Shown piece by piece: positions 1-64,000 of a stretch of DNA of 64,000 nucleotides. The notes below the pieces were generated by a model, which was not told the origin of the DNA, ran no database searches, and saw only the letters and a program-made list of their open reading frames with translations. The stretch comes from Lama guanicoe (lineage: Eukaryota). Where the stretch lies: positions 1,021,103 through 1,085,102 of the forward strand of contig MU053520.1 in the NCBI GenBank assembly GCA_013239625.1, given 5' to 3'. The translations under genes and the position numbers were made by a program. Within the stretch, counting starts at the first letter, position 1. Each line of letters begins with the position of its first letter.

Positions 1-109
1 TGGGAATAGATTAACTACATTGCAAAGAATTGGAATTGGCTATATGTTTTACCCAGTTTTTAATCAGTTTTATAGAAGCTTTAAATGTTCAAGTTTCTTC
101 TCCTCCACC

Positions 110-112
<3 letters not shown>

Positions 113-143
<31 letters not shown>
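113..143. repeat. (TG)n microsatellite
   Basis: Pure tg run; it explains the CVCV and HTHT pseudo-ORFs. Other CA/TG runs lie at ~1422-1450, 8973-9007, 9770-9794 and 11456-11470. Confidence 0.95.
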
Positions 144-144
<1 letters not shown>

Positions 145-1578
145 AATCTGATTTTGATGAGAATGCGAAGATGGATCTTAAGAGGAAATATATTACTTTT
201 TCATATTGTACCTGGACCAATGAATCTGAAAACTCCTGGAGACCTATGAAATTGTTGGGTTGACCTTGCAAGTAAATTAAAAAATATCTATCAGTGAGCA
301 AATGTACTTCCATAATATTACCAGTTTGGAAACCAAATTGAGCATGATGCAGGGAATACTAGTAGCCAAAAAATATTGAAAGTCATTACTGAGGCTTAGA
401 TTCAACCTTCTCTTTTTCTGTCATCTGTCAAACACGTGAATATTTCCTTCACGATTTTTTGTCAACCATCCTTATGATTCACCAGACTCTTTACTCTTGA
501 GGGGAAAAAAAAAAAAAGAAAAGACAAACAGCTATAGATTCTTATGTGGACACTAAGATTCTTAAATGCCAACAACCACCATTTGGGTCATTATAGTACA
601 AACTGCTACAGCAATTGCTGTTCAGTACAACAAATGCCATGTTTGCCTTATACATTATGTTAAGCTCAAGGATGAGCATCATCACACACCATTCTTCTTG
701 GCCATAACGCATTACTCATTTCATTTCTTAGTGCAATGAGATGACTCTTTTTCATTTAAAAGAAAATTTAATTGGTTCTGTAGCAGATATTTTAACAACT
801 TATGATTTAAGGTTCATTAGCAGTTAAAACTAAATGAAAATAAAATACTTTTCTGTGAAAAGCAAATCAGCCTTAAGTCTGAAATAGCATTACAGTTAAC
901 ATGGGAAACATTTTACCTTCATAGATTAAACATTTTGCACTTCCAATCATCTGACCGATTAATTATCATAACTCTCTTAGTCACAAGAACTCACAGTAGG
1001 ACTTTTGATCATAAGGATATCTCAAAAACTTTGTAAATACATAAAACATAATTCCCCCATTAGCATAAGCCACGTATACCTGTATTCACATATACATATC
1101 CCTGGTCACTCTCAAAATTTTGGATGCATCAGTAAAAATTAATATGTAGGTCTTGGGCTAGTGAAAATAAGAGAAAAAGCCCAAAAAGGCAGCAGTGACA
1201 TTTTGCATTCTTTTCAAATTACAGATTCTTAAAATAATTCAAGAATTTAAGAATCAGGGCTTAATCTTTACTTCCTAACCAAAATATGTAATGATCACAT
1301 TACGAAAATTAAATAAAAATGGGACAGATGGCCTGGTAAAGCAACGCAGGCAAAAGATCAAGGATATGTGCAAGGACTGGTTATTTTGATCCAATTACTA
1401 GGCTTTGCAGTTAAAAACAAAACACACACACATACACACACACACACACATCTTCCTTACTCCTTGCCTCTTATATTTCAATACATTCTTTCTTTTCTGA
1501 CTTCAATATTCAGTTTTTTATTATTTATGGTCCACTTTACACTCAGGTCTACCCATCCAAAGCAGAGCTCCTTATACC

Positions 1579-1730
1579 AGTGGTTTTCAGATTTGGGTTT
1601 ATCTGCATCATCTTGTTAAAACACAAATTTCTGGGCCTATCCTAGACACTCTAGATCAGAAATCTGCGTCTCTAACAGGCTCCCAGTGATGCCAGTTCTG
1701 CTGGTCCACAGACCACACTTGAAGAACCAT
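1579..1730. mobile_element. MER5-type (hAT-Charlie) non-autonomous DNA transposon relic
   Basis: It starts cagtggtttt and contains cttgttaaaacacaaatttctggg and ctaacaggctcccagtgatgcc...ctggtccacagaccacacttgaagaacca, motifs recalled from MER5. Confidence 0.75.
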
Positions 1731-1734
1731 TCTC

Positions 1735-2903
1735 TGACATACATCTCAAAAATGTTCTCCTAGGACAGTCTACCCAAGCAATAGAAATAAAAGCAGGAAT
1801 AAACAAATGGGACCTAATGAAACTTACAAGCTTCTGCACAGCAAAGGAAACCACAAGTAAAACAAAAAGACAACCTACAGATTGGGAGAAAATTTTTGCA
1901 AATGAAACCAACAAATATATAGGCAGCTCATATGACTTAATAAGAAACAACCAAACAACCCAGTCCAAAAATGGGCAGAAGATCTAAACAAGCAATTCTC
2001 CAAGGAAGAAATACAAATGATCAATAGGCACATGAAAAATGTTCAATATCGTTAATTATCAGAGAAATGCAAATCAAAACTACAATGGCCATCATTCAAA
2101 AATCCACAAATGACAAATGCTGGAGAGGCTGTGGAGAAAAGGGAACCCTCCTACGCTGCTGGTGGAAATGCAGTTTGATACAGCCACTGTGGAAAACAGT
2201 ATGGAAATTCTTCAAAAGACTAGGAATAGACTTACCATATGACCCAGTAACCCCGCTCCTGGGCATATATCCAGAAGGAACCCTACTTCAAAAAGACACC
2301 TGCACCCCAAAGTTCATAGCAGCACTATTTACAATAACCAAGACATCGAAACAGCCTAAATGTTCATCAACAGATGACTGGATAAAAAATAAGTGGTATG
2401 TTTATACAATGGACTACTATTCAGCTATCAAAACTGACAACATAATGCCATTTGCAGCAACATGGTTGTTGCTGGAGAATGTCATTCTAAGTGAAGTAAT
2501 CCAGAAAGAGAAAGAAAAATACCATATGAGATGCTCATATGTGGAATATAAAAAAAAAAAAAGAAAAAAAAAAAAAAAAGAGGGAAAGAAAGAAAGAATA
2601 AATAAATACAAATGAGAAACAGACTCACAGACATAGAATACAAACTTGTGGTTGCCAGGGAGTGGGAAGGGACAGATTGCAATTTCAAAATATAGAATAG
2701 ATAAACAAGATTGTACTGTATAGCACAGGGAAATATATACAAGATCTTATGGTAGCTCACAGAAAAAAAATGTGACAGTGAATATATGTATGTTCATGTA
2801 TAACTGAAAAGTTGTGCTCTTCACTGGGATTTGACACAACATTGTAAAATGATTATAACTCAATAAAAAATGTTTTAAGTGGGGGTCTAAAAAAGAAAAA
2901 AGA
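1735..2903 (+). mobile_element. 5'-truncated LINE-1 (ORF2 C-terminus, 3'UTR, A-tail)
   Basis: ORF 2067-2615 has L1 ORF2 C-terminal motifs ([35 protein letters not shown]). AATAAA is at ~2862. The TSD is aagaaccattctc (1722-1734) / aagaactattctc (2904-2916). Confidence 0.95.
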
Positions 2904-3323
2904 AAGAACTATTCTCCTATACTCACATTGACTATCCTGGGTTTGGGGAGACAGACCTGATTCCAAACATTCTCTCCACATTACCTTCCAAGATTATTGT
3001 TTCTTATCAGATTTAAAAATGTTGGGGTAAAGTGGGGAATTCATAAAATAAAGATAGGACATACATACTTGAACAAATCTGCTTTCCTTCTCATTCCTCC
3101 TGTCTTCCCCTCCTCTCCTCACAGAGGATGGCTAATCTCATCAAGCTGATGAAGAAAATGTGGTCTAAATTATACAATTCACACTACCATGTAAATGGCT
3201 GGCTTGGAATTGTATTAAGTCAGCTAATCATATTCCCTTGTTAAAAGCAGCTTGTTAAATTAAATGAATGGATACTTTAATTAAAAGTATTTCAGCCAAG
3301 TAGATTATCAGAGCTGGGAGGCC

Positions 3324-3807
3324 TGACACAAGCCCAGACTTGTTCTGCTCACCATATAACAGGTCAATAAATCAAGAAGCAAGCTGTTGAAGCAAGGAGT
3401 CACAGAAAGCCAGAAGACCAAGAAAATGCTGGACTCATGTCCTAGAGAACCATCTTACCCAAGTCAGAATTCAGGTTCCTTTTATATTAAGAGAGGAGGG
3501 GGTGTAGTTGGTTGTTACAAATTTCTTGGTGTCAGAATCCTTTGATCTTGCAGCTATCCAGATAGGTAAGGTCACAATGTTTCTGTAAACCTCCAATAAG
3601 ACAGATCTTATTCTTTGTTCTGCAACTTTTTGTCTCTATATGAATGGGAAAATGTTATATCCTTGAAGGTCAGAGCCTTGAGAATGGGCTATCTTGTATA
3701 TTTCCTTATATGTTTCCAAGTTGGCTCCATTAAGCATGACTAAGTACAGGTAACAGAGCAAAAGGAACATCTCTAATATGGAGTCAGATTCATTCTTCCC
3801 TATTTCA
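3324..3807 (-). repeat. 3' LTR of provirus
   Basis: It aligns by eye with 8396-8914 and is preceded on the minus strand by the purine-rich gacagtggggact (PPT-like, ~3808-3820). Confidence 0.92.
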
Positions 3808-4175
3808 AGTCCCCACTGTCAATGTCCATTCCACAATCTTGTGGAAAAAGGGGTGATGACTATTCTGGCTACTTCCTTCTGAACAGGGGTGATGAGGGGG
3901 TGATCATGGAATGGAGTTGATCAGCCCTGGAAAGAAAACATTCCTTAGAATCTTTAGTCACTAGCGCAATCTTCTTTGCTTCTTCATCTACAACTTCTTG
4001 AACCTGATGAAGTCACTTAGTACTTTGTTTAACTTGGGGTTTTTGTTCCAGTTCCCAATACAAACCTATTAATTTTACCTTTCTGACTGTGCCATAATTA
4101 CAATAGATTCCTCTGTTATTTATTTGGAAAAGATTAAATGAATAGTTTGACACTTTTCCAGCTATAAAAAAATTA

Positions 4176-4660
4176 TTTAAGGAGGGCATTACCACTCTGG
4201 AGGGTTTTTTTTTTTTTGCTGGGGTGGGATATGGGTCTGCCCATCCTGAAAAAGAGTCCACAAACACTAGCAGGTACATGAAACTTCCTGCAGCTTGAGT
4301 CATTTGAGCCCTCTGTGGGGCAGGTTCCTCTGTGTTGAGTCCCCATTGCGGGAGGTCTGACAGCAATCTTTAGGTTATTTTTAGCACAAATCATGCAATT
4401 CTGGGTTACTCACTGAATGATTTTTTGTAGGTTAGGCCCCCCTTCCATAATTTTGATACCACTGCAAGGTGGTATCTCTCCCATAATGAGTACTATTATG
4501 AATGCGCCATAGTATAGTGTCCAGGAATGTCTCAGGGATCAAGACAATTCCTTGTGCACTACATGGCCAGCCAGGCAAGGCATAATCAAGAGTGAAACCC
4601 CACTCTTTGGCCTTCTCTCTGTCCTTTTTCTGAATATGCTGCCTGGCATTTTGACAGGTC
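4176..4660 (-). pseudogene. pol: ERV integrase N-terminal and core remnant
   Basis: HHCC-like pieces (IHNSTHYG ... ICAKNN) and a core motif YLLVFVDSFSGW; it is frameshifted and truncated. Confidence 0.85.
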
Positions 4661-4699
4661 ATTCTGTGGAAGAAGGGATTCTAACATAGCTTGATAGTT

Positions 4700-5726
4700 G
4701 CCTTAGCAAATCACCCACAATTGGAGTAAAAGTCCATTGTACGATACTAAGTTTCTTAGGTTCCCTAGCCAACATTTCCCTAAACAGGGTAGGGAACTTC
4801 TTAACTTCTTGAGGTAGGACTGTCCAGCAATTCTGTTGGACTACTTGTGTTTTGGGGTCCTGCCACGCAGAAGCAAATAAGAATGCAGGAAAAAAAATCT
4901 TTCAAGTCCCAAAGTGAGAGCCAGCCATATTTTCCTGGATTAGTTGTGAGCAGGGCATATGGATTAGGCACTAACAGGGTGTAAGTCTTGGACCACTTCA
5001 TTAATAGCCCTCAAGTCTTGGACAAAGTGATACTCTGCTGAGTTTGGTTTTCTGCCTGGGAGAACAAGGGTGTTGTACGGGGACCTATGGGGTGGAATCA
5101 GTCTTGTTTTTGAGAAGTTTTCTAAAATTGGCTGAATTCCCTTTTGGACCACTTGCCTCTGAGGATATTGATTTATATTAGGTGCCCGATCCTCCCTTTT
5201 TAACGGGATCTGCATTGGCCATGTGGCTTTGGCCTTCCCCAGCGTGCCATCAGCCCACACTTCTGGACTTACCCTGTAGTAGACCCCGAGGGGAAAGAGC
5301 TCTGTCTCCTCCTCTGGGGTTTTCATGAGTGCCATCTGTGGACTTAAAGCACGTTCTGGTGGAACTCTGATGTTAAGTTCTTCTGGCAAAAATGTTACTT
5401 GAGCATTTAACTTACAAAGGAGCTCTCTGCCCAAAGAGGGATTGGGTACTCTGGCACATATAAGAAACTATGATTCAGGGTGAAGTCTCCTAGTTGGCAT
5501 TCTGGAGGTTGTTAAGAATGAACAATTTTGTAATTCTCAAGAGACTCCCATGACCGGGATGGACTGAGGTATTTTCTGTGCCAAGTTAGTGTTTGAACAC
5601 AGAGTATGTTGCACCAGTATCACTCAGAAAGTCAGTCAGCTCATATTTCATTGTCAGTTTGACCCAGGATGTCTGTGGGGTAATTGGGCATGGGCGTCTC
5701 AAGTCCAAGGGAGCCCCCAGGCTTCT
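4700..5726 (-). pseudogene. pro-pol: ERV protease and N-terminal reverse transcriptase remnant
   Basis: FLSDTGATYSV (DTGA at 5610-5621), GRELLCKLNAQVTF, SPYNTLVLP..YHFVQDLRAIN, VPNPY, DLKD and WTVLPQ. The YxDD region is degenerate at ~4710-4730 and no RNase H is seen. Confidence 0.92.
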
Positions 5727-7974
5727 TCATTCATAATCAGAGTGCTTCTTTCTTTCTACTATGTGAGAAGCTCTCATCTTTCTTTTATGGTTTTCCTAGA
5801 TCAGATTCATAAGCAGGTAAAATACATATGCTGAGGGGTGCCATCAACAGAGCTATGCATTAGAAAGATAAGAGGCATCTCATTGGTAGAGCATTGATAC
5901 AAGAAGCCACCTAAAGGAAGCCCCATCACTAGTCCCAGCCCAGAAGTTCTCAAGACTTTCCAATGCTGTGGCCACATTATGTGGAAATGCCTTTGCAAGG
6001 ATAGAAGAAGATTCAGCTCTTGCTGTGGGGAAACTTACTGCATCAGTTATGCTCACCAGAAAGGACATAGCAATAAACACTGGTCTTTCCCATACATCAG
6101 AGAGAACTGTAACTCTTCCTGAGATGAACATTCCTGCTACTAACATAAATTTTGCTCCAACGTGTACAAGATATTTTCTAAATACCAAAGATGCCAGAAG
6201 TCAGAGCGTAACATCCAAAGATCGTACCAGTATTGCTGGCTCCATTCTTTTCAGCCTCTGTGGGGGGGAAAAGTTTCCACATCATGGAAACTAAGTTAGT
6301 GAATGCTTCAGCAGCATTTAAAATCTGTATTAGACAGATTCAGTACAAATATCTGTTCTCTTGAAAGCTACCTGGGCCCTTACACTTCCTGGAGGGCCAT
6401 CACTTTTTAATGTGCAAGACTAGGGGCAGGTCCTAAGAGCACATAGCATCTTGTAGTGATTAAGTTTCCAAAAACCAGAAGTAATTTCCTCAGCTGTGGT
6501 ATTTTTTCCCTGAGGTGGCCCAATGGTGAAGAAATGGCATAGCACAGTGTCAAACCCAAGAATACCAGTCCCACATATCCAGCCAGTAAATTAAACTGCT
6601 CCAAAACAAAGAGGGACAGCGTAGGGTCAAGGAAGCTAAAATATGAGCTGAGTGAGGTAATGATGAAGGCTGTAAGGGCAACCTTGGGTAAAGTGATCAG
6701 TTTCCAGAATGAGTTGTTCCCTGTTTAACACTTTAAAACAAACACCTACCAATTGAGAAGGGTTCCTTCCAAATGCACGATCTAATTTTTGCAATTTTTT
6801 CACATTTACCATTCTAGCATTTTCAGGGGCCTTGGATCTGCTCTAGACCTGATGAATTCGTTCCAAAAATTCAGAGAGATCTTCATTTGTTTTTTGCTGG
6901 ATTCCTTTAATTTTGTTAAACCCAGCCCATTGGCTATTTGCATTTAGGACCCCTGGGGTTAATAGTGTAGGGGAAATTGTCCTGTGCCAGGAGTGGACCC
7001 CCGTCCAAAGTGGGTGCCCTATCAGGTCTTAGATGACAATACTAGACCAGGCCCCTGTGCCTCAGGGACTAACACAGGATTTTCAATTGATACCTATAAG
7101 GAGGGGAAGCCAGTCTGACCACTTCCTGAGCCCCAGCATTGGCAATCGGGGCTGGTTGTGTAGGAACGGGAGGCACTGGAAAGGGTGGATACCTTGGCAT
7201 AGTGGCTGCAGCGGATGGGGCAGCTAGCTCAGCCAGAGGAGCGAAGGTCTGAAGCAACATAACCTAACTCGTGTTCTAGTCCTTTTCTTATTTTCCCTGA
7301 TATAACAGTACAAATGCTTGCACATAGGGCATTCCATCATTCTTCCCTGATTTTCACAGAATATCTATAATTGCAGGATTGTATAAAGACACCATTCCTC
7401 AACATTTTATTGTAAAACCATAAATGGCAACTGATCCTCCCTAACCATTTTGCCTTGGCATCAACCAACCAGGCTGAATTCTGGGCTGAGGCTTTTAGTG
7501 ATTGTAGGAACCAAGTGGAAGCTTTCCATTCTCTCACTCTCAGACAAGAACAGACAGAGTTGGCTTTCTTTGTTTCTTTGTTTGTTGTTTTTGTTTATCT
7601 ATTTCTTTCCTCCATTTGCCATCAGTAAAAATTTTAAATATCACAAAACTGACTTGGAGACATGGAACCAGAACAAAATGTATGAGAAACCCAAAGGACA
7701 AACAGAAAACCCTAAATAAACCCTCACATTTATTTAGTGTTGGGGTTTTACATGCACAGTGACACAGCAGACCACACATGATATAATTAACACAGCAAGG
7801 GTGGCAGTATATGAAGGTAACCCTGCATAGATCCCTTGTTGGAGATCCAAATGGATACTGTAGCCACACATTGTTCATCTTCCTCTTAGTCATGGGTTCA
7901 TAGATGTAATCAGGCGACTTATCCGAAATGTGTCTCAGAGGACTTTCTTTAGGGAGAGTTGAAATAGTCCCCAT
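5727..7974 (-). pseudogene. gag: ERV gag remnant (MA, Pro-rich region, CA), interrupted by inserts
   Basis: MGTISTLPKESPL..NNVWLQY, YTILQL*IFC..PYVQAF, a Pro-rich PPY segment, MHR-like IQQKTNEDLSEFLERI and KKLQKLD..PSQLV..FKVLN. The TGA at 5727-5729 is in frame with the protease. Confidence 0.88.
5793..6723 (-). pseudogene. SLC18B1: Circularly permuted, intronless SLC18B1 retrocopy (circRNA-derived)
   Basis: The peptides SFWKLITLPKV..FLDPTLSLFVLEQFNLLAGYVGLVFLG..LLVFGNLIT..LLGP..HIK are followed by REQIFVL..EAEKNGASNT..YLVHVGAKFMLVAGMF..SSSILAKAFPHNVAT..GGFLYQ..YESD. They match human SLC18B1 as I recall it, but in permuted order, with frameshifts and small deletions. Confidence 0.92.
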
Positions 7975-8372
7975 TTTTTTAAAGACAGAAATACAAGACA
8001 AACAAAACACAAGTAGTTCACACAAATGCTAGCATCCATTCATGAAACAAACCAGCTCACAAACTGAGTCCAAGTCCAGCAACTATTTCCTCTCTCCAGC
8101 AGGGAACTCCGCTCAAATATGAAACAAATCAGTTTATTCCACAGGAAAAAGCCCCAAGCAGAGAGAAGTAGACTTTCCACCTGTACACACGGGAGCAACT
8201 TATCCTACTGCTTGGAGCCCGTCAGCTCCCAGCTGTTGAGTCCTTCTCCAACTGCCAAGCACTGGGGCAGCTGGTGCCACTTTGGGGAATTTTGAAGGGA
8301 AGACCCTCAGGACAAAGTGTCCTGGCAGCTGCTGGGGCCTTAAACCAAAATTCCCCAACCAAACAGCAAGGT

Positions 8373-8390
8373 CTCTGGCTATCTTAGCCA
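8373..8390 (-). promoter_or_regulatory. Degenerate primer-binding site
   Basis: tggctaagatagccagag lies a few bases inside the 5' LTR. It loosely resembles a tRNA-Arg PBS (TGGCGAGCCAGCCAGGAG), but the tRNA identity is uncertain. Confidence 0.55.
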
Positions 8391-8395
8391 AAATT

Positions 8396-8914
8396 TGTTA
8401 CCGAGTACAAACTTATTGTACTCAGTGTACAACAGGACAATAAATCAGGAGGTGAGGGGTTGGGGCAAGGAATAGTGACTTTATGCAAAAAGCCAGCAGA
8501 CCAAGAAGGCAGGGGACTAATGTCCTAGAAAACTGTCTTACCCAAGTTAGAATTCAGGCTCCTTTTACACTAAAAGGGGAGGGGGCAGGACTGGATATTG
8601 CAAACTTCTTGGTGTCAGAATCCTTTGTTCTTACTGCTGTCTACGTAGGTTAGGTCACCATGTTTCTGTAAACATTCCACAAGACAAATGTTATGCTCTG
8701 TTCTGCAACTTTTTATCTCTATGTGGGTGGAATAGTGTTATATCCTTAAAAGTCAAAGCCTTGAGAATGAGCTAACCTGCATATTTCAGGTTATAGGCAA
8801 TATTCTTTTACAAAAGGTGCAGAACCAGCAGGATTAAGCACAGCAAACAGAGCACAGGGTTAGAGATAAAGCAACAGATCTAATATGGAGTCAGATTTGT
8901 TCTTCCCTATTACA
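8396..8914 (-). repeat. 5' LTR of provirus
   Basis: It has tgtta...taca termini and is ~80% identical to 3324-3807 over a ~250-bp hand-aligned block. Confidence 0.92.
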
Positions 8915-8970
8915 GGCCTACCTGGGGTCCAACTGATCTCTTTAACCTCTCAAGTTTGTCTGAGGAGCCA

Positions 8971-9009
<39 letters not shown>

Positions 9010-10999
9010 GGGAAGGAGGACTTCACCCTAATTCTTGATATGGATGACTCAGTAGGAATTAATTTTCATCAGCACATTTAGTGACAATAGGATCTATTGA
9101 ATTAGGTCTTACTCCTTCAGCTTATCCACCGGAACATGGGTGAAGTGAAAGTGATGCCTATTCCAATATCTCTTTGGGCTTTTTTCTCCCTCAAAAAAGG
9201 TAAATTAGTTCTGCTTTATAACTGAATGAAGAGTTACTCTATGCACCAATAGAAGAAAGACAGCTAAGATTTAAAAGAATAAAATGCATTAAATGAGTAA
9301 GTGAATAGATAGATAAAAATAAATGATGATGGCTAGATAGACAGACCAGATATTTCTTTTCTCTCTATATCTGGCTGGTTAGTTTCAATAATTAAAATTC
9401 GAAAAGAAAAATTGGAAAATTATCTTGCTTAAAAAAAAGGCATGGAACTTTTTAAATCTCCCACCCCAACAAGTGAAAAAGATACAAAAATAGTTAGATC
9501 ACCTTTACCAACTTTTCTAGAAACTAATAAAAGATATTTTCTTCATATTTTTTCCACGAAATAAAATACAATCAATTTTAAATTACCTTTCTCACTTTTC
9601 CAGACCCATTTTCCCTGCAGAAAACCACTAACATGAATTTACTATCTGTTCTATTTATAATTTTATTACATTTTATACATCTGTGGAAAAATACAATATT
9701 ATTTTATTAATGCTCCATATATTTTGTAAAATATTAGTCTCCATATTATTTCAGTATTGATTTCTCCCAAACACACACACACACACACACACACGCTCCA
9801 TAAAAGAAAAAAAAATATCATTCCCAACTTCTCCTTCTTTGTTTTTTTCTTAATTAGAATCATTCTCACATATGCATTTGTCTGGTAGAGTGATGCACCT
9901 TTATAGAGTTCCAGTTTTCATAGATTATGAGAATTTAGGTACAATTTAACATCCCTGATCCCAATTGTTATTTATTCTACTTTTCTATTAGCAGGTTTAT
10001 TTGAAGAAAAAAACTAGAAGGCAAGCAAGCTATATTTGGCAGGAGTCTTCTCTGCTTTTCTGGATATTCTGATTGTGCAAAGCACATTAGCATATGACTT
10101 TCTGCAGAAAATTTTCTATCAATTGACAAGAATAAAAGGGTGTAAATCTTCCCCCTTTCAGAATCAAGACTGTTGACTGCACCCAAGATGCTCTTAGGAT
10201 GGAACTAGGTCTCTGCCAGTTACCTGAGGAACTGATTGTGAAAAACTGTGCTGTCAGGTATGCGCTTGACTTATTGTAACCCCCACGATGATTCTTGAAT
10301 TGGAATGCAGAATTAGAGGAATGCTGAACTTAATAAAAGATCATGGAAACAAGCTGCTTGATCTAATGCTTAATCTAAATTTATCTACTTTAATCTAGCT
10401 GAGCTTTATCTGACGGAACCAAAAAATGTGGATTTATCATTCCAAACCTACCAAATGCATTTATGGTAAGTGCATGTCATAAAAAATTGGAGCAAATATT
10501 TTTGTCCTAAGTTTGCAAAGACCTGGGAGTTGACACTAGATTCCCTTTTTGTAGAACATGTTCCTAGGGGAATATATAACATATTCTTTAGATAGGTATG
10601 ACATTTAAACAATTTGAACCAAATTTATTTTTCATGCACTTATATTCACAAAGAGCTAATATATGAGAGGGTAGGTTAATACTATCCTTGTTCATTTTGA
10701 GTTGGTATTTTGGGAATTTTAAGTCATTAAGCCTATTTAAGAAGTTTTATTCATGTGGAAAGAAATTTGAATTGAAAGATTCAAAGACTGAGTTCTCTGT
10801 TCCTAAGTTTCTCACTGACTGTCTCTATGATAATAAAAAATATAATTATTATTTTAATAGTTTTTAAATGTTATTAATGTTTAATTTCATTTTATTACAA
10901 TGTGTTTCTTGTATGAAATAAAATTTGTAAGTAATATTTTTCTGTGAGAGATCTAGAGCAAGACACTTCACAAGCTTGGACTATAGTTTTTTTTTTTTA

Positions 11000-11277
11000 T
11001 CTGATTGGACAGATTGGGTGTCCAGTTGTCATGGCAATTGTCAACCACCATGGCACTTGTGAGTGTGTCATTTAGTTATGCTAATATATTACAACAAGTG
11101 CATAATGAGGCTCAGGGTCTACTGGAAGTCAAATCTTCTCCCATCTTGGGCCGAATTGATTCTAACCAGTTCTTGTTTTCCTTTCTGCAGCCTCCTCCTA
11201 AGACTTGGATAAGAGTAATTTGTTTCCATTTGAGGGAGGGGCAGGGGTATGATTTGGGGGCAACAGCTTTGGTAACA
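11000..11277. mobile_element. LTR fragment (ERV1-like)
   Basis: It ends in ggtaaca (reverse complement tgttacc) and has LTR-like internal motifs; family not assigned. Confidence 0.55.
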
Positions 11278-11279
11278 AT

Positions 11280-11445
11280 ATGATGGGTTAATGTAGGTTC
11301 ATCAATTGTAACAAATGCACCACTCTGGTAAATGATGTTGGTAAAGGGAAAGGATATGCATATACAATGGGAGACAAAGTTATATGAGGAATATCTACCT
11401 TCCTCTCACTTTTGCTGTAACCATAAGACTGTTCTAAAAAAAAAA
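11280..11445 (+). mobile_element. Old L1M 3'-end fragment
   Basis: tgtaggttcatcaattgtaacaaatgcaccactctgg ... followed by an A-tail, as recalled for L1MC-type 3' ends. Confidence 0.7.
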
Positions 11446-11489
11446 TAGTCTTAAAACACACACACACACAACACAGATGACATACCAGA

Positions 11490-11900
11490 ACTGGCATTTT
11501 ATAAAAATTATTTGGCACTTTGTCCACTGAAAAGTGGAATCTAATTCCACAACCATTGGGTCTGGACTGGCTTTAAAGACTTGCTTAACCAGTGATGGAA
11601 GGAATGTTCCAGGATTGCTGAGGTTACGTTGTAAGAAACCTTGCAGCCTGGTGTCTTGGAATACTTGCTTTTTTAGTCTTGAGTAAGAAGTGCAGCTCCC
11701 CTGAGGCTGGCATGCCAGAGACATGACAGCAGAGAAAGAGAGAGACAGGGATGCTCTCCAGATGTTTCAGCCCCCAGGTGTGTCTCCATATGTCCTTGAG
11801 CAGAGACAAGTCTCCCTCGCTGTTAGTTAAATGTCTAAATTTCTGACCCATAAAAACATGAGAAATAAATAAGAGAAGAGTTGTTGTTTTAAGCTAAAAA
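11490..11900 (+). mobile_element. MaLR (MLT1-type) LTR relic
   Basis: It has gacttgcttaacca and ctaaatttctgacccataaaaacatgag..aataa..ttgttgttttaagc, a typical MLT1 3' end. Confidence 0.65.
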
Positions 11901-14900
11901 TTGGAGGTTCAAGTAGGTAATTAATTTCTTTGATGTCATACAAATAGTAAAGAGAATGACCAGCATTTGTACATAGCCACATCTTGCACCTCTCATGCCC
12001 TTTTTACTGACACTTTTCATATCTAGCCTCCATATTTACATAATATACTATTTTTGCTTATGGATTTCCGATTCTCAATTTTGTGACATTTACTGAGCAC
12101 CCAATAGACTTGAAAAACAGCAGTTTTCTAGACTCTCATTAGAAATGCCATTTGTATTGGTATTTGGAGCCGAGCAGAGTTCAAAGCATATCGGGAAACA
12201 GAACAGTGTCAGATAATCTTCCTTATGCCTCAGCTGCTCTCCAACTACATGATGATCAGAAATTCTCAATAATTAGGGCTTCAAAAATACAAAAGAGGCA
12301 ATGTAATGTATAAGAAAAATGTTTAAATCTTGACATGGATGGAAGTAAAACATCATTTCAGGCTAAAAGAAGGGGAAGATTTACAAAGGGAGTTGATTTA
12401 TATAGTTTAATGTGGTAATAGCAACAGACTTCTATAGTACTTTATAGTTTATAAAGTTATCCAAAATATAGACGGCATTTTGATTTGTTAATAGTTGGAA
12501 AACAAAACTAGTAATAATGGAAAAAAGAATAACTGAAGTCACTTTTAAAGGAAGTTGGTTTTATCAAGTTCCTTTTAGTTTTCAAAATAAATTCATTAAA
12601 GGGAGTTATTGAGCTTATCTTTCCAAATATCGAATACATCATAATGTATCCTTATTTGATTAACTTAAGTTTTATTCATCCCCAGCTTGAAGTCATATAT
12701 TAAGCAAGATAACATGGGAAGGACCTAACCTATTTCTATAATAATCATTATATTTGTACTTTTCTGGGCATTTGACCCATTTTAATTATTGTAATTAACA
12801 TAAATGCAATATATATGAACACTACTCTGATTTATTATTTAGAATGTGATGAGTCAGCATTAACCAAGCAGGGTTTAATTGGGCGAGGGGAGACACAGTA
12901 CACTGACCCTCCCATGTAGCATGGGTAGGGTGCTCCTGTTTATCAAGAAGGCCATAAATTAAACAAGAAGCAAGGGGAGTGTAAGGGCACAAAGTATTCA
13001 CACCACATGAGCTGACTTCCTCCAGAAGATTATACTTCTACATAAACTATAAATAACGCACACGGATGTCTGTAAAGTCTGGAGACAATTCACCTCCTTG
13101 CTGAAAAATAACATATGAGAAGAAATTAGCCTTCCTCTACTTCAGCTGTTAGAGGATTTTCTGCTTCAGACTATGAGCGTGGGGAGGACTAAGGGCAAAA
13201 GCCAATGCACAAAATGATAGAACACGAAGGAAAAAGCATTATTCAGCTTCTGAAACCATCAACTCTGGGACCACCTGCCTCTGATCTTCTTGATGTGGGA
13301 GATAGTAAGTCCATCATCACTGAAGTCATTCTTAGTCAGTTTTTCTGAGCATGTAGTGAAAAGCATCACAATGGATATAGTATATCTAAGGAAAATAATT
13401 TTAAACTATTTTACTAAGAACCTGAGTTTATATAAACTGAAACCTGTATCTGCTACATCTACTTTGTCTTACCGTTTCTACCTACACATACTATATTGCT
13501 AAAAGCTGCTTTGGCTCATGTTCTTTAAAAGTGTGCAATACAAAATTGCTGGCCACAACACCTCTTAATGCTCAGGAATGGCTTTTCTCCTTGCTCCTGC
13601 AATGACTGAGGCAGGCATGACTCTTAGGGAGAAAGGGCCCTATTTTAAGCTAAAGAAGACATCAGCGTACCTTCCAAAATGACTACTACTATATTAAGTG
13701 TTAGAAGAAGAAGAAAAAGAAGAGAGTCAAGAGGGGGCTAAAGGAAAAGGAAAAAGAAGAGGATGAAGCAGGTAGCATATTCCTATTATGTGCCCACTGC
13801 TAAATGTTCCACCAAGACTTTATTGTCTGTCTAGGGTTTTACATTTAACCATTTTCCTTATTCAAGTTACTCAGAAAAATAAAAAGGAGAGGCAGGAGAC
13901 TTCACCCTATGTTCAAGAAGTTTGCAGGCGTTCCTCTTTGATTTGGCAAACAATGATTTGTTCTTTATAGCGTTTTACAATGAATCTTTGTAAAGTAATT
14001 GGGCCGTCTATCAGCCTGAACTAAGTGAAATTATGCACTTTTTAAAATCTAAGTTTACAGGTAAAAGCAGAATGCTAATTAAAATGGCTTATTTATGAGA
14101 AAACATTTTGAAAGCTCCTAATAGCTAATCAATTGAATTAATACTTTATATTTCTGTCTTTAATATTTAGCACTGAAACTACAGTAAGCAAAATTAGTTT
14201 AATTATTTTGTCTTCTGCTGAAGTGGACTAATTCACTTGGTCATGACAAGTATGTAGCTGAATATCATTTATAAATCTCAGTTATTAATTATTCTTTAAA
14301 ACTGAGTATAATTCATCTGAATGTGTGAGAAATACAATGAGAGATACATGGCTGTGCCAAAACATCCTTATTATAGGAAGATATGCTGCCTCTTTATGAC
14401 AATCAATAGAATAACAACAAAGGTAAAATAAAAATTCACAAATTGTTATGTCTGATTAAACTCTGGGATGATTCTCTTATTTATATCTCTTTTGGTTGGA
14501 GAGCATGATTTCAAGCTCCTTGAAGTCAGGAAACTTATATTTAACTCTTAATCCCTCACATTTCCTAAACTATGCCTCACAATGTAAGTTAACATCTAAG
14601 TATTTATGAGTTTAATTGGATCTACAATTAAGTAGTTATGAGTTTATGTAGTTGTATAATAATCAAGATTATTAATTAGCCAGCAAGAATCTTGAGACAA
14701 GGCTATAATAAGAGAAGATGAGGTATCAGTCAAATTGCAAATACAATTCTTAGGCATAATTCAGCTCAAGTATGCATAATTTCTGACTTTTTAAGAATCC
14801 TTTCAAATAATTGTTCTGTTTTAAATATATGAATCATAAACAAGAGATTATGCTGTTACCTTTGTCCTGAATCCTCTTTCAAGTTTCAGGTTAAATGTCA

Positions 14901-15884
14901 TTTCTTTAGATTATTTTTTTTTGATTGCTTAAAGTAGGTTAGATTATTTTTATTAAATACTATCAATATCACATATTGCTTTGAATAAATACAAATCCCA
15001 ACAGTACATGTATATTTATTCATGTAATTTGTTTTCCTCAGTAGATTGTAAGCATTCTGAGAGCTCACACCACAGCTTTCTTGTTTCTGGCTCTGTCCCC
15101 AACTACTGCATTATTTTTTCACCTAGGTTAATACATATAACATATTCATATATAATGTCTAAGAATCTTTTTTTTGTTTGTTTTTTATAATAGTTAATTT
15201 AAAAGATGACATTTTGTCCTGTTTCATGGCTACAGTATTTCTTTCTTATTTCTCCATAGACTTTTCTTTTAAAAAAAATGTTTTGCTCTGTTCCAAGCAT
15301 TGGCCCTGTTTACTCTGATTTCATATTTTGTTTAGCTGCACATTTGTTTGCTTTGATCTTTTTCTTATAAAACTCTTTATTTAGATGGTTGGTGATCATT
15401 GGCTCCTAGTCACAACTAAGAATGTACCTTAGAAGCAAGACACTAAAAAGTTGCTATGGAGCTCTGTATGTTTTGGAATAATCTTAGTCAGCAGGAAGGC
15501 TGCATGAACGGGTAAGTGAATGCTGACCCCGTATTGTCAGTATCTCTTTGTATTTACTCTTAGACTGGCTTGCTTTCCCAGAGAACAAGCCTTCAATCTC
15601 CTGTCTGAGGTAGCATAGTAGTAGAAGGCATTAACATGACTGGCAACATGTCAGTGGCTGACAGGATAAGGGAAACTGGGCACATCATTATTCCTTATTT
15701 AGAGTTGCAAGTAATCTGCCTTTTTTAAAATACCATATTGCTTCATTTGATATTCATCTTTGCCAAGGGTTCCCTGAACCTCAGTGGTTAACCAGAGACC
15801 AATCATCAATTTTTCTATCATGTTGAGAGAAGTTGCCTGGCCTCAGTGGGACAAGATCTGGGCACCTATTTGTTCTGTATAAAA

Positions 15885-17030
15885 ATTTGCATCCAATTAA
15901 ACTTAAAATATTTTGCACAGCGAAAGAAACCATAAACAAAATGAAAAGACAAGCTATGGAATGGAAGAAAATATTTGCAAATGATGGAATCAACAAGGTA
16001 TTAGTTCCCAAACTATACAAACAGCACATACAGCTTAATATTTAAAAAGTAAACAATCCAATCTTTGTAGATCTAACAGACATTTCTACAAAGAAGACAT
16101 ACAGATGGCCAACAGGCACATGAAAAGATGCTCAACATTGTTAATTATTAGAGAAATGCAAATCAAAACTAAAATGAGGTATCACCTGATACCAGTCAAA
16201 ATGGCCATCCAAGAAGTCTACAAATAATAAATGCTAGAGACGGGGTGGAGGAAGAGGAATTCTCCTACAATGTTGATGGGAATGTAAATTGCTGCAGCCA
16301 CTACGGAGAACAGTATGGGAGTTCCCTAAGAAACTGAAAATAGGGTTACCCTATGATCCAGCAAAGCCACTCCTGGGCATATATCCAAAGAAAACCCTAA
16401 TTCAAAGAGATAGTGCACCCCCAATGTTCATAGTAGCACTATTTATAATAAAGATATGGAAGCAACTTAAATGTCCATCGACAGATGAATGAATAAAGAT
16501 GATGTGGTATATATCTTATATTAAATGTCATATATTAAAATACAACAGAATATTATTCAGCCATAAAAAAGAATGAAATAATGTCATTTGCAGCAACATG
16601 GGTGAACATAGAGATTATCATTCTAAGTAAAGTAAGTCAGACAAAGACAAATATCATAAGATAGCACCTATATGTGAAATCTTAAAAAAATGATACAAAT
16701 GAACTTACTTACAAAACAGAAATAGACTTCATAGACATAGAAAAAGAAAAAGAAAAACAAAAACAAAAACAAAAACAAAAACTATGGTTACCAAAGGGGA
16801 AAGGGGAGTGAGGGGTAAATTAGGAGTTTGGGCTTAACATATATCCACTACTATATATAAAATAACCTACAAGGGCCTACTGTGTAGCATGGGGAACTAA
16901 GGGAATTACACTCAATATATGTAATGAACTTTAATGGAAAAGAATCTGAGAAAAAATGAATTCTTTGCTCTACACCTGAAACTCACACAACATCATAAAC
17001 CAACTGTACTTTAAGAAATAATAAATAAGT
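15885..17030 (+). mobile_element. 5'-truncated LINE-1 3' end
   Basis: KLKIFCTAKETINKMKRQ and QPLRRTVW..LPYDP motifs, an L1 3'UTR and an A-rich tail; no convincing TSD found. Confidence 0.93.
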
Positions 17031-19798
17031 AAACGTGCACCTAATTTTTCACTTTTGGACCCACACCTCACTACCTGTGACCACTGTACTCCACGGTATT
17101 TCTAATTCTTTAGGCTCTCCATGCTTCTGTTCTGTAAATCTCCTTGTATCTTTGCGGATTTCCACAGATGAGCTGTGGGCAATTGTTTTACAACACTTCC
17201 TGCTCTTTTTTTCTCCCATGTGCTTTCAAAATGTTGTGGATATCTCTCATCTCCTGAAAGCTTCTCTTTTTTATTTGTCAGTTTATATATCTTTGTTTTA
17301 TCTGAAGCTTTAAAGGAGAAAAGAAATGATGCATGTTTAATCTGCTGTATAATCTGCCATGTATAGCCAGAACCTGCCTCTATCTTCTCTCTTTCTCCAT
17401 CACGATCATCTAAATCAATAGTTTCTTAGGAAAGATTCACATCAAAATCACTTGGGAAGATTTTTCAATACTCTGTGAGCTCTGGGAAGCATAGTTTTAT
17501 ATAACTAAGTTATTTACATGCACATTTCCAGTGAAACACTACTAATTCTGGTTATCTGTTAGCTGGCTCAGGTCATTAATAATATAACTACGGATTTGTA
17601 AGTAAACTTACACTTTAACACATGTCTCCACCATCATCTCATTTGATACTCCCACCAGCACCTGTTTTTCTTGACTATCTAATAGTTAATATCCTTCATC
17701 CTTTCTTTCCTCATGATAGAACCACATTTAAAAAAAAAAAAAAACATGATCAAGGAAGGTGGTCCCTCTACAGTCCCTGCAAGTGAATGATGATAGCTAA
17801 ACTAAGCCAGTCATGGTCCTTCCCTTCTTCTCCAGTGAACTGTTATCCCTGGGTGTGTGTGCTACAGACCTGGTGAATGAAAGGCAAATGCCTCGAGGTT
17901 TCTACAGGGTACACATTTTTCCTCCCTGGTAAACATAATTGGGTAAAATTACACAGTTTTGCCTTTGGCTCTTGTCATAAGGAAACAACCACCATTGGTG
18001 CTGTAACTGGTGCTGAGATCATGAAGGGAAAGCTAAGAAGTCGACTAGTAGCCTTCACACCACTATGCTACAAACTCCGTGAACCCTGGAGTCATCTACT
18101 ACCAGACTGGTTGTTACATGACATGATGAGTGTCTGTAGTTTTAAAGCCAAAATCCATTAGCTATTCTGTTATTAGAAGCCCCAAATCTGCTACTGATAT
18201 ACTGAACACTCTCATTAATATTTACAAAAATATAATACTCTAAAATATAGTTGCTTCCAGTCATTTCAATTTAAATCTGGGTCTATTCAACTTGATTTAA
18301 ATATCCTGGATTGAAACTAAAGGGCATAGAAGTTTTTCTTAGGTTTCTTAACTATAGTTACTTGATCATCCTTGATAAACTGCAATACTAGGTTTAGTTA
18401 ATGTGAGGATAATGAGAAGAAGGAATGAGGTCATTTTATGAAAAGTATCTCTTCTGAACTAATAAGAAGATACCCTACTATTGCTATTTTTAAGGCTGGA
18501 ATGTAAAGCTCCCTTGTCTTAGCTGACACCTGACAACCACTAATACACCAGGTGTCAATTGTTTTGTGGTGGTTTTGTCACAGTTTGACTTAATTAGCTG
18601 TTTTTATCTTATTAAACTCCATATCATGCCCAAACACTGAGAAAGTTCTGTGCCTATGAAAAGGTGTTGAATTGTTCTGCTGACTCTGTGTACTGCTGAG
18701 TGCTGGTTGTGGGGAACAGGAGGAGAATGGGAAAAGTGAAGTCCTGACAGCTCTGCTGAACTCCTTGAACCAAGGCACTACCCCCTGTGCCAGCTGCACA
18801 GTGGAAATGTTTGAGGACTTTCTTAAGTGCCCTCCAGACTCATTGGAACATTTGGAAAATCAGGCTTTTTAATGAGACTCAAGTCTTGTCACTCTATGAA
18901 TCCTTTCACAGCACACTTCTTTCAATATTCTGTGGAGTAGTAACCTGAGTTTGTATGATCTGAGTTGTCACTAATAATCATGCCATTGGACCAACCTATA
19001 CCCAATAAGACACTCAGTAGGGATGTGGTGTTTTGATTTCAGCTCTGTAACAGTTTTGTTTCCCAGAAGTGTTCTTTATAGAATGACCCCAACACAAGTG
19101 ATCTGGTATATTTCACCCTCTCACTGGAAAATATTTTCATGAAGAACTAAAGCTTCTCAAAAGGGGTAGAAAGGCAGCCCTGTCAATGACACAGATATCT
19201 ATGTCATTCATTCTTCATTTTTAAAAATCCATTCAGTGATATAACTTAGTAAGTTTTGCCCATATTTACAGATTGTCTGATAACGGGGGGGATAAGGCCC
19301 TTCCTTTGGGGAACCTATGATCTGATTGGGGAGATACAGTTCCTATGTCAGGAGAACCCTCACTCTGCTAGTGATAATAAATCATACATGGAGAGCACAG
19401 GTTTATGGAGTTGAATTTGGGCTAAAAGAAATCCTTAATGGTTTAGCTGAAAATCTACTATATTCTTAAGTTCTTCTCTGATTTTTCTCACATTTTTTTC
19501 CCTCCGTGACTGACCTGCTTATCTGTTCACTAAGGAAACATGAATGGTTCAGGGACTAAGTGTCAGGCATAGCTCTCAGCAATGGACAAGCTATTCCCAG
19601 GCCCACACTGTGAGACCCAACAGCCTAACAGGATGTCAGTCATGAAACAACTGATTGCAGAGCTGCTGTTTTGAAAGGAATGAGGCTCTTACTAGAGCAC
19701 TTTAAAATGTGAGACTGGGAGGGCTTCTTGGAGGAAGGCAAATTAAGCAGGACCTAGAAAGAAAAGGAAGAGACTCCTAGGGTACATACTTACGTTGG

Positions 19799-20085
19799 TG
19801 TTACCTCATACGCAGAGTCTCCGTGGGAGGGAAGGAGCCTTATTTCTATTAAGTACCACTACGCAAACCCAGATGGCCTAATTATGTTGAACACTCAGCC
19901 CCTAATTCCTCTGGTATCCTTCCAAAAGCTTACCCCAAAGTTTAAAAACCCCTCCTGCCTTTTGCTTCAGTGGAGCTGAGTTCAGTCTCTCTCTCTCATT
20001 TCAATAGTCTTCACCTGTACTGCAATAATTTTGAATAAAATCTCCCTTGCCTATTTTCTCCATGCAGTGCATTTTTTCTTTGATG
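19799..20085 (+). mobile_element. LTR relic (ERV1-like)
   Basis: It starts tgttac, has a tttaaaaac TATA-like site and gagctgagttcagtctctct..gaataaa. Confidence 0.55.
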
Positions 20086-21849
20086 TCAAGCATGGGATTA
20101 CAAAGAAAGGAGTATGTTTGAGATCACAAGGCCAAGATTCAAGTCATGTGGCCACCAGGAAAATTGCAAATATTTCTGATCCTTAATTGGTACAATTGTA
20201 AAAGGAGCATAAAAATTCCAACCTAATTATGTCCTTAGAAGCATTAAATGAGATCATGTTGTAAAAGCACCTTGCAAACTGTTGTAGGCTATGCACATGT
20301 GAATTTTATTCTGTTCTCAGCAGCTAATACAGAGCTGAGATGCAGTGGAGCGCAATGGTTGAGCATGTGAACTCTGAGATCAGAGTGACCCTTAGCTCCA
20401 TGGCCTCTCTCTGCCTCAGTTTCTCTAAGTGGAAATGAGGATAATAGAAGTTCCTAGGGTTGTGAGAAACTAAAGGAATTAACTGAGTTCTTAGAATAGT
20501 TTCTGGCAGATAATTAGCACAGGTGAAAAGATAGCCATCATTATTGGCGTATATTAGCATATGTCCACAAAAGTAACTTGGTCTTCCCTCTACTTAAAGG
20601 TATCCGATGGCTTCTCAGTGTTTTTGGTTTAAACCCAGAACTTTCTTGCAAGTCATTCTCCATGATAACCTATGATCTGGTCTGAATGATATTTTTTACA
20701 ACTTCATTCAGGTATAACTGATCTACAGTAAACTGCGTGAATTTAAAATGCAATAGCTGATGATTTTAAAATATTTATGCAGTCATGAAATCACCTAATC
20801 ATATCATTTCACGTATTGTATTATTAAAAGAGTAGGACTCTGGGCTTCGGGTTATGCTTTCACATCACTCTGGACTTCTTTTCTTCTTGCTTTTCCCCCA
20901 CTGCACCCCAGAAATTTTTGCTAGAGTCCTTTTGACTTATCCTTGAGATCAGCTCATGTGTAACTTCTTTAGGGAAGCCCTGCCTAACATCCCAGACTTA
21001 ACCATCTAGTCACATATTTCCCTGGATATTTAATTCCAATGATTTCTCAGTCGTGAACTCCTGTAATTAATATTACATGACTGTTTCATTCTCCCTGACA
21101 GTCTGGAAGCTACATGGTAAATATTGTATTACCAGAGCTGAGCATATAACCCTTTGGCATCTAATTGGAAACGTAGCTTCTCAAGTCTCACAATTGCCTT
21201 TTAACTTTGTGTATATTATTTTGGCCATGCAATTTTTTTCTTTTTAATTTTTATAAAATGAAATATGTCAGTCTTACCTATGGAAATAATTGGTATCTGC
21301 AAGCCAGGCTGTTTCCCATGTACGTGCAGAGCCTCATCCAGGATGCTCTTTGACACCACCTTCTAGGATCCAACCTGGAAAATTTGCTGCCCTGTTTTCT
21401 CCACTGCAGGGGACAACTGCCTTGGTTTGCCTGGGACACGGGGCTTTCAATGTTAAAATCAAGATAGATTTAGACCAATCAGTACTAACTGCCACCCCGA
21501 CTCTCTTTGTATGAGTGGAAGACTGGTTGGAGCTGGGAACAGAGAGAACCCAAGATTCAAACAGATCAGGTCATTATGTTCCCTGAAGTATATGCAAATA
21601 CTACTTAGCCTGACATATAATATACACTCAAAAACTATCTGTTGAATGAATAGATGAATGCCATTTTTACACAAGGTGGATAAGCTTTTGCCGTAAGACC
21701 TCGGAAGCTCTTTGGGAAGTTATGCATCTCAGCATTGACGTCACCCCCAGCACATGGGATGCATAGAACTCAGGACAACGGATATTACTTTCCTTGCTAG
21801 AGAAACTCAATAGGAGTTTTAGGAAGACGTTTAATTACTAGTAACCAAA

Positions 21850-23140
21850 CTATTAAACAACACATTTGGAAATGACACAGAGAAAACATCCTCCCTTTGA
21901 ACAACAATTTCCCACTCCCCATCCCCCTGCCTTCATCTCCTGGCAACCATCACTCAGAGAAATGGTTCTAGGAGTTTGATTATATTATATACCTCATAAA
22001 AGTCCTTCTGTGCCTGGCTTATTTCATTTAGCATAATGTCCCCACATCCATCTATGTCGTTCAATGGTATGAAGTTACAGTTACACAAAATAAGTAAGTT
22101 CTAGACATCAGCTGTTACAGCAGAATGCCTACAGTTTACAAATGGTCTTGAGTATACCAAAAACCTTGTTAAGAGGATAGATCTCAGGTTAAGTGTTCTA
22201 ATTACCAAGAAAAAGATGAAGGGACACAAGAATCTTTTGGAGGTGATGGATATGGACCTGGTTATATGTTTATTACCTTGATTGTGGTGATCGAATTATG
22301 GCTATATGCATATGTCCAAACTTACTGAAATGTATACATTAAATATGTGCAATATTATATATATATTAAATAGGCCTCAACAGAGCTGAACAAAAAGAAA
22401 GAAAACTTTCTCCCCAACCCAAAACTTCAACTTTGATGAGAAGCAAGATATTTACATAGTTTCAATGTATTTCATTGAATTGTATTTCATTATAATTTCA
22501 AAGGAAAAATAAGTAGCTTTATAGGGAATGAGACCAGCAGACTTCATCTGAGATTAATAATCCACGTTAATATCACCAATGATGGGACATGCCTAAACTG
22601 TGTGACACAGGATATGGAAAAAAAAAAAGAAGAACACAGCTTCATTTCATGCTGTTCCTGCCAGAGATTTATAATTTGAATATAATTGTGAAATGTTATC
22701 AGACAAACCAAACTGAGAGACATTCTACAAAATTGTCTGTTTTCTTCAAAAGTTTCAGGGATATAAACGTCAAGGAAAGACTGAAAAGCTGTGACAGATG
22801 GAAGAAGACTAAAGGAACAAGAGAATGAAATGCAAAATGTGTGTATTAATTGGAATCTTTCTGTTGTAAAGAACACTGTTGTGAAAACTGGCAAAACTTG
22901 AATGAGATCTAAGGAGTATTTGGTAACAATATTCCAGTGTTACTGACCTGACTTTGATGTTTACATTGGGTTAATGTGAGAGACTGCCCTTGTTTATTGA
23001 AAATATCCATTAAATATTCTAGTGCAATTAAGTAATATGGCATGTTATGCACAAATCGTTCCAGGAATAAAGTCTTCCTTTATATACGACATTTCTGAAA
23101 GTTTAAGATTTTTTTCTATGTTAAGAAGATTAATTTTTAA
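21850..23140. mobile_element. Cluster of old L1M 3' fragments in both orientations
   Basis: ctggcttatttcatttagcataatgtc (minus); ttttggaggtgatgga..ccttgattgtggtga (plus); further L1M-like 3'UTR sequence to ~23140. Confidence 0.65.
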
Positions 23141-25143
23141 AAGAAACAATTGTGGATGCTCTTTTTTTCCTGTCTCTCTTGAATTGACAGGTGGTCCCCA
23201 GACCATCTTCCTTTGTCCCTCCCTCCTCATTCCCAAAGCACTCACAGCCATTTAAGTGTACACACCTCTTAAATAAAATTGGAAGTAAACAGCACTGGAA
23301 TGGAGAAGGGATGATTTCACAGAAGCACCCACCACATGACATTACTAAAGGTTAGCTCAAATAGAAATTGGAGTCTGGGAACACTTTCCTCAGCCAACTA
23401 TTACTTACAGAATTCTCTTCTAAATTCTGCTGGCCTGGCTTCCTATGAATCTCCTTTACCATCTTTTTCTCTGGTTGCTCTTACCTTCCCAATGTGTGCA
23501 TGTCTTTACATGGATCTCCATACCAGTAGCCCAAATGCCAAACCCATTAGGGATATCCCAGGGCACCCCAACATTGTAACCAAATAGCCCCAGTAAGATG
23601 TATACCTAAATATTTCTATTCCACAAAATAGTTCTGTGGTCAGCTCCCCATATAAGGGCACCTCCCATCAGCTCTCCACTCAAAATTCACTATAAAATGT
23701 GAACAACATAGTGAGAACTTGATAAAATGCTATCAAATTAAATTAATGGTCAGACAGTAGACCTTAAAATTTCTCATCACAAGAATTTATAACTTTGTGA
23801 TGATGGAAGTTAACTATTCTTACTGTGTTGATTGTTTCTCAATACACAAATATTGACTCATTTTGTTTTACAACTGAAACAAATATATGTTATATCTCAA
23901 CTCTATTTCAATAAAAAAATTAAATTAATGAAATTAGAATACTAAAATTGGGGCATTTACCAATGTAACTTCTAGAAATATTGTAAGTTCAGAAACACAC
24001 AGAACTGGATAGAATGAAAGTCTTTTTTGTTTCCCCAGGTTTATTGAGGTAGAATTGGCATATAACATTATGTGAGTTTAAGGCATAACAGTGTGATGAT
24101 TTACTACTTGTGCATCAAAATGTTATAAAACTTTTACCACAATAATGTTAGTTAACACATTCTTTACCTCACACAATGACCATTTTGCTGTTGCTGTTGT
24201 CATGGTGAGAAAATTGAAGTTCTATCATCATAGCAACTTGCAAGTACACAATATAGTATTGTTAAGTATAGTCACTATGCTGTACAGAGATTGCTGGAAC
24301 TTCTTGAAAAGAGGGTGTTCTTTTGTCTGAACACAGGATAAAAGATTTAACTATCTGAATCAATCCATCTATTCAGTGGATTTGTGATTTTGCTTATAAA
24401 CAGAGTAGGCAAGTTGAGATCATTAAAAATAGTCAATCGGATTTTTCTAAGATTTACCCATAGATCATCTGGTATGTGAATTAACTTATTTCTGGGTTTG
24501 CTAGTTGCTTAACTTTGACCCTTTCAGTTAATGAAAAGTAAATATGCTTGTCATCTAATTAATGAGGACATTTCTCTTGTGAATATAGATATTTTTTAAA
24601 TCTTAGATCAATATTTTCCTTGGCAGGCATTCCAGCTACTTAGTTTTATTCCCAGCATTAGTACATGAGCTATTTTAGATAATGTGCACTTGGCATTCAA
24701 TTTCTTGGAATAACAGTTGCCTAACTTTTGTTTAAATTAATTAAGAATTTTAGCAGCATCCTCTGAGTAGTGAAACATGACATGTTTTATATTCAATTTG
24801 GAATAATTATGGACTGAAAAATTTAAAGTAGTCCCGATTTTGTCAGTGACATATCACCAGAGTCTCTTAAAAGTTGCAATAAACAGGGCATGTGAAAAAC
24901 AAAGGGATATAAGTTCCTTAACTTACAATGATAATGAGTATGACAGTTCGCTGACGTAGCTGTAAATCAAATGTACTATAGCCATAAAAAACAGAAAAAA
25001 CCCATACACCATTTGGATAAGATCCTATAATGCTGCTTCCTTATAAAACCTGTGCATACAAATGAGAAAGAGGCATCCATGTTGTCTCCAGGGAATTATT
25101 TGCCCCTGAGCAGAAAAGATAATGATATAACATTGCTGTTTTT

Positions 25144-25555
25144 ATTTTTATTTTCATATTCTTATTCTTTTTCATTAAAGTTTATTACAATGATATTGAA
25201 TATAGTTCCCTGTGCTATACAGAAGAAATTTGGTTTTTAATCTATTTTATATGTTTTTTTAATCTATTTTTATATCTTTTTTTTTACATTTCCAAATCTC
25301 AAACGTCCAAATTGATGCCTCCCCACTCCTTTTCCCCGGTAACCGTAAGATTGTTTACTATATTTGTGAGTCCATAGTTCGGTGCAGTCATTATGGAAAT
25401 TAGTAGCAGGATTCCTCAAAAAAACTAAAAATAGACTTCCAGCAATCCCACTCTTGGGCATATATACAGAGGGAACTTTAATCTGAAAAGATACATGCAC
25501 CCCAATGTTCATAGCAGCACCATATACAATTGCCAAGACATGGAAGCAAGCTAGA
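25144..25555 (-). mobile_element. Short L1 insertion with 5' inversion
   Basis: 25144-25370 is a minus-strand 3'UTR and tail; 25371-25553 is a plus-strand ORF2 end (CTPMFIAAPYTIAKTWKQ). A weak TSD g(c/t)tgttttt lies at 25135-25143 / 25556-25564. Confidence 0.8.
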
Positions 25556-26299
25556 GTTGTTTTTGGGAAACTGCTGTTTTGGTTTCATCAAGTAGGAGTC
25601 AAAACAGGACAATTCCATCTGGGACACATTCAAAATCAGTTAAAAGTAATAAGAAACCAGAAATCACAGAGAACAAATGACATTCCAGGCTACAGAGTTG
25701 AGGAATTGTATTTTCCAACTTCATGTTTATTATCATTGACTGTTTGAAGATTTTCCTTTAACCTAAAAGAAAAAAAATATGGGTCTAGCCTTAGGTTCCT
25801 ACCCAGGTCCTTTTTTAGCAATAGGTCAGGATGCAGGATGGGGTGATGTAAGGAAAGGAAGCTGCTCCAACATTTCAGGCCTTTGATCATAGCTTTAAAA
25901 ATACATTTCCTTCATGTTCTCCAAGTAGAAACATAGTTTTAAGTCTACTAACCGTTCCTTAAGAAGAATATATAATAAATGAGAGCCCCAAATTAATTTA
26001 TCACTGAAAAAAAGCCAAGTGGTAGGAATCAAATCAGATTTCAGTAAAATTAAATCAGGTAGATTTCTTTTTGGTATTATGTTATTACTGAATGAAATGA
26101 CATGCTTTCTTGTTTGTGTTGAAAAGATGCTAATAATAATTGGTTACAAATTAATCTCATTATGCTGTCATTCACATCATATTTTGAAAATATTAAAATC
26201 TGGTTATGGAGCAAAGACACAAATTCAGGAAATAATTAAGAATACTAATATTCATTTTTAAAAGTTTTTTATTTATGCATTTATTTTACAATATCTTGT

Positions 26300-26650
26300 T
26301 TTCAACCTTGAAGTGTAGTTGATGTACAGTAGTAAGTGTTACAAGTATACAATATAGTAATTCACAATTTTAAAGGTTACACTCCGTTTATAGTTATTGT
26401 AAAATATTGGCCATATTCCCCATGTTGTACAGCACATCCTTGTAGCTTATTTTGTACCTGATAGTTTGTGCCTCTTAACCCCCCACCTCCATCTTGCCCC
26501 TCCCCTTCCTTCTCCCCACTGGTAACCACTAGTTCCTTCTCTACAACTGAGTCTGTTTCTTTTCTGTTATATTCACTAGTTTGTTGCAATTTTTAGTTCC
26601 CACCTGTAAATGACATCTTACAGTACTTGCCTTTGTCTGACTTATTTCGC
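26300..26650 (-). mobile_element. L1 3'UTR fragment
   Basis: ttgaagtgtagttgatgtaca..ggtaaccactag..ctgacttatttc, the reverse complement of an L1 3' end. Confidence 0.85.
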
Positions 26651-27309
26651 TTCTATTCATTTTAACACAATGGACAACATATTGCACAAAAAGTAATATC
26701 CAGTTTCTGCTTACGAGGTCCTTGAAGACACTAGTGCCCAGGTGGGTCAAACCTGAAAGAGAGGTACCAGATCAAGCCTCAGATAGCTTAATCAGGATAC
26801 AGCCCTGGATTCATCTCATTTAAGAAGTCAAGATTGCAGCTGCAAAGACAATGGCAGGTGTCAAATAGATTATTATATGGCAGCAGAATGCAGGTCCTAC
26901 TTGATGGTTCTGGGGAAGTCTTCTATATAGATAGGATTCTGAGCTGATATTAAAATATCTTCAGAAACTATGTATGTGTTTTGCTATCTTCTTAGACTAT
27001 GGCAGTTATCTAAGTCATTGCATCCAACAAACATTTAGTGAATATCTGTTATATACCAAGCATTGTGAAAAACAATGGGATAAAGCAGGAATCAATATAC
27101 AAATGATCTCTGCCCCTTAGAGTTTAGTGAAGGAAGACCAATGAAAGGAAATAACAGCATAGTATAAGTACCATAAAAAATAACAGAAGACTGATACTTT
27201 ACCTATTCTTAGGAATGGAGGAAGGTCTAGTTTAAATCCTGCTGAAAGTTCTTTAAACTAAATACTTTGCCACTATCGGGATAAAGTTTACCATTTGCAT
27301 GATTCTTTG

Positions 27310-27760
27310 TGTGCCAGTAAGTTTTTGCTATGCACCATGCCGCCTCAAAATTGAGGGACTTGAAACAACAACCATTTCTCTGCTCACAATTCTGTGGGTC
27401 AGGTAGATGGTCCTTCTGGTCTTGAGCAGCTTGGCTCGACTGCTGTCAGCAGTCAGCTTGTCTCGGGGGAGACAGTCTGGGGTGGTCTTGTTCACACGTC
27501 AAGATCTTCATCTAGGTTTGCTGGAGCATCTAGAACGACTGGTCTCTGATCTTCTAATAGGCTTAATTAAGCTTGTTTCTACAGTGACCTAAGAATTTCT
27601 AACAGCAAGAGAGGGCAAGGCCAAGTCTGCAAGAATGATTTAAATCTCTTTTTACGTTACATTTACTAATCGCCCACTGGCCAAAGCAGGCTGTATGGCG
27701 AAGCCCAGATTCAAATGGCAGAGAAATGGACTCCTTCAATTGATGGGTGGAGCTGTGAAA
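27310..27760. mobile_element. MaLR (MLT1-type) LTR relic
   Basis: cttgaaacaacaaccattt..gctcacaattctgtgggtcagg..ccactggccaaagca. Confidence 0.65.
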
Positions 27761-29656
27761 TAATTCTCTCTTACACGTTGCTAAAAGAGGAGATAACTTT
27801 ACTGCCAGGACACTGTTTTCTTGATAAAACTTTTCAGTTCCTCATTAACTGAGGGTGAAGTTTAAACTATTAACATTGACTTAAAATGTTACTCCCTAGT
27901 CTGTGCTTAACCTTGTGCTTCACCATTCCCTAGTACTAAAACTTTAGACAGAAAGTTACATAAACTGCCCTTTAAATGCTTTTTGCAAATGAGACTGGCT
28001 CATCCTTCACTGCTTAGCATCAACTCTGTATTCAGGTTCTTATTACTCTGAATAAAAATGACTTTGCGGCTCAAGCCCAAATTGCTTATATGCAAATTGT
28101 TTCCAGAGGAGTTGTCTGCTACTGATTTTCCTAGATTCAGACAGTACCTATTCACAGTGACACATACTGTTGCTGTTGATTTTAAACCCACTAGGATTTT
28201 ATTTAACCACTTCTTCACTGTTTAGCTTTTCTCCCATTGAGGACCAGGCTACTTATTTTATGCTTTGTCCCTCAGTGGTTTTCCTTAAGTCCTTAAATGC
28301 ATGTCAAATTGAAATATTCTTCCGTAAAATGTTGTGTATGATTTTTCATTATTTTATGTATAAAAATATGCAAAATGGGATGCTCATTAACTTTTCACTT
28401 ATCTAAAACTAATTTACCATTCCCCCTAATATTTTTATATTCAATTAAGGAGCCCACGACAGTCAGTTAAATACGTTATGGGGCTTAAAAGAGTAGAGAA
28501 TAGAAATTGGTAAAACATAGAAATTGGCCAAAAGTGACAGAAAAGGAATCAGTAGCCATTAAGACACTTTCAACAGACATTTATAGAGGAAGTGCCACTT
28601 TCTTCTTTGCAAAAATCTTTGCTTCACTCATTTATGACATCCACTGAGAATCCAGGACAGAGCAGATACTATATATTCACCAAAGCAGGTACAGGGTGAA
28701 GAGAAACAGAAGGTCAAGCAAAAGGAAGAATGAACTTTCCCGTATGTGGATACCAATGTTTCTAACTTTTTGTTGTATACTGGCATACATGTGTTAATAA
28801 GATGTCAGAAAGTCTGATTAAATTGGGAAAAACTAGCCAGTTATCTGCATTCTTAGTATATAAAATATCAAGTATATGGATGCTTGGAAACATCTGAATC
28901 CATGGAAAACAGCTTTGCTTTAACATCAGCGTGTTATGTATTGAGTAGATAGAAACTCTATGTCTATATCTGCTTTCCCTTATTTTGATAAAGATATCTT
29001 CTTTCTCTCCATTTGAGTGAAAAAATCCTGAACTTGAAAGCAGGCGGCCACATGCCGGATCCAGGCTCTTCTATCTAATTAGCTCTGTGACCCCTCTAAG
29101 CCTTTGTTGCTTAATTAATAAAATGGGGACAATAACATCCATCTTTATTATTTTATAGAGTCATAAGAACACAAATAACACACGTGAATTTTTTTTATAA
29201 CTAGGAAAACGGTAAAGGGGAATTGCATTATTACAGTTTTACAGCATAATATTTAAGTGTTGTTGCCCGACTCCCTAATCAAATGTCTCATTCCAGACTG
29301 GACTCTTCCGTTGATTGGCTATGTAACCTTTAGCAAGTTAGTCACCTCTCTGAATCACATTGTCCTCATCATGTAAATGAGGGAGCTTTTTAGATAATAT
29401 AAAAGTCCTTTCTATCCTTTAAACTTCTGTGATTAAGTGATATAAGTTTAAAAAAACTCTATTATGATATGTTGTTTAAAAATATCATTAGGAAATAGTG
29501 TGAGCTTTCTCTCTATTAACCGATGTTCATTAGGTTAATTACTTAATCTTTGATCGGCTGATTCATTATATTAGGTGATTAGGTTAGAGACTATATTAAA
29601 ATCCAACTCCTTATGGTGGCCTAAAAGGTCCTTTATTATCTGGTTTCTGGCTAAGT

Positions 29657-30170
29657 ACAGGTTTTTAAAAATGGCCCAAGTAACTTGATTCTTCTCCCAT
29701 TGAGAGGCAGCATCTATGTCCCCTCCCCTGGAATTGGAATAACTTCCTCAAACAAAAGAATATTAAAGTGATGCTACGTATCCTCCAAGGCTGGGTCATC
29801 AAAGGCCACATCACTTCTGCTTAAATCTTTTGAAATGCTTCTCCCAAGATCCTCCCTTTTGGGACCTTCATTAGAAACCAGCTTCCGTACTGTGGGAAAT
29901 CCAAGCCATACAGACAGGGCATAGGCAAAGGCATACACTTTGGTCAGCAGTCCCAGTGAGTGAGTCCAGGTCTTCCCAGTCCAGGTTCCAGGCATCAGTG
30001 TAAAGAAGCACCCAGCTGATGCTAAGATGAAGTCACAGACATAGTGGGGCAGAAATAAGCTGGGTCTGCTATCCCCTGGTCACAACCTGGACCTACGAAT
30101 CGATGAGCATGGCAAAATGCTTATTGTTTTAAACCACTCACTTTGGGATGATTTGTTATGCAGCCATAAC
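29657..30170 (+). mobile_element. MaLR (MLT1-type) LTR inserted in an L2 relic
   Basis: ctcccattgagagg..ctatgtcccctcccctggaa..ttgttttaaaccac..tttggg..atttgttatgcagc..ataac; L2-like sequence resumes at ~30170-30570. Confidence 0.75.
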
Positions 30171-33100
30171 CAGATCAGCCCACCTCTCCCTCATTTATTA
30201 TGCTCTGGATACTCTGACTTCCTTTGGTACCAGGACTGTGAAAGGGTTTTCCTATCTGGGGGCCTTTATTCTTGCTGTGCCCTCTGCCCAGATCCCATTC
30301 TGTGTACAGCCTCCACCTACTGATAATCTTTGATGGTTCAGCTAAATGGCTCCTCTTAAAAGAGGTTTCCCCTAATCCCCTTGCCCAAAGTAACCTCCCT
30401 ACACACCATCACCAGTGCTTTCCATTGTCCAAAATTACCTTATATATCTATCTGTGTGTTTATCAGCTCACCCCGATAATAGTCACCACGTGAGCAGAAA
30501 CTTTTTGCCATCTTGTTCACGGTATATCCACAGCTCCTAAAACACTCTTGTCGGATAATGAACTTAATATGTGTAAGAAATATTGATATAGGCTTAAGTG
30601 TATATTTCTAAGCCCAATACTATAAAACTTAATATCATAAATAAAGCCTATAACGGGATCGGTACCTCTGAATTTCTAACATGCAATTCCGGGAATTCCA
30701 AAGCAAGTGTACTGTGGACGTTGTTTTAAGGATGATACTTTCTCTGTACATATAATCATTTCCTCATAAAACAATAGTGTAAGACATTATATTGTAATCT
30801 AGAAAGTATTGTTCAATGGATTCTTAACAGAAGCAGTAACAGTTATTATGTTCAAATTAGCCTAAACTACCACAGGCAAGTATAACGGAAGAGATGAATT
30901 TCCACTGTGCCTCTCTTCAGTTCAGTACTGATGTGTTCATGACTTTACATTAATTTTCTTGCACAGTTATAATTGGTGGTATGAACATTAAACTGAGAAT
31001 CCTCCCTTTATCTCATAATCCTCTTTCTCGGTCTACTGAAATCCAGTTTTTCCTTATAAATACTTCTCAAATTAAGCACCATCTGTCTAGCTTTATTGCA
31101 ATTCCCCTATATTTGGCCCATGTATATGTTTTTTAAGCAAATAGTACAGAGGGTTTCCACATCTCCCCTCTCCCCACACACTGTCTGCCCTATTATTAAC
31201 ATCTTGCCTTAGTGTGATGCATTTGTTACAATTAATTAACCAGTAGTGACACATTATTATTAGGCAAAGTCCTGGTAGGCCTGAGAAGGCCATCCTCTGG
31301 AGCTCCTGGTCCTGTTTACCTCTCAGCCTTAGGGCCTAGGCGGGCATGACCCTTCTCCTGGGAAGGAGAACATGGTTGTTGTCGTTGCACACCTGCCATT
31401 CTTGGTCACATTGTTGGTGGGATTGATCAAAGGCCACGCTCTGACTTTGTTTTCATGGATATACAATACAAATTTGTCTGTCTCCCTCTCCCACTGGATT
31501 GTGGGGGAAATGACATGCTTTATGGTGGTCTACTTAGGTTGGAAGGTGAATCGTGAGGATTTTGGTACAGGATACATCAGCAGGCCAGACTTTGAATTCC
31601 AGCTGTGCCACTTACTGGCTTGTTATGTAAGCTCTTGTAAGTAACCAGTTTTAGAAACAAATTTCTTTTTTTTTAAATAATAATTTTTTAGTGAAGTATA
31701 GTCAGTTACCATGTGTCAATTTCTTTACAGTATTATTTCCTGCTTTACAGTTACTGCAAGTATTAAATTGTGTCTGCAGATTTTTATAAACTGTAAAGTA
31801 CTAAATTTATTCAATATTGGCAATGGATTTTCAAGTATAAAACTTTAAGATTATTAACAGTGTAAATCTCATCAAAAAAGAGAAAAATGGATAAATTATA
31901 TTTATGCACTCTTTATAACTAGAACAGACCATAGAGGTAATTTCATTCAACACTTTAATTTTACGAATGAGGAAACTGGTCATAATAGGTTAAACCTCCT
32001 GCCTAAAGTCACAGCAATGGTATAGCTGAATTAGAAGCAGAGCTCAGCATGACCAAAGGTAAGAGTTAAAGAAGATATGTCAGGCTAAAATGGGATAAAT
32101 CTTGAAAATCACAAGTGTTTTAAAAATGTGTTTTAATCCTGCAGTCTCTTTACAACTGTAAAAGTAAATTTACTTTTCAGAGAAGATTCCATCCTGAGAA
32201 AATTCAATTTCATGTTTTTATTAACCTGACCATGGACATGTTTAAACTTCTATTGGGAGTCCTTCCTGATAAAGTGGACAGATTACTACAGTTGGGAAGT
32301 TGCCATTTAGATAATATATTGTAAAAATATACATATAATATGTATATAACTTTATGTCTCTATTATGAACATGGATCATAGAAGAGCCCAAAGCTCTAAA
32401 GTAAACAGCACCACAACCACCCTCATCTACCTTTACTCGTCTAGTTTTAAGCTTGTAAATTAAGACCCTTGATCCATATTGCAAAATAAATATCCCATGG
32501 GAGGAAGGCACTGTCAAGTGAACAAGGTTAAATAGAGAGATGAGGGCAAAAAGCAGACAGACAAAGTGGAGCCTTCAAGAATCACTTTATTAATGTAGGG
32601 AAGGAAAACAATAACTGTTGGAAAAAAAAAACTGGTTGTGGCCACCTCTGCTGCTAGAAAAATAATATAATAATATAAGGTAGCTAGCACCATGTTTAGG
32701 GACATGAATTGATGATTTATGGTGGGTTAAGTTTCACGAATGATTTGATTGAGATGATTGGGATTGAGAGAGAGAGAAACACAAAGGGAGAAAGATGCTC
32801 AGCAACCTGCAGGAGGCCAGGATATTTTATTCCCAGAGAGGGCTAAGGGTGAGATTAATACTGAGACAGTGTACCCAGATTGGTAAGAGGGGCATATGAG
32901 CGAGAACAAGAATTTAGCAGAAGCAACAAACAAAATAATCAGAACATAAATTTTTGAGGTGAAAAATCCTACATTTCTCCCTGGAGTTATTTGGAGTAAT
33001 ATCAAGGTTCTACCATGGATGACACGCAAGTTCAAACCACTTCTATTTACTCTTAAAAGACAAGGTGACTCCCTGCTACTTGGAAGCTATGATGGTCCTT

Positions 33101-34812
33101 GGCCCTCAGGCTGTGCCTGCTTGATACTTAACTTCATAGTTACAGTGATTACTTTCCAGTTCAACAATAAGAGATACACTTGAGAAGATGAATGGGTATT
33201 CATCTCCCTGAACCTTAGAAGTGTGCAGGACTCAAACTTTTTCTTTCAACCTCAAGAGGCAAGAGACTGTGATTGAGTAAGATTACAGCTGCCTGAGAGG
33301 TTAGAGAGCCAGGTAAGAGCCACCCCTTCCCTAACCATGTGGGCTTGGGTCAAGTCACACAGTTTCTGTGGCATTCACTGTCCTCAACTTTAAATGGAAG
33401 AAGTAGGACCAGATCAATGGTTTCAAGCCATTTTAAAGTTACATGTGCTGTATTATGTGCTTATTAGATGTTATTGTCTGTAGAAATAAGAATCAGGCAA
33501 AATTCAGATGGTAAGATTAAAATATGCACACTCAAATTTTTTGGGTTTGACAACAAAAACAGTGATGGTAGTTAATTAATATCTGATGTAGGAGGAACTG
33601 TGCAAAAGTAAAATTTAAAATTCTGACAGCAGTTTAAGAAGAAGTTAGAAAATAAATCTGTATCTTCAATATATGAATTCTATTTTTATTTATTGATAAA
33701 TGCAGTTTGGAGGGACAAGCACTACTTTATGGGTCTCTTAACAAGGGGATATGGTACCAACTGGCTCAAAAATAATGCAAGCTGTCAGGTTTAACTGTGC
33801 AATGCCAGTTTATTTTCTGTCTCTTCCTATTTTTCATTTCACACTTCATTTTCAACTCTTTGTACTGATTTATAAGCTACATAACCTTATTCTACATTCA
33901 TCATTAACAAAAGCAATTTAAATTAATCTCTTTCTTTTTGTTTTGGGAGGTATGGTTAAGGATTATTGATGTAAGAGCAGCATAGTGGGTTGTGGTGCAA
34001 CATGGAAAAGGTTGAGCTAGGTCATCTCTCATTAAAAAATAATTCTTATCTTCAGCTAAAATATGATTAAATCTAAAGCAAAATTGCATGAAGCTTCTTT
34101 GAACATCAGAAATCTTTTTACTCAAGAAACCCATTTTTAATTTTTTTATTCATACTTTTATCCCAACTCAAAGATGTATTTTGTCTACTTTGTGTGGCTA
34201 TGGAATAATGGAAATGTTACCCTTAGCACCCAAAAGTCTTGATGCTAATTCTGAAGGTACAGTGTGCTAATGTGTAAACTTGGACACATGAAATTTTTCC
34301 AAGATCTCAGTTTTCTGCCTTGTCAGACTTGTACTGTGATTCCTACACAATAAGCAAACAAGTAGTTCATATGATAGGTATTCACCATACCACCTGCATG
34401 AACAAAACAGCACTCTAGGCACTGGGACACAGCAGGGACTAACCAGAAGTGATCACCTACATTATGGGGGTCACATTCTACTGGGTGGAACACAGTCAAT
34501 AACGTCAGAATATATCAGGTGGAAATCTGTTCCACAAAGTATATATAAAATATTAATGGGCATACAGAGTAATGGAAGTAAGGAAGATTGTTTATCAAGG
34601 GTGATTGGGAACAGCCTCTGCAGTAAGGGGGTATTTGAACACTCAGGTCTGTTTTCATCAAAAATAGAAGAAACTTGATCAAAACTAGTTTTCATGCCCA
34701 GTTGCCACACCCTTTAAGTGCACTGACTGTGCGTGAAGAGTTCAGGAGTTACTATTACTGAGAACTATTATACTCAGCATTTCAAACCATATCATCAAGG
34801 TTTTCCCACTCT

Positions 34813-37032
34813 CAGGCATAGAGGGAACATACTCAGCACAAACCCACAGCTAACATCATACTCAATGGTGAAAAGCTGAAAGCATTCCTTCTAAGATCAA
34901 GAACAAGACAAGGATGCCCACTCTCACCACTTTTATTCAAAATAGTTTCGGAAGTCATAGCCACAGCAATCAGAGAAGAAAAAGAAAGAAAAGGAATCCA
35001 ATTGGAAAGGAAGAAGTAAAACTATCACTGTTTGCAGATGATACGATACTACACACAGAAAAGTCTAAAGACACCAGAAAATTACTACAGCTCATCAGTG
35101 AACTTGGTAAAGTTGTAGGTTACAATATCAATATACAGAAATCTGTTGCATTTCTATATACTAACAATAAAATATCAGAAAGAGAAATTAAGGAAGCAAT
35201 TCCACTTATTATTGCATCAAAAAGAATAAAATGCCCAGGAATAAATCTACCTAAGGAGGCAAAAGACCTGTACTTGCAAAACTGTAGGACACTGATAACA
35301 GAAATTGAAGATGACACAAACAGATGGAAAGGTATACTGTGCTCTTGGATTGGAAGAATCAATATTGTTAAAATGGCCATATTACCCAAGGTGATCTACA
35401 GATTCAATGCAATCCTTACCAGAATATCATTGTATTTTCCACAGAACTAGAGAAAATATTTTTAAACTTGTATGGAAACACAAAAGATCCCAAATAGGCA
35501 TAACAATCTTGAGAAAGAAGAAGATATCTGGGGGAATCATGCTTCCTGACTTCAGACAGTACTACAGAGCTACAGTAGTCAGAGCAGTATTCTACTGGTG
35601 CAAAATCAGACACATAGATCAATGGAACAGGATAGAGAGCCCAGAAATAAACCCACACACTTAGGGTCAATTAATTATGACAAAGGAGGCAAGAATATAC
35701 AGTGGAGAAAAGATAGTCTCTTCAATAAGTGGTGCTGGGAAAACTGGACAGCTACATGTGAAAGAATGAAATTAGAACATTCCATAATGTCATATATAAA
35801 AATAAACTCAAACTGGATTATAAAACTTAAATGTAAGACTGGACACTCTAAAACTCCTAGGGAAAAACTTAGGCAAAAACTCTTTGACATAAATTGAAGC
35901 TATATTTTTTGGATCCATCTCCTAAAGTAAAGGAAATAAAGCAAAAAAAACAAAAAACAAACAAACAAACAAAAATTGGGGCCTAATTAAGCTTATAAGC
36001 TTTTGCATAGCAAAGGAAACCATTGACAAAATGAAAAGACAATTTATGGAATAGGAGAAAATATTTGCAAATTATATGACCAATAAGGGATAAATAGCCA
36101 ATATATATAAACAGTTAGTGCAGCTCAACATCAAAAAAAAAAAAAGACACAAGTTCAAAAAACGGGCAGAAGAACTGAATAGACATTTTTCCAATGAGGA
36201 AATACAGGTGCATAACAGGCACATGAAAAGATCTCAGCATCATTAATTATCAGGGAAATGCAAATCAAAATCACAATGAGATATCACCTCACACCTATCA
36301 GAATGGCTATCATCAAAAAATCTACAAATAACAAATGTTGGCAAGGATGTGGAGAAAAAATAACCCTCATACAGTGTTGATGGGGATGTAAATTGGTACA
36401 ACCACAGTATGGAGGTTTTTCAAAAGACTGAAAATAGAATCACCATATGACCCAGCAATTCCACTCCTGGGTATATATTCACTAATTCAGAAAGATACGT
36501 GAGCACCAGTGTTCATAGCAACACTATTTACAATAGCAAAGAAGCAATCTAAATGTCTATCAACAGATAAATGGATAAAGAAGATGTGGCAATATATACA
36601 TGATGGAACACTACTCAGCCAGAAAAAATGATGAAAATTTGCCATTTGTAGCAACATGGATGGACTTGGAGGGCATTATGCTAACTGAAATACATCAGAC
36701 AAATAAAGACAAATACTACATGATATCATTTATACATGGAGTATAAAAATACAACAAACCAGTGAATATAACAAAAAAGAACCAGACTCACCTATACAGA
36801 GAACAAACTAGTGTATACCAGTGTGGGGAGGGGAGGAACAAAGTGTTGGATATAAGATAGGCTCAAGGATGTATCATACAATTAGGAGAATAAGGCCAAT
36901 ACTTTGTAATTACTGTAAATGGAAAGTAAGTTTTAAAATTTATTAAAAAAGTTATAAAGAAAAAATTAAATTGAAATTGACAATTAAATAAAATAAAAAA
37001 ATAAAAATAAATAAAATAGCAAAAAAAAAAAA
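34813..37032 (+). mobile_element. 5'-truncated LINE-1 (RT to 3' end)
   Basis: LSLFADD RT motif, [12 protein letters not shown] and IDQWNRIE, plus a long A-tail. The TSD is gttttcccactct (34800-34812 / 37033-37045). Confidence 0.96.
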
Positions 37033-37712
37033 GTTTTCCCACTCTTTCTCCCCTTTAGTAGACTTCACTTTCTTCTGCTTTGTTATCACTCTCAGGGAAA
37101 TTTTCTTACTTTTATTTTTTTAAGTCCTGGAATATATGTTCCCTGCATGTCCTTAGAACTTGTTAACTCAGAAGTGATGCTTTTTTTCCCCAATGGTTCA
37201 AGGAAATGTCTCAAGGAAGGTTTTTTCCCCCTGACCTGGCTTGAATCATGTGTCCATTTCTGAATTAATCACCATAACCACTAAAAATACTAATGATGAT
37301 TTGTAATTAAGATATTTACTTTAAAAGGCAATGTTAAGAGATGATTCTTTAATACCTCTTTCCTTTCCTTTCATTTGTTAATGTTGACTCGACTCATTCG
37401 TATTGCTTTTCCTAAATTATATGGTGATCTCGAGCTTCTCTGATCGTATTTACAGAAGAGGTACCTGGTTGATTACTGTGGCCTTGTGTTTCCTTGACAG
37501 TTGTAAGGCTGGTTTCTGCAGCAGACAAGTGCTGTGAACTCTTTGAAAGTAATCCAGACATGTTTAGAAAGACAGCTCTCCTTTACCTGCATTAGTGGAA
37601 AGTTGATAGGTAACACTCAGTTCACTTGTCAGTTTAGGGACATTCTTCTGCTTAGGGAGGGTGAAATGCCTTAATGTATTTAACTTCTTGGCAGAGTTAA
37701 CTTTGCCAAATT

Positions 37713-37802
37713 CTTTGTTTTGTTTTGTTTTTGTTCAGTCTTTAAACTTGATGCTTTGTTTTGTTTTTGTTTTGTTTTTGTTCAGTCTTTAAACTTGATG
37801 CT
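37713..37802. repeat. Tandem duplication of ~41-47 bp
   Basis: ctttgttttg..ttcagtctttaaacttgatg occurs twice head-to-tail. Confidence 0.9.
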
Positions 37803-38062
37803 ATGAACCGCCTGCCCCCTAACCTGCCTACACACACACACAGGTGTTTCCTTATTTAGGAAACTCTCATTGCCTTAGTCTGGGGCAGACTCCACATTCT
37901 GCGTGCTCAAGGAAGGGTGGAACACAGTTCACTGGCTGTGTAGCAGGTGGTCCTTGAACTATGGGAGCCAAATGTTTTGTCTCTCTATATGCCTCACTGT
38001 GTCATTAATAGCTTTCAGAAGAAGAAAGTGGATGGGAAAGGGAGGAAGATCATCTTGGTTTT

Positions 38063-38324
38063 TGTTTTGTTTTGTTTGTTTTGTTTGTTTTGTTTTTTTG
38101 TTTAACATTTTTTTAATTGAGTTGTAGTCATTTTACAATGTTGTGTCAATTTCCAGTGTAGAGCACAATTTTTCAGTTATATATGAACATATGTATATTC
38201 ATTGTCACATTTTTTTCTATGTGAGCTACCATAAGATCTTGTGTGTATTTCCCTGTGCTATATAGTATAATCTTGTTTATCTATTCTACATATGCCTATC
38301 AGTACCTACAAATTTTGAACTCCC
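38063..38324 (-). mobile_element. Short L1 3'-end insertion
   Basis: A perfect 16-bp TSD agatcatcttggtttt (38047-38062 / 38325-38340) at a TTTT/AA site; the tail has become (GTTT)n. Confidence 0.95.
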
Positions 38325-40194
38325 AGATCATCTTGGTTTTAAAGGTGAGCATCGTCTGAGGACAGTTGTGCATGATGAGGGTTCTGCCAATGCTCAGGAG
38401 TTCTTAGCTAGCCTGGCTCTGCCTGGGCTGCCTGTCTCCAGACTGAATGCTCCCTGGATGCCTGTGAAAACTGAATTAGTTCATCACTGGAGAACTTGAT
38501 ATCTATTCCAAAGTACAAGGAATGTGCATGGGTTGGGGCAAGAAGGAACCAAGTATTGTGCCTGGGCTGCCTTCTCTATGCCTTAGAAGGAAAAGGTTCA
38601 GTACCTAAGACCAGGGTAGAAGAAAGGAATGTGTCTCTTAGAAATTATTCTGTCCTACGAGGGCATCTCATGAGAACATGCACATTCCTTTACTGTTCAT
38701 CTCTACTTCACTTCTTCCAGCTTTTCCTTTCTCTTTGCTTTCAGGTTTTCTTTTACTCCTCATCTAACCTCTTTTTGCTTCTTAAAAACTCCAAATTATT
38801 TCTGTGAATACTGATGACTCTTGCTGTTACCTAGATGGAGGAGGGCATTGGTTGTAATGGAGAACAGTGAATGCTTTCCTTTGCAGTCTTCCTGCTTGTG
38901 ACCCACACAGCTATCCACTCACACACACAAGCACAGACTCTAGAGTGTGCAGAAGGTGGGAGTCCATTCCCTCAGGACCATAAGGGGGAACTTTCTCACA
39001 GCTCTGTGGCCAGTGTCTCTGAGAGTTTCTAAAATCAGGCATTGTGCCAAAAAGAAGATAGATTTCCTTCAGGGAACTCACATCTGCTCTACAACAAAAA
39101 TTTCAGCTCCTCTAATTAAAGTCACTCTGATCCTTTTCCTTGTGTCCTAATTTCTTGATGGTTTTATGATAAGAGAGAGTTTTCCTCCTCCCATGACAGA
39201 ATTACTTTGCAAAACATCTTATGTTACCTGTTAACGAATGCTGCTTTACCTAAACTGCTTCTAATTACAAAGCTCCCCACCACAGTGTGAGAGATGGCCA
39301 CTTTCAATGCATCAATTTCTTTAGAATCTTTCTGAGAAGAATTTATTCTCTCTCAATGTGGCTTTCCATTTAAAAAACTATTCACTAAAACACAACATTG
39401 TGCAAAGGGCTGAAGAGAAAAAAATGAGATAAAGTCCTTGTCCACAGAGAGATTAAGTTACAGTAAAGGAGACAGATAAGAAACAGGCAAACAAAACATG
39501 AACAGATTTTGATTACTTATGTGAGCAATCGGAGATTGTGGTAAAGAGATCAAGATGACATACTCTAAATAGGGTTATCAGAAGAGGAGGTAACTTTTGG
39601 GTTAAGATCTGGAGATAAGGTGGAATCAGTTATGCAAATAGTTGAGGAGAGGGCCTTTCCAGACAGAGGGTACAGAAAATGCAGAGTCCCTTTAAAGTCA
39701 CACACACATGGCATGATCTTGAAAGTATAGAAAGCTTGTGAAAAAAGAAAAAGCATCAAGGGAAGAAGGAAAACAGGTAAGATGGCAAAGTTCTACAGAG
39801 GTCAAGCCGATCAGGCTACGAAAATGAGCTGATTTTATCCTAAGTGCAAAGAGGAAGTTATCAAAGGATTTTTTTAAACATTTTTTATTGATTTATAATC
39901 ATTTACAATGTTGTGTCAAATTCCAGTGTAGAGCACAATTTTTCAGTTATACACAAACATATGTATACTCATTGTCACTTTTTTTTCTCTGTGAGCTACC
40001 ATAAGATCTTGTATATATTTCCATGTGCTATACAGTATAATCTTGTTTATCTATTCTACAATTTTGAAATCCTGTCTTTCCCTACCCACCCTCTGCCCTC
40101 CTTGGCAACCACAAGCTTGTATTCTATGTCTATGAGTATGTTTCTCTTTTGTATTTATGCTTTGTTTGTTTTTGGTCTTGTTTTTGTTTTTGTT

Positions 40195-43100
40195 TTAGAT
40201 TCCACATATGAGCAATCTCATATGGTATTTTTCTTTCCCTTTCTGGCTTACTACACTTAGAATGACATTCTCCAGGAACATCCATGTTGCTGCAAATGGC
40301 ATTATGTTGTCGGTTTTTATGGCTGAATAGTATTCCATTGTATAAATATACCACTTCTTCTTTATCCAGTCATCTGTTGATGGACATTTAGGCTGTTTCC
40401 ATGTCTTGGTTATTGTAAATAGTGCTGCTATGAACATTGGGGTGCAGGTGTCATCCTGAAGTAGGGTTCCTTCTGGATATATGCCCAGGAGTGGGATTCC
40501 TGGGTCATACGGTAAGTCTATTCCTAGTCTTTTGAGGAATCCATACTGTTTTCCACAGTGGCTGCACAAAACTGCATTCTCACCAGCAGTGTAGGAGAGT
40601 TCCCCTTCCTCCACAGCCTCTCCAGCATTTGTCATTTGTGGATTTTTGAATGATGGCCATTCTGACTGGTGTGAGGTGATATCACATTGTAGTTCTGATT
40701 TGCATTTCTCTGATAATTAGTGATATTGAGCATTTTTTCATGTGCCTATTGATCATTTGTATGTCTTCCTTAGAGAATTGCTTGTTTAGGTCTTTTGCCC
40801 ATTTTTGGATTGTTGTTTGGTTGTTTCTTATTAAGTCGTATGAGCTGCTTATATATTCTGGAGATCAAGCCTTTGTCAGTTTCNNNNNNNNNNNNNNNNN
40901 NNNNNNNNNNNNNNNNNNNNNNNNNNNNNNNNNNNNNNNNNNNNNNNNNNNNNNNNNNNNNNNNNNNNNNNNNNNNNNNNNNNNNNNNNNNNNNNNNNNN
41001 NNNNNNNNNNNNNNNNNNNNNNNNNNNNNNNNNNNNNNNNNNNNNNNNNNNNNNNNNNNNNNNNNNNNNNNNNNNNNNNNNNNNNNNNNNNNNNNNNNNN
41101 NNNNNNNNNNNNNNNNNNNNNNNNNNNNNNNNNNNNNNNNNNNNNNNNNNNNNNNNNNNNNNNNNNNNNNNNNNNNNNNNNNNNNNNNNNNNNNNNNNNN
41201 NGATTGCCTTGGGCAGTGTGACCATTTTAACAATATTGATTCTTCTAATCCAAGAGCATGGGATATCTTTCCATTTTTTAAAGTCTTCTTTAATTTCCTT
41301 CATCAATGGTTTCTAATTTTCTGTGAATAATTCTTTCACCTCCTTGGTTAGATTTATTCCTAGGTATTTTATTACTTTGGGTGCTATTTTAAAGGGGATA
41401 GTTTCTTTACTTTCTTTTCCTGTTGATTCATCAATAGTGTAAAGAAATGCAACTGATTTTGAACGTTAAACTTGTAACCTGCTACCTTGCTGAATACTTC
41501 GATCAGCTCTAGTACTTTTTGTGTGGACCTTTTAGGGTTTTCTATACATGTCATCGGCATATAGTGACACTTTGACCTCTTCTTTTCCAATTTGGATGCC
41601 TTTTATTTCTCTCTCTTGCCTGATTGCTGTGGCTAGGACTTCCAAGACTATGTTGAATAGGAGTGATGATACTGGGCATCCTTGCCTTGTCCCAGATTTT
41701 AGTGGGAAGCTTTTGAGTTTTTCACCATTGAGTATTATGCTGGCTGTAGGTTTGTCATATATAGCTTTTATTATGTTGAGATATGTTCCCTCTATACCCA
41801 CTTTGGCGAGAGTTTTTATCATAAATGGATGTTGAATTTTATCAAATGTTTTTTCTGTATCTTTTGAGATGATCATGTGTTTTTTGTTCTTTCTCTTGTT
41901 GATGTGATGTATTATATTGATTGATTTGTGTATGTTAAACCACCCTTGTGTCCATGGGATGAATCCCACTTGGTCATGATGTATAATCTTTTTTATGTGT
42001 TGTTGAATTCTATTTGCTAATATTTTGGTGAGGATTTTGGCATCTATATTCATCAGCGATATTGTCCTATAATTCTCTTTTTTGATAGTGTCTTTGCCTG
42101 GTTTTGGTATCAGGATGATGGTGGCTTCATAGAATGAGTTTGGGAGTATTCCCTCCTTTTCAATCTTCTGGAAGACTTTGAGAAAGACTGGTATGAGTTC
42201 TTTGTATGTTTGGTAGAATTCCCTGGTGAAGCTGTCCGCTCCTGGACTTTTATTTGTAGGGAGGTTTTTTATTGCTATTTCGATTTCATTTCTAGTGATC
42301 GGTTTGTTCAAGTGGTCAGTTTCTTCTTGATTCAGTCTTGGTGGACTGTATGTTTCCAGAAACTTGTCCATCTCCTCTAAGTTATCCAGTTTTGTTCCAT
42401 ATAGTTTTTCATAATATTCTTGTATGATATTCTGTTTTTCTATGTGATTTGTTGTAATTTCTCCATTTTCCTTTCTTATTTTGCTAATTTGTGCTCTCTC
42501 TTTTTTCTTCTTTGTGAGTTTGGCCAAAGGTTTGTTGATTTTATTTACTTTTTCGAAAAACCAGCTTTTGGTTTGGTTGATTTTTCCTATGGTCTTGTTA
42601 ATCTCTATTGTATTTATTTCCTCTCTAATCTTTATAATGTCCTTCCTTCTGCTGCCTTTTGGGGCTTTCTGTTCTTCTTTTTCTAATTCACTTAGCTGGT
42701 GGGTTAAATTGTTTATTTGAGATTGTTCTTCTTTTGTAAGGAAGGCCTGTATCACTATAAACTTCCCTCTTTGTAGGGAAGCCCTGTATCACTATAAACT
42801 TCCCTCTTAGCACTTTGCTGTGTCCCGTAGATTTTGAGTGGTTGTGCTTTCATTGTCATTGTCTCAAGGTATTTTTTAATTTCAGCTTTGATTTCCTCAT
42901 TGACCCATTGTTTTTTTTAACAACATATTGTTTAATCTCCATGCTTTCCTTCTTTTCTCCTTTGTTTCTCCGTTGTTGATTTCTAGTTTCATGGTATTGT
43001 GGTCAGTAAAGATGCTTGAGATAATTTCTATCTTCTTAAAATTGTTGAGGTTTGTTTTGTGCCCAAGTACATGATCAATCCTAGAAAATATTCCATGTGC

Positions 43101-43683
43101 ACTTGAAAAGAATGTATATCCTATTTTGAGGGGATGTAATGCTCTGAAAATATCCACCAAATAATTTTTCTATTGTATTATTTAATTTCTCTGTTGCCTT
43201 ATTTATTTTTTGTCTGGAAAATCCATCTAGCGATGTTAATGTGGTGTTAAAATCTCCAACTATGATTGTATTTCCGTCAGTATCCCCCTTTATCTCTGTT
43301 AGTAATTGCTTTATGTATTTAGGAGCTCCTATATTGGATGCATATATATTAATGAGTGTAATATCCTCATGTTGTATCACTCCTTTAATCATTGTAAAAT
43401 GCCCCTCTTTAGCTTTCTTTATGGCCTTTGTTTTAAAATCTATTTTGTCTGAAATCTGTACTGCAACACCTGCTTTTTTGGCTTTTCCATTTGTGTGGAA
43501 TATCCTTTTCCATCCTTTCACTCTCAATGTATATATGTCCTTCACCCTAAAGTGGGTCTCTTGTATGCAACATATTGAAGGTTCTTGCATTATTATCCAG
43601 TCTGCCACTCTGTGTCTTTTGACTGGAGCATTCTGTCCATTAACATTTACAGTAATTAATGATAGATGTGTGTTCGTTGCCAT
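40195..43683 (-). pseudogene. L1 ORF2 (EN/RT), frameshifted
   Basis: [54 protein letters not shown] and LYADD, split over several frames. Confidence 0.95.
40884..41201. other. Assembly gap (318 N)
   Basis: Run of n inside L1 ORF2. Confidence 1.
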
Positions 43684-44058
43684 TTGGAACTTATCTTTGC
43701 AGTTGATTTGGTATTTCTCTTTGTTCCTTTCTTCTTCCTTTTGTGGTTTGGTAATTTTCCTTTGTATTATCATGGATTTTATTTAGTTTTTGTGAGTCCC
43801 TTGTAGGTTCTTGGCTTGTGGTTACCCTTTTCTGTAAGTCTATTAGCCCATTACTATATCATGAACCCATCCTACTGAAAACAAAATATTTTAAAAAGAA
43901 AGAAAGAAATACTCTATATTTTCTTGCTTCCCTCTCCCACTCTTAATGATTTAGATGTCTTCTTTTACAATTTTGTGTTTATTTCATTTGTAATTCATGA
44001 GTTATCACCTATCCAGTTATGAGTTTCTCATTTCTGTATCACCCTGCTGCTTTTCTAT

Positions 44059-44949
44059 TTAGAGTAGACCTTTTAGCATGGGTTTAGTGTTGCTAAACTC
44101 TTTTAGTTTTTGCTTGTTTGTGAAATTCTTTATGTCTCCTTCTATCCTAAAGGATAGCCTTGCTGGATAAAGTATCCTAGGCTGCATCTTTTTGTTGTTG
44201 TTGTTGTTTTGATTCAGGACTTTGAATATATCTTGCCACTCCCTTCTGGCTTGTAGTGTTTGTGTAGAGAAATCAGCTGAGAGCCTTAGAGGGGTTCCCT
44301 TGTAACTCACTCTTTGCTTTTCTCTTGCTGCCTTTAGGATTATTTCTTTATCCTTGACTCTGGCCATCTTGATTATGATATGTCTTGGTGTGGGTCTGTT
44401 TGGGTTTTTCCTCTTTGGGACCCTTTGAACTTCGTGTACTTGGATATCTGATTCCTTCTTTAAATTTGGGAAGTTTTCAGTCATGATTTCTTCAAAAACC
44501 TTTTCAATCTTGTTTGATCTTTCTTCCCCTTCTGGGACTCCCATTATGCAAAGTTTGGCATGCTTTGTGTTATCCCATAGGTCCCTTATGTTGCTTTCCT
44601 TTGTTTTTATTTATTTTGCAGTTGTTCTGATAGGGTACTTTCTGTTGTCATGTCTTCTAGGTCACTAATTTGTTCCTCTGCATTATCTAAGCTGCTTTGC
44701 ACAGCCTTTAGATCCATTCTCATCTCAGCCAATGAGTTTACCAGTTCTACTTGGCTCTTCTTTATAGCTTTGATTTCATTTCTGACATATTTTATATCAC
44801 TAAACACGATGTCTTTTAGTTCCTTCAATACTTTGATCATCTGTTTTTGAAATCTTGATCTAGTAGGCTATTGATGTCTATTTCATTGATCGTTCTTTCA
44901 GGGATTTCTCTTGTTCTTTTAATTGTGAATGGTTTCTCTGCTTCTTCAT
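44059..44949 (-). pseudogene. L1 ORF1, frameshifted
   Basis: A coiled-coil fragment (44607-44840) and GVPEGEE..ENFPNL..TPRHIIIK..ARREW..YPARLSF (44059-44544). Confidence 0.95.
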
Positions 44950-45074
44950 CTTGCTCATATCTCTCTGGCACTGTGGCTTATGGAGTATCAGTTATCTATT
45001 GTGGTCCTTAAAGGAATTTATTTATTTATATATCTAATGCCTATGTAGGAATAAAACTTAAAAAATAAAAAAGG

Positions 45075-46570
45075 AGAGAAAGAGAAAAAGAATTTTAAAA
45101 GAAGGGAAAAAAAGTTTGAAAACACTGTATAATCAATTATAGAAGTGCAATTTGAATCAGACTAGCATTCGATTTGAGACGTCTTTTTTAAAAACCCTTT
45201 TAAAAAAAGGAGAAAAGATCAAAAAATGACATTTGAAACCTATTTATAATCAAAAACAGGAGATCAAAATAAAAAAAAATGAAAATGAAATCAGGTGGAT
45301 TTTTTAAAAAATAATAATAATGTAAATAGTTTACAAGAAAAATTTAAAAAGGAATTAAAACTAGAAGCATATGCAATTGTTTAGAAAGTAGAAATTAAAA
45401 AGGTAATAGAAAATAGAACAGATAATAAAAGATAAAATAAAGAGAGAACTTTAAGAGAAGGGAAGAAAAAAAGATTTGAAAACAGTGTATAATCAAGTAT
45501 AGAAGAGCAACTTGAATCAGACTAGCATTCGAGTTGAGACATATTTTTAAAAATCCTTAAACAAAAGAAGGAAAAAAGATCAAAAAATGATATTTATAAC
45601 CTATTTATAATCAATAACAGGCAGTCAAACCCAAAAGAAATGAAAATGAAATCAGATGTATTTTTTAAAAAATAATAATGTAATTACTTTAAAAGAAAAA
45701 TTTAAAAGGAATTAAAACTGGAAGCATATACAATTGTTTAGAAAGTAGAAATTAATAAGACAATAAAAATAGAACAGATAAAAGAAGATATGATAGAGAG
45801 AGAATTTTGAAAAAGAGGTTTGGAAACAGTGTATAATGAGTAATTGAAGAGCAAGCTGAAGCAGAATAACAATCGGGTTGAGACGTCTCTTGAAAATCTT
45901 TTTAAAAGGAGAAAAGAGGAAAAAAATATATTTGAAACCTGTATATAATCAGTAACAGTAGATCAAAACCAAGAGAGAGAAAAATGACACGATGTGGATT
46001 TTTTAAAATAATAATTGTGAGCTGGCCTTGAGTTGAGTTAAGGCCGTGGGACCCAAGGCCATGGCCAGAGCCTTGAGATAAGTTAAGGCTGTGGGACTCA
46101 AGGCCACGACTACAGAGCATGTTTGTAGTATGCAGTAAATAATTGCTCCGCTCCTGTGTCAATTATATAAGATTTAGAACAAAGAAAATAGAAGTACACA
46201 TGTGCTAGAGATATTCTGTAAGCCTAATGAACAAAGAAACTCAGACCGCGCATGTGCTGACAGAAAACAGATAAAAGAAGGACAGGTGCATCATAGGCGC
46301 ACCTCCCTGTGGCAATGAAGTGTTGTTAACCCCATGGTGTCTCCGGCTGAAGTCTGTCCAGCATTATGGCAACTCCTCGTGCATTTTTTCGTTTGGGCAG
46401 CTCACCTCCTAGAACCCCACATCAGCCTCCCTTGGCTGACACAATAATAATTTTAAAAGAAAAATTTAAAAGGGATTAAAACTGGGAGGATATGTAATTG
46501 TTTAAAAAGTAAAAATTAAAAAGGTAATAGAAAATACAACAGGTAAGAACAGATTACAAAATAAAAAAAG
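45075..46570. repeat. Three ~350-bp AT-rich tandem units in the L1 5'UTR
   Basis: The anchor aaca(c/g)tgtataat recurs at 45121, 45481 and 45826. The third unit is split by a solo LTR. Confidence 0.9.
46016..46443. mobile_element. Solo LTR inserted in the L1 5'UTR
   Basis: tgtga...gacaca termini with an ataat TSD (46011-46015 / 46444-46448) and an abrupt GC shift. It has an internal ~44-bp direct repeat near its start. Confidence 0.85.
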
Positions 46571-48227
46571 GGAGTGGGGGGGTGTTCTCCTGAAGACTGT
46601 GTGCTCTTAATGAGAAGCCTTTCTGTCTTCGCCCTGTTTCATGAACTCAGCTTGCTGTTTCCAGAGGCCCTCCATTGGTGCCCTCCTCTGTGCTGCTCCC
46701 AGGGCCTGTCGGCAAGCAGACCACGCCCCCTCCCAGCACAGCATTCCTGCTGGAAAGGCGGAGGGGGGCCACCTGCCACCTCCCAGTGCCAGTCACTCTG
46801 CAGCTCCATGCCACTGTGCACTCTGTGATGCCGCACTCTCCGCCGTGGATCCATGCTCCGTAGGCTGGCCCTGGGAAGACCTCGGAACGGTCTGGCCCCT
46901 GCTCTGTGTCCAGACTCAGCTCCTTGTCTGTCCTGGCAGCACGAACTTTAGGAGGCACCAGGGCTGGAGGATCCTATCTGACTCAAGCTGCAAACAAGTC
47001 ACTGTCTGGCCTTTGAGGCTGCCGAGCCCCCAGGTGCAGATTCAGTTTTCGCCCCTGCCCCCACCTGGGTGCCAAGAGCTGGAGGATATGGTGGCTGCGC
47101 CTGAGCCCCACCTCTCCTCATGGAAAACCTTCCCTGGGTTTTCAGAGATGGGGTTATGCACCCTTCCCCCCAGGGCACATCAGCCGTGCTGTTTAATGGA
47201 GGGCCCAGGTTGTTCTGCCCTGTGCACCCACTCATCCACATTGCGCAGCTCCCTGCAGTCCCCCTGGGCTGGCAGCCATCTCCGTCCTCCGCCTGGCTCA
47301 GGCAGCCTGTCCTGGCCCCCAGCTCCCAGCTTGAGTCTCAGGCTGGGTGTTGCAGGGACACTCTGTGCCCATTTAACTTAGTTCTGTTGGTCAAGGGCTG
47401 CTCCATACAGATCCAAGCCTTGGAGGCTCCCCCTCTGTCCTGATGGCCTCTCCGTTGGAGAGAGGGAGACCCAGCAAACAAGTGTCAGCCCTCCTTTGCC
47501 GCTCCCTCCCTGCAGGACCCATTCCTCACTGTTTTACCTTTTCAGCTTTCTTTTTTTCCTTTCTCCTACCAGATTTTTGGTGTCTTTGTCTTTTGAAGAG
47601 GACAGTGTTCTTTCGGAGTTCCACAGGTGCTCTGGTTGGCTGAATGGGTCCGTGGATGTGAGTCTTGGTGTATCTGTGGGAGAGGGTGAGCTACGAGCAT
47701 CCTACTACTCTGCCATCTTGGCCTCATCTCTATCAAAGGACTTTTGAGGGGAGAGGGAGAATGTTACAACCTGAATTACATTTTTAAAATATATCTCTGG
47801 CTATTTGATTGATATTGAGTTTTAGGGGGATAAAAATAAAGCAGGAAGATGAGGTGGGATGGTCTTCCCTTAACTTATTCAAGAAATAAAAGTAGAGAAG
47901 AGTGTCATTGCAGAGGGCAAGAAACAGAGCAAATGTAGATACATTTTAGATGCAACTAATAGGACTTCCTGACAGATAAACAAGGAAAGAAAAAAAAATG
48001 AGTAACAAGGAAAGGAAAAAATACTCAAACATAACTGACCTTCTTGATCTCTATTATTGCTGTTTTTAAAGTCATTTAACCTTCCTGTGCCTTAGTTTTC
48101 TCAACTTTAAAAATGAGGGAATGTTACCTATTTCATGGAGCTATTTCTAATTACTCTTAATTAACATATAACAAGAATTTAGAACATCACTTGACATATA
48201 ATATGTGCTAAATAACTGCTGGCTTTA

Positions 48228-48324
48228 GAGGAGACTATAGATGAAGTAGCAGAGCACATGCTTGGCATGTACAAGGTCCTGGGTTCAATCCCCAGTACTT
48301 CCATTAATTAAAAAATAAGTAAAT
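48228..48324 (+). mobile_element. tRNA-Ala-derived SINE (camelid vic-1-like)
   Basis: agagcacatgcttggcatgtacaaggtcctgggttcaatccccagtac (B-box) plus an AT tail. The TSD is ataa(c/g)tg(c/t)tggctt at 48212-48225 / 48325-48338. Confidence 0.85.
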
Positions 48325-51024
48325 ATAAGTGTTGGCTTCTATTATTGTTAAAATATATTATTCTATCATTGTTACTATTATTTTAATCAGATCAAATTTG
48401 CTATTTTTCAGATAGATGTCAAAATTTCCTCTCTGCTCTTCCCTTCTGTGTGTTTTTCAGCACTGTTATAAAATTATTCTTTCCCACATATCACTTTTTC
48501 TGACATTTCAGTTTTGACATTTTCTTCCTAAGGAGAGTAAGAAAATAGATTAAGCTTGTTTGTTCAGGGTGCTATCTTTAATTGGAAGGTATTTATAATT
48601 TTTTTCTATTGCTGAATGATACACACTACTTCTCAGACCCAATGTGAAGAAAGTAAAAAGATATCCTGACCGAAAGGGCCACCACTCCCAGTTGTTATAC
48701 AGATTTTTTTTTCAATGGGGGAAGCCATTCCTTCTCACTTGAATGTGGGCTAATCTAGCAGAACTGGGTTAGTATTGAACATAGTGCTGAAGACAGGCAA
48801 CTTTTTATCTAATATATTCAGAAAAGTCTGATATATAGACTCATTTTTATAATACATGGGCCCGAAATCTAAGATTCAGGTGTCAGAAGGGTCTGAGTTG
48901 AGAGATAAACCTAGTGATAGCCATAGGTACTGATGAAAATGAGAGAATGTTGCAAAAGCTTCAGGACCAAGAAAATGAGATCATCCAGCAGCATAGTAGG
49001 GTCAGCAGTCACCAGGTTCCTCTGAGTCTCGATTTTAATGCCACAGTGTATAGGTTGGTCAGCCTTGCTTGAAATGTCTACTGTGTCTTGCATCAGAGAT
49101 TCCACTTCAACAGTATTCTTGTCAATACCCTCAGCAATCCATTCATTTCACTTGTTGTACTCAATACAAAGCAAAACATGATATTCGAGTTTCCATCTGT
49201 CTGCCTTCTATGCATTAGGCTGCTAAACATGGGATAAAAATAACACTTTACTCCGATAAGTGACACTGAAATTTATTTGTGATTCACAACTTCCCATGAG
49301 GCTTCAATTTGTCACAATATTCCTGTAATTCTTTTGTTATGTTTCTTTTCCATTTACCGCAGAAACTATATCAAATATATTTTCTTTCTTCTGATACCTG
49401 ACTCTCACTCACTATCTTAGTCTCAACCAACACCTTTTCTCTGAATAGCAGTCCTCAACTGCTAAGTCTTTCCATTCCTTCCACCAAACTGACTGATGTA
49501 AGCACTCTTGCTGTCCATCTCTCCTGTGACAGTGGCACGGGTCCCTTCTCCTGCCCAGGTTTCATATGACTGTGAACTGCTTTCTTGATCTCTCTGCCTC
49601 TTCAAAGATTCCTCCTACAGTGGCTTCTTTACTTTAGTGTCTGAATATATGCAAGTCTCTTTTCTCAGAAGTCTGTCTTGACCACACATCCCTCTAACTC
49701 TGAACTATTTCTTTCCCCTTGTTCATAGAGTGGCTCCAGAAGCAGATTAGCTGAGTGTGCATTTCAGATCTGCCACTTATTAGTTAGTCACAATTAATTT
49801 AATCTTGAATAATTCATTTAACATGACTGTGGTTTCTTCCTCTTAACACCTACCTCATAGGTTAAATACTAACATGTATAAAGCATTTGCAAATACCTGG
49901 AAAATAAAGTACTTAATAAGTATTGGGTATAATAATGCTTATTACTATTAGTTAAGTCAGACTTCCTGAGAAAAGCATTAATGCAGGTTGTGTATATTTT
50001 ATGTTCTCCCTCTTACTACTCAGCACGCAGTCAGTCATCTGGCGGTTGTGTTAAATGTTTGGTGAAATATTCTTGCTAAGACATTTGCTCACTCCAACAG
50101 GTATTTCTGCCTTTACCTTACCTGACTTTAGAAAGTATTTGACATTGTTGATAATTTTTACTTCCTATAGCATTCTATTCTTTTTATCCCTGTGAAATCA
50201 CACTCTCTGGGTTTTCTTCTTACTGTATTTTACATGTTTCCCTTTTAAATTTTTATGTGTTCTTAAAAGTCTTAAATGCCAAGTTCCCCAGAATTCTCTT
50301 CTAAGTCTCCCTGATCTCATTACCCTTATGCCTTCAATGCACTTGCTGATTATTTATGAATCTCTGTCTTCAGCTGAAATCTGTCTCCTGAGCACCAGAT
50401 CAATTCAGCTGCTAAAATCTCCACAGGAACCTTAGATTTGACATGTATAAAATTTAAATTGTCTTCTCCAGCTTCCCTAACCTGTTCATCCTCCTGTGTC
50501 CCTTAGCTCAACATTAGCACAGCCAGTGGGGCCCCAAAGTGAAGAACTCTGGGGCAACCATTATTTTGTGGTAAGCAAAGGTGAGCAATTTATACAAAAA
50601 CACACCTTAAAAGGTGCCCCTCTGCGTTTGTATAATATGGTCCTCGATGTTGTAATCTGGGTCAAAATCCCGTATGTGTTATGGGGCTGTTCTCTCTATC
50701 ACATCCTGTCAATCACTGTCAACTTCAGTTCCTAGTTCTCTCATAATTTCATCCTCCTCCCAATCTCCAAGACAACCCTTCCAGTCTAGACACCATCCTG
50801 ATTCTTCTAATATGCAGCCCAAACTTCTTCACACAGTTTTTAGAATCTTCAGGTACTGTCTCCACTTGCCACTCTAATTTCAACTCTGGCTACTTTTTCT
50901 TAGTATTCTACAATCAAGTCACATTGCCAGCTTCTCAACCCTGCTATACTTCCTCTTACCTCCAGGCTTCTAGTCATGCTTTTCCCTTTCCTTGGAATAA
51001 TCCACCTATTCTCTTTCCCTGGAA

Positions 51025-51450
51025 GGCTTAGTGTAACCCTCCTTAAGATCCTGGACAGGAATTTGAGCCCAAGTAGTTTATTCAGGAATAATCTCAGAAG
51101 AAATGGTAGGAAGGTGGATGAGACAGAAGGAAAGGAAGGCAGAACAGGGTCTTGTTGGTGATCATGTGACCACTATGGCAATGGGAATTCAATTCCACTG
51201 GAAATGTTGGGGATATGATGTAGAATAAATCTCAGAACATTCCCACATAAAAAGCAAGGTAGCTAAGTTGCCCATCTTCCATCACTTGCCCCTCCTTGAC
51301 TGAGAGCATTTCCTGAGGGGTCAGTTCTTCAACCTGACCAAGGACAGATTGTACAGGCTTGAGAAATCCCTCAAGCCTGTAGAGTATGGTGGGTGCTGGA
51401 GGTAGGATGTCAGCATGCACTGGGAACATACATGGGAAACCAGCTTTTAG
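51025..51450. mobile_element. MaLR LTR relic within L2 sequence
   Basis: caagtagtttattcaggaa..gagacagaaggaaaggaag..accactatggcaatgggaattcaattccactgg. Confidence 0.55.
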
Positions 51451-53289
51451 CACTGATACTCCTTTAGTTGTCCTCTCCTGTGCCCCATCTCAAGTTCCTT
51501 ATTTTGTCAGTTATCAAATTTTACTGTGAGACGTTACAGTCAAACAGTAAATCACAATATCCATGTGTCTTGTTCAATGTGGTTTCCCTAAAACCTGGCC
51601 CCTAGTAAGTTCTTCCCATACTTTTCGACTAACCTCTCTTTTGTCAAATGGGGGCATTTAAAGTTTGGTAGCAGGAATTCCATCTCTTTAAAGATTATTC
51701 AAGGTTTTGTAGACTCTTATTCCCTGCTTTCTGCCTAATTCAGGTAGCAGAAATGAATTTGAGGTAAGGTGCAAGCCATTGATTGAGACATCGAAAAGTA
51801 ATTGGTAAAATATGGGTTTCTTACATCAAGTAACCTATTGTCTAGTTTGCTCTTTGTCATTAACCTTCCATCCTGAAATGCTATTTCAAAGATCTCCTTT
51901 GAAGGCTCACATTTGATAAATGCCAAAAGACAAAAATGTATGCTACAAAATAAGGGGAAATGCCATTTTTCGTATGTTCCAAGGGTTTGGCACTTGTACT
52001 AATTGGGTCTAATCATATTGTCTGGTGAGATTCTCTCTCTAAAGATAACTAATTAGAATGGCATAGTTGTAACAGTGAGTTCTGGGTGAAATAATCAGAC
52101 ATTTCCAATCTGAGTGAATGGCTTTTGTGTCAAATGTTGCTGAGCTGAACCATGATAAATTGTTTCCAGATTTATGTATCCCAAATGGAGTTTAGTTCTC
52201 TGTTTTGCTTTTTTTTTTCTTCATGGCTTCCATTTTTTAGCAGGAAAAGTCATCACTTCCTTCCCCTGCCCCAAACAGCTCATGCACCCCATTATCAAAA
52301 GAGTCAAGTCTAGTGTTTCTATCCTAAAGAGGATTAATGCCATACCTTTTGTTTGTTTCTCATTTTTATACCTTGACAGCAATTAAATGACACTTTTGAG
52401 GCTCTCATTATTTTATTTTTGTCTTCCAATCACCACACATGGCATTTTACACACAATATTGTTAATTTAACCCTTAGTGAAAATGAGATAATTATTTATG
52501 TGGAAATAGGTTTGGATTGAATAATACACAGAAATTCTATAGAGATACAAGTAGGATACGATTCCAAGTATAACTCAAACCCAGGACCCTTATCCTTTAC
52601 ATCCTGCTGACTTCTCCAAGATTCCTCTGAGGGCCACTACTTCACATATTAATAAAGAACATCTCACCATAGTATTGGGAATTCCCTACTATAACTATTT
52701 CACAGATGAGAAAGCTAAGCTGCTGCAAAATTTAAAACTTTACCTGAAGTCACATAGCCACTAAATGGTAGAGTTCTAGCTCAAGACGTGTATATCTGAA
52801 TATAGATTCTATTATGTTTCCTCTCTGCCATATAGCCTTTTGATGTGGGAAATTCTTCTTTAATCATCACCAGTCTAAACTCTACCCATCCTTCAAGTCT
52901 TAGCCCAGATACTATTTCCCTGTGCTCCTTCCTCTGAACCTAATAGAACTTAGCAAACTTATGACTCATGAGCATTGCCTTGTACTGTGATGACATGTTA
53001 GAAAAAATACAAACAGACTGTCTGAAATATAAAGGATATCTACACATATATTACCTATTTTGACCCCAAAATATGTCCTCATTATTTCAATTTTGCAGAG
53101 CAGATTGAAGTGACTTGCTCAGAAATTACACATCTGCTAAGTTGTCAAGTGTTGATTTAAACACATCTAAGAATATATATGTATATATATATATATATTT
53201 CTGCATTGGCAAAAAATATGAAATTAGATAATAAACTACCAAGCCTGTGGTGAGTCCTCTCTCAAGATTCCCCCTATGTAAGTGATCCT

Positions 53290-54040
53290 TACCTAGGAAG
53301 TGAAGAGGAAGAGCAATAGTGAGGAGTCAAGTTAGGAGGGAAACTACCAAAGTATGATGACCTGGAAGCCAAATGAAGAAAAGGTCTCAAGGAAGATGTG
53401 GTGGGCACTTGGTTCAAATGTTGCTGATATCAAGTAGAATGAGAACTGGTCACTGATTGTTGGATGTTGCAATAAGGAAGTCATCGGTGACCATCACCAG
53501 ATTGGTTTTTGTGGATGGGGATAAATAAATACCTAGTTGGAATGGATACAAGAGAGAAGAGGATTTAGAGACAAGGACTATAGCTGCCAAGAGAAATAAC
53601 AAATCAGAATGATATCTGGCATTGGAAGAGGTATCACAAAGTGTTCATTTTAAGATGGTAGACAAATAGCATGTGTGTATATTTTGGGAATGACCTCACA
53701 GAGGGTGAAAATTTTGAGAAAATAAAAGAGAAAGGAAAATTGTGGGTACAATGTTCTGGAAAATGCAAAAAAGAAATGACATCAAGTATAAAAATTTGAG
53801 GAGTTTAGCTTTAAACAAGAGCATGGTAGTTCATTTATGTTAACAGTCAAGAAGACAGAGTATGTGGAAATAAATGCTGGAGGGTGGTAGACTGCTGATG
53901 GGAGTCTATAAAAGTTCTCTTCAAATTGCTTCAGTGTTCTCAATGAAGAAATGAGTAAGGTCTTCAGCTAAGAGTGAGGCAAAGGATGTCTGGGAAGCTA
54001 AGAAGAGAGGAAGAGGTATAAACATTTTGTCTAAAACATG
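53290..54040 (-). mobile_element. LINE-2 relic
   Basis: ggaagccaaatgaagaaa..tcaagga..tcaaatgttgctga..tcaagtagaatgagaactg..ggaagtcatcggtgacc. Confidence 0.7.
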
Positions 54041-55129
54041 AGAAGGTAAAGAGATTGTCATCCTTATAAACAACACTTGATAAGATTTTATTGCACTAAG
54101 TATCCTACTGACATATATCAGTTAGTTTCTACATCCATGTTGTGAATTCACTACTGTTAGTACTCCCATTTCATAGATGAGAAAATGGAGTTTCAGAGAA
54201 AATAGATAACTCACCCAAAGTGTGTGACAGACTATATCCACATAACATCTGGTTTTTTTAAAAAAAATTTATTTGATGAAAACCTCATTCTGAAAAATAA
54301 GCAAGAGAAGAAGATATTCTAAGTTCAATTCTAAGTTCAAGCACAAGTCCTTGACTTCCTATGGTTACCTCTTTTGATATGGAGACCAATATTCCATTTT
54401 TCACATGTTGCAGATGGTAAGAAGCTGTGATTGTTACATTATTCATTTTAAAGATCTGTGTGTTCTGCTTCCAGCAGCACAGTCTAAGGTTGTGTTTGAT
54501 TTTCAGCAGCAGATAACTGTTAGTTTTGAAAAAGTTATATTGATTAGGGATGTTTTCAGCAGCAAGTAACTGAAGAATACAAATAGATGTGGCTTTAAAA
54601 AGAGTTTTTTTTTCCTATCTTGTATAACAAGCACTCTGAAAACAGACATGTCCTAGCACTGATTCAGCATCTCTAAAATATCAGCTTCAAATCTCTTTAT
54701 TCTCTTGGCTTTTTTTTTCTCATGCTCACAAGGTTAGTGCTACCTAGGCATCAGCTATCAAAGCATGAAAAAGAAATAGATGCCACAATCAACAACTGTC
54801 CTATTAATTTAACAACAACCAAAAAAATGTTTTCTGAGGAACCTCCTGCCCTAACAGACATCAACTCACACTTCAAGAGCCAGAAATCTGTCAAATGTCT
54901 ACCAGCAGCAGGAACGGTGGTTAACAAACTATGACCAAGAAGGCAGGGTCAGGAATGGGTTTGTTTGTCAACCAAGAGTACCTACCTCAATAGTCATTTT
55001 AATGTTTTAGATATGTCATTTTTATATGAACTTGTGCTGAACCATAGCCTCCCATCCTATGTATATATAATCTCATCATAGAATAAAAATTGTTAGGTTT
55101 TTAGTTACTTCATAAAAAGTTTTTCATGG

Positions 55130-55260
55130 GTTCTGACCAGCATTCTTATTTAATGAGAAATTTGAACCTGGATTAATTTTTCTGTCATATTGGTAACTCT
55201 TCCTACCTTGGTATCATTTGCAGAATGATAGGTGCTTTTGTATCTTCATCAAGATCATGA
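55130..55260 (-). mobile_element. CR1/L3 RT relic
   Basis: The reverse complement reads ANDTKVGRVTN, resembling the CR1 FADDTKLG motif. Confidence 0.5.
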
Positions 55261-55589
55261 AACTCTGATAGTGTGACAGTCAGGTAAGAGTAAAAAAAGG
55301 GGACTGATCTGAAAGGCAGGCAAAGATCGAGTAGAGACTATTGGAGTACAATAGTGGCATGGTTGTAGAGAAATCAAGACAAACGATCTATTTGTGCAAT
55401 TTTAATTTATATTTTATATGCTTGTATGTATATTTCCATCTATTTTCAAGTTAGACTGAAATAGATTTTAAAAAGTCACCTTCATGCTTCTTATGGAATG
55501 AGAACATAAACATGTATTTTTACCTTTTGGTTGCTGCATGAAAGATACTGTTCTGTGTCTTGGGGAAGCATGCAATGCAAAAACTGAGA

Positions 55590-55830
55590 TGGCAATAACC
55601 ACCATCATAAACTAAAATTATTGAGTGCTAACTTTAAGACAGACAGTAATAAGTGCCTTATGAATATTGGTGCACTTGATCCTCACAACAGTATAAGAAT
55701 GGGTATTATTAATGCACCCCGTTTTACAGATAAGGCACAGGAATATTGGCTAATTTTCTGAAGGTCACACAATTACTAAAAGCCAAATCAGGATTTTAAT
55801 CCGGGAAGGCTGGCTTCAAAATCAATGTGT
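55590..55830 (-). mobile_element. MIR SINE relic
   Basis: ttattgagtgct..atcctcacaaca..attattaatgcaccccgttttacagataagg..aaggtcacacaa. Similar MIR cores lie near 20.4, 29.1, 29.35, 31.6, 31.97, 33.35, 48.1, 52.7, 54.2 and 57.3 kb. Confidence 0.8.
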
Positions 55831-55918
55831 AACAGAGAACACAACTGACTAGCTCTAAGCTTTGTGCTCTTTTACTTGTGCTTAATCATGCTGGCTCTGC
55901 ACCTTTGTCTCCTAACAC

Positions 55919-56873
55919 AGTAAAGGAATGTTGTTTATAGCCTAAAATATACATCATAGACCTTTCTCAAGGCTCTGCCTCCCAGGCTTGACCTTTAAAG
56001 CCACAACACTTTTCATTCACATACAGATAAAAAGTTGCATAACAGAAAATAACTTTTGTCTTGTTGAAGGTTCACAGGACCATAGTGACCAGACTTAATG
56101 TGGACACCTGCAAGAACAAAGGATTATCACATCCCCTCTGGGGTCTGGTCAGCACAAGAGTTTGGCAACACATAGCCACATCCCTTCCCTGTTTTGCACA
56201 AAAGAAACTCGAATTTTAACTCAGGTAAGATGGTTCTTTAGGACACTAGCCCTGCTACCAAACCAAACTTCAGTCCACATGCCCACCTGCAGGAAAGTGC
56301 AATCTATTAACACTGGGTTGTAGTGAAGGAAAGTGCATTATTTATTAAAGAGCAACAGGCAAGGAGCCCAAAGCAACTGGTGCTCCAAACACCCAAACTC
56401 CTGGATGGGTTTCAGGAAAGCAATTTTTAAAGTCTGGGTGAGGGAGAGAGGTCCTAGGATGTGTGATCAGCTTGTGCACAATTCTCTGATTGATGGTGAG
56501 GTAACAGGGTGATGTCACAGAGGGTCACATTATCAATCTCTGGGCACCAGAGAGGTAGATTTGGGAGCTGTGTGTTCTTGATCATCAAGTCATTAATTTT
56601 TTCCATTTGGTGGTGGTTTTAGCAGCTGTGAAGCAACTTGGGAAATGTACATCAGATACGAGGTACATCAGTTATCTAGGTGCTTCAGACAGGAGCTAAA
56701 GTAGAGGATATGGGAGAGGGTACGAGGAAGGCTCCATAGGGTCTTAATTAGAGACCCCCATCTTCTCAGTCCATTGGCTTTCTGAATAAAGTCACTGTTC
56801 CTTACCCAAACACCTTGTCTCTCAACTTATCCATCTGCATGTGGCGAGCAGTACAAGCTTGGACTTGGTAACT
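55919..56873 (+). mobile_element. Solo ERV1 LTR related to the provirus LTRs, split by a second LTR
   Basis: It shares aagaacaaaggatt, gaatt(t/c)taact..ggtaaga..taggaca(c/t)tag, ataaagtcact.ttcctt and ggtaac with the reverse complement of 8396-8914. Confidence 0.85.
56253..56752 (-). mobile_element. Nested solo LTR in the opposite orientation
   Basis: It starts tgctaccaaaccaaactt; the flanks gccc/gacc are a degenerate 4-bp TSD, and the outer LTR resumes after it. Confidence 0.75.
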
Positions 56874-57827
56874 CGGGTACTAAGCTTTAGACTGCATGCC
56901 AACAAGGAGAGGGTCACCTAAGCCAAGGGACCACATAACTTTAATAGAAGTCTCAGTAAGTTTTGACAAACAACATGGTAAGAAGTGTCCAAGAAAGAAA
57001 CAATGGCAAAGGCTTCAGGGAGACAACTTATAAAATGGGCCTTAAGGATGGATTTAATTTTAGTAGGCAGGGATGGCATGAGTATGAAAGAAATCTAGAA
57101 AGAATAGAGATCATAAGCAACAACAAAAAACTGAGAACTCGGGAAGGGTTGGGTGAAAATGAGGGCCTGTTATGGTCTGCATTTTAGAGGCGTGGTAGGA
57201 AATTAAGCTGCCAAGGTAGTCATGCAACTAATAATAAACCCAGAATCAAGAGATCCAATTCTTAATTTTGCTACTTACGTACTGAATGAACTTTGTCAAG
57301 ATTCTTAACCTCTCTGTGCCTCAAATAGTTTTGAAAAGTCCAGCAAACACTGTTGTTGTGAGGATTAAATGAGAGTGAAAATGGTCTAATAAATGTTAAC
57401 TGAAGCTTAATATGAGTAGAAAGTAGATCAGGACTGTGTTGTGGGAAAATGTGAATATCCTTCTGAGGGGGTGCCAGTAAAGACTTCTAAGAAAAAGAAT
57501 GAGAGATTGGCATAATGAGAATTGTCCAGGGCTCAGTCTAGAAGATTGCATAGGATAAACTGGAATATGGAGAGAGCAGGGATGAAAACTGACAAATCAC
57601 TTACGAGATTATTAAAGGAGGTTCAGATATAATGAAGATCCAAATTCTAGTTCTGGAAAGTGGGCTTGAAATAGGGATTTCAGAAACACTATAGAAGTAG
57701 ACAAAATAGATTTCACATTTGATTTTGATTTAAAAAACTAGAGGAAAAAACTCAACCATGATTCTGAAAACTGAAGCCCAAGAAATTAAGAGAATAATCA
57801 TTGACAAAAGAAATTCTTTTTATTTCT

Positions 57828-57962
57828 GTGTGTGTGTGTGTGTGTATATATTCCATTTATATATATACACATATACATATATACACACACATACATATAT
57901 ATGTACACATATATATTTATTTCTGTATGTATATATACATATATATGTGTATATATATATAT
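57828..57962. repeat. Compound (TG)/(TA)/(CA) microsatellite at an L1 tail
   Basis: Direct reading of the sequence. Confidence 0.9.
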
Positions 57963-60900
57963 TTTTTTATTGACATACAGTTGGTTTACAATGCTGTGTT
58001 AACTTCTGGTGTACAGCATAATGCTTCAGTCATACATGAACATACATATATTCATTTTCATATTCTTTTTCACCATAAGTTACTACAAGATATTTAATAT
58101 ACTTCCCTGTGCTATACAGTATAAAAGTGTTGTTTATCTATTATATATATATTTGTATCTGCAAATCTCGAACTCCCAATTTATCCCTTCCAACCCCTTC
58201 CTCCCTGGTAACCATAATTTGTTTTCTATGTCTATGAGTCTGTCTCTGTTTTGTAAATAAATTCATCTGTGTCTCTTTTTTTATAAGATTCCACATATAA
58301 GTGATATTATACGGTATTTTTACTTCTCTTTCTGGTTAATGTCACTTCAAATGACATTCTCCATGTCCATCCATGTTGCTGGAAATGGCATTATTTTATT
58401 TTTTTTATGACTGAATAGCATTCCATTGTACAAATACACCACATCCTCTTTATCCAGTCATCTGTCGATGGACATTTAGGTGGTTTCCATGTCTTGGCTA
58501 TTTAAATAGTGCTGCTATGAATATTGGGATGCATGTATCTTTTTGAGTTAAGGTTCTCTCTGGATGTATGTCTGGGAGTGGGACTGCTGGATTATATGGT
58601 AAGTCTATTTTTAGTCTTTTGAGGAATCTCCATATTGTTTCTATACTGGCTACACCAATTTACATTCCCACCGGCAGTGTAGGAAGGTTCCCTTTTCTTC
58701 ACAGCCTCTCCAGCATTTACTGTTTGTGGACTTTTGAATGATGGGCATTCTGACTGGTGTGAGGTGATAACCTCATTGTAGTTTTGATTTGCAATTCTCT
58801 GATAATTAGTGATATTGAGCATTTTTTCATGTACCTATTGGCCATTTGTATGTCTTCATTGGAGAATTGCTTGTTTAGGTCTTCTGCCGATTTTTGGATT
58901 GGGTTGTTTGTTTTTATTATTAAGTTGTACGAGCTGTTTATATATTCTGGAAATTAAGCCCTTGTCAGTCTCATCTTTTGCAAATACTTCCTCCCATTCT
59001 GTTGGTTGTCTTTTTGTTTTGTTTACCATTTCCTTTGATGTGCAAATGCTTATCAGTTTAATTCGGTCCAATTTTTTTTATTTTTGTTTTATTTCTATTT
59101 CCTGAGTAGACTGCCCTAGGGGAACATTGCTGAGATTTATGTCAGATAATGTTTTGCCTGTTTTCTTCTAAGATTTCTTGTCTTATGTTTAAATCTTTAA
59201 GCCATGTTGAGTTTACTTTTGTGTATGGTGTGAGGGAGTATTCTAACTTTACTGAGTTACGTGCAGCTGTCCAGCTATCCCAATACCATTTGCTGAAGAG
59301 ACTGTCTTTTCTCCATTATATGTCTTGTCTCCTTTGTCAAAGATTAATTAATCAAAAGTTTGTGGGTTTTTTTCTGGGTTCTTTATTCTGTTCCATTGAG
59401 CCATATGTCTGTTTTTTGTACCAATACCATGCTGTTTTGATTACTGTAGCTCTGTAGTATTGTCTGAACACTGGGAGGTTTATTCCTCCAGCTTCATTCT
59501 TTTTCTTCAGTATTGCTTTGACAATTCTGGATCATTTTCAATTCCATATAAATTTTAGGAATATTTTCTCTAATTTTGTGAAAACTCTTCTCGGTGATTT
59601 GATAGGGATTGCATTAAATCTGTAGATTGACTTGGGCAGTATGTTCATTTTAACATTAATTCTTCCAATCCAAGAACATGGGTTATCTTTCCATTTTTTA
59701 AGTTATCTTTAATTTCTTTAATGAATGTTTTGTAGTTCTCCTTGTATAAGTCTTTTGCTTCCTTGGTCAGATTTATTCCTAAGTATTTTATATTTTTTAA
59801 TACAATTTTAAAAGTGATCATTTCTTTTTCTGATATTTCATTGTTAGTGTAAAAAAACCCACTGATTTCTGTATTTTTTTTCTTTTTACATTTTTTTATT
59901 GAGTTATAGTCAGTTTACAATGTTGTGTCAATTTGCAGTGTAGAGCATAATTTTTCAGTTATACATTAACATACATATATTCATTGTCACATTCTTTTTC
60001 GCTGTGAGCTACCACAAGATCTTGTATATATTTCCCTGTGCCATACAGTATAATCTTGTTTATCTATTCTACACATGCCTGTCAGTATCTACAAATTTCA
60101 AACTCCCAGTCTGTCCCTTCCCAACCCCCACCCCCTTGGCAACCACACATTTGTATTCTATGTCTGAGTCTGTTTCTGTTTGTATTTATGGTTTTGTTTT
60201 GTTTTTTTTAGATTCCACATATGAGCGATCTCATATGGTATTTTTCTTTCTTTCTGGCTTACATCACTTAGAATGACATTCTCCAGGGACATCCATGTTG
60301 CTGCAAATGGTGTTATGTTGTCAGGTTTTATGGCTGAATAGTATTCCATTGTATAAATATACTTCTTTATCCAGTCATGTCAATGGATTTCTGTGTGTTA
60401 ATGTTGAATCCTGTTACCTTGCCAAATTATTTTATCAGCTTATTAGTTTTTGTGAGGATCATTTTAGGATTTTCTATATATACTATCATGTCATCTGCAT
60501 ATAATGACAAATTTCCCACTTCTCTTCCAATTTGGATCCCTTTTATTTCTTTTTCTTGTCTAATTGTTATGGCTAGGACTTCCAATACTATATTGAACAG
60601 AAGTGGTAAGAGTGGGTATCCTTGTCTTATTCCTGATTTTAGCAGGAAGGATTTTAACTTTTGACTGTTGAGTATTATGCTGGCTGTAGGTTTGTCATAA
60701 AATAGCTTTTATTATGTTGAGATATGTTGCCTCTATACCCACTTTGGTGAGAGTTTTTATCATAAATGGGTGTTGAATTTTATCAAAAGCTTTTTCTGCA
60801 TCTGTTGAGATGATGTTGTGATTTTTGTCCTTTCTCTTGTCTATGTGGTATATCACATTGATTGATTTGCATATGTTGATCTATCCTTGTGTCCCTGAGA

Positions 60901-63900
60901 TGAACCCAACTTGATCATGGTGTATAATCTTTTTTATATGTTGCTGGACTCTGTTTGCTAATACTTTGTTAAGGACTTTTTCATCTATGTTCATCAATGA
61001 TATTGGCCTATAATTTTCTTTTTTTGGTAGTGTCTTTGTCTGGCTTTGGTATCAGGGTTATGGTGGCTTCATAGAACGAGTTTGGGAGTATTCCCTCCTC
61101 TTCAGTCTTTTGGAGGACTTTGAGAAGTAATGATATGAGCTCTTCTTTGTATGTTTGATAGAATTCCCCAGTGAAGCCATCTGGTCTCGGACTTTCATTT
61201 GCAGCATAGGTTTCTTTGTTTGTTTTTTTGTTTGTTTGTTTGTTTTTTGTTTTTTTATTGTTGATTCTATTTGACCTCTAGTGATTGATCTGCTCAAATG
61301 GTCTATTTCTTCTTGATTCAGTTTCGGTGGACTACATGTTTCTAGAAACTTGTTCATTTCTTCTAAGTTGTTCAGTTTACAGCAATATAGTTGTTCACAA
61401 TATTCTCTTATACTTTTTTGTATTTCTGTGGTTTTTGTTGTAATTTTTCCATTGTTATTTCTTATTTTGCTTATTCGTGTGCTCTCTCTTTTCTTCTTGG
61501 TGAGTCTGGCCAGAGGGTTGTCTTTTGCTTACTCTTTCAAAAAACCAACTTTTGGTTTGATTGATTTTTTTAAATCTCTATTTTATTTATTTCCTCCCTG
61601 ATCTTTGTTATCTCTTTCCTTCTGACTTTAGGTTTGTTTTCTCCTTCTTTTTCTAAGTCTTTTAGAAGTGGTAGGTTAGGTTGTTTATTTGAGACTGTTT
61701 TTGCTTTTTGAGGAAGGCCTGTACTGTTATGAAATTCCCTCTTAGGACTGCTTTTGCTGCATCCCATAGATTTTGTGTGGTTGTGTTTTCATTGTCATTT
61801 GTCTCAAGGCATTTTTAAATTTCTTCTTTGATTTCATCATTGACAGACTGTTTTTTTTAGTGACACGTTGTTTACTCTTCATGCTACATCTTTTTCTCAT
61901 TTTTTTTTGTGTGATTGATATCTAGTTTCATGCCATTGAAGTCAGGGAAGTAGACTGAAATAATTTCTATCCTCTTAAATTTGTTGAGGCTTCTTTCATG
62001 CCTGAGTATGTGGTCTATCCTAGAGAATGTTTCATGCACACTTGAAAAGAATATATATTCTGTTTTGGGGGATGTAATGTTCTAAAAATATCAATTAATC
62101 AAACTGTTCTATTGTCTCATTTAGTATCTTCATTGCCTTATTGATTTTCTGCCTGGAAGACCTGTCCAGTGATGTTAGTGGGATGTTAAAAATCTCCTAC
62201 TATTATTGTATTCTCATCAATTTCTCCCTTTATGTCTATTAGTATTTGTTTTATATATGTGAGTGCTCCTATATTGGGTGCATACATGTTAATGGATGTA
62301 ATATCCTCATCTTTATCTTTCATTATAGCCTTTGTTTTAAGGTCTATTTTGTCTGATATGAGTATTACTACTCCCACTTTCTTGTCATTTCCTTTTGCAT
62401 GAATATCTTTTTCCATCTTCTCACTTTCACTTTCAATCTACATGTGTCCTTCACTCTAAAGTGGGTCTCTTGCAGACAGCATGTTGTAGGCTTTTGTTTT
62501 ATTATCTAGCCTGCCAGTCTATGCCTTATGATTGGCGCTTTTATTTCACTGACATTTACAGTAATTATTGACAGATGTGAGTTTATTGCCATTTATAACT
62601 TTGTTTTCTAGTTGATTTGATATTTCTTCTTTGTTCCTTTCTTTTACTTTTTTTTTCTTTTGTGGTTTGATCATTTTCTTTTGTATTATCTTGGTTTCTT
62701 TTTGGTTTTTGTGAATCTATTGTATAGTTTAGATTTGTGGTTACCTTGTTTTTCAAGTATGGTTACCCATTACTACATCTGTTTGCTTTGGACTAGTAGT
62801 CATGTAGGCTCAAACACATCCTAAAAAGAACACAAAAAAAGAGAGAGAGTGAATCTATATTTTCTTATTTCTATTTCCTACCTTTTATAATTTTGATGTC
62901 CTTTTTTTTAACATCTTCATGTTTATATTCTTGCAATTCACTGAAGCTATCACATTTCCAATTATGGCTTTCTCATTTTTATAGCTTCCTATTTCTTTTC
63001 TATTTAGAGTAGATCTTTCAGTATTTCTTTCAGTATAGGTTTAGTATTTCTGAATTCTTTTAGATTTTGCTTGTCTGTGAAATTCTTTACCTCTCCTGCT
63101 AGTCTAAAGGATAGTCATGCTGGATAGAGTATCTTAGGTTGCAGCTTTTCCCAGTTAAGACTCTGAATATATCTTGCCATTCCCTTCTGGCCTGCAGTGT
63201 TTGTGTAGAGAAATTAGCTGAAAGCTTTATGGGGGTTTCCTTGTAACTAACTCTTTGTTTTTCTCTTGCTGCCTTTAGAATCATTTATATTTAACATTGG
63301 TCATCTTAATTGTTATATGTCTTGGTGTAGGTCTGTTTGAGTTCTTGTTTGGGACCCTCTGTGCTTCCTGTTCTTGTGTAACTGTTTCCTTGTTTATGTT
63401 TGGAAAGTTTTCAGTCATGATTTCTTCAAATCCCTTTTCAACACCCTTTTCTCTTTTACCGCCTTTGAGACCCCTATTGTACATAGGTTGGCATGCTTTA
63501 TATTATTCCCTAGGTTCCTTATATTGTTTTCATTGGTTTTTACTTGTTTTGCTGTCTGCTGTTCTGATTGGTTAACATCTGTTATCTTGTCTTCTTTATT
63601 TCTCTGCATTATCTAATCTGCTTTTGATTGCCTTTAGCTTGGTTCTTATCTCAACCATTGAGTTTTCTGTTTTTAATTGGTTCCTCTTTATAGTTTCTGT
63701 TTCCTTTTTATAGTATTCTCTGTCTCTATTCACAATCTCTTATTTCCTTCAGTGTTTTTATCACCCCCTTTTTGAAGTTATGATCTAATAAACTGCTGAG
63801 GTCTATCTTATTGTTCAATATTTCAGGTGATATCTCATGGTGTGGTTCCTTTGCTTCTTCATTTAACTTATATTTCTCTGGCTCTATGGATTTAGGAGTA

Positions 63901-64000
63901 TAGTTACCTACTGTGGTCTTGAAGGGATGTTTTGTTTATTTGTTTTTTGTCTGCTTTTATTTAAAGTGGGAGAATTCCTGCATAAACTCTGTGCATCTAA
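57962..64000 (-). mobile_element. Long decayed LINE-1 (ORF1 and ORF2), 5' end beyond the window
   Basis: ORF1 fragments (ENFPNI, TPRHITIK, ARREW; ATG ~63862), ORF2 fragments (ATG ~62592; IIVGDF) and a 3'UTR. Confidence 0.95.
59878..60385 (-). mobile_element. Younger truncated L1 nested in ORF2 of the older L1
   Basis: Its 3'UTR is the same type as at 39869 and 38063. The TSD core is gatttctgt (59864-59872 / 60386-60394). Confidence 0.92.

Follow-up and report, generated by a model that had tools for sequence, protein, structure and literature searches.

Background

Replication-defective transducing retroviruses carry host sequence that was acquired by recombination during reverse transcription. 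DNA copies of circular RNAs (circRNAs) are also known, and the closest described counterparts of the locus analysed here are the circRFWD2-derived pseudogenes of the mouse, of which 33 high-confidence copies have been reported, with an enrichment of LTRs in their flanks (PMC4897178). These copies are absent from the rat, their mechanism of origin was called mysterious by the authors, and the question of how a circle that lacks poly(A) is reverse-transcribed and inserted into a genome was left open (PMC4897178). Among the matches listed in a search of the circRFWD2 literature, nothing on mechanism was found beyond this 2016 letter.

The window (the whole stretch of DNA that was analysed, 64,000 nucleotides from a contig of Lama guanicoe) contains at 6723-5791, on its minus strand, an intronless copy of SLC18B1 in which the exon order is permuted. 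Together with about 20 sister copies elsewhere in the genome, this locus would provide a concrete answer for one case, in which template switching within a retrovirus, guided by short homologies, copies a circle for one turn, and in which multiplication is the work of the virus and not of the circle.

The permuted insert and its parent gene

On contig C5673 of this genome, a single gene has eight exons that match the 931-nt stretch 5793-6723, in eight blocks that range from 77 to 89% in identity and from 1e-17 to 9e-44 in E value. The blocks are in swapped order, such that positions 1-317 of the query correspond to C5673 168292-164753, and positions 318-916 to C5673 182543-171952, which lies upstream in the gene. 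The 105-aa open frame at 6407-6724 matched 378 proteins at E<=0.001 (best E 8e-40), and among the 120 matches listed of these 378, nearly all of those with a name from their source are entered as MFS-type transporter SLC18B1 or solute carrier family 18 member B1. For exon numbering, the camel SLC18B1 protein (P0005) and four other orthologues were mapped onto C5673, by which the eight blocks correspond to exons 2-9 of the canonical SLC18B1 transcript; exon 1, at about 183748 on C5673, encodes only about 15 residues. Each of the eight parent exons is preceded by AG and followed by GT (8/8). Their lengths are 140, 96, 74, 148, 157, 137, 102 and 92 nt, with a sum of 946 nt, and when joined they form one fully open frame of 314 aa; all are single-copy in the present gene.

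Within the insert the exons follow one another in the order 7 (from base 10), 8, 9, 2, 3, 4, 5, 6 and the first bases of 7. The orientation of the insert is the sense of the viral genes, and its two ends are zones of microhomology (6723-6713 and 5798-5791), as listed here in the direction of reading:

6713..6723, minus strand: 5' virus/host crossover zone, CAGGGAACAAC in the window and CAGGGAAACAC in most copies
6723-6596, minus strand: exon 7 part including the 5' crossover zone, from alignment to the parent exons
6404..6712, minus strand: SLC18B1 exons 7-9, spliced (rest of exon 7 at 6712-6596, exon 8 at 6595-6497, exon 9 at 6496-6404)
6403..6404, minus strand: back-splice junction, last base of exon 9 next to first base of exon 2
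5808..6403, minus strand: SLC18B1 exons 2-6, spliced (exon 2 at 6403-6256, exon 3 at 6255-6171, exon 4 at 6170-6097, exon 5 at 6096-5961, exon 6 at 5960-5808)
5807-5799, minus strand: first 9 bases of exon 7, spliced onto exon 6
5791..5798, minus strand: 3' host/virus crossover zone, TAGGAAAA in the window and CAGGAAAA in most copies

Read on the minus strand, the sequence runs ...cacattaaaaa up to 6404 and goes on as gtgatgg from 6403, and at this jump the exon 9 donor abuts the exon 2 acceptor without any inserted or missing base. The parent donor is ...AAGAG/gtaact, exon 9 ending in CACATTAAGAG, and the parent acceptor of exon 2 is caag/GTGATGG. The back-splice predicted from the parent is ...CACATTAAGAG/GTGATGG and the window has ...CACATTAAAAA/GTGATGG, which is of equal length and differs by two G>A changes. 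All forward exon joins of the insert are likewise exact (7/7). Immediately behind the back-splice junction the SLC18B1 frame meets a stop, and 946 is not a multiple of three. Poly(A) is absent from the insert, and viral sequence adjoins both of its ends. A search of the whole genome with the camel SLC18B1 protein gave 85 matches, 12 of them to the parent gene, 1 to a distant paralogue (26% identity) and 72 to proviral loci. Every one of the proviral matches (72/72) falls within residues 31-355, which correspond to exons 2-9, and residues 1-30 and >355 (exon 1 and exon 10 onwards) had no match outside the parent gene in this search.

A preliminary description of the locus had proposed two SLC18B1 blocks in swapped order, derived from a single gene and joined at 6404/6403 by the exon 9 donor and the exon 2 acceptor. 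Comparison with the parent gene bears this out, all eight exons being found in one gene on C5673 and the junction being exact, with AG/GT borders and no indel. One G>A change had been counted against the human exon end; against the parent there are two. The proposed bounds, 5793-6723, were right within a few bases, given the microhomology at the ends. The seven exact joins and the confinement of all 72 matches to exons 2-9 agree with the claim that the insert has no introns, no poly(A) and nothing from outside the circle, and the proposed circle of about 0.95 kb, copied about once, corresponds to 946 nt +/- 8.

The provirus and the viral sequence that was replaced

The provirus that holds the insert is 5,591 bp long, is without env and has gaps in pol. 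Its recognizable parts are the following:

8915..8918, no strand: target site duplication GGCC on the 5' LTR side; the same four bases follow the 3' LTR, a 4-bp match being weak alone
8396..8914, minus strand: 5' LTR, which starts with TG, ends with CA and aligns to 3807-3335 at 79% identity (K2P 0.245)
6724..8395, minus strand: leader and decayed gag (capsid-like part), common to more than 30 loci at 66-83% identity
3808..5790, minus strand: pol-side remnant with internal deletions and no env; reverse transcriptase match in the frame 4964-5467
3324..3807, minus strand: 3' LTR, from the LTR alignment
3320..3323, no strand: target site duplication GGCC on the 3' LTR side, same as 8915..8918

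Assignment of this provirus to the gammaretrovirus-like (class I) elements is supported by the frame 4964-5467, which matches the reverse transcriptase of Moloney MLV at E 3e-17 as compared to 0.009 for that of HIV-2, by the LTRs and by the GGCC duplication. Target duplications of 4 bp are typical of MLV-like integration; the one seen here is modest evidence, because the LTR ends were set by eye. The residues encoded at 6843-7028 give a weak match (E 0.016) to a gammaretroviral Gag/capsid chain. Ten frames of the window, including the gag and SLC18B1 frames, matched 0 Pfam families at E<=0.01, because the pieces are too short and too decayed. The stretch 4013-4369 appears integrase-like by eye only, and it gave no Pfam family and no PDB match at E<=0.1. 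Many of the sister copies, including L002, L004, L005 and L009, are missing the segment 5465-4486.

Related loci without the insert are represented by L033 and its 98%-identical duplicate L034, by L042 and by L047. These relatives are homologous to the window as far as 6722/6723 and again from 5797, and 175-184 bp of viral sequence lie between the two points, so that the host segment must have replaced viral sequence: about 180 bp at the end of gag gave way to the insert. The placement of the insert inside the gag of an endogenous retrovirus, as originally proposed, was therefore correct as to location, and the simple entry that went with it has to be given up in favor of a replacement. The replaced stretch has the capsid-like part on one side and the protease/reverse-transcriptase part on the other. 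Its translations from three independent insert-free copies have, by eye, a decayed Cys/His pattern that we read, from this inspection only, as the probable remains of a nucleocapsid zinc knuckle; a Pfam search of the replaced stretch of L033 returned no zinc knuckle at E<=10.

The borders of the replacement can be compared between host, copies and insert-free relatives. Positions 10-20 of host exon 7 read CAGGGAAACAC. At the 5' junction, most copies have viral ...GTTAAACAA followed by CAGGGAAACAC and TCATT... of exon 7, and the insert-free L047 has ACAGGGAACAAC at the position of the crossover. At the 3' junction, the copies pass from exon 7 ...GTCTGATCCAGG into AAAACAAT..., insert-free relatives read AAGGAAAATAAT, and host CAGGGAAAC stands against viral AAGGAAAAT in the insert-free L033 and L042. 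About 6-9 letters are shared at each crossover, as read from copies that are 15-30% decayed. Both crossovers lie within one short A/G-rich motif of the host, CAGGGAAAC (exon 7 bases 10-18), and the host part therefore amounts to one turn, 946 nt +/- at most 8 according to the assignment of the common letters.

Read on from gag, the insert is in the +1 frame, which has a stop at 6636, after about 30 codons; the parent exon in that same frame also stops early. With gag out of frame and an early stop within the insert, no transporter piece would be made. Transducing retroviruses are recognized by a captured part that acts as a protein, or as part of a fusion protein, with a host function, and nothing of the kind was found here. 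Judging from the out-of-frame early stop, the absence of env and codon differences that are free of constraint (see below), the insert is a presumptive passenger, and the element would have needed helpers to spread.

Copies of the insert in the genome

A search of the genome with 5793-6723 gave 32 matches, which consist of the window itself, seven short pieces of C5673 and 24 pieces at 22 other loci. The permuted insert is present at 23 loci, within a single type of gammaretrovirus-like provirus. All 23 are colinear with the rotated circle, 11 of them as an unbroken alignment that runs from position 10/11 to 946, and more than one turn is found in none (0/23). The back-splice occurs without an indel in 19 of the 23 loci, which is to say in all 19 that cover the site (L027, L036, L044 and L049 are without that part), and parental ...AAGAG/GTGATGG is kept in most copies. 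The virus/host junction at the 5' end is present in 19 of the 23, L009 being cut just inside it and L048, L050 and L052 being without it, and the junction at the 3' end is likewise present in 19, being absent from L027, L044, L049 and L052. Viral sequence on both sides of the insert is common to the copies at 66-83% identity. Two of the loci, L044 and L052, are short contigs that are 100% identical to parts of L006, and because they duplicate this locus the number of independent loci is about 21. L003 and L006 have the element in common and differ in their flanks. Of the sister copies, L003 is also the one closest to the parent at the junction.

Since the same three junctions and the same provirus recur at 23 loci, there was one capture in the viral lineage, and about 21 proviral copies descend from it, having spread with the virus. 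Because all copies share their junctions, their number must be owed to the virus rather than to repeated rounds of retro-copying from the circle. The preliminary description had spoken of a fossil circRNA copy at this locus; the copy stands, and the notion of a single fossil gives way to a family of about 21 independent proviral loci. It follows from such a family that counts of "circRNA pseudogenes" can reflect one event.

Codon differences among the copies amount to about 2-3 nonsynonymous changes per synonymous one, as expected without constraint. L038 and L050 have long open frames and are enriched in GC (0.53 and 0.46 vs a median of about 0.42); selection on these frames was ruled out by 55 nonsynonymous vs 19 synonymous codon differences.

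Age of the capture and identity of the donor

The two LTRs of the provirus differ by K2P 0.245. Mammalian neutral rates are about 1.2-2.2e-9 per site per year, and at such rates this distance corresponds, very roughly, to 55-100 million years. Between inserts and the parent exons of today K2P is 0.10-0.34, for the most part 0.14-0.20, and among the copies its median is 0.22; the tree of the copies is star-like, with one supported subfamily of nine.

Protein trees were built from 19 of the 23 copies, with X at breaks and the four fragmentary loci left out, to which we added 26 orthologues that were hand-picked for taxon spread from 120 listed. The 19 longer copies come together in a single clade (FastTree support 0.99, IQ-TREE SH-aLRT 97), which is nested in a larger group (SH-aLRT 89) that also contains the camelids and other artiodactyls. 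Of the states that the copies show at 6 camelid-specific sites, 78 are ancestral and 5 camelid. At 3 artiodactyl-specific sites the copies have 25 derived vs 2 ancestral states, one of these sites having an intermediate residue, and at 3 sites that set pig, ruminants, hippo and whales apart the count is 44 ancestral vs 4 derived. A capture in this genome's own recent lineage is disfavored by 31.7 log-likelihood units (p-AU 0.04). In AU tests, trees with the clade as sister to camelids, as sister to the other artiodactyls or outside both are indistinguishable (p 0.6-0.67). Taken together, LTR divergence, diagnostic residues and tree tests point to a donor among the early artiodactyls or among very early representatives of the camelid line. 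We would place the capture near the base of Artiodactyla, which makes it an event that was probably not camelid-specific in origin and a back-splice product of SLC18B1 one that may have been preserved from roughly the early artiodactyl radiation.

Origin of the template

The host part is a spliced segment in the same sense as the virus, it ends at its own start, it holds exons 2-9 only and it joins exon 9 to exon 2 at their splice sites, and from this combination we derive the reading that it represents one turn of a circle. More fully, it appears probable (about 0.75, as estimated from the sequences) that the template was a back-spliced circle of SLC18B1 exons 2-9, which was co-packaged and then copied for one turn into a gammaretrovirus-like virus. 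A virus of this kind, replicating in an early artiodactyl, would have co-packaged the 946-nt circular RNA. In the course of minus-strand DNA synthesis its reverse transcriptase would have come off the viral RNA close to the end of gag, at a site rich in A and G, and continued on the circle, where a motif like it is found 10-20 nt into exon 7. It would then have made one full round of the circle to its point of entry and, from there, switched back to the viral RNA, again at a motif of similar sequence, about 180 nt upstream of the site it had left. Retroviral RNase H degrades the template behind the reverse transcriptase; its cutting would leave the circle open at the entry point, and the enzyme would therefore have to switch template again after one turn. 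The predicted product is a replication-defective provirus that has one turn of the circle in place of the stretch where gammaretroviruses encode nucleocapsid. Helper viruses would then have spread the defective element to about 21 loci, of which the window is one, with its LTRs and 4-bp duplication. As to the formation of the circle, a comparison of the short alternative intron upstream of exon 2 with intron 9 for inverted repeats gave merely 9-19-nt matches at chance level.

The same exon 9/exon 2 junction would also be expected from a linear SLC18B1 RNA with repeated exons (...9-2...), produced by intragenic trans-splicing or by a tandem duplication of exons 2-9 in the donor, if one unit of it was copied via two homology-guided switches. 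Because a single host motif, similar to two viral ones, serves at both crossovers, a unit-length copy could be drawn from such a linear template by homology alone, with no need of a circle, and intragenic trans-spliced RNAs are a known confounder of circRNA calls (PMC10450196). We nevertheless regard a linear source as unlikely, given that the 72 non-parental matches hold no trace of exon 1 or of exon 10 onwards, that single copies of exons 2-9 in the present parent gene speak against a tandem duplication, and that a linear template imposes no forced stop, whereas an end within +/-8 nt of the start is what a circle that is cut while being copied predicts.

Rearrangement after capture, in which an ordinary linear SLC18B1 cDNA was acquired and later permuted inside the virus by duplication followed by deletions, strikes us as very improbable. 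Retroviral genomes do rearrange, and one event would be enough because all copies descend from one ancestor, but the breakpoints must then have hit the exon 9 donor and the exon 2 acceptor exactly, with no base gained or lost, and no copy in linear order or with an extra exon exists among the 23 loci. The misassembly against which the preliminary description had cautioned is excluded because 19/23 loci show the same back-splice junction; these 19 loci are on different contigs and the exon matches reach E 9e-44, which leaves a negligible chance for an assembly artefact or a fortuitous resemblance.

A back-spliced circle copied for one turn makes several predictions, namely that circRNAs are packaged in gammaretroviral particles, that one-turn recombinants arise with an RNase H-proficient enzyme and that the mouse circRFWD2 copies share the anatomy of the SLC18B1 provirus insert. 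A bolder claim, to which we would give somewhat less than even odds, is that this may be the first junction-resolved case of the retroviral transduction of a circRNA, that RNase H forces the end after one turn, and that a single capture on the artiodactyl stem, followed by helper-dependent spread, accounts for every copy. If that were true, the same route would probably account for the mouse circRFWD2 copies with their LTR flanks, and pigs, ruminants and whales would be expected to share the family.

Comparison with known systems

In the literature that was searched, the name "circSLC18B1" was not found, and there was no account of this locus, of an SLC18B1 circle or of a retrovirus-borne circRNA copy described at the level of its junctions. 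Works on SLC18B1 and circRNA apparently give, in their accessible portions, no description of an exon 9-2 circle, and those that pair SLC18B1 with endogenous retroviruses are, by title and abstract, unrelated. Neither SLC18B1 nor C6orf192 occurs in the supplementary text of PMC4897178 that was searched, outside of which the tables of that paper may lie, and SLC18B1 was not found in the circFL-seq supplements (12/16 files). The repeat family may already be catalogued, in Dfam or Repbase, without a circRNA reading.

Like the processed pseudogenes made by LINE-1, the insert consists of intronless host exons. Unlike them it has no poly(A) and no long target duplication, is joined to viral sequence at both ends and is permuted in order; a LINE-1 processed pseudogene is ruled out by the missing 3' poly(A) and the non-colinear exon order. 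Transducing retroviruses are similar to the SLC18B1 provirus in that viral genes have given way, between the LTRs, to spliced host sequence of viral sense, and in that they depend on helpers. Unlike their host part, the SLC18B1 insert is circularly permuted and non-coding in its context, and a permuted, out-of-frame insert gives no hint of selection for a host function and makes an mRNA an improbable template. Gene capture by ancient endogenous retroviruses, as in crocodilians (PMC4299795), is likewise, in the portion of that account available to us, a case of a germ-line retrovirus family with a host-derived segment, although, unlike the SLC18B1 insert, the segment bears in that portion no indication of being back-spliced or permuted.

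The closest likeness is to the circRFWD2 copies of the mouse. The insert shows three of the marks by which retro-copies of circRNAs have been recognized (PMC4897178), in that it has a reversed splice-site junction, consists of circle exons only, is spliced and has no poly(A). With the mouse copies it shares the non-colinear junction at splice sites, the restriction to exons of the circle, the lack of poly(A), the large number of copies and the LTRs around them. It differs from them in its gene, in its host lineage and in its much greater age (LTR K2P 0.245), and also in that its anatomy is resolved here, with a position inside a provirus, about 180 bp of gag replaced, microhomologies at the ends, a single turn and junctions shared among copies. 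The SLC18B1 case is thus of the same kind as circRFWD2, to which it adds another gene, another lineage, a greater age and an anatomy that suggests a single capture by a retrovirus and its subsequent spread.

Insert-bearing and insert-free proviruses

The commoner form of this provirus in the guanaco genome is the defective one that bears the SLC18B1 insert, with some 21 insert-bearing copies outnumbering the confirmed insert-free relatives (loci L033/L034, L042, L047 and L041). The insert-free relatives are also the more diverged from the window provirus, with identities of 66-74% as compared to 73-83% for the insert-bearing copies. In one of them, L041, the end of gag is joined to a point near window position 4946. 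Two others, L033 (C8017:823k) and L034 (C8017:322k), lie in opposite orientation on the same contig, ~500 kb apart, and are 98.2% identical over 3.9 kb, flanks included; the pair stems either from an inverted segmental duplication of recent date or from a duplication in the assembly.

Surroundings of the window provirus and the parent gene

An open frame lies just beside the window provirus:

2028-2615, plus strand: open frame of 195 residues with a Lys-rich run at its end, followed by A-rich sequence

Judged by eye, this frame resembles the 3' end of LINE-1 ORF2. In the leader, no primer-binding site assignable to a tRNA was recognised at window 8381-8395, directly after the 5' LTR (aattt tggctaagata...). 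At the parent gene, SLC18B1, the Camelus dromedarius model (P0005, 468 residues) includes an extra coding exon between canonical exons 1 and 2 (C5673:182985-183068), which is unused in the pig, lemur and cat models.

Variants among the insert-bearing copies

The insert-bearing element has spread in several forms with deletions, as seen from the protease/reverse-transcriptase stretch at window 4486-5465, which differs between copies. The stretch is kept in the window copy, L029 and L038 and missing in L002, L004, L005 and L009, and in L003 and L006 an LTR follows directly after position 5465.

Two related copies, L038 (contig C3854) and L050 (C8017:424k), have a long branch in common, are enriched in GC (0.53 and 0.46, respectively) and retain open frames of 174-176 residues in the SLC18B1 frame. 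A co-opted gene was considered for this pair and rejected, since their codon differences (55 nonsynonymous versus 19 synonymous) reveal no constraint; the pattern looks instead like GC-biased drift.

Follow-up and report, generated by a model that had tools for sequence, protein, structure and literature searches.

Within a 64,000 nt stretch of the guanaco genome (Lama guanicoe, contig MU053520.1, positions 1,021,103 to 1,085,102), the whole of which is referred to here as the window, a defective provirus contains an intronless and rearranged piece of the cellular gene SLC18B1. The reading we favour, with a probability of roughly 0.7, is that a class I endogenous retrovirus (ERV) has had about 190 nt of its gag replaced by one lap of SLC18B1 exons 2-9, that this cargo was captured once by a double template switch of reverse transcriptase (RT) on a co-packaged circular RNA (circRNA), and that the product was then copied to about 20 loci. 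The locus family supplies both junctions, natural insert-free relatives, the viral stretch that was replaced and many independent copies.

An SLC18B1 lap in a class I provirus

The insert, at 5789-6723 on the minus strand of the window, is SLC18B1 without introns, in sense orientation to the provirus and with its exons in the order 7 (part)-8-9|2-3-4-5-6-7 (start) (Table 1). A search with the insert returned 74 matches, nearly all of them named SLC18B1. The parental gene, whose exons match the Vicugna pacos protein nearly letter for letter, occupies 14 coding-exon blocks on contig C5673, and the cargo maps to eight of its exons. Both junctions quoted in the initial annotation are present on the minus strand, and the insert is indeed, as was proposed there, an SLC18B1 circle opened within an exon at Pro-Gly codons; the exon is coding exon 7, and the opening lies at its base +10. 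In a dromedary (Camelus dromedarius) SLC18B1 isoform of 375 aa (P0045), the annotated end falls directly after exon 9, the back-splice donor exon.

Table 1. Features of the provirus and its SLC18B1 cargo in the window
Feature	Position	Strand	Remark
Provirus, class I ERV	3324-8914	-	two LTRs and target-site duplication
5' LTR (TG...CA), class I ERV	8396-8914	-	
Decayed gag 5' of the insert, MA to C-terminal CA	6724-7975	-	stops and deletions; 5' end approximate; matches P0076 residues 14-98
5' junction word CAGGGAA	6717-6723	-	SLC18B1 exon 7 +10 to +16 and viral site A
SLC18B1 exon 7, bases 10-137	6596-6723	-	114/128 identical to host
SLC18B1 exon 8	6497-6595	-	
SLC18B1 exon 9	6404-6496	-	
Back-splice joint	6403-6404	-	exon 9 donor to exon 2 acceptor
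SLC18B1 exon 2	6256-6403	-	
SLC18B1 exon 3	6171-6255	-	
SLC18B1 exon 4	6097-6170	-	
SLC18B1 exon 5	5961-6096	-	
SLC18B1 exon 6	5808-5960	-	
SLC18B1 exon 7 start (first 16-19 bases)	5789-5807	-	runs into 3' junction word AGG(G/A)AAA, common to viral site B
Last gag codons past the zinc knuckle, and gag stop	5727-5788	-	stop at 5727-5729; matches P0077 residues 153-174
Decayed protease, in frame behind the gag stop	5465-5726	-	DTG motif at 5613-5621
pol remnants (RT start, part of integrase)	4013-5464	-	large deletions
3' LTR (TG...CA)	3324-3807	-	K2P to 5' LTR 0.245
4-bp target-site duplication GGCC	8915-8918 and 3320-3323		

Searching the guanaco genome gave 32 matches, made up of proviral copies and parental exons, with only one parental exon set, and 20 further proviral loci carry the cargo with junctions in common with the window, bringing the set analysed here to 21 loci. 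The circle measures 946 nt (the sum of exons 2-9), and the cargo amounts to one lap plus an overlap of 7-10 nt. It starts at exon 7 +10 in 15 of the 21 loci (+10 to +13 in 17) and ends at +16 to +21 in 17; loci departing from these points are truncated or were overrun by local alignment. Were the end point uniform, a cargo ending 0-10 nt from a full lap would be expected with p about 0.012. The joint between exon 9 and exon 2 is readable in 18 of the 21 loci and falls exactly on the donor and acceptor, and the alignment shows neither a gap nor added bases there; ten of these 18 retain AAGAG|GT, as in the host. Neither exon 1 nor exon 10 sequence was found in any of the 21 loci (background scores 16-28); for comparison, in the 19 near-full copies exon 9 scores 37-155 and exon 3 scores 84-152. 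The single lap in most of the loci and the exact joint bear out the circRNA template that the initial annotation had put forward. In the window itself the 5' junction has acquired later changes of its own and is 3 nt shorter than in most copies.

Natural relatives of the provirus carry Gag_p30, one CCHC knuckle and an MLV-like RNase H (Pfam PF02093, PF00098 and PF00075), the best PDB matches of the last being RT/RNase H p80 of the MLV/XMRV type, and hence the element was assigned to class I (gamma-like, ERV1). TG...CA LTRs, a 4-bp target-site duplication and a gag stop with an in-frame, DTG-bearing protease behind it, an arrangement noted earlier and present here, are further points of likeness. 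Near-full LTR pairs were seen at L097, L100 and L102 beside those of the window. The insert carriers differ from a class I ERV in that they have no knuckle and have lost most of pol, and are thus a non-autonomous derivative. Six ORFs from the window gave no Pfam match, being too decayed.

The replaced gag stretch and the junction words

Though it was initially proposed that excising the insert would restore gag in frame, relatives that have no insert do not support this. Genome searches with the viral flanks alone found 18 insert-free loci, four of which have no downstream flank. All 14 with both flanks hold 118-205 nt between them (167-205 nt in 13 of the 14), and in the window gag has stops upstream of the insert. 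Among the loci from six own-genome searches, in which the best candidates were scored and a rare intermediate could have escaped, no insert-free copy has abutting flanks and no carrier keeps the replaced stretch. The reading obtained by joining the flanks therefore fuses two separate sites and does not represent an empty site.

The replaced stretch encodes the capsid end and the CX2CX4HX4C knuckle of Gag. By DNA comparison it is present in none of the 21 insert loci versus 14 of the 18 insert-free loci, by protein comparison the knuckle is covered in none of the 21 carriers versus 15 of the 18, and all 12 genome matches of the stretch are insert-free loci. Two unnamed database proteins of the same ERV family, P0076 and P0077, have this part of Gag unbroken; the window matches them over residues 14-98 and resumes at 153-157, whereas their CCHC knuckle lies at residues 136-149 (Pfam zf-CCHC, E 3e-5 in P0077). 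A homologue search with the insert-free knuckle stretch as query returned nothing. The nearest insert-free relative, L109/L110, shares the short capsid deletion of the carriers and keeps the full 192 nt between the flanks. As insert-free relatives hold the knuckle stretch and carriers have none, the cargo replaced about 55-59 Gag residues (about 190 nt) and is not a mere interruption. The picture of a clean, reversible insertion is corrected accordingly: capture cost the virus its nucleocapsid knuckle.

A single microhomology was initially thought to have served for both entry and exit. The same circle word is indeed found both times, but each time with a different viral site; the two sites lie about 190 nt from each other and are similar. 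The circle word at exon 7 +10 is CAGGGAAACA. At the upstream site (site A), CAGGGAA is exact in 4 of 16 insert-free relatives and has one mismatch in a further 8. At the downstream site (site B), which lies in an A/G-rich region, AAGGAAAA is found in 5 of 13 insert-free relatives and close variants in three. The 3' junction has the viral form AGGA in 15 of 19 carriers and the host form AGGG in one. Microsimilarity thus extends over 7 nt at site A, and over 3 exact bases and an imperfect run at site B. For a random junction, at least 7 exact bases are expected with p about 0.0007 and at least 3 with p 0.05, so that the match at site A is strong and that at site B modest. Because the homology at site B is short and the copies have diverged by 12-24 % from the host gene, the switch points can be placed only approximately. 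Between the circle and the 1 kb of gag lying 5' of site B there are 56-88 other matches of at least 7 nt; hence, something besides homology must account for a return at the landing word.

Proposed route of capture and relation to known systems

Minus-strand synthesis proceeds 3' to 5' along the viral RNA. In the proposed route, a back-spliced circle of exons 2-9 would have been packaged alongside the viral RNA, and the junctions suggest that minus-strand RT departed from the viral template at site B, immediately 3' of the knuckle codons, and annealed to the exon 7 word. It would then have copied the circle backwards, through exons 6-2, the back-splice joint and exons 9, 8 and 7 to the landing word, an order that is seen in the product. 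There the template would have ended; the simplest cause would be an RNase H cut in the circle, made within the first RNA:DNA hybrid, though a stall at that hybrid would give the same product length. The nascent 3' end, bearing the same word, would have annealed some 190 nt upstream, at viral site A, and the knuckle would have been skipped. As the resulting element has no knuckle and little pol, it would have needed helper proteins in trans for its spread, during which it probably kept recombining with insert-free lineages. Co-packaging is supported by the finding, in the accessible text of a recent preprint, that retroviruses, HIV-1 and MLV included, package host circRNAs (bioRxiv 10.64898/2026.01.21.700838).

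The same final sequence would be expected if RT had used one viral site both to leave and to return and the 190-nt stretch had been lost separately, before or after, by deletion between similar viral words. Sites A and B are alike and the family has many internal deletions. However, neither intermediate was found (none of the 21 carriers keeps the stretch, and none of the 14 insert-free loci with both flanks lacks it), and L109/L110, though it shares the short capsid deletion, still has its full complement between the flanks. We regard such a two-step history as unlikely.

Distinctly unlikely, in our view, is that L1 target-primed reverse transcription (TPRT) copied the circRNA into an integrated provirus with a 190-nt target-site deletion, and that amplification of this provirus as a defective ERV followed. 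It is conceivable that L1 causes target-site deletions and stalls at the first hybrid, and an A-rich run lies behind the 3' junction. That run is viral, being present in insert-free relatives, and there is no A-tail at the 3' junction, as had been pointed out when retroviral template switching was initially preferred over TPRT, a preference with which our analysis agrees. No target-site duplication surrounds the insert either; the repeated word is the cargo's own, and viral sequence was lost at the site. Microhomology at both ends, together with replacement of an ORF in sense, is the signature of template switching, and an L1 insertion must in addition have struck one of the few proviruses still transcribed. 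L1 is the main source of mammalian retrocopies, according to the part of Tan et al. 2016 available (PMC5131818), but needs a 3' poly(A), as cited by Dong et al. 2016 (PMC4897178).

A template other than a circular RNA is very improbable, be it a linear RNA in which exon 9 is joined to exon 2, arising by tandem exon duplication or trans-splicing, or a DNA circle used in break repair. A non-colinear joint is by itself no proof of a circle, a caveat made for other cases (PMC4897178), and four contig-only RNA runs yielded no back-splice of a host circRNA. Against this, a linear template does not predict exactly one period (p as given above), closure exactly at splice sites is not expected of a DNA circle, and the genome search found no second set of parental exons.

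The double switch on a co-packaged circRNA joins two phenomena, each of which is known. CircRNA-derived pseudogenes, including 33 high-confidence mouse circRFWD2 copies beside MMERVK10C-int, resemble the cargo in being intronless, with an exact back-splice joint, circle exons only, no poly(A), many copies and LTR-element flanks (Dong et al. 2016, PMC4897178). Their mechanism near LTR sequence was called mysterious and left open in that study, the main text of which contains no junction or empty-site analysis, and a 2017 review, in its accessible part, merely suggests LTR involvement (PMC5408686). In contrast to those copies, and as far as the main text and legends of Dong et al. allow the comparison, the present family has a camelid class I (gamma-like) ERV as its carrier, with both junctions and the replaced stretch resolved, a cargo of one whole lap and copies that all trace to what is likely a single capture. 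In LTR-mediated retroposition, as presented by Tan et al. 2016 (PMC5131818), who also cite the HERV-K/FAM8A1 case, spliced host RNA likewise replaces part of an internal ORF; the two switch points each show microsimilarity of about 6 nt, hallmarks of L1 are missing and later spread is non-autonomous. The cargoes there are colinear mRNA pieces, and the word "circular" is absent from the main text, whereas here the template would be a circle and the same cargo word is found at both switches. The HIV-1 and MLV work supplies the co-packaging step of the model; its accessible text shows packaging, not reverse transcription or germ-line capture, and does not use the term "template switch" (bioRxiv 10.64898/2026.01.21.700838).

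What appears to be new is the resolved double switch on a circle, a suggested one-lap rule and the ancient SLC18B1 family. No report of the SLC18B1 case was found in a literature search that had most subscription papers and repeat databases outside its reach. We offer a wider version of the model tentatively, at rather less than even odds: retroviral RT may land on a packaged circle, RNase H may open the circle at the landing site and exit may thus be forced after one lap. If so, one lap plus a few bases, the same cargo word at both ends and a replaced viral stretch could form a general signature that would recur in other ERVs, among them mouse circRFWD2/MMERVK10C, and the present capture might have taken place near the artiodactyl root, from a circle that was present some 50-60 Myr ago in embryo or germ line. 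The model makes the testable prediction of exactly one lap, dependent on RNase H, and the family would provide a dated record of an ancient circRNA.

Spread, age and present state of the copies

The copies differ from the host gene by 12-24 % and from each other by a median of 19 %, and their tree is largely star-like. In the 12 copies for which the start of the 5' LTR was located, the 5' flanks are unrelated (0 of 66 pairs alike). Capture therefore preceded amplification, given the shared junctions of the 21 loci and the unrelated 5' flanks of these 12; the initial annotation had supposed as much in placing capture before integration. For these 12 copies the flanks rule out that segmental duplication produced the copy number, and an assembly artefact is ruled out by junctions common to 21 diverged loci. 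Duplication is accepted for L109/L110 and, as probable, for L107/L108 (94-97 % alike), and the small contigs L020 and L022, which resemble duplicates of L093, were excluded from the count. Successive non-autonomous sub-lineages are indicated by shared structures: L089, L091, L092 and L097 have in common a deletion from protease into integrase (window 5465 to about 4480), and L096, L098, L099, L101 and L103 share another structure, with no match to the 5' LTR.

In a tree of 1.1 kb of upstream gag, all 18 carriers tested fall in one branch (100/98); L101, L105 and L107 lacked the region, and L110 and L122 were left out as a duplicate and as truncated, respectively. Insert-free L109 nests within the carrier branch of this tree, as sister to L108. 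The tree of the downstream flank (29 rows x 326 columns) is mostly unresolved, but a single clade of 16 carriers is rejected (p-AU 0.005) and L108 groups with insert-free L116, L124 and L126. We read these conflicts as probably reflecting later recombination with helper lineages or between duplicated copies. L107-L110, on contigs C8017 and C3854, form a mosaic, fast-evolving cluster: L109 and L110 are 97.5 % alike over 5.3 kb in opposite orientation, the cargoes of L107 and L108 are 94 % alike and lie on a long branch, and L107 and L109 are 95 % alike at the 3' end. This looks like a duplicated, recombining region. Elsewhere, the 5' LTR and leader of L090 (1-657) and L093 (992-1648) are 98.6 % alike, though the rest of both copies is 87 % alike, which points to recent gene conversion or an assembly effect.

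The K2P distances between paired LTRs, obtained for four carriers, are 0.16, 0.18, 0.21 and 0.245. At a rate of 2.2e-9 substitutions per site per year, these correspond to about 36-56 Myr with CpG decay included, and capture would date to roughly 35-60 Myr ago. The cargo has residues common to the artiodactyls tested and not found in seven outgroups, a comparison set with no horse sequence (I34 in 12 of 17 copies, T245 in 19 of 19). Camelid-only residues are absent from it (L45 in 13 of 16 copies, K60 in 17 of 19 and A22 in 7 of 10), as is F239 of other artiodactyls, L being found in 11 of 13 copies. These residues would put the donor gene either close to the root of the artiodactyls or on the early part of the camelid stem.

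The cargo and gag are in different frames in most copies, and the product is a Gag truncated at the capsid end, with no nucleocapsid knuckle. In the related copies L093 (2792-3277, plus strand) and L090 (2873-3235, plus strand), a small junction change joins the gag frame to that of SLC18B1, giving Gag-SLC18B1 open stretches of 161 and 121 codons. No selection was seen on these two in-frame chimeras, their pN/pS of 0.39-0.46 being no lower than in the rest. Overall, pN/pS of the cargo to the host is 0.35-0.8 in 39 of 40 segments and 1.15 in one, stops and indels are present, and the cargo now appears to be decaying, with no sign of selection. A search of other species with the chimeric junction peptide gave one full-length-chimera match (P0075), nearly the same as L092, and unnamed Gag pieces.

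Among the contigs of the four RNA runs, examined at exon 9, none joins exon 9 to exon 2 with host alleles; the sole contig across this joint has proviral letters. Contigs of run X1, examined at host exon 9 (L032:4748-4839), resemble proviral copies L090 and L091, one of them crossing the exon 9-exon 2 joint; as intron is covered too, they need not be transcripts. Proviral copies of this kind can pass for circRNA back-splice reads.

Elsewhere in the window, L1-like pieces were recognized by eye at 1760-2900, 15800-16700, 35000-37000, 40000-46600 and 58000-64000, as was a tandem array with a unit of roughly 350 nt at 45100-46560.
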